From Schmidtea polychroa (Eukaryota), in contig CM097885.1 of the NCBI GenBank assembly GCA_044892525.1, positions 13,270,001 to 13,330,000 on the forward strand: 60,000 nt of DNA. Direction: 5' to 3'. Each line of letters begins with the position of its first letter. Positions within the stretch are counted from its first letter, which is position 1. Below the pieces are notes generated by a model. That model did not search any database. It was not told the DNA's origin and was given only the letters and a program-made list of their open reading frames with translations. Shown here piece after piece: positions 1 through 60,000 of this stretch. The position numbers and the translations under genes were made by a program.

Positions 1-1005
1 ATATTGATTAATTTTTGTCTTTTTTTTATCATATTCAATTCCACTATTACAGAACAAGAGTGACCAGCATCGTCATAGACGGATTATATTCACGACGCTG
101 ATCAGCCTTGTTTCTAACTAATAGGCTACATGCACAAATACGGGTCTACGACCCTACATGCACTAAAATTTCAATTTTTTTTAACCGGAGATCGCCACGA
201 ACAAATGGTTTCTAACCAGGAGTAAGGCGGGTAAATCCATCCCGGTAGTTTGCATAGTCACAGGGACTATGCGGACGGAATAAAATTTGGGATAGTAATC
301 GCGGGAAACGTAATACAATAAGGCCTATCGTACCGTATTCAGTTGAGTCGGGAAAGTAGGAAAATTTTAATTAATTCGACCTTTCGGTAAATGACATACT
401 AAAAATAAACACTTAACTATTCTATAGGAAATATATCACTAGGAATACTTAAAGGGAAATATCCCAGACTCAAATTATCACAAAAGTTATCAAGTAGTCG
501 GTTAATTGCACAAACTATTATTCAGTATGCTAAATATTAACTACCATTAATAGACTCTATTAATATCATTCATAATTATGTTCAATCATAAATGTAATCT
601 AGTTCACGTTCGATGATGTATTAATTATAAACTAAAATCATTTCGTAAAAATTTTATACTTACCTTATATGTATTGAAATTTAGCTTATATAAAATCTTT
701 AGAAATTTTTTGTGCCCTAATAATACTATCATCTTTAGGATCATTATTATTATCATTATTATTTTTACAAAGCTTCATTAATAAAGAGTATATCATTACC
801 ATTAGTATATAATCGCATATATCCGTATATTAAACTTAAAAAAACAAAAAAATTATAATTTTTCATAACTACCCCAACGTTACGAAATCGTCGAAACACA
901 TGTTCATATTCATAATCTAACTTATATATGTATATTTGAAACTTATAAAAGTATAACTTACCTTGCTTCATAAGTGCCCCCCACAAACCATACATTAGTC
1001 GAAAC

Positions 1006-1007
<2 letters not shown>

Positions 1008-1072
<65 letters not shown>
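1008..1072. repeat. (TA)n microsatellite
   Basis: Uninterrupted TA run of about 32 units. Confidence 0.97.
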
Positions 1073-1073
<1 letters not shown>

Positions 1074-1129
1074 TTAACTTAGGTTACCTTAAAATCATAG
1101 TTGAAAATTTTTCATTAAAGACCCCCAAT

Positions 1130-1700
1130 AAACCATATCGTCATCAACTACTACCTAAATATACTAAATTAGCTTATAGTAATATACATCTAACTTATAT
1201 TATATTTAAAAATATAAATTGTAAATTTCTTATGAATGACCCCCTCAAAATTATACCATCTTTATCCATCACCTAAGTATACTAAATCAGCTTATCTTAA
1301 TATATATTTAACTTATATTATGTTTAGAAAATGATAAATTATAAATGTTCTTAAATGACCCCCCTCCGAATTATACATTCATTACCCATTGCACAAATAT
1401 CCTAAATTAACTTATTTTAATATATATTTAGCTTGTAGTATGTTAAAAATGATAATTTATAAATATTCATAAATGACCCCCTCCGAATTACACATTCATT
1501 ACCCATTGCACAAATATCCTAAATTAACTTATTTTAATATATATTTAGCTTGTAGTATGTTAAAAATGATAATTTATAAATATTCATAAATGACCCCCCT
1601 GCATAAATTAACTTATTTTAATATAGATTTAACTTGCAGTATATTTAGAATGATTACTTATAAATTTTCATAAATGACCCCTTCGGTTCATATAGCCCTT
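1130..1700. repeat. Diverged tandem repeat, ~117-bp unit, ~5 copies
   Basis: Recurring anchors AATGACCCC (~1235, 1355, 1472, 1589, 1673) and CTAAAT(T/C)A(A/G)CTTAT (~1164, 1282, 1402, 1518). Confidence 0.85.
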
Positions 1701-1949
1701 AATGACTACTTAAAGGTATTAATTTAATTTGCTCCCAGACATAGTTAGCTTACATTACTTTTAGAAATATCATTTACATTTTGTTGTAACCGACCCCTCT
1801 CAATCATGTAGCCATTAACTATTCCTTTACTGAATTATATCATCTTCGCATAGCGTTCACGTATAACTCAGAGCGAAAAATAAGTCCATAACTTTCCGTA
1901 AATGATTCCCCATATGTGGTAACCTTTTAAAACTATGAACTTACATTTA

Positions 1950-2018
1950 TTATTATTATGATTAACCTTATTGTTATTGTTATTATTAACATCATTATTA
2001 TCATTATTAATATTATTA

Positions 2019-2106
<88 letters not shown>

Positions 2107-2215
2107 TATTATTATTATTGTTATTATTATTACTACTATTAGTGTTGTTACCATTAACATTTTCACTCTTGTCATTACCATTACTATTATCATTATCATT
2201 ATTAAAATGATTATT
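1950..2215. repeat. (TTA)n microsatellite with degenerate flanks
   Basis: Direct reading; it explains the poly-I and poly-L ORFs in the track. Confidence 0.95.
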
Positions 2216-2703
2216 TTTTTTTGAAATAAAATTTTAACCAAAATTATTGATTTTGGGATCCCCATATTTCTAAATTTAGTTGAAATGACCCTATCTTCCA
2301 ATAAAATTTTAGAAAACTACTGAAATCTATTTTTAGTAACAAGCCCCCCCCCGGAAAACGACGTCAGGATCAATAACTTAAATGATAAGTTTATGCAGTT
2401 ATAAATGTATATGTGTATATGTCCGTGTGTGTACATATGTTTGCCTATATTAATAATAGCCTCATAGAGGTATGGTTGTCTCTCAGATTATCGTATGATG
2501 GAACACCAGTAGAAGGATTGGAGCCCGCTAGACCAGGAGCCCGCTGGACCACATATACCCCCCCCCGGCCGGAAAATTTTTAAAAAATTTTCTAAGTCTA
2601 AAAGTACATTTTTTTCAAGGTCAAATTTTAAACAAAGACATATGACTCATCAAGGTCATTTAAACAAAGACCATGACTCATCAATACCATTCTCAAGGTC
2701 ATA

Positions 2704-4518
2704 TGCCTCCTCTTGGGTTAGGTTGATTCTGGATGCAGATGCCAAGGGATTCGCGTGGCTGTCTTCTGGTCTAATATTAGGCATGCATGTGAGATTAAGA
2801 GGAATATTAGTAAAATTTCTGTTCGTTCATCTACGTCTGGTTACCCCAAGACGTTTAATACACAATTACATTTAAGTTCAAACGTGACCCGTATTTCAAC
2901 AATATTTTAGGTAGTGAAATGGACTTAAAGTGCTAATTAATTTCCCTTTCTGATTTTTCGATTTAATTTAAATCGGCTTGAGAATTACAAAATTCAAGGT
3001 TTATGAGTACCAGTTACGAAATTGCAGTTCGTATATTTAAATTGGGAATCAATAAATTTAGGTTTGATGAATTAATAGCTGGTACAGTAAAAATGGGTAA
3101 TTAAAATTTTATAAATTAAACTTCCAATACCGATTGTTTAAATCATTTAAAGATTTAATTCATTAGTTTATACCAGTTTATATTAATTTAAATATTACTT
3201 TTCATTTAATAATTTTCAAGAATTCTCTGTCAATAATTTTGACAAAAATTGTGCTACTAGGACCCACTATGGGAAGCGGGTATTGTAAATTGTCTGGATT
3301 TACATTCAGCTCTTTGCGAATCTCTGACCATAGTGGTTGTAAGTGGCTCTCTCATCAACTGATACTTGACGAGTAAGTTAAATTTTGATTTTTTTATATT
3401 TATCTAATTTCAGGAATGGGTCTCCAAACACTTCACTTTAAACATGACATCTTAAATAATGGATTCGAGATACTACTGCCTGACGGTAGTCCAAAATATG
3501 CCGGCACACTAAATTCGTGTGGTGTTTAGCTGGGAATTGTTATTCATTTCAGATTTTGGGTCTATGCCGTGGAATTTTAAGATCACAATTTGCACTCGAG
3601 GGCGTTCAGAGATCTTTCATTTGTTTTCGAGAATTTACAGTGATGGGAGTAATTGGTTAAATAATTCTCGCAAAGCGCGCATCCAAAGTGACTTTATGTA
3701 TTTCTATTTATTTATGTCGTTTTCCGTTTTTACTTCGTTATTTTAGTCAATAAATTCAGCTAGATTTTTTGAGTTTTTAATTTTAAACAACCCTACTGAA
3801 ATATTTCAGTTCTTTAAGGTAACTTCGGCATAATTTTATTTTTTCTGGGGTAGGTAAATGAACTAGGGTGTTAGTAGAAGGATTGGAGCCCGCTAGACCA
3901 GGAGCCCGCTGGACCACATATACCCCCCCCCCCGGCCGGAAAATTTTAAAAAAATTTTCTAAGTCTAAAAGTACATTTTTTTCAAGGTCAAATTTTAAAC
4001 AAAGACATATGACTCATCAAGGTCATTTAAACAAAGACCATGACTCATCAATACCATTCTCAAGGTCATATGCCTCATCGTGATGACTCATCAACAAAGA
4101 CCATGACTCATCAATACCATTCTCAAGGTCATGTGACTCATCGTGATGACTCATCAAGGTCATATTATTATTTTTAAAAAATATTATTATTTTATTATTA
4201 TTATTCAAAATATTATTAGTGATCCAGCGGGCTTTTGGTTTTCGTTTGCCCAAAAGTTGTCGTTCCAATCATTTTATTTCATCGTTCGATAGCTCATTTT
4301 AAAGCTTAGTGCAAGACCTTTCGAATGAGCTATTGAAGGTATCATCATCATTAATATTGACAAAGTTATTATCGTTTTCCCGAGACCATTTTCAAGGTCA
4401 TATAATTATTATTAGTATTAGTATTAATCTATATACTCCGAGTTTATCCGACAAAATATTTTGTCCCCCTATGGGTAATGCTCACAAGGGTACTGCTCAC
4501 GCTCAACAACTCGCAATG

Positions 4519-4554
<36 letters not shown>

Positions 4555-4783
4555 GTTTTAGCACACACTCATTATACCAATATGAATTTAGTTTTCATGG
4601 TGTATCAAATCAAAACTCCTATTTTTATAGTCTATCAACCAATCAGAACATATGTTATTTCAGTAGTAATATAAATAAAGCAGTATATTAAAAATTATTT
4701 GACTGCAACATACACAAAAACATACCATATTACTTTTTCCATCATTAGATACTTAAAGAGTTTAATTAACAATATTATAAAAT
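2704..4783 (+). repeat. Left arm of a ~2.08-kb near-perfect inverted repeat (partner 5889-7966)
   Basis: Reverse complement of 5889-7966. Mirrored ORFs confirm it (3519+/6924-, 4023-/6401+, 4309+/5998-). It consists of captured flank (2704-3872) plus the TIR (3873-4783). Confidence 0.97.
3982..4162 (+). promoter_or_regulatory. Subterminal repeat array with 6x TGACTCA and 5x TCAAGGTCA (mirrored at ~6507-6687, partial copy at ~2616-2701)
   Basis: TGACTCA at 4010, 4041, 4084, 4104, 4134 and 4147; TCAAGGTCA at 3982, 4017, 4060, 4123 and 4154. These are the AP-1 and NR5A/ERR consensus sites; function is inferred. Confidence 0.4.
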
Positions 4784-4953
4784 GTAACTAATGATGAAAA
4801 AAGTAATGAAAACTATAACGAGTTTTCGAAAATAAAAATTATCTACATAATAAAATAGAATGCAAAATAATGTTTTAAAAGATTTATTAATAAAACATCA
4901 TTATCAATATTATTATTTTCAACTTCCGTGATCTTTTCGCCGTTTGCCCATTT

Positions 4954-5313
4954 TTAGTTCTTTTTCAAGATTCTTGATGTTTTCATCATACATCTTCCTC
5001 TCACTTCCCGTTTTTTATTCTCATCAGTTAGCCTTTTCCTCGACTCCTGTACTAATTGTTTTAGGTAGTGACTGTGAGCTTCCTGTCGAGTATTCTCTAA
5101 TGCTGACCACTTGGCGGCTCTTTTACATGCCTCTGCCTCTGCTCGTAAATTTTGCACCAACCATTGGAATTGGTGGTTCTCCCGTTCTCTTGCTTCTTCG
5201 AGATAGTTTCGTGTCTGATTTGCTAGTTGTACCATCACTTTGGCCCATCTTTCTCTGTGTACTTTATTGATTTTTACTTCGTTGTTTGGGGCTTCAGTTC
5301 TTTCTTGTGACAT
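4954..5313 (-). CDS. Hypothetical 119-aa charged helical/coiled-coil protein, the only plausible cargo ORF of element A
   Basis: ATG in AAAATG context, higher GC than its surroundings, and an E/R/K/Q/A-rich non-repetitive translation. It lies in the unique core between the TIRs. No family recognised. Confidence 0.5.
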   Translation of the reverse strand: MSQERTEAPNNEVKINKVHRERWAKVMVQLANQTRNYLEEARERENHQFQWLVQNLRAEAEACKRAAKWSALENTRQEAHSHYLKQLVQESRKRLTDENKKREVRGRCMMKTSRILKKN

Positions 5314-5888
5314 TTTATCTAAATAACGATATTATTAACCATGTTGTGAATTTATTACTATCATTATTATTATTATTATTATTGATATTATTATTATTAT
5401 AATTATTATTATTAATATTATTATTATTTTCAAAGATATTTTCAAATTTATTATTATTATTATTATCAACAAGTCGCAAGAGTATTATTATAATTATTAT
5501 TATAGATATATGTAGCTGCATGCTGACTGCAACATACATTTTCAAATATACATTGTAAAAAGTTTTAAACCATATTACATTTTCCATCATTAGATACTTA
5601 TAGAGTTTTTTTTTACTAACAATATTATTATAAAATATATCTAATGATGAAAAAAGTAATGAAAACTATAACGAGTTTTCGAAAATAAAAATTATCTACA
5701 ATATGAAATAGAACGCCAAAATAAATGTTTTTAAAAGATTTATTAATCGCTTAATAAAACATCATCGATATCGACGTCATTATCAATATTCACATCAATA
5801 TTCATATCAATATTTACATCAAAATCAATATTGTCATCAGAATCACAAAAGCTCAGGCTCATTTCGCTAAAAAGTGGTCCAACTTCAA

Positions 5889-6117
5889 ATTTTATAATAT
5901 TGTTAATTAAACTCTTTAAGTATCTAATGATGGAAAAAGTAATATGGTATGTTTTTGTGTATGTTGCAGTCAAATAATTTTTAATATACTGCTTTATTTA
6001 TATTACTACTGAAATAACATATGTTCTGATTGGTTGATAGACTATAAAAATAGGAGTTTTGATTTGATACACCATGAAAACTAAATTCATATTGGTATAA
6101 TGAGTGTGTGCTAAAAC

Positions 6118-6150
<33 letters not shown>

Positions 6151-7966
6151 CATTGCGAGTTGTTGAGCGTGAGCAGTACCCTTGTGAGCATTACCCATAG
6201 GGGGACAAAATATTTTGTCGGATAAACTCGGAGTATATAGATTAATACTAATACTAATAATAATTATATGACCTTGAAAATGGTCTCGGGAAAACGATAA
6301 TAACTTTGTCAATATTAATGATGATGATACCTTCAATAGCTCATTCGAAAGGTCTTGCACTAAGCTTTAAAATGAGCTATCGAACGATGAAATAAAATGA
6401 TTGGAACGACAACTTTTGGGCAAACGAAAACCAAAAGCCCGCTGGATCACTAATAATATTTTGAATAATAATAATAAAATAATAATATTTTTTAAAAATA
6501 ATAATATGACCTTGATGAGTCATCACGATGAGTCACATGACCTTGAGAATGGTATTGATGAGTCATGGTCTTTGTTGATGAGTCATCACGATGAGGCATA
6601 TGACCTTGAGAATGGTATTGATGAGTCATGGTCTTTGTTTAAATGACCTTGATGAGTCATATGTCTTTGTTTAAAATTTGACCTTGAAAAAAATGTACTT
6701 TTAGACTTAGAAAATTTTTTAAAAATTTTCCGGCCGGGGGGGGGGGGTATATGTGGTCCAGCGGGCTCCTGGTCTAGCGGGCTCCAATCCTTCTACTAAC
6801 ACCCTAGTTCATTTACCTACCCCAGAAAAAATAAAATTATGCCGAAGTTACCTTAAAGAACTGAAATATTTCAGTAGGGTTGTTTAAAATTAAAAACTCA
6901 AAAAATCTAGCTGAATTTATTGACTAAAATAACGAAGTAAAAACGGAAAACGACATAAATAAATAGAAATACATAAAGTCACTTTGGATGCGCGCTTTGC
7001 GAGAATTATTTAACCAATTACTCCCATCACTGTAAATTCTCGAAAACAAATGAAAGATCTCTGAACGCCCTCGAGTGCAAATTGTGATCTTAAAATTCCA
7101 CGGCATAGACCCAAAATCTGAAATGAATAACAATTCCCAGCTAAACACCACACGAATTTAGTGTGCCGGCATATTTTGGACTACCGTCAGGCAGTAGTAT
7201 CTCGAATCCATTATTTAAGATGTCATGTTTAAAGTGAAGTGTTTGGAGACCCATTCCTGAAATTAGATAAATATAAAAAAATCAAAATTTAACTTACTCG
7301 TCAAGTATCAGTTGATGAGAGAGCCACTTACAACCACTATGGTCAGAGATTCGCAAAGAGCTGAATGTAAATCCAGACAATTTACAATACCCGCTTCCCA
7401 TAGTGGGTCCTAGTAGCACAATTTTTGTCAAAATTATTGACAGAGAATTCTTGAAAATTATTAAATGAAAAGTAATATTTAAATTAATATAAACTGGTAT
7501 AAACTAATGAATTAAATCTTTAAATGATTTAAACAATCGGTATTGGAAGTTTAATTTATAAAATTTTAATTACCCATTTTTACTGTACCAGCTATTAATT
7601 CATCAAACCTAAATTTATTGATTCCCAATTTAAATATACGAACTGCAATTTCGTAACTGGTACTCATAAACCTTGAATTTTGTAATTCTCAAGCCGATTT
7701 AAATTAAATCGAAAAATCAGAAAGGGAAATTAATTAGCACTTTAAGTCCATTTCACTACCTAAAATATTGTTGAAATACGGGTCACGTTTGAACTTAAAT
7801 GTAATTGTGTATTAAACATCTTGGGGTAACCAGACGTAGATGAACGAACAGAAATTTTACTAATATTCCTCTTAATCTCACATGCATGCCTAATATTAGA
7901 CCAGAAGACAGCCACGCGAATCCCTTGGCATCTGCATCCAGAATCAACCTAACCCAAGAGGAGGCA
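5889..7966 (-). repeat. Right arm of the ~2.08-kb inverted repeat: right TIR (5889-6797) plus host flank (6798-7966)
   Basis: Reverse complement of 2704-4783, with only a few differences seen (one TTA unit, homopolymer length, a substitution near 2852/7818). Confidence 0.97.
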
Positions 7967-8386
7967 GACGAAGTCACCAGACTGGACCAGGAGGATGAAC
8001 TCACTCGCCTGAGGTCCAGGTGGATCTGGTATAAGATCCATGATTGGACCTACCAGAACACAATTCCAGTGATCCCGAAGGTGGAACCATATATTAACTA
8101 CACCTCGTTGGCTTTGAGCGCCGCCTTGGACGACGCGAAGGAGGCGGTGAACCGGTTGCACCGGCTCGAAGTAGCAATCCTAGCCGGCGAGCTCGAAGAC
8201 ATCGACGGTTACGCTCGAACCCAATGCCATCCTAAGCGGACCGCAGCCCTTCGCCGTGGGCTGGAATGCCAGAGAAGTCCTCCGCGAGGGCCGGACCATC
8301 CGAGAAAACGCGGACGCCCACGAAAAACCGCCAGCTCAGCCAAGGAGATTGCCGAACCGAAAGCTAGCGTTGTGCGACACGCCTAA
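7886..8386 (+). CDS. Hypothetical 166-aa protein with a C-terminal AT-hook (PRKRGRPRK)
   Basis: ATG-started ORF coinciding with a GC-rich island in AT-rich DNA; canonical RGRP AT-hook core with basic flanks. Confidence 0.6.
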   Translation: MPNIRPEDSHANPLASASRINLTQEEADEVTRLDQEDELTRLRSRWIWYKIHDWTYQNTIPVIPKVEPYINYTSLALSAALDDAKEAVNRLHRLEVAILAGELEDIDGYARTQCHPKRTAALRRGLECQRSPPRGPDHPRKRGRPRKTASSAKEIAEPKASVVRHA

Positions 8387-8835
8387 CATCTGCGTTGTGA
8401 TCAAAGACTATGACTTGTAATAGAAACCCATTAGCATGCAATGACTTCGTTATTAAATGTACAGTGTGATATTATGTAATGTGATGGACGTCTTTGATCC
8501 AGGGGTAAAATATTACTCTTTATGTCTCGGTAGTTCATATTTATCTAATTGTTTGTTTGTGTTTTGGTGGTCGATATTAATTTAATTGTTTGTATTGCCT
8601 TATTTCTGATAATTTTCTTTAACATTGACTATTATTATTATTATTGACTATAATTTTCCTTAACGTTGACTATTATTGCCAGCCCTATAAGGTTTTGGTA
8701 AGATTCATAGAACTAGGTTTAGGTGTGCGTAGAGGAGGGCTGCGATGAGGAGATTACATTCATTTAGCATTGATACTCATAATGATGCGCGACACTCGAT
8801 GCTGATGTGAAAATTACTAATGTTGTCTTATTTTA

Positions 8836-9294
8836 GTGCTAAAACTCCTGGAAGAAATGTGGGCAGACAGAGAGCGAGCGCAACAACAAGCAGAGGAATA
8901 CCGGGCCAAGCTGGCTCGGATCAACGCCCATTGCCGGAATTATAAAAACACCTGGTTCCCGCCGGCGGAAATGAAACAAATGAAGCTGATTGCTCAACTC
9001 CAACTCCAGAGTACGCAGGACCAGGTTGAGTTGCGGGCTCTCCGTCTAAGATTGAGGGAGCTAGAGACCAAGGTGTACCAACAAGATATCGATCGGGAGG
9101 TCATTTCCAACATCCGGCCCATGAGTGAGTTGCTCCACAAACCGAAGGAGTACGCACCACCGATAATCCCGAGGAAGAGGATCCGGCCGGGTAAAGCGGC
9201 GCGGGCGAGGATAAGACAAGCCAGCCAGGCCCAATTAACACTTCATTCAGCTGTGTCAGAGCCTACTCCGAAAGAATCAACCAAGACACTATAA
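8836..9294 (+). CDS. Hypothetical ~152-aa coiled-coil protein with a basic C-terminus (probably a 3' exon)
   Basis: GC-rich ORF beginning at a TCTTATTTTAG acceptor-like site (~8836); AATAAA at ~9314 just after the stop. Confidence 0.5.
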   Translation: MLKLLEEMWADRERAQQQAEEYRAKLARINAHCRNYKNTWFPPAEMKQMKLIAQLQLQSTQDQVELRALRLRLRELETKVYQQDIDREVISNIRPMSELLHKPKEYAPPIIPRKRIRPGKAARARIRQASQAQLTLHSAVSEPTPKESTKTL

Positions 9295-9374
9295 GTTCTG
9301 ATTGTGTTTTCCGAATAAATCGTTACTGGTACATCCATATCTAGACATTTTGATTTTTCCATAACGTTAATTGT

Positions 9375-9580
9375 CGCAACGGGGACCTAACGAAATCGGA
9401 CATAGGCCTTCTATCGGCAGTCCGTGAACCCCAGTGGGTGCTAGACAATTATAATGTGTTAAGCACGCTCACTTTTTGCTAGTACCCAAACCCTTGATAC
9501 AGTACCAACGTTGATTGCTCAACGGGTATCAAGTGGTCAGCTATAAATTGTATTCTGGGTTACGCTGGAAACAGCATAAG
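9375..9580 (+). repeat. Dispersed repeat, homologous to ~47310-47510
   Basis: Shared collinear motifs ACATAGG(C/T)CTTCTA.CGGCAGTCC.TGAAC, CCAACGTTGATT and TGTATT.TGGGT.ACGCTGGAAACAGCA. Confidence 0.7.
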
Positions 9581-10559
9581 GAGGTAGAGATTTTGCAGTA
9601 CATGTAACCCACCAAACAGTTTAGTGATTAAACCGATAATAATCTTAAATTTTTAGGCATGTTATTATAATTATACTTGTCATACGACGTTACCAGATAA
9701 TTTGATGATCGAAATGAAGAAGAAATTGTAAATCTTTATTTTATGACATTTTATATTTTGGTGAATTTTGGAGGAGACCAGATTGAATGGATGTTCGTGC
9801 ACTGTTGGCACTCGTGTGATGACCAGTGGATGTCCTGGGAGTTTGGCACCTCAGGGTGAGAGTCAAACAGTTGAGAAAGGCATGCTGAGTAGGAAGCAGA
9901 AGTTTAGAGAATTTGATCTTGAACGTCTTATGCAGATGAATAAAACTACAGGCCAATCTGAAATTATGTCCATATTTCTTACATCGAAATTCAATCATGT
10001 TATGTGAAAATCTGCTTAGTACATAGCCAGCGTAGAGGCGAACGTTTTGAGCTGAGAAAAACTCGTAGGACAACAAACATAGATAAGTTCGTCGTCGGAT
10101 TTGAGGTATAAATCATAATTCGGAACATTGATAGTATGGAATAAAATACGTCGTGAATATCCATTTTTTTCAAATAAACACCAGCAGGCGACGTTCGGCT
10201 ATCATTGAACTGCTATCGAGACGTCTCGACTTCGACAGAGAATATTTGACTAAATAAACAATAGCTCCGTTATGTACACACTGCCATTCGAGAGGCCGGA
10301 AATGCCCATCAATTAGAAATTTATCAATATCATAGATCTGAGTGCATCATGTTATCTTATAATCTTTCTCAAGTATCGACCGTAGAGAAGCTGGAGCGGT
10401 CCAGGTAGTAGATAAAACCCGATACACCTGTGTAATCTCTACATTCATGGCAGTCGTCTACTGGTTTGTTTGTTTACGCTCATCCAACAAATAGATTTTT
10501 GGGTTTTTTTTTGTGACAAAAACACAACACATAGTAAAAAATGCATGCAAATTTTCGAT

Positions 10560-11160
10560 ATGTAGAATCGTTGCAATGAATAAACGCACTATAATAAATC
10601 ATTTACAGACATTTTTAGAATTTTTTAGAAAAAATTGAATGAAAAAATATTTAACGAAAATTCCGAAAACTCAACTTTGAGTTGTATAGATAATGAAGAC
10701 ATTATTTCGTAAGATTTATCTTAAATTTTTAATAAATTTAATAGTTTTTTAGTATTTCAAATTGCCCTGAAATCTCAACTTTGCCGTCTGATGTTGGGAA
10801 AAAACTAGAAAATCGTAAATTAGATTAACCTAAATTTAAAACTTAATATTTCTATAGATTTTTATAATTTCGGGCTATTATTAGGAATTCGCAAAGAATC
10901 AATCAGAAATATAATTTATAAATATAAAAATTTAATAAATTGTATTAATAAATTGTATTTAATAAATAGTACTTAATTACTTAATAAAATAATAATAAAA
11001 CTCACATTATATTGAAATAATTCCAAATAATAATAATAACATCTAAAACTCTTGAAAAATTAATTAAAAATAATTTATAATAAAAAATGTTGATAAAAAG
11101 TATTATTTAAGAGCTTGAATAATGATCTCATATCTCAAGCCTTAAAGTTTACTTTAAATA
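10560..11160 (+). repeat. Diverged inverted homologue of ~31385-32300
   Basis: Collinear anchors on opposite strands: CGTAAGAT, GAAAATCGTAAATT, CATTATAT.GAAATAATTCCAAATAAT, AATTAATTAAAAATAATTTATAAT, AATAATGATCTCATATC and TCAAGCCTTAAA.TTTACTT. Confidence 0.75.
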
Positions 11161-11499
11161 AAAATAAATTACTTGAAAGCCATTTCTAAAAGGGCTAAAT
11201 ACAATTATTTAAAATAGCTAAATAAAGTAGCTAAATAAGTAATTGAATGTATGTAGTTAAATTAACCACATGCATTCCAAAAATTTTCACCATAAAGAAT
11301 GACGCATCTATAATTGGTTGTACATACCAACCCATATTATAGATGCGTTTATTCAGTGCAAACAGGTGAGTAGGTAGATAGTGGCTTACGGGAACAATTA
11401 CCCCCCCCCGGGGGGGGGGGGGAGGGGATTGTTCCCAAATTTTTATTACGCAATTGTTCCCAACTCATTTTTTTGCTTTCAGGGATTTTTGGTCCAAAT

Positions 11500-12375
11500 T
11501 TTTTTTTTATCACACTATAGTGAGAGGGTCTTGATGGTCCTGGGATTTTCAATACAAAAATCCGACTACCACTAAAAAAGCCAAGGATTTTTCAGACTAT
11601 AGTGAGGTGAGTCTCCTTGGTCCTGAGAAATAGGTGGTCTACACTAAAAAGCATGGTAATTTAAGGTCTCAGGATATTTTCAATACAAATAGGTGGTCTA
11701 CACTAAAAAAGCCAAGGATTTTTCAGACTATAGTGAGGGGGTCTCGATGGTCCTAGGATTTTCAATACAAATAAAATTTTTTCAATACAAAAACGATGGT
11801 CCTGGGATTTTCAATACAAAAAATTTTTTTCTATACAAAAATCCGACTATCAATAAAAAAGCATGGAATTTTCAGACTATAGTGAGGGGGTCTCGATGGT
11901 CCTGGGATTTTCAATACAAAAATCCGACTACCACTAAAAAAGCATGGAATTTTCTAGGTCAATTCAGGTGGGTCTCCTTGGTCCTGGGATTTTCAATACA
12001 AAAAAAATTTTTTAATACAAAAATCCGACTATCACTAAAAAAGCATGGATTTTTCTAGGTCAATTAAGGTGGGTCTCCTTGGTCCTGAGAATTTCAATAG
12101 AAAAATCCGACTATCAATAAAAAAGCATGGTAATTTAAGGTCTCATGATATTTTCAATACAAAAAGGCGGTCTTCAATAAAGAAGCATGGTAATTTAAAG
12201 TCTCGGGATATTTTCAATACAAAAAGCTGGTCTACACTAAAAAGCATGGTAATTTAAGGTCTCAGGATATTTTCAATACAAAAAGCTGGTCTACACTAAA
12301 AAAGCCAAGGATTTTTCAGACTATAGTGAGGTGAGTCTCCTTGGTCCTGAGAAATAGGTGGTCTACACTAAAAAA
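11500..12375 (+). repeat. Modular subterminal repeat patchwork (mirror ~27730-28915)
   Basis: Shuffled modules GGTCCTGGGATTTTCAATACAAAA, TCCGACTA(C/T)CACTAAAAAAGC, GACTATAGTGAGG and GCATGGTAATTTAAGGTCTC. Confidence 0.93.
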
Positions 12376-12389
12376 CGTTGTAAATTTTT

Positions 12390-12790
12390 CAATTAAAGTA
12401 AATAATGGTTCTAAAAAATTAAATTACAGTAAATTATGGCTCAAATTTTTAAATTACAGTAAATTATGGTCCTAAAAAATAAATTACAGTAAATTATGGC
12501 TCAAATTTTTAAATTACAGTAAATTATGGTCCAAATTTTTAAATTAAAGTAAATTATGGTTCTAAAAATTAAATTAAAGTAAATTATGGCTCAAATTTTT
12601 CAATTACAGTAAATAATGGTTCTAAAAATTGAATTACAGTAAATTATGGTCTAAATTTTTAAATTAAAGTAAATTATGGTCCTAAAAATTAAATTAAAGT
12701 AAATTATGGTTCTAAATTTTAAATTAAAGTAAATTAAGGTTCTAAAAAATTAAAATAAAGTAAATTAAGGTCCAAATTTTAAATTAAGTA
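12390..12790 (+). repeat. 30-bp tandem minisatellite (mirror ~27260-27715)
   Basis: Unit AAATTA(C/A)AGTAAATTATGG(T/C)...AAATT(TT), in register every 30 bp, about 13 copies. Confidence 0.95.
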
Positions 12791-12934
12791 ATCAATGGTA
12801 AAAAAATTTTAAATAAGTAAATTAAAGTAATAATTTTTAAATTAAGTAATCAATGGTAAAAAATTTTAAATAAGTAAATTAAAGTAAGATTTTAAAATTT
12901 AATTACAAAAAGTTGAAGGTGTTTGAGAATTGAA

Positions 12935-13130
12935 ATTTTTTAATGAAAATTTTCAATGGTAATTTTTAATGAAAATTTTTATGGAATATTTTTTTTAAGT
13001 AATTTTTAATAGAAAATTTTATGAAATATTTTTCAATGGTAATTTTTAATGGAAATTTTTATGAAATATTTTTTAATGATAATTTTTAATGGAAATTTTT
13101 AAGAAATATTTTTCAAAGACAAATTTTAAT
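12935..13130 (+). repeat. ~40-bp tandem repeat (mirror ~26915-27110)
   Basis: Unit approximately AATTTTTAATGGAAATTTTTATGAAATATTTTTCAATGGT, 4-5 copies. Confidence 0.85.
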
Positions 13131-13139
13131 AATAATTCA

Positions 13140-14700
13140 ACAACAAATCAACAACTTAGTACCAACAACCAGTAACTTACGAATATGTATTACCAACCAG
13201 ATACCTACAACTAGTTACCTGATACCAAGTACCAACAACCAAAAACATGCAACCAACTAGGTACCAAGTACTAACAACTAACAACCAACTACCAAGTACT
13301 TACAACTAGTTACTAACAACTAGTTACTAACAACTAGCTACCAACTACTAACAACTAACTACCACCTACCAAGTACCTACAACCAACTACTAAGTACTAA
13401 CAACCAAAAACAACCAACTAGGTACTAGATACCAAGTACTTACAACAAACATCAACCAAGTACTTACTACCAACTACCAAGTACTTACAACTAGTTACTA
13501 ACAACTAGTTACCTGCTACCAAGTACTTACAATTAGTTACTAACAACCAGTTACCTGATACCAAGTACCTACAACCAACTACTAAGTACTAACAACAAAA
13601 AACAACGAAGTACCTACAACAAATTACCAGATACCAAGTGCCTACAACTAGTTACTAACAACTAGTTACCTGATACTAAGTACCTACAACCACCTAACAA
13701 GTACTAACAACCAAAAACAAGCAACCAAACAGGTATCAGATACCACCTACTAAGTACCAACAACCAACTAGTTACCAGATACCTACAACTAGATACTAAC
13801 AACTAGGTCTCAAACAACTAAATACTAACAACCAGGTACTAAGCATTAATTACCAACTACTAAGTACCTACAACTAGATACTAACAACCAGTTACCTGAT
13901 ACCAAGTACTAACAACCGTCAACAACCAGGTACTAAGCCTTATCAACCTACAACTAGTTACTAACAACCAGTTACCAACTACTAAGCATTAATTACCTAC
14001 AACTAGTTACTAACAACTAGATACCAAGTACATACAACCAGACACTAAGCATTATCAACCAAGTACTAACAACTAAATACTAAACACTAACAACCGACAA
14101 TAACCAGGTACTAAGCATCATCAACCAACTACTAAGTACCTACAACTAGATACTAACAACCAGTTACCCATTAACTAGCTACAACCAGCACTCAACTAGC
14201 TACCAACTACTAAGTACCTACAACCAAGTACTAACAACTAGATACCTAGTTACTAACAACCCGCTAACAACTAACAACTAGATACCAAGTACCAGTAAAT
14301 TACGAACATGTATTAACAACCAGATACCTACAACTAGTTACTAACAACTAGTTACCTGATAGCAACCAACTAGCTACCAACTACTAAGTACCTACAACCA
14401 ACATCAACCAGGTACTAAGCATTAATTACCAACTACTAAGTACCTACAACCAACTAACAACCACCTACCAAGTACTAAGCATTATCAACCAACTACTAAG
14501 TACCTACAACCAACTAGCTACCACCTACCAAGTACTAACAACCAGTTACCAACTACTAAGCATTAATTACCTACAACTAGTTACTAACAACTAGCTACCA
14601 AGTACATACAACCAGACACTAAGCATTATCAACCAAGTACTAACAACCAAGTACAAGATACCTAGTACTGTCAACTAGATACCAAACACTTACAACCAGA
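13140..14700 (+). repeat. Strand-asymmetric C/A-rich, G-poor short-motif patchwork (mirror ~25345-26910)
   Basis: Shuffled CAACTAGTTACTAA, CCAAGTAC(C/T)TA, ACTAAGCATTA and CAACCAAC motifs. Confidence 0.93.
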
Positions 14701-15069
14701 TGACCACATGAAATTATTGGTTAAATATGAAAATAAGGGTTATAATTAGTTGTTTAGTAAATTATGGTGTAAAATTAAGTAATAAAGCATAAATAGGTAA
14801 ATTAAGGATAAGTAAATTAAAGTTAAAAAATTAAATTAAAGTTAATTAAGGTCCAAATTTTAAAAATAAGTAAATAATGGTTCTAAAAATTAAATTAAAG
14901 TTAAATAAGTAAATTAAAGTAATAATTTTTAAAGAATTTAATTAAAGTAATAATTTTTAAATAAGTAATGTAATAAGTAAATAAAAGTAAGATTTTTAAT
15001 TTTATTATCAAAAGATTGAATAATAACCAACTTTTTTGAGAAATGTAATTTATAATGAAAATTTAAATG

Positions 15070-15070
<1 letters not shown>

Positions 15071-15150
<80 letters not shown>

Positions 15151-15160
15151 TAATAATAAT
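15071..15160. repeat. (TAA)n microsatellite (mirror 24858-24974)
   Basis: Direct reading; the right-arm copy is nine units longer. Confidence 0.95.
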
Positions 15161-17384
15161 TCAACAGTTACCAACAATCGGTTACTGATTATTTTTTAAC
15201 TAGGTGCTAACAAATACTTACAACTAGATACCACGTACTAACTAACTCTCAAACAACCAGATACTTACAACTAACTACTAAATATTCTTCACTGTATTTT
15301 ATGAAATGATTTTTAAATTAATATTTTTTATACAGCTTCTATAATAATTTTAATTACAATCAGTAAAAAAACCTTTTCAAAATGTCTAAATTTAACAAAA
15401 ATGTTGATTTTCATCAAAAAACCACAACTCAACCACTTTAAAACACCACGTGGAATTCAAAATAATTACAATGAAAGACTAATGAATTCTAATTTACAAA
15501 ACATTCTTCTTTTAAATGATAACTACTGACTTATTATTGCAAAGTAAAAATCACATTCAATAAATACTTATTATTGATCAGTTTTATTATATATACTCTG
15601 AGTTTATCCGACAGGATGTTTTGACGCCCTAAGGGTACAGGTCGTAAGGGTATTAGTCGTAAGGGTACTGGTCGTAAAGGTACTAGTCGTAGGGGTATTG
15701 GTAACACTTAACCACAACCTACCCATTAACTAGCTACTAAGTACTAACCACTAGGTTTCAAACAACAACTACTAACAACCACCATCAAAACCCATCGAGA
15801 AATTAACAAATATCAACCTACAACTATATAACAATCAGTAAACAACACTGTACCAACTACCAAATACAAGATACCAACAACTTAGTACCAACAATCAACT
15901 AACAACACATAAAAATAATAGCAATTAAATACAAAATATTCTTCATCGCATACACTATTTTCTTATCAAAATCTAAAAAGTCAATCAGATACCAACTACC
16001 AAGTACCAAGTACTAACAACCAACTACCTAGAACCAACAACTATGTACTAACAAATTGATCTTTAAAAGCAAATACTCTTCACTTGAAAAATTGGATGAA
16101 AAATTATTTGAACTCAATGCATCAATAACTTGGTAAAAATTGATTAAATAATTGTAAAAATTTAAATTATTCAAAATAAATATCATAAAAATTTAATTAA
16201 TGGACAAGAAAAAATTCTAATCATCCAATAAATAAAAAAAAATGCTGATCATTCAAGTTGAATCAACTAAGATAATAAATTAATAAGATAAGATCTAGTA
16301 GATAATTGATTAAGATTGAATAAATTAATTTAAATAAAATTTAATTTAATTATTTTTGTAAAAGTAATACATGTACTCAAATTGATTGACTGATTTCTCA
16401 ATATATTCAAAAAAAATCAGTATAAATTCATTACAATTATCAAAGTCAGCAATCTACAATAAAAATAATTATCATAAAATTCCAAAAGAGACTAGATAAC
16501 TAATGATAACATCTAATAAACCAGTAAATTTATTTAAATGACAATAATTGGTATATCCTAGTGAATTCTCCAATTTCTCATTTCCTCCCAAATATATCAA
16601 TATGTAAAGATTAGTATTGTAATGATAAATACTTGTTAAAGATCATATATTTACCTCAAACTAACAAGATTCCTTAAAATCCCTTAAATGACTATATTTC
16701 TACCCTTAATTCATATTATTACAAATATTTCACTAAAATCATCTAAAAAGCATCAAATTTCCCTGAAATAACTCTATCTTTTAAGATTGATATTTTAATG
16801 ATAAGTACTTGTTAAAGATCATATATTCCCCTCAGACTAATAAGATTGCTTAAACTCCCCTTTAAATGACTATAATTCTAACTTTAATTCCTATTATCAT
16901 ACATGTTTCACTATTGATAAAACCGGTTATAATTAACTTTTTGTTAATCACTGTACTCGAAATTTAAAATAAATATAACTGACTAGGTCCCATTAAAAGA
17001 TTAAATTTATCCATTCAATAAAATATATTTCTTCAAATGATCATTTTTACCAATATTCAACCGATTTAATTACTAATTAAAATCAAGATTTCTTCCAATA
17101 AAGATCAATTTTATTTAGTCGATGTTTTAAGTCCATATTTCTAAACTTTTGTCATTCTCCGCCTAAATAAAGATAAAAATAAATTAAAGTTGATATCAAT
17201 CCCAATTATCTGTAAAGATTTCATTGTCAAAACCAAGTAAATCGATCATTATCCCTACTTAATAAAACATTGTTCTAAATTAATTTACTGTGCATTAATC
17301 ACAACCTAATAAAACGATATAATTATTATTGATTCATAACTGACTAATGTATTGCAATTTCCTTAAAAAACATTGATATTTTAC

Positions 17385-17740
17385 CAACATCACCCTTAAA
17401 AAATCATATATTCCCATCGAAACCCTTCCCTCATTAAAAGCAACCGACTATATCTCCCTTACAATAATATATTCCCATCTTAACCCATCTCACATTAAAT
17501 CTAACCGACTATATCCCCCTTAAAAGATCATATTTTCCCCATCTTAACCGATCTCTCATTAAATCTAACCAACAATATCCCATCTTAACCGATCTCTCAT
17601 TAAATCTAACCGACTATATCCCTTTAAAAATCATATATTCCCATCTCTCATTAAATCTAATCGATAATATCCCATCTTATCCGATCTCTCAGCAAATATT
17701 TCTACCCTTTTAAACATCTATCCGATTATATCCCTTAATT
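17385..17740 (+). repeat. Degenerate tandem patchwork (mirror ~22280-22635)
   Basis: Recurring CCCATCTTAACCGATCTCTCATTAAATCTAACCGACTATATCCC. Confidence 0.85.
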
Positions 17741-19337
17741 TCCCTAAAGATTCCACCCACTTGAACCCTTTAATATATATCAATCCTCTTAATATCCTTA
17801 GAGAACTTCAAAAAGTATGAATTTTCATAAACTGTTAAAGACACCAGGCATTCTTCCATTGAAATAATTTAGAAGCTAAATAATAAGAGCCCACTAAAAG
17901 ATCAAAATTTACTAAAATTTTCTACAAATATTTACCATCAAATACTGGAGATGATATATATTGATTGATCATAATTCTTCATCGATTCAACCAATCATTT
18001 TCAAGCAATAACAGCAAACTAAATTTCTGTATATCCTACAATAATTATCAAGTAAATTTAAAGTCATTGATAAATATTCTTAGAAAATTATTGAAAAAAA
18101 TTATCTAGTCAAATATATTACAAAGTTATCATCAAAAATTTATTCTATCACTTAATTATTAACCTAATTGTCAATGAAATTAATTTTTATTTAAAAACTA
18201 TTCAATAAAATACAACTAATTATCAAGAAATTAACTAAATTTATCAATTAAATTTATCACCATTAAAACTTTTAATCAGTCAACATGAAATTCTTAGAAA
18301 ATTATTCAATATCCTCATAAAAATTTATCCTACCACTTCATTATTGTAAAATCTCTAATTATTAACCTCATTGAAAATAATTTTTATTTAAAATTAAAAA
18401 AAAAACAAGTCAATAAAAATACATCCAATTATCAAGAAATTAATTAAATTTATCTTAGAATTAGCATTAAATTATTAAATATTCATTCAATAAACATGAA
18501 ATTTGCAAAAATGTTAGAAATCCATGAAAATGATAGAAATTTACTTGAATAAAACCATCAACTCTAAAAATTATCAATGAATGCCTTATACAAATTTGTC
18601 TAAATAATCATTCAAATAAAAGCATTAAATACCTTTACGACTAATACCCTTGCGACATGTTGAATGTGAGTAGTACCCTTGTGAGCAATACCCATAGGGG
18701 GACAGAATATTTTGTCGGATAAACTCAGAGTATATATTAATTAACTCATTCTTCATTGAATTAGTCAAATTATCATAATTTCAATAAAAATTCTAAAGTG
18801 GTAAGCAATGAAAAGACAATTATTCTTTAAACTTTGATAAAATTAACAATGAAGGTGGTAAGAATCTTCATTAAAGTGAGGAAATTATTCATTACTCGAT
18901 TCAAATGGGTGAAAATAATTGGTAGAATAATTCATTAATGTAGGTAGATAATGAGAAGTAGTATAGATAAGATGAAGGTTGATAAGAATGGATGTATTGC
19001 AACTATTTTCTAAAAATTAACACTTTAATAAAAAAAAACTTTTAAAACAAATATTTGTGGGGATGTTTTAAGTGAATAATTAATCAAAATCGGCGGAATA
19101 TAAGTAGAAAATCGGGGTGGGGGTTATAGGCGAATAATTAATGGAAATTCGAGGGGATATAAATGAATAATTAATGGAGAATCGGGGGAATATAGGGATT
19201 AAATAGTGGAGAATAATAGTGAATATAAGTGAGAAGGATACATAATTTAAACTATTTTATTACGTAACAAGCCGTGACTAGTTTATTACATAACAAGCCG
19301 TGAATGATATTTTACCAACATTATACATGGTATATAA

Positions 19338-19760
19338 CAACGGTGGGCAAATGCGGCTCTTAGAGCCGCATGCGGCTCTTCGTTGAGTAAACTGCGGCTC
19401 TTTGATAATTGAATTTTTGATAATTGAATTTGAAAATTGAATTCGATTTTTTTATTTTGAAATTTTTTCAACTGAATTTTTAAAAAGAAATTTTTTGTTG
19501 CAATTGTATTTTCATGGTTAGTTCATTTTTACCTGTGTCACAAAATAGGTGTAAACAGAATTAAAATTTATAGTGTCATTCGATGGCGGTATTTAGAATC
19601 AAAATTTAATATTTCCTTATTACATTCTACCTTGTTTGATTCTTTTTATAAGCAATATTTAAATAATACATGTCTCACTACACTATATGCCAGGGGTGGG
19701 CAAGTGCGGCTCTTTGATGAGCCATGTGGCTCTCTAGGACCTCATGCGTGCCCACCCCTG
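19338..19760. mobile_element. Non-autonomous hAT-type element (423 bp) in the core of element B
   Basis: Perfect 8-bp TSD GTATATAA (19330-19337, 19761-19768). Ends CAACGGTGGGCA...TGCCCACCCCTG, subterminal TGCGGCTC/GAGCC motifs, and a second left end CAGGGGTGGGCA at 19691. Confidence 0.85.
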
Positions 19761-19829
19761 GTATATAACTTTAATTTTAATTGTATTTTTAAATTGTATA
19801 TATTTTCAATATCATTCTATTGTTTAATA

Positions 19830-20690
19830 CCAATAATAAGTATAAAAAGTCTATAATGAAAAATAAATTAATATCTTGTTAACATTTATCTGAGAATTTA
19901 AAAAACTTTACTTTAATTTTGTGAAGTATTTAATTTTGATTGTATTTTATAAGACATATATTTGAGTATTAGCTTATTTTGATTGAAGTTTCATATTATG
20001 ATGTTTGTTTTCTTAATTGAAATTTTTTAGTGTAAAATAGTAAATTTAATAATAAATAGAATACAATATTAAAGGACTTTTTGAAAAAAATAGTAACTTT
20101 CTACTGCCTAATCAATAAGTTTAAAAAGTCTATAACAGCTAATACACTAATTTCTTATTTACATTTACTTATAAAATTTATATTTCTAAATTAAAGTATT
20201 AAATTGATGATTTAATTTTAATTGTATTTGAATGATACATTTAATTTACTTTGATTGAAAGGAGTAATATAATTCATATTATGATATTTGTTTTCGAAAT
20301 ATTTAGTGTAGAATAGTAAACTTAATAATATATAGCTATTATTACAATATTAAAGGACTTAGTCATAATTTTGAAAAAAAAAATAACCTAAGTAACTTTT
20401 TATTTCTATTACATAATTCCGTCAATAAGTTTAAGTCTATACCCGGTAAAAATTAAATTATTATTTACATTATTCGAGAATTTGAAAAACTTATAAAATT
20501 TATATTTTTAAAATTTAATTTTGATAGTATTTTCTAAGACTTATATTTGAATATTTAACTTATTTTGAATGAAAAGGGTAATATATATATATATTGTTTT
20601 TGAAATACATAATGCAAAATAAAACATTTTAGTAATATCTTGCAATTATTTTAGAATTTATTTTAGTCAAAAATTAAAAAAAAAATGACC
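19830..20690. repeat. Three diverged ~280-310-bp tandem units in the core of element B
   Basis: Anchors AATAAGT.TAA(AAA)GTCTATA at ~19834, 20114 and 20424; TACAATATTAAAGGACTT at ~20082 and 20343. Confidence 0.7.
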
Positions 20691-20709
20691 TATTCCATAT
20701 TTCTTAATC

Positions 20710-29059
<8,350 letters not shown>

Positions 29060-30315
29060 CAGGTGTAGTAATAGTAAATCGAATACGAACTCATAAACTC
29101 CAATTAACACGATAGGATATTTTGACGACGATAAACATGACCGCGGTTTGATGATTGTGCAGTGAAAATAGATCAGAGTTCTTATATTGTCAAAGACAGT
29201 GACATGTGAAACTAGAGTCATCAATAATAATCCAACCAGCCACGATGAAACATAACATTTCTTTTGCAAATAAATTATGAGGAATTCGTAGATAGGCATA
29301 CATTCAAATCAACGAGTTCCACAGAGCGGATGCCACGAGTACGAACAACATCCAGTAGATAAATGTAAACATCTTGTGTTCGTAAGCCAGAATAAGAGGA
29401 GTAAAACTGGGTGCAATTAGAAATTTCTCGAAATCTAATGTTACCATTGAGACACATATGAGGGAGAATGTACATTAACATGCAGCCACACTAGAATATG
29501 GAGAGTTATCTACACCCTACTACTCAAATATAAAATAGTACCTCTGACAGAAAATATCAGTTTCTTACAAACAACATGTCAAATCAACATAATTTTTCCA
29601 CTGACGAAACTGGTCCACCTCGACAAGATACCTACCACCGTAAGTTATGGAGTCGATTTTTTTTGTTATTGTAAAATTTAACCAATAAATTTTCATGATT
29701 ACGGCGAAAAACGGATCACAATCAACCGAGCCAGACACCATTCGCACGCACCTAGAGTAACGACCACAATCAATTCTCTTTTGACAGGGCAGTATGACTA
29801 TGAGAATGAGGTGGCAAGGACGGGATTTGCAGAAACAGCTGAACAAACGAGTCACAAGTCGACCAGAAACAGTGGGATATTGAGACTGTAGATTATTGAA
29901 GGTCGACGGATAAAGTTGGTCACCGGATTCTTTCGAACGGTGCGATGGTTGAACGGATACGTGTGGGAAAATCAAGTCCTTCTTTAAAATTAGATCATTA
30001 TAACCTCACTACAGAAATTAGAATGATCAAAGTTTGTCTATAAAATGTGACGCTTTTCTGTAGAGACTGCATTACAGTGATTTCTCCTAAAGATCGTGTA
30101 AAAATAAAGGCTAAACGGGTAAACGATAAACGAACCAATTTCAGGTGTTGACAAGTAAATAAGACTAAATTAGCTGAAATCTTAATCATTTGTAAACAAC
30201 AATGGTTGTTGAAAGTTTTCAGATATTTTATGTGTTGGATTATTATTTTTATATTGTTATTGTTTAATGCCAAGAAAGGTTTTAGAGCCCAGCCGAGTCT
30301 CCTTTAAATAAATAC

Positions 30316-31381
30316 TGTCTCGGGACACCTGGGGTGAATGTGTATTATTTATGGTATTATGACTACAATTAAATATAAAATAAAATAACTGTTAAATGAA
30401 ATTACAAAATTTTATCAAAAAGAAATTACTATTTCGTATAATTGTCAGGAGCAGGTGATTGGACCGTTTTTTGTTGTAGAAATAATACGATGTTCTGTAG
30501 GACTATTGACTGAGTATAATCAACGTAACCAATGGGTTCGTTTATTATTGAACGGATTTTAAGATTGATTGTAGTACTTTGTTTTAATAATAGAGATGGA
30601 CGATTAGATAAAGGATTTTGGGATTGTAATTTCACTGATTAATCTCCTGATGGTTTTGTTTTGACTCACACTAATATAGTAATTATTAATGAGTTATATT
30701 CTCTTCCTTTTTACAATAGTCTTATAGATAACATTTCTTCTCCTTTGTATTTAGTATGGTTCCCAATTATATCTTCTGTTTTTTGTATTGTTTGGTTTCT
30801 AGGAATTTTGTATTCTTTTACTGTCTTTAAATTTCAATTTGTCAATTTTTTATTGATCTTTTTGTATTGATCTTTATTGATCTTTTGTAAAATCGCGGAA
30901 CTGTTGATATGGGTTTGATGCCACTCGCCGGAATCATCGAAGCCGGGCATTGACACAGCACTTCAGTTTAATTTTAATTTTCTATTTTTTCTCCAACATA
31001 ATTCCCAGAATTTTCCCAGCAATAGAGTTATCTTTGACATCTGTCAAGATATTCTCTAGTTTTTACTTTTTGCCGCTCTGGCCTGTTTTCTTTTCGTTCC
31101 CGTTATCTCTGACAAGCTGTAGAGATAAGTACATTGTTGTTATTTTTTTGTTTTTCTCGATTTGAAATTCCTTTTCATTTTGTACTAATTAATTAGTAAT
31201 TACCTTTATTTTAATTCCCAGTTTATTTTCTTTTGTTCGTATTATCTTTCTCATTTCTCGTTTCTTTTTACTTCCGTTTTCATTTCCGAGTTCCCATAGA
31301 TCGTCCCGTTTGTCATGACGATTTCCCCCCGAGTAATTTTATTTATTTATTTGTAAATTTGTTATTTAGGTATCCTCAACA
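30316..31381 (-). mobile_element. LTR-like dispersed repeat starting TGTTGAGGATACC on the minus strand; left boundary uncertain
   Basis: ~30990-31381 aligns with ~39130-39523 (e.g. GAGTTCCCATA.ATCGTCCCGTTTGTCATG.CGAT, GGTATCCTCAACA). No TSD confirmed. Confidence 0.55.
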
Positions 31382-32661
31382 AAATTTTAAGTAAATTTTA
31401 AGGCTTGAATTTTTATCCATATGGATATGAGATCATTATTTAAGTTCTTAAATATTACTTTTAGTCAACAGTTGTATTATAAATTATTTTTAATTAATTT
31501 TCCGATTTTTTAAGGATTTTTATTAAATTATTTTTAGAATTATTTGGAATTATTTCGATATAATGTAAGCCAGATATATTTTTAAATATAAATAAATAAA
31601 GTAATCGCCAAACACAATTCTAATTTCTTAAAAGATGCATAAAAATTGAATTCTACGAAATGCAACAAATTATTTGCCTGTTCTTCTGAAATGATTTGTT
31701 TTCTGCTATCTCTTTGTCCTTTGCAAAGTTTCCATATTTTTTATATCTGTAAATTATTATTATTTCAATTCTTCAACATTTTCAAAGGCATTAATTAGTC
31801 GAATTTTGTGATGTTATTGTAATTCTATTAAAATATAATTTTTTTTAAATAAGTTATTAAAATTTACGATTTTCGAATTTTTTTCTGCAAATCCAAAGAT
31901 GTCGAAGGACTTTGTTCAATATTTGAAATTTTACATTCACATAAAGACAGCGTTTTCAGAGAAATATCTGACATACTGTAAACTATTTTAACTATTTGTA
32001 ATTTAATGAATAAATCTTACATTGTCAATTCTTTACCTTCGCAAAAAAGCAGCGTTTTCAGAGAAATATTAAATTTAAAATTATTTTATAATTAGATCTT
32101 ACGATGCTTTATTGTCTTTTTCTCTACAGTTCAAATTAGAGTTGTCCAATTCTTGATAAAAAAATTTTTCAACATGATTTTTTAATATTTTGAAAATAAT
32201 AATATTTTAACAATATGTTAATCTCTTTTTAATTTTAAAACGAAAAATGCTATAAAAAATTTTCATGAATTCTAATTGTGTGCTGCGTTTGTATGTAAAA
32301 TTATTTTTCTGTCACTTTCTCAATTTCTATATAAAAACGTTTAAGTTTTGAAACATGAAATTTTTACACACAGCCAAGTTTGTGTGTTCCTATAATGCAA
32401 TACTCTAACCTAATTGGTAGCCTTTCTATAATTTAATAATGCTAATCATTGTCCGTGTTGATTCTAATGACTGTCAGGCGGAGAGTTGTGAATTAAAAAT
32501 TAAAAAAAGAAAAACAATTTCGGGTTGAATAGAAATTCCAAAAATCGAATAATCGATTTTCGATCTATTTCATATTAAAATGAAGGTCTAATGCTTTGTA
32601 AACGTCGATGCCATTCATCCGCTATTAGAAGAAATGTTTTATTTTTTTAACATTCGGAATT

Positions 32662-33555
32662 ATGACAAACAAACAATTTCCAGCTGTTTTCAATTTATTG
32701 AAAAAATTTGAAGGAAAAAAACCACCAGTCGTTCCTTGGAGTTTTGAATTGCTGACAATTGAAATCCAAGAAAGAATTGATGCCAACATTGTCAACATAA
32801 TGCCTTCAACTATTTTCTGTTTGTTGGGTCATATGATAATCGCATTAGAGGATGACAAAAACAATCGTCTGCAAGAGCTTCTCTCGATGGCGATAAGTGA
32901 GAAGAAACCGACAGATGAAAGAATGAAAATGATTCAAAGAATCGACGTCTGTGGCAAATTTACAACGAGTGAAATTCTAGCGTCGTTGTTTGAGGTTTAT
33001 AAACGTTGCGAAGGTGGTATTCATTTTACGTTTCAATATCCCATCGATTCTTGGATTATAATCGGACCTCCAAGAGCGATGACTGAATGGAATAATAACA
33101 CTTCAAGGGTATGCAAAGATTTAGATATAGCGCTTAGTGATTTTTGTAAAGAAGATCCCATTAGAAAAGATTTTTTTTGTTTTAATATGCAATTTTTGTC
33201 GCTGCTTGTTCAAAAAGCAATCGACGACAATCGGTCAAAGTCAATTATTGCCCAACAAATTTGTAGAATTATTTCATTAATATTGGCAAACAAACTGATC
33301 AAAGTCCAATGTAGCAGCTGTTCGACGTACCTTACGACCAAACGAAGATCGGTCACCTGTGGGACCTGTGGAGATGTTTATAAATTTTGTCAAAGTGACA
33401 TTGTTGAAAATTGTATGCAGTGTTTACTGCAATATGTTCCGTCGGTGTTTTGGATAAATGCAATGAGCAATCCTCGGGTCAGTTCTTTCATTCGGCGAGA
33501 CGTTCAAGAAGTCAAAAGAAGTCTCATTGAAGCTTATAAAATGAATTTAAAGTAA
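32662..33555 (+). CDS. Hypothetical intronless 297-aa protein with a C-terminal Cys cluster (CxxC-x12-CxxC...C...CxxC)
   Basis: Longest ORF in the window, ATG start, non-repetitive; an ORF this long is improbable by chance at this AT content. Family not recognised. Confidence 0.7.
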   Translation: MTNKQFPAVFNLLKKFEGKKPPVVPWSFELLTIEIQERIDANIVNIMPSTIFCLLGHMIIALEDDKNNRLQELLSMAISEKKPTDERMKMIQRIDVCGKFTTSEILASLFEVYKRCEGGIHFTFQYPIDSWIIIGPPRAMTEWNNNTSRVCKDLDIALSDFCKEDPIRKDFFCFNMQFLSLLVQKAIDDNRSKSIIAQQICRIISLILANKLIKVQCSSCSTYLTTKRRSVTCGTCGDVYKFCQSDIVENCMQCLLQYVPSVFWINAMSNPRVSSFIRRDVQEVKRSLIEAYKMNLK

Positions 33556-34538
33556 TTTTATTAACATTATCATTGCGTTATCATGGATTTCGTAATATTC
33601 TGTTAAAAAAAATTATTAAAATTTTTAATTATAAAAGAATAATTTTTAGTGATTAACGATTTATTTGATTACAATGCATTCTACGTATTCTTCACAGGAT
33701 GCCTAAAATGGCCGAATAATAATTTTTCTTATTTTTTTAATAATAAATATGTAGTTTTCGCTTGTAAAGCCTTAATATAATTTTTCATTCATGCTTTGTT
33801 CATTGAGATGAAGTTTTAATTGACTAATATATGGTAATTAATTACTCTAGGCGGGAGAAATTATTTTTTAAAACATTTCATGTTAATTTCGACTTATTTA
33901 GAAAGCCAGGGATATTAAAATAAAATTTAAGTGACCAACGATTTATTCACTAAGAATTGTCAAGTGTGGAGCGTTTACGGTATTACGGTATGTGGCATAA
34001 AGTGCGCAAGCTTATTCCATATTCTATTGGTTAATTAATCGTAGATTTCATGTTTAACCAATCAAATAATTGCCAATTGAAATCGCAGTGACATCTAAAA
34101 TAAAAATACAATATTTTCTTTTGAATGGTTTATTTCTACAAACATATGTAATTATTTGTTTGCCAGATTTTGTTATTTAATTTTGACACCCTCAATTGAC
34201 TTGTAACTATAAAATAAAAAAAGTATTAAAAATGTATAGTTGTAAAATTTTACCTAATAGTATTCTTAAAATATAATATTTAATATGGAAAACGGAAGAA
34301 ATAACACCATTTTTTGTAAAGTTTTAATTGATAAAAAGGCGTTATCTCTGTCAGACCCTGTAGGTTACTCGTTTTCAAGAGATAAAAAAGAATAAAATAA
34401 TACATAAATAAAAAACAAACCTAATAAATTATCTCGAAAAGAAAAAAATTATTTATTTAGTGCGCTTATCCTTAAATGTGGTGCATAAGTATTAAAAGTT
34501 ACATTTATGTTTGAAACAAGGAATCAAAATATTAGAGT

Positions 34539-34980
34539 TGTTGGACTAAAATTGATTTTAAGCACACATAGTTAAAGCTTGACTGAAACACGTCGGAACA
34601 TAGCAGCCAGACACAACAGTAAGTAAAGTTAAACTAAAAACACGCTGAAAAACACGAAGTAATAAGAATTAAAAGAATTTACACAACATCAAAATGATAA
34701 ACACAAAAGTAAAATAAAATGAAACAAAAGCAAGAAGTATGACACGAAAACAAACTCAAAAAGCAATCGACGGCAATCGGTCAAAGTCAATTATTGCCTA
34801 ACAAATTTGTAGAATTATTACAACAGAAGTAAGCAAATTTGAATTAATGGCGATAAGAGAAAGTACGGATGGAAATTAGAAAGATTTCCCCAAAATATCA
34901 TCAGAAAATAAACTAAGAATAAATATTTTATAAGAAAAATGGCTTATTAGGGTTCATGAAAAGAAATAGTTCAGAAATCA
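34539..34980 (+). repeat. A-rich dispersed repeat starting TGTTGGACTA (further copies ~44024-44450 and 46385-46790), possibly LTR fragments
   Basis: Shared TGTTGGACTA.AA.TGATTTT, AAAAGTAAAATAAAATGAAACAAAAGCAAGAAGTAT and AATTAGAAAGATTTCC.CAAAATA.CATCA. Confidence 0.7.
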
Positions 34981-37900
34981 CTGCTCTACACTTTCATTTT
35001 AATTAATATATGTTTAGAACATTTTAATAAAATGTATTTTTCATTTATATTATCTGTTGGTTACTTAGGGGTGTGTCATTTTCACATTTTAAAATACGTT
35101 AGGGGTAATTATAGATATTCGTTCGACTCTTTCCTAAGTACCTCCATGACTATTGCAATTCAAACCATTTGTGTACCCATGGCGACGACCATGTTGGTAC
35201 TGTACACAAAGGCGAAAAAATCAATGAGCAGGTGAGCCCTATTGCTAAAACTACTCCCCATTGTATTTTCTCTTCGGGTTCTAGACGGCCGATAGAAGGT
35301 GTTACGTCATCAATCATTTTCTATCTCCACTTTCTACCTTTCTATCTCATTTAGCTATGGATCCGGGTCTCTGGATGTTTTCTATTGTTCCTTTTCAAAA
35401 TTTTGTGCAGGGATTCGCCCTTATTTTTCTGGCGTAAATCATTATGTGTTTTCTATAACATTTGCCGATAAATGTCGTTCCATGTTTTCGGCGGTTCTTG
35501 TGAAAAATGTAACTTAATTCTTTAAAAATTTGAGTAGGGGTCCGTTATTCCCAAGTTGATAAACCTGTTCCTACAATCCCCATAAAAATTTTGAGCAGGG
35601 ATCTACCTGTATTTATAATCCTGAATTATCGGGTATCTTAACTATTCGTGGTTTCTATAAGATTGCCTAAACCTACTTTGTCTACCGACAACTGGACATA
35701 ACTATCCTATTATTTCTCCTAACTCAGAAATATCTATGAAAAATAAAAGTGACTGAGCCATCCTACACTATCTAACTCTAAATAAGGCCCTAAACTATCG
35801 CAAATTTATTTTACCCTCTCAAACCGTTCACATCCCTATCTCTATCCCCTACCCCGATGGACCCAACTGGCGAAACATCTGTCGACTAACAGCACGTAGT
35901 GACGCCCGTCCACAAACCTTCCCCAGCCCAGAACATCGACACATAAATATCATGGAAAAACCCAACCTAAATTATAATATTATTCAAAATTAAAAACAAA
36001 AAATAGCATAAACAAAAGACAAGCATTAATTAAAACAAATTCCATTAAAAATTTTATTAATTCATAAAATTGCATAACATTAGACTTAACAACAACAAAA
36101 TAAATAATACCATACCAATTAACGAAAATTAACTTCCATTTAAAGTAACATTATACTTAACAAAATTACATTACAAAAAAAATGAAATTTACCTCACCGC
36201 GATGGCATGAAATCGAAAATGAGAGCATATGTTCACCGCCAGTTAGCGAATTGTTGTGTAAATCTGAAAAAACCAGTCTAACCATTTGAATAACTGAAAT
36301 TTCAATCCGTATTTATACTGATTGAGTTGTACGCCTACGCATTCTCTGCTCTTATATCCAATTAGAATGCGAGGCAATTCTGGTTAATTTTTGCATGCAT
36401 GCATGAATGTGTGCAATTGTTAATTTTTTTTAATTTAATTAATTTAATTAATCAAAGTTCTATTTTTTATTAATTTTTAAGATTTATTTTTATAAATTCT
36501 ATAATTTAAATAGTTTTGTTAATTTTAATTTAGTTTTACAAGTTTTATAATTTAAATAAGTTCAGTTAATTTTACTTTAGTTTCATTAATTTAAACAATT
36601 TGGTTTTATAAGTTTTATAATTTAAATAATTTTGTTGATTTTATTTTTAGTTTTCATTAAACAATTTAGTTTTATAAATTTTATAGTTTATCTAATTTTA
36701 CTACTTTTATTCTACTTTTTATTATTTTATCCGTTTACTAGATATTTTATTTTAAATTTTACATTTATATATTTAAAAAATTTCCATATTATTAATTAAT
36801 TTATTACCCATTATTCTATTTATTATTATTTTTATTTTTAGTTGTTAGATAGTCCGAATGCGATATTTCTCCTAATGGTGTTAGTGATTGCGACCTTTAT
36901 TTGCGTTCCTTTATTTTATTACCCGGGTCTTATCTATCATCCATGAGTTATGTACTTTAGTTTGTATTGATTGGTGTTTTAATTTAACTTGGTGCGATTT
37001 TTATGTTATATATTTTTGATTCATTAAAACAAGCTCTCGATTCTCGGTTCTAGCCCAACATATCTTTTATTATTAAAAAAGCTAAAATTCTTTTCATATA
37101 ATTACAATTATAATTTTATGTTTTCATTCGTTTGTCTTCGTAAAATAGTTTTCCGTTTACTAGTGCGACCTTGAATTTAATAGTTTTTTAATTTAATTGT
37201 AAATTTTATATTTTAATTTTTCAATATTTAATATAAATTTTGATTAAAGCTTAATTATAAAACCGACTCAGAGGTCGGAACTTCGGGGATTTTCACCGAG
37301 GCCCCGCGCTTTCATATTTATAACAATTATTAATAACTAGGGCAAGTTTTGACACAAAATGCATCGTTTTTTACAAGTAGGATGTTAACATAGGTATTTC
37401 CATACATTAACATCTCTCTTGTTAATGTTGCTTCTTTATATGTCTGTACATGTTACGTCATCTGCTTCCTCATTGTCTTAAAGTAAAAGAGCAATGTTCG
37501 CCTTACGCATATACACCACTCCGCTCTCCACAGCCGTGTGTGGCACACATAAAGACGTTGACAAAAATTGTGCGTTCTCCTCGTAGTTATACCTAATTCC
37601 AAAATATAAAAGTTTCGATAATATTCGTTGGTGTTATCAATAGGCTATGTTGTCAATAGAGCAGGAGGTAACAAAAAATATAACTTTTGATGATAATTTT
37701 GAGGAATTAGCAGAAAAAAAGTTTGTACAAAATAAGAAAAAACATTATGTTTATGTATGTATATTATTGAATATATTGAAGAAATAAATATTTCATTAAA
37801 TAAATTGTTAGAATTCTGTTCATGTATCATTTCTTCCTTTTTGAGATGGAGCCCCACATTTATATTGTCTTACGTTGTTACGAGTGACAAATTCTTAGTA

Positions 37901-38024
37901 AATTTCATCCATTGACAGACTATCGATCATATCTTGATGACAGTGACAAAGGGCTGAAGGGGTCAGTAACTTGTATGTTATTGCTAAGCACAGGCGTATA
38001 AAGTATATTAAAATATAACATTTC

Positions 38025-38061
38025 TATATATTTCGACCGTTTAACAAACAGTCTTCTTCAG
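38025..38061 (-). ncRNA. Candidate minimal hammerhead ribozyme core (Penelope-type)
   Basis: Minus strand reads CUGAAGA-A-GACUGUUU-guu-AAACGGUC-GAAA-UAUA-UA: both conserved boxes, an 8-bp stem II and a palindromic YRYR loop before UH. Stem I is poor. Confidence 0.45.
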
Positions 38062-38523
38062 GCTAGGAATCATATTAATCACAACTAAATGAAAATAATA
38101 ATATCTATAGAAATTAAAAATAATAATCGCATTAATACTGTATAATAAAGTAATTTTAAAAAACATTTTGTTTAATCAATTTTGTGTGTTTTTAAATTTA
38201 AATTGATTTTTATATGATTAAACAAAATGTTTTTTTTAAATTAAGATTTAAGCATATATTAACACGTCATACGCTTGGCAAGAAATCGATATATGGCCAT
38301 TTCACCGATCTGGGTCCTATACTAAATAAACGATGAGATAAAGATATTATGTAACACATGAATCAGCCAGGTCTGGTGATGATAATAATTTTGGTAGAGA
38401 TACTGATCGGATTCTATCCTATTCACATGTTGTTATTACAAGTAACTCATTTTCGGACGAAATCACCAACAGAAATTTGTCGATTATCATTCGATTTTAC
38501 TAGAACGTCTTGATATTATTGCT

Positions 38524-39523
38524 TGTTACAGGTTAGGTTTTAACGCCCCTGGATCTATGTTTGACCAGTGGTTATATAGCTTGAATTAACACAATTGTTG
38601 GGTTATTGAGTTGGTGAAACTGTTTGTAAATTCAAACTTTTACTCTGACTCCAAAGCGTGTTTATTAATTCACAATTCAACACTCTCGAACACAATAAGC
38701 TTTATTAATATCCACACGAAATTGTACTAATTTCAATTACAACCAATTAACTATAAACCAATTTATCAAACAGAGCTTATTTCGACACTACGTGAAGAAT
38801 AGCCCTTTCTGTAATCACAACAATAATCACTAGCCGTCAACTACTCAATTACAGAATATATTGATCGATTGTTCTATTTGCTTTGACCACACAATTTATT
38901 TACTCCACTTTTACTTTATATTCAATTCTATAAAAGATTCTCGTCACTTCTTGTTTCACTCTGTTTTGATTCTCCTTTTTAACTCTTTTCGTCTCTAATT
39001 TTGTTCTACTTTTTGTCTCTAATTTCGTTCTGTTTTCGTTCTATTTTTGTTCTGATTTTGTTCTGATTTTGTGTCCACCAGTTTTCCTTTATATAGTTAT
39101 TTTGTTTATGACACTGACGACAGATTTTGTTTTCCCATTTCCATTTTCTTCTGCGTTCCCCGCTATGTCAGCCTTATCTCTGACAGATGTCGAGATATTT
39201 TCCCTTTTCCCTTTTTTGTTTGACCGCCTTCTTCCAGCAATTACGTTATCACTGGCAGGCTGTCGAGATAATAATATTGTTGTTTTCCTTTTTCCCTGAT
39301 TTCAAAATTCCTTTTCCTTTTTGTACTAATTAATTAGTACTGACCTTGGCTTTTATTTTCGTGTTTGATTCCTTTTATTTCCTTTATCTTTCTCATTTTT
39401 CATTTCTTTTTACTTCCGTTTTCTTTTCTGAGTTCCCATAAATCGTCCCGTTTGTCATGGCGATCTTCCCCCCAGGTAATTATATTTATTTATTTATAAA
39501 TTGCTATTTTGGTATCCTCAACA
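38524..39523 (-). mobile_element. Second copy of the TGTTGAGGATACC LTR-like repeat; left boundary uncertain
   Basis: Collinear similarity to ~30990-31381, ending at the same GGTATCCTCAACA. Confidence 0.55.
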
Positions 39524-42080
39524 CAACTAAAGGTTCTAATCGGAAATTCTATCCACTAAATATTGTCGACTGCCGAAAATGAAAAAAGGCGCTTGATTTT
39601 ATTTATTATTTGACGAAATTCAATCATCAATTTAAATTCTTTAACAATGAGCATACGTATATCACTCAGATACTCAAAATCATCTTATTCATTTACTAAT
39701 AAATCTCTCTTATTTTGTCCTGGACTACTAAGTGCGTGGAGGTCGTTATTCTGTAATCTTGATTGATATTTGTGGGTTGTGATTGTTCTGAAGAGTGACG
39801 TAAAATGTGTCTATATGCATTCTAGCGATCAATATTCTACTACATTGATATGAATTCCTAGGGTACGATTCGTGTATGTTCTCTCTCTCTCTCTCTTCTA
39901 GTTTAATCATTATTTGTTCGCCATCAAAACCTATACATTGAGTCATATTAACGAAGATGTAGCTTTGTTAAGACACTGTTGAAATGGGTGGATATCGATA
40001 GACCGTGTATCTCTCAGAATCATAATGAACTCGTCATGGATTTGTTAATTCTATTCTGGCTATGCGGTTATTTATCATTTTCAATTCGAATATATCCTTA
40101 GGGTATTCAAATGATCGACCATCATTTTACTGTGAGATCTATCATGATAAAGCATGTATGAAAAATGCATAATGTGGTTATTTACTAAACTCGGGTATGG
40201 TTGATCATGATAATTAATGTTTTCCTTAATAAATTGGATTTTTCTTAATTAAAAATCAAAGCCCTTATCCATCTATGTTCCTATCTATTCTATTAACCAC
40301 AATACATTCCAAGTAGTATAAACCCAGTTCATTCGCTAGAGTACAAAAAATCATATCAGAACTGATCAAAGCTTCCAATTTGCAAAAAGAATGATTCCAT
40401 TTCATGTCACAAAAATTTAGATACGAGTTTATCTTTTGATTTTACAACTTGCAATAAAACTTAGATCACATAGCTTTCACAAATATAAGCACGTCTAAAT
40501 ACGAGTTTATGATATCCATTCAATAAAGCCTCGATGCATTTGCCTATTTTCTGTTAAAATGTTGAAAGACAACAATCACAAAAAATCGTTACTATGAATA
40601 TAACGAAAATAAAACCTGCTTACAACTTCGATCAATCTTATTAAATAATCCGAACCTAAAATCATTAAGAAGTCAAATTTCCTTATGAATCAAGGGATTT
40701 TTATTGAAAATCATGAAGCATGATTTCTCAGTGAAATTGTTAACATTATTTTTACCTACTCATTAATTTGACTGTCAAACACTTACACAAATGAAAACAC
40801 ACAGCTCCTATTTTTCATTTCTGCATGAATTAAAAAAATCGAAGCAATTAAGTTCCCATAAACTTTTTCTAAGACCGAATAAAAAATTTTCTTATTACTT
40901 TTAAAATTAATTTTTGTAGCTTTTTTACGAATTATCATTTTCTGACGGTTCTTCGTCGTGTTGTAACCTGATTGGGAATGTAATACAAAATGTTGCTTAT
41001 CCCGATCATTATGTAAAAATCATCATTTAAGAATTCCTCCATCGTAAAATTTCGATTCGGGAGGTATTAGTTTTTATCTAGTAAACATGTTGATTCCACC
41101 AAAGTTATCATTTAACACCATAAACAATTTAAAACCCTTATTAAAATAAAAGATTTAAATCATTCAAATTAAAAGTTAACTAATAATCATTTAATTAATG
41201 ACGGAATTGTCGCTAGATAAATTTAGATTTTGCTGAGAGATAATACGTACAATTATTTGAAAAAACACGTTAATTAAATTATTTCCATATTACGCAATTG
41301 TTTATAATTTAGTATCTCGTCAATTAATTTTTAAAAATATTTTAAGTTTACTTTAAGGACAAATTAATTAAGAAATAATTATTCTTGTGCAATATTCTAA
41401 TCATTTTTTTCGAAAATACTTTAACCTGATGTTTGTTTTAATTTTTCGTCTAATAATACACTAATACAAGATAAATTGAAACATTTTTTCATTTAATTTT
41501 TGAAAATAAATAATTATAAAAAAACATCCTAAATAAGAAAACACTTTTCTTTTAAAAAAAAGAAAAATTTTTGTAACACTTAGATAATTATAGTATCAAT
41601 TTGTATAAAAACTAATTAAAAAAATCCATTTACTCGACTAAATATATTACATTAACAATTATCAAAATATGTAACAAAAAATAAAGTGAAAAATTTTTAA
41701 ATTGTTTTCAAAGAAAATTAACCAATTTTTAATCATATACACAAAACAATATACAAATATTTTGATGCTTCTTGACAAGTTTCTCTTATCAAAGATAATA
41801 TAAAATTATCTGGAGGTCAGTTTAGAATATAAATTTAATTATATTCAACTTCAAATCACTTAATTTTATTTAACATATTATTAGTTTTTACGCAATACGA
41901 TAATAAAAACTTATTAAAATTTTCACAAATATCTTATTATTAAAAGTATTATCAAATAAAAACAATAATGACAATTGGCATTTATATTTCAACAATTAAA
42001 CATAGAAATTAATAAAATTTTCTTAAGCATTTTAAATGCATTTAACATTTGACAAAATAGAAACTTTTGTAAACTTCATG

Positions 42081-42788
42081 TTATCGTTTTTTCTTTAATA
42101 GAAAACTGATTATTTCTGATTTGAAATCACTTAAATAAGTTGTAACATCTTGCATTATTTCTTTCTTTAATTCATGATACAACTCACTTTTCAATTCAGC
42201 CATATCAATTTGATTATTGTGAAGGTCAATCTCTTCATTTGGTTTATTAAAACTAACATTAGAGTTGGTGATTTTGTCTTGTAAAGATTTTCTAAAATTT
42301 TCTTCGATTATTTTTGCTAAATCTTTCACAGTTACAAAATTCCCTTCTGTAGGTTCGTTAATAATGTTTTTATTAGAATAATAATTGGAATTTTCATATT
42401 TACCTGAATTTGATTTAATATTAGATTTAATATTTGGATTTTGAAATGAATTTAAGCCAACATTCAATCTTTTCTCTGAGTTTAAACTTTCAAAGTACAA
42501 ATTTTCATTAATTGGAGCCGGAGGCATGGGAAATTTATTTGGTGGATCGTCAGGTGACAAATACTTTTCCACTATTGAAATAGATAATGAAGTAATATCA
42601 TCATCTTTGTTTGTCGGACGATTATTTTGAAATGTTTCTGATCTTTTTGAAATCTGAGAATAAATATTTGGAGTGGAATTCAAGTACGTATCCTGCTTAC
42701 TCTGAAGTCTTTCCTGTTTCAGTTGATCATTTTTTATGCGATAAATATATTTTAAATGATTTAGTTCTTCGCTTAATTTTGACTGCAT
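42081..42788 (-). CDS. Hypothetical 235-aa protein: N- and C-terminal helices, Pro-rich patch, Asn/Ser-rich linker
   Basis: Long ATG ORF in AAAAATG context, 11 nt downstream of a TTTTTGCAG acceptor with an in-frame stop between them. This suggests a 5'-UTR intron and a single coding exon. Confidence 0.65.
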   Translation of the reverse strand: MQSKLSEELNHLKYIYRIKNDQLKQERLQSKQDTYLNSTPNIYSQISKRSETFQNNRPTNKDDDITSLSISIVEKYLSPDDPPNKFPMPPAPINENLYFESLNSEKRLNVGLNSFQNPNIKSNIKSNSGKYENSNYYSNKNIINEPTEGNFVTVKDLAKIIEENFRKSLQDKITNSNVSFNKPNEEIDLHNNQIDMAELKSELYHELKKEIMQDVTTYLSDFKSEIISFLLKKKR

Positions 42789-43873
42789 TTTTTAAGAAAC
42801 TGCAAAAATATTAGTTAATTAATTTTAATGTATTTAAAATATTTTAATCTTATTTAAATAAAATCTAATTTTTAAAATATATTTTCGATTCAAATAAGAT
42901 TTTTTGAGATTAATATTTAAATATTTTTACAAATTTATTTTTAAATTTAGAATAATATCGGAAATATTTGCAAGTAATTATTAATTTAAAATAAGCTAAA
43001 AATAAATAATTTTCAATAAAAGGATAAAAATTTTGGAATAAATCAAATCAATTCTTAATTCAGTAAAATCTTTTTTTCTAAATAAATTCTATTTTAATTT
43101 TTATTTGGAAAACATTTGAAAAAACTGTTTCGTAAAGTCGTGTTAAATAAATAAGTATATTGATTTTGTCTAAAAACAAAATAATACTAAGTAAATTGAC
43201 CATTCTTAAATAATCCTTAAAATAAATACTTTTCTTAAAAGAAAATAATAGGAGATTTTCATGTACATGTTGTTATAACTAAAGCAGACCTGGAAAGGTT
43301 TTCCAGAAAAAATATTACTATTTAATATTTATTCATTTATAAAAATTATTTAACAGAATCCTCTCTTGTTTATCTTGACTTTTTTCTTTTAAGAGGAAAG
43401 TTCCCTAAAAGTTTTATCAAAAATCTTTAATACAAAACTTATAAAATTGTACGAATTTTACGGAGATAATAATCGTCCAGTGAATGATAGCCGAAAGAAA
43501 ATTAAAGTAAATTATATGTTGACCTTGATTCAGATTCTTAGTCTTGATGGAAATGTTGAGATTTGATGCAGTAATGTCTGGGGTCAAAATGCATGTAAGA
43601 TCATACATTTATTTATAATTAAGAAATGATGAATTGAATGAAGTTTAATCTCGAAATCTATGCTGGAATTAACCAAATTCGTTTAGAAAAGGATTAAATT
43701 ATTCAAATATTAATTCGTGAGATAATTTTTGTTATGGAAGTCGATTTAGAGTACTTTCTTTCAAACTGCTTTAAGTTTAACTTTTACAATTGATTAATTC
43801 AAAGTGTACATAATTTTAATGAATTTTTAAAATAATCAATGACCTATGAGCTACATAAAAAAGTATATATATA

Positions 43874-44010
43874 ATTGAACATGTCCATCAGGCAAAATAT
43901 TACGCATAAATCCTCGACTGTACACCGGATGCAAGTCATGTTGAACAGATGGCAATGATAGTGCGTTTTGTGGACATGGAAAAACTGGACAGTCAGAAGT
44001 CTTCATTAGG
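43874..44010 (+). pseudogene. hAT transposase fragment covering the first catalytic Asp region
   Basis: Translates IEHVHQAKYYA*ILDCTPDASHVEQMAMIVRFVD, matching the hAT motif AKYFSIILDCTPDxSHxEQ...RFV, with an internal stop. A hAT-like end (GCCTAGGG...CCCCTG) lies at ~45236-45280. Confidence 0.8.
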
Positions 44011-44535
44011 AAAAAGTTTTATGTGTTGAGCTAGAACTGATTTCTAGACCCACAAATTAGAATAATGATGAAGTGTGTTGGTACACAACACGCATATCCA
44101 GTATTTAGTTTACTTAAACTAAAACATATAAAAACACCAAGTAAACAATAATAATAAAGAGAACAACACACAAAACTTAAAACATCTAAATAATAATAAA
44201 ATAAAACCCACCAAGAAGTACAGAACCTACTCAAATATAACCGGAAAAACATAAAACAGCAAAAATAAATTCGAATAAAGACGATCAATAAAAATTAGAA
44301 AGAGAATTTCCAAAAAAAATCTAACTTAAAGAAAATTATATCAAAATTTTAAATAAAAATTCAGAACAATCCATGAAAAATGACAAAATCCATCATGACC
44401 GCCAAACGACCCAAAAAAATTTATAAAAAAAGTAAATATTTTAGTTAAAATATAAAAATTTTCAAAAAAGAATTCACGAAAAGCATTTAAAAAATAGGAA
44501 ATAGATTAAATTTAACATGGAATGTTCTGGAAATG

Positions 44536-45037
44536 CGACACCCCGACAAAAGAGCGCACGACAAAAGAGCGCCGACATAAGATCGCTGACATAAGACCTC
44601 AAAACTATGCTAATGATTCAATATTCTACAAGGTATACCCCACAACCTAGCAGTATAAATGTAACTATAAAGAAACGTTTTATTAGTTTGAACTTCCTTT
44701 CATTTTGTTACATTTCATTTCATTTTATATTCTCACTTTAGGCCTAACATTTAAAATCTTTTTATGTGTTATTAGATTGCTTTTTCAATAATTGGACATC
44801 AGTTGATAGTATATAATAGTTAAGATGTCCGCAAACATTCAGTTGATTAGACCAGTTTTTTAGTTAAAGAAACTGAACAATTAGTTTTTTAATGAAACAA
44901 TAGAGAATTAACATCAAACTATGCCGTCTGATCTGAGTTAATTTTCTTGTTCCTATTTATTAAATATTGTTTTTCGATCTTTAGTTTGCGCTCTTATGTC
45001 GGCGCTCTTTTGTCGTGCGCTCTTTTGACTGTTCACG
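44536..45037. mobile_element. ~500-bp non-autonomous foldback MITE (MULE-like architecture)
   Basis: Inverted arrays of CGACA(A/T)AAGAGCGC at both ends; direct repeat TGGAAATG(C) at 44528 and 45038, i.e. an 8- or 9-bp TSD. Confidence 0.8.
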
Positions 45038-46803
45038 TGGAAATGCCTATATCCATCATTGTGGCAAATTTAATAAAAAATAATTCAAGAATAAAATTTT
45101 GAAAATAAAAACAAAAATTATTACATCAAAATCGCTGTCAAAATCGATAAAAATTGAAAATCGAATGTTCTAAAATTAAATTAATTCGAAAATGTTTCAG
45201 TTGACATTCTTTCAGGTAGGCGCTTCATAAAAGTTTGCCTAGGGTGCTCAGCTCGGACAAAATTTCTTCAGCCTCCCCTGTTTAGTGATACAGTCAAGCC
45301 ATATATACGGTCGAATATTTAGTATCGACAGCTTACATGCAGGAGGTGAGTGCAGATCAAGTGATCGAAAATGATGTTGCAATTTTTTGAAGATACCTAA
45401 AAAATAAATAATATTATAAATAATTAGAATAATTTGGAGTAAAACCGATAGGATGATTGAGATAGCATTCTGAAACTTGGAGGAGAAATCAGAAAGGAAA
45501 AAATTGAGAAATGACGAAGGAATAACAAAACAAAAAAAATTCAACAATAAAGCGGAGAAAAGTCACTTATAATTAATAAGTGCAAGAAAGCAAAAAGGAA
45601 TTCCAAAATTGGAAAACAAAAAAACAAAACACGAAAACAAAATCGGGGTCTCCGACCTTTTACAGATAACGTAGGATATAGAAAGAAGTATGGAAAATGC
45701 CAGAAGCAGAAATGGAAAAAAATATCAAATTATTCTGAATGCGGAACTGTCAGGGGCATTACTAATTAACATGTTTCTAGCAATCAAAAGATGACCTTTT
45801 CTTTGTTTTTGTGGATAAATGGTCTTTTTATTTGCTCTTTCAAGGTGATATGATCAACTTTTCTTTCTAATTCCACCAGTAGTTAATGTAGTTGCTTGTC
45901 TTCAGCGCATAGACATTCTTCATCCGGTTTCATCACACCAGACAAACCTTCAAATGCCATATTAATATTTTCTATTTGGCTTTTTATAAACTTCTTGCAC
46001 TTTCTTATGACAATATCAATTTCATTTCTACCGATTGGTGTGACAACACTGAAAAGTTGAGTTTATTCTTCAGCGATAAAAATATTTTACTTAGTAATTT
46101 GAATCCTTTCAATTTTGACTTTTCATTTTCTGCATGAGCTAAATAACACCCAATTACAGCAGTTTCTTTTGGCATTTTGCAGAAAGAATCTGTCATTATT
46201 ATAATATGACCTCCTTCATAGTTCATAATTTATGCTGATTTGCTTATGAGCATAGAAATACTATGCGTTTATAAACTTATATGTCCGTGTAGGGTGAACT
46301 TATTTTAAATCAGGGAAAGAAATAAATGATGATTTTATGTTTTATGTGTAAAAGTTCATTCAAAAGTAAAATTGGAATTACCGTTGTTGGACTATAACTG
46401 ATTTTGAGTTCAAGTGGTTGAATCGTTACTGAAAAGCACATAGCACGCAAACATAGCATCAAGTTGAGTCAAACTAAAATACTTTCGAACATAAACTAAA
46501 CAACTAAACAGAATTCACTTAACACCAAAATAATAAGCCCAAAAGTAAAATAAAATGAAACAAAAGCAAGAAGTATAACATGAAGTCAACTTAAACACAA
46601 CATAGAAGTAACATAATAGAAGTAAACAAATTTGAATTAATAGCAATAAGGAGAGATAGAAATGCAAATTAGAAAGATTTCCACAAAATAACATCAAAAA
46701 ATAAATTAGAGATAAAAATTACAAGAGAAATAAATAGAAAAACTAGAATATTCCATAAAAATGGGGAAATCCATCATGCCCACCAAGTAATTTAGCAAAG
46801 TTA

Positions 46804-47230
46804 CCGTATTTTTCGGGCCATGAGGCGCACACATTAAATGACACAAAACTCCGATAAGTCAAACTTTATTCAAATCTATTCAACTCTTTCATAATAACTC
46901 TTAACTTTGTTCAGTGTTACACACATAAAATACAAAACAATACACTGACCTTTTTGTTTATTCTATTCCTATAACAAAAATCCATCAAATTCTTCATCTT
47001 CAGTGTCTGAGTTTAACAGTTGAGTGATTTCGGCATCAAGCATGCCCGGATCCCTCTCATCATCATATTCATTATCAGAGTCAGTCTCGTTGCTGTTACT
47101 TAGCTGTCCAGCCTTCCTGAAGGATTATAGATTATATAAACTTTTATATTTCAGATTTAGGTGTAAAATCTGTTCTAAGTCAGGAAGCCAGAAAGCACAA
47201 CCATACATTAGGCGCACCGCATTATAAGGT
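46804..47230 (-). mobile_element. pogo/Tigger-type DNA transposon remnant
   Basis: TA + CCGTATTTTTCGGGCCATGAGGCGCAC end and AGGCGCACCGCATTATAAGG subterminal motif. Minus-strand ~46978-47110 translates ...ETDSDNEYDDERDPGMLDAEITQLLNSDTEDEEFDGF, the acidic tail typical of pogo transposases. Confidence 0.75.
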
Positions 47231-47552
47231 AATCAGTGTAATTCCTTGTAATTTATTTATTGAATGCAAAGTCCTATAGAGATAATTTTAACCAAGAGAC
47301 GACAAACTGAGAGGGGCCCAAAAGAAAGTCAAACATAGGTCTTCTAACGGCAGTCCATGAACTCACTCGATGGCTTTCCAATTATAGTGTACAAGGTACG
47401 CTGATTTTTCGGAAGTAATCACCCACTCGATACAATTCCAACGTTGATTACTTAACGCGTACCGAGCGTTACAACATTCTTGTATTTTGGGTAACGCTGG
47501 AAACAGCACGAAAGGATACAACGTGTATTACCTGTAATTCGCCACTGTATTT

Positions 47553-48100
47553 TGATGAGGATACCTAAATAATAAAATAAAACAATTGTTATTAAAGTGA
47601 ACAAAATCAGTGGTGGGAAAATATAAAAAATAAAGGACATGTTGCTCAACAATTCTAGGAAGTAGGAATAAGAGATTGAAAAATAGAAAGTATATAGCAA
47701 TAAAATCAAACATTTAAATACGACAAGGTCGTTGTTAATTAACAAGTACAAATTGGAGATTGCTTGGTCAACGAATAAACCACCGGAGAAATACGAAAAA
47801 TAAAAAAGGATAAAAATGAAACAAAATTGCACATCTTAACAGCTGCCTGACATAACAGGAATGAGTGGAAATGGTGGAGATTGTAAAAAAGAAATTAAAA
47901 TAACATAGGAATTATCTCTAAGTACTGTAAATAACAAAATATAAAAGGGAGAGACACAAATGAAGAAAACAAAATTAAATCTAGAAGAGAGACAGAAAAA
48001 AATAGATGAAATATTTGAAGAAAACTATAGAAATGGAGAAACATTATTACAGAAACTAAGGAAAGCAAACAGAAAAATAAGTAACCGGCCGATTGATACA
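47553..48100 (+). repeat. Diverged plus-strand copy of the TGTTGAGGATACC repeat (another at ~45387-45720)
   Basis: Begins TGATGAGGATACCTAAATAA and continues with a similar purine-rich body; end not defined. Confidence 0.45.
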
Positions 48101-50398
48101 AGCAATTCAAGGATGTTCAATTGAAGAAAGAGTGTATCTTAATAATCCTGAGTTTCGAGTTTTGAATTTTGAGTGGTTAATCCTTCGTGTAATTGTGCTA
48201 ACAGAAATTAAGTCGATTGTAATTGTGATAGCCAATAAATATTGGTAATATAAAAAACTTATCATTGGGAAAATCGATAATGCAATGCGGAACTTAGGAT
48301 ACAGCAAAATTCACAAATCAACCATATTTGGGATCAAGCAAAACAACTATCATTATAATTATTACTTCTACCATACCGACCAACATCATTAGTATTAGGA
48401 TTTTCATCCGCGGTATTGTAGGAAATATAAATATAAATATCCTATTCGTTAGTCTGATTACCGAGATCCGGTTGGTTAAGAACAAAGTAAATAGTTTTAT
48501 TATTATTAGGAATACCCACGGAATTATGGGGAAGAAGATAGGACATTTTGTCATTATTTCTTATATTACTGACGTGTTTCCTAAAGTTAGTACAACCATT
48601 TAAGTTACAGTGATCACCAGCATCAGTATTACTGCCATTCGGATATCATTGTTGTAATAATTTTTACTGTGTTCGATATTTGATAAAATAAAATGAATTT
48701 AATGCAAATAAACAATATTTTTTTTATTTGTATTATTTTTTCATCTTTTCATTTTTTCCCACAGAAAAACAAAATTAAAAGAAAATTTGGTAATTTCTGT
48801 AAATACCAAACGAATAAAATGTAATTTAATTAAGTACCAAAATAAGGGTATTTCAGTTTCAAAAAATAGAGCGGTACACCGGTATTGTATGCCCTAATCG
48901 TTACTCGATTGCAATCTGCCTCACCAGCGTCCTGATAGTCATTTATATGCTTTACACATAATTCGAAACGGCTAACTCCAGTCATTGTTTCTTCTCAGAT
49001 AATATTCTTAAGCCCATGGCCTTTTATCAATCTTAGTGCAATGGTTACCCATCCTCAGAACCAGAGAAAGCAACACCAACGAAAAAGGAGAACCCTAGCG
49101 GGACTCAGAGAGCTTGGAAACGAAGGTTACGTGTATAACTGGAAAAATTCATCAGACTAACCACCATTGAACGTCGGGATCTTCTTCCACCTCGACAATC
49201 TCCTTGCCGAAACTAAATAAAACTCAAATTGACAATCTGTATCTGTTTTTGTTTGATTAGAGAATTAGTTCCTCGAATAAATGATATTATTAGCTTTGTT
49301 CCATGGTTCCTTAATTTATGTCTGTTTTTCTTATGTCCTGATGATTCAATTGTATAGCCTCCTTCACTTGTCGCCGTACAGTTCATGAGAGTTCTATTGA
49401 TGTTTACCAACAGTCCGATGTCATCAAACGGAAATCCCCTGATAGCACCATGAAAATTATGTTATCAGAGACATAAAACCTTCTATCGGCCGTCTAAAAT
49501 CACCAATCGATGTCATGCAGAGAGTAGTCTTGTCAACGAAGCTCACTTCTCTGCTCACTTTCAGCCACTGTATACAGTACCAACATTGTCTGTCACTATG
49601 GATATATAGTGCGTTAGTATTAACAATATTGTGGTCGTCTTGACAACGCATCACTTCTTACGTTACTTAGACAGTGCCTCGAACTTGTTCTCATTTCAAC
49701 CCAACACTATCATTTACCCATCATGAACCCAGCCATCGTTTTCCTTTACCATGATTACCTCTTTTAGACTTTTCACCAATACATTGTTTAATATATAAAA
49801 CAAGTTTTTGTCAATACCTTTTTAAATTTCTTTCGCGTATAACAACCTAAAATAACAAATAATTGAATTTGAATTTTTCATTGCATTTTATGAATTTAAA
49901 AAAATGGCAAATAGTAATGTAACTAATTTTAATAAAATCAACTTACGAAATTTTTTGTATAAATTTTTAAAAATTTGTAAAAAAAATAAAATTCATGAAA
50001 TAGAAATGTTTTTTTGACAAAAAATTAGAAATAAAATGTAAATATATAAAAGTTTAGAAATTTACATCGAAAATTTATACCTAAAAATAAATTAAAATTT
50101 TTATTTAACATCAATGATACTTTAAATGCTCTAGGATGAATTTATAACCTGAAACATTTTGATTGTTTAATGTAAAACTTTACTCTGTGTTTAAATATAC
50201 TAAATTGTATTTATGCCTACCGTGGATGATTTAAATCACAAGGTCTTTTTCCGTAGCATTTTATTTTATAATTAATAAGAATATTATAAAAATAAATAAA
50301 AATTGTAATAATATGATTTTAATTAAATTTAATTAAATATATTAAACATATTATTAATAATTTAATTTTTTCTAGTCATACATATTGATTTTTAAGAA

Positions 50399-50591
50399 AT
50401 GGAATGTAGTACCACTTGCAGCAGCAATGAAAATATCTGTGATAGTAATAACAAAAATGATTTTGATGAGTCAAAAGAGGCTGAAGGTGTATGGTCGCCT
50501 GATATAGAAAACAGCTTCAATGAAGCCTTGCAACTCTATCCGCCATGTGGGCGTCGTAAAATCGTGTTGAGTGAAGAAGGAAAAATGTACG
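50399..50591 (+). CDS. TEAD: TEAD/scalloped coding exon 1, N-terminal half of the TEA domain
   Basis: [39 protein letters not shown]; donor G|GTAAG at 50592, phase 1. Confidence 0.96.
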
Positions 50592-50684
50592 GTAAGCAAA
50601 TTTCAATCAATTGTCTTAGTTGTTATTTTACATAAAAGATTAAACTATTTTTAACTGAAAGTTTATAATTATCTCTTTGTAAAG

Positions 50685-50975
50685 GTCGAAACGAGTTGAT
50701 AGCAAGGTATATAAAAATGCAAACCGGCAAAAGTCGATCACGCAAACAAGTATCTAGTCACATTCAAGTGTTGGCTCGAAGAAAATCCAAAGAAATCCAA
50801 AATCAAATCCAAGAAAAACACACGAGAGAGCAAGCAAGACAACAGTTGGCCAACATGAGCAGTGCCCAAATCGTTTCTGATTTTAAAATCAAAGAAAATC
50901 TATCATTATGCAATGACAATAGAAACAAATCTCCAAAATTTGTCGATAACAATATCAGTTCTTTTTCAAATACTC
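50685..50975 (+). CDS. TEAD: TEAD coding exon 2, rest of the TEA domain
   Basis: Acceptor AAAG| restores [39 protein letters not shown]...[11 protein letters not shown]; donor C|GTTAGT at 50976, phase 1. Confidence 0.94.
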
Positions 50976-53081
50976 GTTAGTAAAATTAATTAAAATTAAT
51001 TAAAAATAATTAAAATTAATTATTAATTAATTTTAATTTTGCTGTTTTTATTTTTAAAAATTAAATTTACAATTTTTAATTATTAATTATTTGGTTTTTT
51101 TAATTTAAAAAGTTTTTTGTATAAAAGTTTGAAAATTTTTAAAATTGTTTTCGAATTTTTTTTAATAAAAAAAATCAATTTTTTAATTATCAAATTATCA
51201 TTAATTTATTTGAAAAATTATCTATTTATTTCTATTGTATTGATTATAAATTGTAAGGATTATTTCAGACATGCCCAAACATTAAAAAAATTATCAATTT
51301 TTGTGACTCGCCTGGAAAAATCACTTAATAAAAATTCGATTTTTTATTTAATCAAATAAACATTAATTACTATATTAATAAAACACTTAGTAATTATTCG
51401 CATTAGCAATAAATAAATAGCAAAATGACTTTGTAATGGGCTTAAAGCATGTATTTGTCAATCCTAATAAATGTTTCCGACATCTATATTATACAAAAGA
51501 TAATTAAAAACAGAATTCCTTAAAATTATAAATGTTATTAGTTTTTCCCATTTTTTGCAAAATTTTTTTTTTATCATTTAAAAATTTAAATTTTAGATCA
51601 AAACTTTAAAAATCACTACAGAGTAACCACGCAGAAATGGCAATTTCTAAATGAATGTCTATAGTTCTATCCTTTCGCGTTTCTTAGTACAAAATATTTT
51701 TAAAATTTTCACGCGCCTGATAAAACATTTAATTTGCGATCTAGACTTTGACAATCATTAATGTATTTTATTTTAATTAAAAAAATATTTTAATAATCCT
51801 ATTTCCATTTCTCACACTGTTTCCCATTTTTATTACTTTTGTGTTTTTGCGTTAATTAAATTATTTCCCGAAAAAAATTCGTTGGATTTATTAATGATAA
51901 TTTTTTTTGTTTGGAATTCAAATCCATTTTTAATGAAAACTTATTGCAAATGATGAATCAAAATCGTGAATGAAAAAAATAAAATTTTCACCATGACACA
52001 CATACACCGGAAATTCCGCCAATCAAATACAAGCAGGCTAAGCATGAAAATCACAATTTCACTATTTTATCGATTGTGCTAAAACCGCATAGCGAGTTCA
52101 ATGAACTTTATTTTGAGCACCAATCAAATTTGTATCTGAGAAGGTTTTTATTTATCATCTTAAAATAGCTTTTGCAAATAATAAATCAATTTCAACTGTA
52201 TGGTCAATCATAAATATATGTTAATTACTAAAATACGTTTCAATCAGTTTCCTAATTTAATTTTTTTTTCTAAATTTATTACAAAAATCAAGTGGAAAAA
52301 ATTGAAAAATGCTTTTTATTTTCATATTTATCATTATAACAGAAAAATATTCAATAAATAAAAATTTTTCATAAAACCTGTAAAATTTACAGAATACAAA
52401 TTAATTCCATTTCAGTTTTCTGCATGAATTCATTGAAAAATAATTATCGATTAAATTTTTTTTGGATTTTCTAATTGAAAGCATCACCGCACAATTATTG
52501 ACGTTTAAAAAAAATCTATTTTCGATATTATAAAAATATATTTAACAGAAGTCAAAAATAGAAATTAAATAAAAATAAAATTCTCAAAGAAAAAAATTAA
52601 ATAAATTCGAAATTTACAGATAAAATGCCAAATTAAATTTAAATTAATTTCCTTTAATTACAATGTCTATATCGACATCCAATAATGTCATATACACCAG
52701 GATCATCTACTACTGGAAACAAAAGAGCATCGATTCTTAACCAAACCATCCGAAACGTTTGTTTAAAATCATAAATTCATTTCTTTTTATCCTATTTAGT
52801 GTTTCTTAATTCCTTATGATCAGTTTTACTAAACACTTTTCTCCATCAATTTTATTACTATTTACAATATCAATTGAAAAGAAGTCAGTGGTGAAGATTG
52901 AAAAAAGTTCTTATAATATTAATTGAAGATATTATTATAAACATTTATTTAGTAATATCAACCTAAGAAATATTTTATTATAAAATTGAGACTGTTGATC
53001 AATAAATTCAATTTAATAAATTAATTAAATTTATTGATTTATAGAATCATAAAAAGAAATCGAAAATAGTCGATCAATGAC

Positions 53082-54315
53082 TGTAAGTTGTATTAATATA
53101 TTAATATTAATATATTCGGATGTTTGTAGAATGTTGAAATTGAATAATTATATTGCTCGGAATATTATTTATATTTAGTTAAAATTCCCCAATTATGTTT
53201 TTATTGGAAAATTGTTTTTGTTTTAATAAACGCATCATTGGTATGTATTAAAAAGAAACGAAAAGATGATATAAGAATTTACTTAGATTTTAGAGTTTTA
53301 CATTTAACAACATATCGACCTATTTATACTGAATACAGATGCAAGTTTTGACAGAATTGGAGTTGTACTATCACTAGATTCATTGAAATGAAACAGTAAA
53401 CGCTTATGGATCACACGCGATGAACTCACATGAGCTAGTATAATGCATCACTAGAAAAAACTGCTTGTAATTTACAATTTTACGTTACATTTTAAACACT
53501 ATTTATACGGGAAACGTTTTCAAGACGAAGAAACAACTGTAAACGTGTTGAAAAATAAATGAATTTGGAAATATGGAGTACCAAAATTTATACACCGATA
53601 GAGGAAATTCGTTTGAAACAAAATTAATAGATTTAATAAATATTCATCGAATTCAAATAGTGTATTAAACATCCGTATCATCATTCAGCTAATGTAATGA
53701 TTGAAAGACAATTTAGAACTATACGATATGCCATCCAAATTTCCTTAAAAGATAAAATTTATAAAAACTGGGCAGTTATTTCTAGAAGTTGAATTTATGT
53801 TTAATTCAACAATTCAGAGTACAATAGGATTTAGTCCAGCAGAAGTAGTGTATGGCAAAAATATAAATAAAGAATGGCAGTCAAACGACAACCAATATTT
53901 GAACACTGAAGAATATATTGAAAAGAAAAATATCCTATAATAATGAGCCTCGAACTAATAAAGAATTCGCTGTCGATGATAAGGTATGGATTAAAGAAGA
54001 TGTAACAACAATAGATGATAATATATATAATGGTCTTGGAGAAATAATTGAAAAAAGATATGATCGGAGGTACGTGATAAAAATGCCAGCAGAAAAAATA
54101 AAAATACAAATAAAAATGGCCAAAAGAATTTGAAAACTTAAGATATATTTTAAAAGGTGGAGGTGTAAGTAGTATTTATAAATATTAATAAATTCAGATG
54201 TTTGTGGTATGTTGAAATTGTATAATTACATTGCTCGGAATATTTATTTAATTAAATTCTTCACATATATTATATTAAAAAATTATTTTTGTTTTAATAA
54301 TATATTCTTGAAACA
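53082..54315 (+). mobile_element. Internally deleted, decayed Ty3/Gypsy LTR retrotransposon in TEAD intron 2
   Basis: Paired LTRs starting TGTAAGT (53082, 54164) and polypurine tract AAAAGGTGGAGG (54152-54163). RNase H remnant FILNTDASFDRIGVVLS...AYGSHAM...HFKHYLYGKRF. Integrase remnant YGVPK...TDRGNSF...YHHSANVMIERQFRTIR...STIGFSPAEVVYG. Stops and frameshifts present; right end approximate. Confidence 0.9.
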
Positions 54316-55881
54316 ACTTATAAAAAAAGTTAAATCTTCTAACTTTGATGACGAGGTTAAAAGATCCGAAAAATAAAATTAAAACAAATACAAAAATAAT
54401 CCTTAATCAATATTTTTATCTTCTATATACTTGCTAAGCAATAATAAAGAATAAATACATTCAAATAAATTGATAATTTGAGTTTTTTGTTCAGAATTTA
54501 TAAACTGCATTCTTTTTCTCACATTGCCTTAATTTGTAAACAATTTCCAAAATTCTTGCTCAAATTATTTTCATAAATATGTTTTCATAAGTTTTCATTT
54601 TCCCCTAATAATAGTAAGTTAATATTCTTAATTTTATGTGTCGGCCACATATCACAAATAATGATTACCTTTTATTGCAATATTATTATAGGATACCGCA
54701 TTACTTACAATATGATGTTTATTATATAAACTTAGAAACAAAGGGGTGGCTCAAATAATCGAATTATTATTAAAATTTATAATTTTTAAACAACCAAAGC
54801 AAATTAAAAAGGATGTTTACTGTTTAAATTACATAATTTATACAAATTATGTAAAATAATTCCAACGGCTCGGTCAGTAAGTCCAAGTATTTATATATTT
54901 TATTTGGTGATCCAAACTAACATTATTCATAATATTCTTTATTATAATTTCTAACTCTGTCTCAATTAACAGTAAAAACACGTCTTCTTTTTTCTGACAT
55001 TTTTAAAATGTTAAGGATAAATATTATCAGTGGTTCGGATAATCGAAGTTTTCCTGTACTTTTTTTGACTAGATCACTTAAATATCCTTAAGATACTACT
55101 AAATCATGTGCAATAATACTCTAATTAACGAATAAAATAAATTATATATTAACTAATTCTAATAAGTATTTAATAAGTATTATTTGTAAATAATAATTCT
55201 TTATATTTTAAATAAATAAAATTTTAAAAATTAAAATTCATTAACTAATTAAAAACTAAATAAATAAATAATAAATCATTAACAGAAAGAATAAAAATCA
55301 TTAGAATAAAAATAGAATAAAATCATTAAATAAAAAAATAAAATGACTATTAAACAAACAGTTGACTAATAAATTAAACAAAACTTGATAAAGACAAAGC
55401 CGAAAGTTTGTGTTAAGTAAAATAAATATTTCATCTTTTGTCAAAATGAAAATCAATGAAATAAATAATTATTGTGGATAATTCAAAAAAAAGTAAAAAT
55501 AAAGTAAAAAAGAAATATAATATAAATTTGTTATTTAAAATTATACAATGTTTATAGAATGTCTAATTTTATTTTTGCTTAAGATATTATAAAGTGATGA
55601 TTACTTAGCAGCAGCATTAATTACATTTTAAAACAATTAAATGATAATTTTAAGCTTTTTGCTGCGAATAATGTATTTAATACAAATGAAAAAATTTTCG
55701 AATATAAGATAGTATTACTTCAGTGGCAAAATATTAACTTTGCAAATATGACTGTATTTTGTCACTAAACTTGCTAGCTTCGGCTAGATAGATATGAAAT
55801 TGTATATAGAAATATTGGAGAAAATTATCACTGGTGTTGGGAATTATTTTGATTATTAACTGTACTTTACTTGTTTTTTAA

Positions 55882-56124
55882 CCCCTTTCAGCCCATTTTT
55901 TAATTTCATGTGCACACAGTATAGGTTATGCGACATAACGCTGGTAAATACAATTGTTTTTCTGTTGCCTAATACAACTTTTATTCGTATTCTGCATTGC
56001 CAACTGTTAAAAATACATCTAGCTTCAATTCACATTTGTTGATGCCAACATTTTTAATGGTTCGAAAGACAAAAATTGAATTCTGAATTAATGATTTCAT
56101 TTGGAATCACTGGGCTGGAAAGGA
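55882..56124. mobile_element. piggyBac-type MITE
   Basis: TTAA on both sides (55878-55881, 56125-56128); imperfect 14-bp TIR CCCCTTTCAGCCCA / TGGGCTGGAAAGGA. Confidence 0.75.
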
Positions 56125-56486
56125 TTAAATAAATAAATTATAACTTACTGAATACAACTTGCAAGTAACTCTTTAATAAAATCTAAAAATTTCTGGCGTA
56201 AACATGAATTCGCTAACTATAGAAAAATGAATTTTACTATTGAAAAAAAAATTCAATTTCATTATACAAAAACACTAGAAAAAGCCCGTGGAAAGGATTC
56301 GTGTTAAAATAGAAAGCAAAATATTGCTCGATATCTTAAACCAAAGTTTTGTAAGTGGGGCGGGGCGGTGTATTAAATAGATTTCATAAAAGTATGGGTA
56401 AAATAATACATTATTCGACAATAAAGTAATTACTTCAGGAACTGAATTGACTATTGCTATTTAATACAGTTCTACTATTTATAAAT

Positions 56487-56575
56487 TGTCGTGGGAAATT
56501 AATTTTCCGTGGAATTTAATTTCCAAAACATATATCAAACAAATTGAGGGTGTTATTTTTTGCAATTAACAAAGA

Positions 56576-56654
<79 letters not shown>

Positions 56655-56773
56655 TAGTCAGAGTTTATCCGTCGAGATATTTTGTCCCCCTATGGGTATT
56701 GCTCCCAAGGGTACTTTGTATTTATTTATTATTTTTGGAAATTAATTCCACGGGAAATTAATTTCACACGACA
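56487..56773. mobile_element. 287-bp TGT...ACA MITE with ~42-bp TIRs and a 15-bp flanking direct repeat
   Basis: TGTCGTGGGAAATTAATTTTCCGTGGAATTTAATTTCCAAAA versus TTTTGGAAATTAATTCCACGGGAAATTAATTTCACACGACA; CTACTATTTATAAAT at 56472-56486 and 56774-56788. Confidence 0.85.
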
Positions 56774-56968
56774 CTACTATTTATAAATTAAATCATTAAA
56801 TGAATATATATGTCAATTCAAGTGTATTATTTGCTATGCATAAACACATTTTCAGGAGGGAGCGCTAATAAAACGTTTAAGAACCTCTGGCATATATTGA
56901 TGATAATTGTAAATGAGAATATTTTATTACTGAGTTAATAATAAATTAGTTATATAATTTCAATTTAG

Positions 56969-57327
56969 AAGGCATATCGCGCTTTTCTTCAATTCATCAC
57001 CCCACACCGTTGGTCGCAAATTCCAAACTTCTCGACACCAGCTCGTTTCTACTCAGACCGAATCAAATTCCTCCAATAATGGCATGCACAAATACTCACA
57101 ACATGTATCTGAAAAATGATTCACCGAACGATCTTATTTCTCACAATCATACTCCCATTCCAGCCATGTGGAATGTACCTCATATGTCACGAGCTTCGTC
57201 ACTTTCAGATCAGTCGTCACTTCTCGGTCCTCATCTCTATGTCGGCCGGTCGATCTCGACTCCGAAAATGCGATTGCTGGAACTCAGTGTATTTGTCGAG
57301 GCAAAAGAATATCCGGTTAAAATAGAG
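56969..57327 (+). CDS. TEAD: TEAD coding exon 3: Pro/Ser-rich linker and start of the YAP-binding domain
   Basis: GRSISTPKMRLLELSVFVE matches the TEAD motif GRSIxxxKLRLxEFSAFxE; phase-1 acceptor TTTAG|AAG; donor GAG|GTAGA at 57328, phase 0. Confidence 0.88.
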
Positions 57328-57334
57328 GTAGAAA

Positions 57335-57536
<202 letters not shown>

Positions 57537-57558
57537 ACCAATTATAATTGATTTCCAG

Positions 57559-57750
57559 AAAGGTTTCAGTATGAAAAATTACTGCAAACACATATTTGCT
57601 CACTTGAACTCTACAGAATCCAGTCTTGGACATCCATTTCTCGAACACATTGAAATATCACAAATCTGGGATAAATATCCCGAAACTGATGGTCTTAAAG
57701 AATATTTTGAAAGGGGTCCTCAAGATGCGTTTTTTATGGTGAAATTTTGG
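57559..57750 (+). CDS. TEAD: TEAD coding exon 4, YAP-binding domain
   Basis: Acceptor TTTCCAG|; KHIFAHL...LEHIEISQIWDKYPETDGLKEYFERGPQDAFFMVKFW; donor after the Trp codon at 57751. Confidence 0.93.
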
Positions 57751-57803
57751 GTTGTTGTTTTAATTGGCATTGGATGGAAAATTTAATTTTCAACTTTTTA
57801 TAG

Positions 57804-57856
57804 ATTGATATGAATTTCGATGTTCTTCCTCAATGGAATCAATTAAGCACCATAAT
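57804..57856 (+). CDS. TEAD: TEAD coding exon 5 (53 bp); gene continues beyond the window
   Basis: Acceptor TTTTTATAG|; IDMNFDVLPQWNQLSTI continues the VKFW-ADLN motif; donor AT|GTAAGT at 57857. The CSFGKQVVEK exon was not found before 60000. Confidence 0.8.
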
Positions 57857-58759
57857 GTAAGTTTTAAATTAAATTAATTAATCAATTTTTAATCGATTTA
57901 ATCATTAATTTAACTTTAAAATATAAATTTCTGTTATAGATAAATCAATAACTAATTAAATTAAAAATATCAGTAAAAAATTGTGTATATAAATTAAGAA
58001 ATAGTAAATGATTTCTTTTTTTAGATTTTACGTGTAGATAAAATGAACAGGGAATTACCCAAGTAATAGTATTGTGAAAGGACCACCCTTAAAGAATATG
58101 GGATATAATTATTATCATAAAAAATAACGGGCTTTCTTTTTTGACTAATAAACATTTCAATCATTTCATTCTATCGAATATATATTCACATGTCATTTAT
58201 TTATTATTTCACTAACAGCTTTTCAATTTTACAATTTTCCAATAAAATAGAACTTGATGGAAAAGAAATTTTCTTTTTCGATAATAAATTGTTTTTAGAT
58301 CCACTGATAAAAATGTTGAAAAACTTTCTTGATCCGATAAAATATCAATTAATCAATTGTGTAATCAGAGAAAAATCGATTGATTTCTGGGAATATTAAT
58401 CGCGAGACTCGATGGAATATCCATTCAATTATCGCAAAATAATTGTTTGTTTGAATGGAATAGTAATGATATATATATATTTTTTATTTATTATTTATAA
58501 GCGAAGAAATTTTTTTTTATTTTACTGATTTCAAATCACAGATGCATTTGAAATTAATAATCCGCTTCAAGGTCGACATTGATTTGAACATGACATTATT
58601 AATAATTACGTGGGGCATTTCGTGTTTTAATGGAAAACGGATTTGATTTTCTAATAATTTATTAATGGAAATGGCTTTTATTTACATTGCTATTTTTTAC
58701 TTTCTAATAGTTATTTTTTAGAACATGATTCTATTAAAATAAAAATTTGATAATTATTT

Positions 58760-59070
<311 letters not shown>

Positions 59071-60000
59071 ATTAGAGTTACCATATTTGTAAAGATAATA
59101 ATAGAAAAAAGTATATATTTTCTCTATTTAGCTATTGAATGAAGTACGAAAGGAGTTGATTGTTTTAATTGTTAATGGTAATATTTCAATACACTTTGTT
59201 GTAAAGAGCAAATGTTCAATTTGTGTTGTTTTATTCATCCTCGTTGTGTAAAATTATAATCATTTAATTTAATTTACTAGTTTATCGATGTTTAGTTTGC
59301 GGTTTTTTTAAATAGAAATTTAATGCACGATTTGAAACTAAAAATCAATAGTCTATTGATACACACAGATATTTAATTAAATTAATCAATCAGTATTAAT
59401 CAATTGAATTGGGTATATTATTATTATTATTAATCAATTGAAAATCGATTTGTTGTATTATAATTGTTTCATTGTGTTGCGAGCGGTTTTCATTGATTAA
59501 TCTGTGAATATTGATTTAATTTTCTAATTGAATAAGTGATCCGTGATTGATTAATAAACTTTGATTTATTAATCAAATTAATTAATCCACAAAATATATT
59601 ATTTGAAATGTTGATGTTGTTATATCGGTGAAAGTATTTCTGGCATGTAATTTATTTTGTTAAATCCCACCAGAAAATCGAAAGTCATTGCTCGGTTTCG
59701 GGCTGAATTCGGATTCTATTGAAAGTTCTGCATAATTCTTAACAACATATCCATATGTTGTTGTGGGAGAACTTATAAACAAATCCCATTTAATCTGATC
59801 ATGCTGATGTATATTATGGGATTGTTAGTTTAGAAATTTCGAATAATGTAAATATTTGGCCAGATTAAGTAAAATATCTTAATAACTGAGGAATAAATTT
59901 CCTTTTTATAATTGAATAAATTATTAATTTTTTTATAATTAATTTAATTTAATTTAAATTAAATCTAATTATAATATCAAATGGTTTTTTTTCCGGTGAT

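Follow-up and report, generated by a model that had tools for sequence, protein, structure and literature searches.

Template switches that return to the original track are described by the four-point model of Loytynoja and Goldman (2017; PMC5453318), in which the order 1-4-3-2/3-2-1-4, which makes inverted repeats, accounts for 31% of short human–chimpanzee switch events and the order 3-1-4-2 for 1%. Element A, located in the window (the whole 60,000-nucleotide stretch of Schmidtea polychroa DNA analysed), resembles this model in showing a switch and return, in that the inserted stretch matches sequence close by in reverse complement and is followed by a return to the original track, and in its new inverted repeat. 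It differs in that one switch is hidden in 910-bp TIR homology inside a mobile element and in that the event covers kilobases rather than tens of bases; the four-point statistics derive from short switches. In DUP-TRP/INV-DUP rearrangements one junction lies in an inverted repeat and one at 1–9 bp microhomology (PMC11293582). Element A has in common with these and with dupINVdup (PMC11293582, PMC5338099) a junction at a few bases of microhomology and an inverted duplication of adjacent DNA. The microhomology junction is seen; the other junction, which the anatomy calls for within the inverted pair of TIRs, would be invisible. Element A is, however, about a hundred times smaller, its inverted repeats are TIRs and it contains no triplicated unique segment, the flank being present twice, the core once and only the 202-bp TIR tip three times. 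The rearrangement belongs to a known class, that of four-point template switches with inverted-repeat and microhomology junctions.

The element in which it occurred resembles Maverick/Polinton elements and their gene-less derivatives (PMC8097293, PMC4196379) in its 6-bp TSD (AACACC on both sides), AG...CT ends and TIRs of 909–911 bp, with TIRs of 46–1,447 bp being reported for vertebrate Mavericks (PMC8097293). Unlike them, it has three ends, and its end word AGTAGA agrees with (AGT)2 at five of six positions, the class motif being (AGT)2 or (AG)3. A scan of 26 of the 31 stop-to-stop frames of at least 50 aa overlapping 2500–6800 gave no Pfam family, and within this scope no gene for a protein-primed polymerase B, a retroviral-like integrase, an ATPase or a capsid was found; element A is therefore at most a non-autonomous derivative. 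The core ORF gave sub-threshold matches only, the exact 21-base end pattern had no match in metagenome and viral contigs, and a search of 2200–11400 against Rfam produced one match under the gathering score, outside the element. Other long-TIR elements offer a further comparison. In Galileo TIR extension (PMC3573991) and in MULEs with extra TIRs (PMC3310237), as in element A, arms vary in length or number by repair or slippage and copies with three TIRs occur; MULEs with one extra TIR have been called 'death on birth' (PMC3310237). The DNA recruited in those cases is internal or TIR sequence, whereas in element A it is the outside flank, read via the terminus and the TSD.

The features are collected in Table 1 and follow in the order TSD, partial TIR, inverted flank, inverted TSD, full TIR, core, TIR and TSD.

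Table 1. Features of element A and its surroundings (positions in the window)
Feature	Position	Strand	Remarks
Left TSD	2502..2507	+	6 bp, AACACC; runs X6 and X1 show the empty-site joint 2501->3872
TIR copy 1 (outer)	2508..2709	+	Cut short at 202 bp; AGTAG start; poly-C of 9
Microhomology at new junction	2704..2709	+	6 bp, TGCCTC; 13/18 bases alike including 6 on each side
Inverted copy of right flank	2704..3866	-	Copy of 6804-7966; 1,163 bp; one substitution at 2852
Inverted TSD copy	3867..3872	-	GGTGTT
TIR copy 2 (complete, now internal)	3873..4783	+	911 bp; poly-C of 11
Core of element A	4784..5888	.	1,105 bp; no Pfam family
TIR copy 3 (right TIR)	5889..6797	-	909 bp; ends CTACT; poly-G of 12
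Right TSD	6798..6803	+	AACACC
Right flank, donor of inverted copy	6804..7966	+	Ends GAGGCA (7961-7966); within multi-copy repeat
Flank ORF	7886..8386	+	166 codons; no relative found
Element B (context)	11369..29059	.	AGTAG ends; TSD CAGGTG; arms about 8 kb

The anatomy set out in an earlier note on this DNA is largely borne out. The outer TIR agrees with the TIR start for about 200 bp and passes at TGCCTC into the inverted right flank, the word being common to the TIR (4071–4076) and the inverted flank (7961–7966), and the inverted TSD is then read through into a complete TIR. The three ends claimed for the element are also found, as AGTAGAAG starts at 2508 and 3873 on the forward strand and at 6797 on the reverse strand and at no other site in the window. 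The segment 2704–3872, said to equal the reverse complement of 6798–7966, does so at 1,168 of 1,169 bases, the sole difference being C at 2852 against 7818. The whole inverted repeat (2704–4783 and 5889–7966; 2,081 columns) has 99.7% identity, and its arms differ by one non-homopolymer substitution and one (TAT) unit. The first 202 bp of the three TIR copies are identical once homopolymers are compressed, and only homopolymer-type differences distinguish the copies where compared. TIR copy 2 carries 16-bp and 63-bp subterminal tandem units. A second, diverged copy (5481–5792) of a module at 4662–4921 lies in the core; the module is whole on the left side and is cut by the inner edge of the TIR (4783/5889). 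The switch point falls after codon 27 of the flank ORF, so that only the ORF start was copied; for this ORF (7886–8383) neither Pfam nor PHROG yielded a family, none of 234 candidates of 91–291 aa was a homologue and no Atlas match was usable. A reading of 2704–7966 as a separate element with 2.08-kb TIRs inside a TIR was rejected, since the flank ORF continues after 7966 and the TIR does not resume.

The segment 2225–3921 was compared with contigs of four (X1, X3, X4 and X6) of seven public runs. An empty site joining 2501 to 3872 on opposite strands, with AACACC in single copy, is present in two of the four (X6 and X1), covering both studies. Because left and right flank meet directly at this site, the sequence from 6798 onward is the true flank and 2704–3872 the secondary copy. 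In all four runs the enclosed stretch is matched by several diverged contigs per place, and it is therefore part of a dispersed repeat; the description of the element as enclosing host DNA holds for the flank copy with this qualifier. Both arms have A at 2787 and T at 2826, where the contig depth is all or nearly all C: at 2787 all of it in X3, X4 and X6 and 2,157 of 2,200 in X1, and at 2826 all in X3 and X4, 640 of 769 in X6 and 509 of 785 in X1. That both arms share these letters indicates that the inverted copy came from this locus. TIR letters 2624–2680 have a contig depth 780 to 3,700 times that of the median bin of the insert and, among the matches listed, contigs with a joint at 2709 continue into another repeat unit, from which it follows that TIR-like sequence is normally without the insert. 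No contig piece spanning 2709 is among the 32 listed (there are 14,588 more), which is not evidence of absence as contigs drop rare variants. Even in the best run no more than 0.58 of the words are present, and the public runs look like other haplotypes or alleles than the assembled one. Within this coverage, the new junction at 2709 is seen in the assembly sequence alone. Assigning a polarity to the 2852/7818 change from the runs was dropped, no row for 2852 being among the 40 listed (134 more).

The microhomology at the switch is beyond chance: 6 bp or more occurred in 418 of 200,000 random TIR–flank junctions (0.002; analytic value 0.0025). Beyond TGCCTC, seven of the next ten comparable bases are alike (p 0.007, for a window chosen afterwards). 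Arm divergence is 1/1,163 (95% range 0.00002–0.005), and the differences between the arms fit an event of some age. The poly-C and T/A differences among the TIR copies, which disappear on homopolymer compression, are weak evidence of age. An interpretation of the 2852/7818 change as CpG decay was dropped, as the window has a CpG observed/expected of 0.92 and the flank one of 1.03. A hairpin at the switch point has only -3 to -7 kcal/mol, computed without a control, and no stalling is claimed.

The most probable origin (about 0.58) is a two-switch replication error in situ, after insertion, at a 2.9-kb non-autonomous Maverick/Polinton-like element. The ancestral element would have been an ordinary gene-less foldback with 910-bp TIRs, a 1.1-kb core and a 6-bp TSD, inserted in a dispersed repeat, to which a single switch-and-return error of chromosomal DNA synthesis would later have added 1.17 kb at the unchanged site. 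A nascent strand running from right to left would have copied the flank, the right TIR, the core and part of the left TIR before leaving its template, folding back onto its own copy of the right TIR and, with itself as template, extending outwards past the terminus and the TSD and over 1,163 nt of flank. The 3' end of this strand, GAGGCA, would then have re-annealed to TGCCTC at left-TIR position 197–202, where synthesis resumed. The TIR-to-TIR switch could lie anywhere from about 202 to 910 of the TIR and would leave no visible trace. Terminal repair in adenoviruses is a possible parallel. We infer the occurrence in vivo, the direction, the position of this switch and the action of host replication rather than Maverick enzymes, an integrase being disfavoured because the new junction uses no element end. 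The suggestion in the earlier note of microhomology-mediated template switching on the foldback is thus the best-supported origin, with the amendment that two switches are needed, one of them hidden in TIR homology. The fold-back order requires a later change or an error in TIR copy 2, the odd one out at TIR position ~75, where copies 1 and 3 have T (2581 and 6721) and copy 2 has A (3948).

This position would need no extra change if the same sequence had been produced in vivo in the other order (3-1-4-2, as in dupINVdup). Synthesis would then first have jumped out of the right TIR into the left TIR of the opposite strand, run backwards through the entire element and 1.17 kb of flank, and returned via the microhomology. 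In that case the core is inverted, copy 2 is the old right TIR and copy 3 was mostly copied from the old left one. A switch at TIR position ~60–75 would explain both the T shared by 2581 and 6721 and the close poly-C lengths of copies 2 and 3 (11 and 12, against 9), and the 'homology first, microhomology second' order of PMC11293582 is consistent with it. Such a switch must fall, however, within about 16 of 910 bases, this order makes up 1% of the short events in PMC5453318, and the diagnostic site is a homopolymer boundary inside a 21-bp palindrome, for which reason it was downgraded as proof of an inverted core. This order is accordingly rather improbable. An origin in the Maverick machinery itself, by aberrant excision and re-insertion or by alternative transposition with sister-chromatid ends, would agree with the Maverick-type ends of the element but is very improbable, as neither a new end-to-target junction nor a new TSD is present: each of the three ends adjoins AACACC in its original or its inverted copy, and the one new junction lies 202 bp within a TIR.

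The structure could also be a technical chimera of the same geometry, in which an amplification or library fold-back read with one inverted TGCCTC junction was rejoined to the right flank by the assembler via the identical TIRs. Inverted chimeras made up 406 of 475 in MDA, 337 of the 406 joining points <10 kb apart, with priming at 2–21 bp complementarity (PMC1855051); here the points are 3.9 kb apart with 6 bp of complementarity, and read support for the junction was not seen in the contigs listed. Element A differs from such inverted joins in needing a second, assembler-made switch in the TIR and in that its arms differ by a substitution; this substitution at 2852/7818 and the (TAT) unit would have to come from consensus errors or from two haplotypes. 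Since the piece that carries the window measures 20 Mb or more, long reads probably spanned the junction, 5.5 kb being normally spanned by single reads in chromosome-scale assemblies. No second structure of this kind is present elsewhere in the window. A chimera is thus unlikely, and the in situ switch and return is preferred.

What this switch and return has left is a scar that could lend itself to capture; it falls short of demonstrating transduction or a lengthening of the TIRs. The ends delimit two candidate units for any later movement, 3873–6797 (2,925 bp, intact) and 2508–6797 (4,290 bp, asymmetric). The further proposals of flank transduction and TIR lengthening are not supported: the enclosed DNA is the present right neighbour within the original TSD, so that nothing has been transduced, and the 2.08-kb inverted repeat newly formed lacks an AGTAG end at 7966 and hence is no TIR. 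Nor does element B bear out the proposed route to its 8-kb arms. The best match to the internal fossil ends sought there (13/16) was reached by 68 of 500 shuffles, and over the four lengths tested the best match was reached in 32–104 of 500; an 11-base match to its end at 18941 was not above chance, and a copy of its present flanks was looked for in its left arm and not found. Long arms such as these probably grow inwards, by internal copying into the opposite arm and tandem-repeat expansion, not by flank capture. The left arm of element B has no fossil terminus above chance, tandem arrays make up 3,483 of 7,944 bp (44%) of its left arm, and the TIR of element A itself looks extended inwards, its inner edge cutting a module duplicated in the core; both routes are described for Galileo (PMC3573991). 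Against this, one long-armed element was examined, old embedded ends may have decayed and the remaining 56% of the arm is no tandem array.

An improbable, more speculative reading is that the element was caught in the act of beginning, via TIR fold-back, to take up cargo as a Maverick and to extend its arms outwards. The fold-back would have placed neighbouring DNA just inside the left end, the position that host-derived cargo has in nematode Mavericks (10.1101/2022.07.12.499685). Under the single-stranded racket intermediate model, as summarised in PMC4196379, if the 4,290-bp outer unit were mobilized, its right TIR would anneal to the inner TIR and 1,365 nt at the 5' end would stay single-stranded; after fill-in each arm would measure 2,276 bp and contain an embedded end, and repeated rounds would assemble patchwork arms from former flanks. 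No description of the mechanism by which Mavericks take up host DNA was found in the literature searched, which lay largely outside subscription journals. What is present is one rearranged copy; the DNA it encloses is repeat sequence and includes 27 codons from an ORF with no assigned kind. If real, it would be a base-resolved case of a long-TIR element enclosing its own flank without a transposase step, with a signature (partial TIR, inverted flank, inverted TSD and full TIR) that can be counted genome-wide, and the locus illustrates a way in which such elements could acquire the DNA beside them.

The arrangement that the earlier note read in element A, a Maverick-type foldback at 2508-6797, is borne out: a TIR, the junction word TGCCTC, inverted flank, inverted TSD, full TIR, core, TIR and TSD follow one another (see the table). 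The insert (2704-3872) had been said to equal the reverse complement of the right flank and does so save for one base; the two arms of the new inverted repeat are distinguished by a single true substitution (2852/7818) and a single (TAT) unit. The 8-mer AGTAGAAG is found in the 60 kb window solely at the three ends of element A. TGCCTC is common to the TIR and the inverted flank, and 13 of 18 bases are alike when six on either side are counted; this likeness is about equal on both sides, so that the direction of synthesis is not readable from the junction. The window is eukaryotic sequence with a G+C content of ~27%, and CpG decay as the source of the 2852/7818 substitution was dropped because the window is not CpG-depleted.

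Features of the window, with element A first
Feature	Position	Strand	Remarks
Left TSD AACACC	2502-2507		
TIR copy 1	2508-2709		202 bp, begins AGTAG
Inverted right flank	from 2704		reverse complement of 6798-7966, identity 1,168/1,169 bases
Inverted TSD GGTGTT	3867-3872		end of inverted flank copy
Full TIR (copy 2)	3873-4783		
Core	between TIR copies 2 and 3		1,105 bp
Right TIR (copy 3)	5889-6797		
Right TSD AACACC, then flank	6798-6803		
~95-bp motif, element A TIRs	4402-4524, 6145-6267		
~95-bp motif, element B arms	15564-15652, 18642-18741		mirrors 24366-24454, 21281-21380
~95-bp motif, small element	56621-56715		
Older dispersed repeat pair	9255-9667 / 47179-47594		68-82% alike (range over four pairs)
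Older dispersed repeat pair	11001-11159 / 31384-31569		68-82% alike (range over four pairs)
Older dispersed repeat pair	31101-31384 / 39244-39526		68-82% alike (range over four pairs)
Older dispersed repeat pair	34531-34940 / 46377-46731		68-82% alike (range over four pairs)
TEA-domain exon	50669-50980	+	Pfam PF01285, E 2e-13
308-aa frame	32629-33555	+	weak Xpo1 match, below cut-off

The six-base TSD, AG...CT ends and 910-bp TIRs of element A are marks of Mavericks/Polintons in the available text of PMC8097293 and PMC4196379, and its end word AGTAGA is one base away from (AGT)2. No Pfam family was found in 26 scanned frames (of 31 of at least 50 aa, five mirror or edge frames being omitted), so that element A looks like a Maverick derivative of the non-autonomous kind. 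Its exact end was sought in two contig collections, with no match. The long-armed element B (11369-29059) bears the same marks, with TSD CAGGTG and AGTAG ends. A 119-aa ORF in the core of element A (4954-5331, minus strand) is charged and probably coiled-coil, all its matches being sub-threshold.

Six of seven public sequencing runs contain part of 2250-9500 (0.58 of its words in the best run), and contigs of four runs from two studies were placed on 2225-3921. In the runs X6 and X1, a joint from 2501 to 3872 on opposite strands reads left flank, a single AACACC and right flank; this is an empty site, which confirms the TSD and identifies 2704-3872 as the secondary copy. The X1 contig, with 9 differences in 112 letters, may stem from a different copy of the flank repeat rather than from an allele. 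In all four runs, places in the insert and flank region are covered by several contigs that show 5-13 differences in 100-230 letters, and inside one run flank-repeat contigs vary up to tenfold in depth; the flank is thus a dispersed repeat, and the host DNA thought to be enclosed is right flank of that kind. C makes up most or all of the placed depth at 2787 and 2826, where both arms have A and T respectively, which indicates that the copy was derived from the same locus; the four runs look like other haplotypes than the window. TIR letters 2624-2680 have 780-3,700 times the depth of the insert's median bin, although depth does not measure copy number and is far lower over the terminal 43 bases; even so, most TIR-like sequence clearly lacks the insert. 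None of the 32 listed contig pieces (14,588 further pieces) spans 2709, and one X6 contig starts exactly at 2704 behind 14 other letters, matching the expectation for native flank. Subterminal 63-bp tandem units rich in TGACTCA (2567-2709 and 4030-4157) reach very great depth in four of four runs, far over the terminal 43 bases, and hence form a subrepeat present in many more elements than the exact end of element A.

The new junction (2709/2710) lies inside the TIR, and each of the three ends abuts the original TSD or an inverted copy of it; an integrase step is therefore unnecessary, and the event can be placed after insertion, in situ. Microhomology-mediated switching on the foldback, as first proposed, agrees with the rarity of such a junction (at least six shared bases in 418 of 200,000 simulated random TIR-flank joins), but the sequence calls for a pair of switches: one falls at TGCCTC, and the other is hidden within TIR homology. 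Under the four-point scheme in the available part of PMC5453318, two orders yield the observed sequence. We favour the fold-back order (1-4-3-2 or its mirror; probability about 0.58), in which the two TIR copies of the nascent strand would pair with each other, the strand would copy itself outwards via end, TSD and flank, and it would return to its track at the TGCCTC microhomology with core orientation kept. An inverted-repeat junction combined with one at microhomology resembles the DUP-TRP/INV-DUP signature in excerpts of PMC11293582, although no unique segment is triplicated in element A.

The order 3-1-4-2 (dupINVdup in the part of PMC5338099 available), which would invert the core, is quite unlikely: a T in TIR copies 1 and 3 against an A in copy 2, and poly-C lengths of 9, 11 and 12 in copies 1, 2 and 3, would be explained by this order if the switch lay at TIR position 60-75; these differences, however, disappear after homopolymer compression, and this order makes up 1% of short events against 31% for the first (PMC5453318, same part). 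The structure could also arise from one inverted read of an amplification chimera and an assembler crossing between identical TIRs; such chimeras are mostly inverted joins of points less than 10 kb from each other, with priming at 2-21 bp (PMC1855051, in part), yet the substitution and (TAT) unit distinguish the arms and the assembly piece holding the window is at least 20 Mb, making this explanation unlikely.

The rearrangement has not yet lengthened the TIRs or transduced flank, as had been envisaged, since the new 2.08-kb inverted repeat stops at 7966 without an element end. Candidate mobile units are the intact inner 2,925 bp and the asymmetric outer 4,290 bp. Under the single-stranded racket model of Polintons (PMC4196379, in part), the right TIR of the outer unit would pair with the inner TIR, leaving a 1,365-nt overhang. 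Its 3' fill-in would, on paper, give 2,276-bp arms carrying embedded ends. Adenovirus termini undergo similar repair. MULEs with three ends are poorly mobile according to the available text of PMC3310237.

The proposed route to the ~8-kb arms of element B fails, in this one element, in its prediction of embedded ends. The best matches to element B's end in its left arm (11/12, 13/16, 17/24 and 20/32) were reached by 44, 68, 32 and 104 of 500 shuffles, respectively; no terminus of element A or B stood above chance there, and the arm holds no copy of element B's present flanks, so the search for fossil ends found none in this one long-armed element. Element B is a small sample, and embedded ends, if old, could be decayed. 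Tandem arrays make up 44% of its left arm. In element A, the inner TIR edge cuts a module of which the left side holds an intact copy and the core a second one, as would be expected if arms grow inwards; Galileo arms change by inward recruitment and tandem expansion (PMC3573991, in part). This module (4662-4921 and 5481-5792, direct orientation) contains a hairpin and is cut at the loop by the right TIR's inner edge. The arms of element B (11369-19312 and 20710-29059) differ by isolated substitutions, of which 10 lie in the outer 1,844 bp and one in the inner 6,100 bp, with difference clusters at 11410-12, 11868-84, 14874-84 and 17912-16; the inner arm seems to have been homogenised later than the tips.

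The flank repeat contains two G+C-richer plus-strand ORFs, 7886-8386 and 8821-9294, neither assigned a family. Only 27 codons of the former were copied into the insert; four family and homologue searches found no relatives of it, and it contains an RGRP word resembling an AT-hook. The ~95-bp motif occurs in the element A TIR, in the element B arms (two per arm, mutually inverted, 75% likeness) and, with 78-89% likeness, in a small element at 56.6 kb; Rfam gave no match for it in element A. The small element, ~290 bp within 56472-56788, has TGT...ACA ends and inverted repeats of ~45 bp, and identical 15-bp direct repeats (56472-56486 and 56774-56788) form an apparent, unusually long TSD.

The rearrangement class of the insert is already known; an event in which a Maverick-type TIR is read through terminus and TSD into flank was not found in searches of open-licence papers, main texts only. 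Nematode Mavericks carry cargo just inside the left end (10.1101/2022.07.12.499685, in part), where element A likewise has extra DNA, and element A might, though this is very doubtful, represent a first step in cargo uptake at that position.
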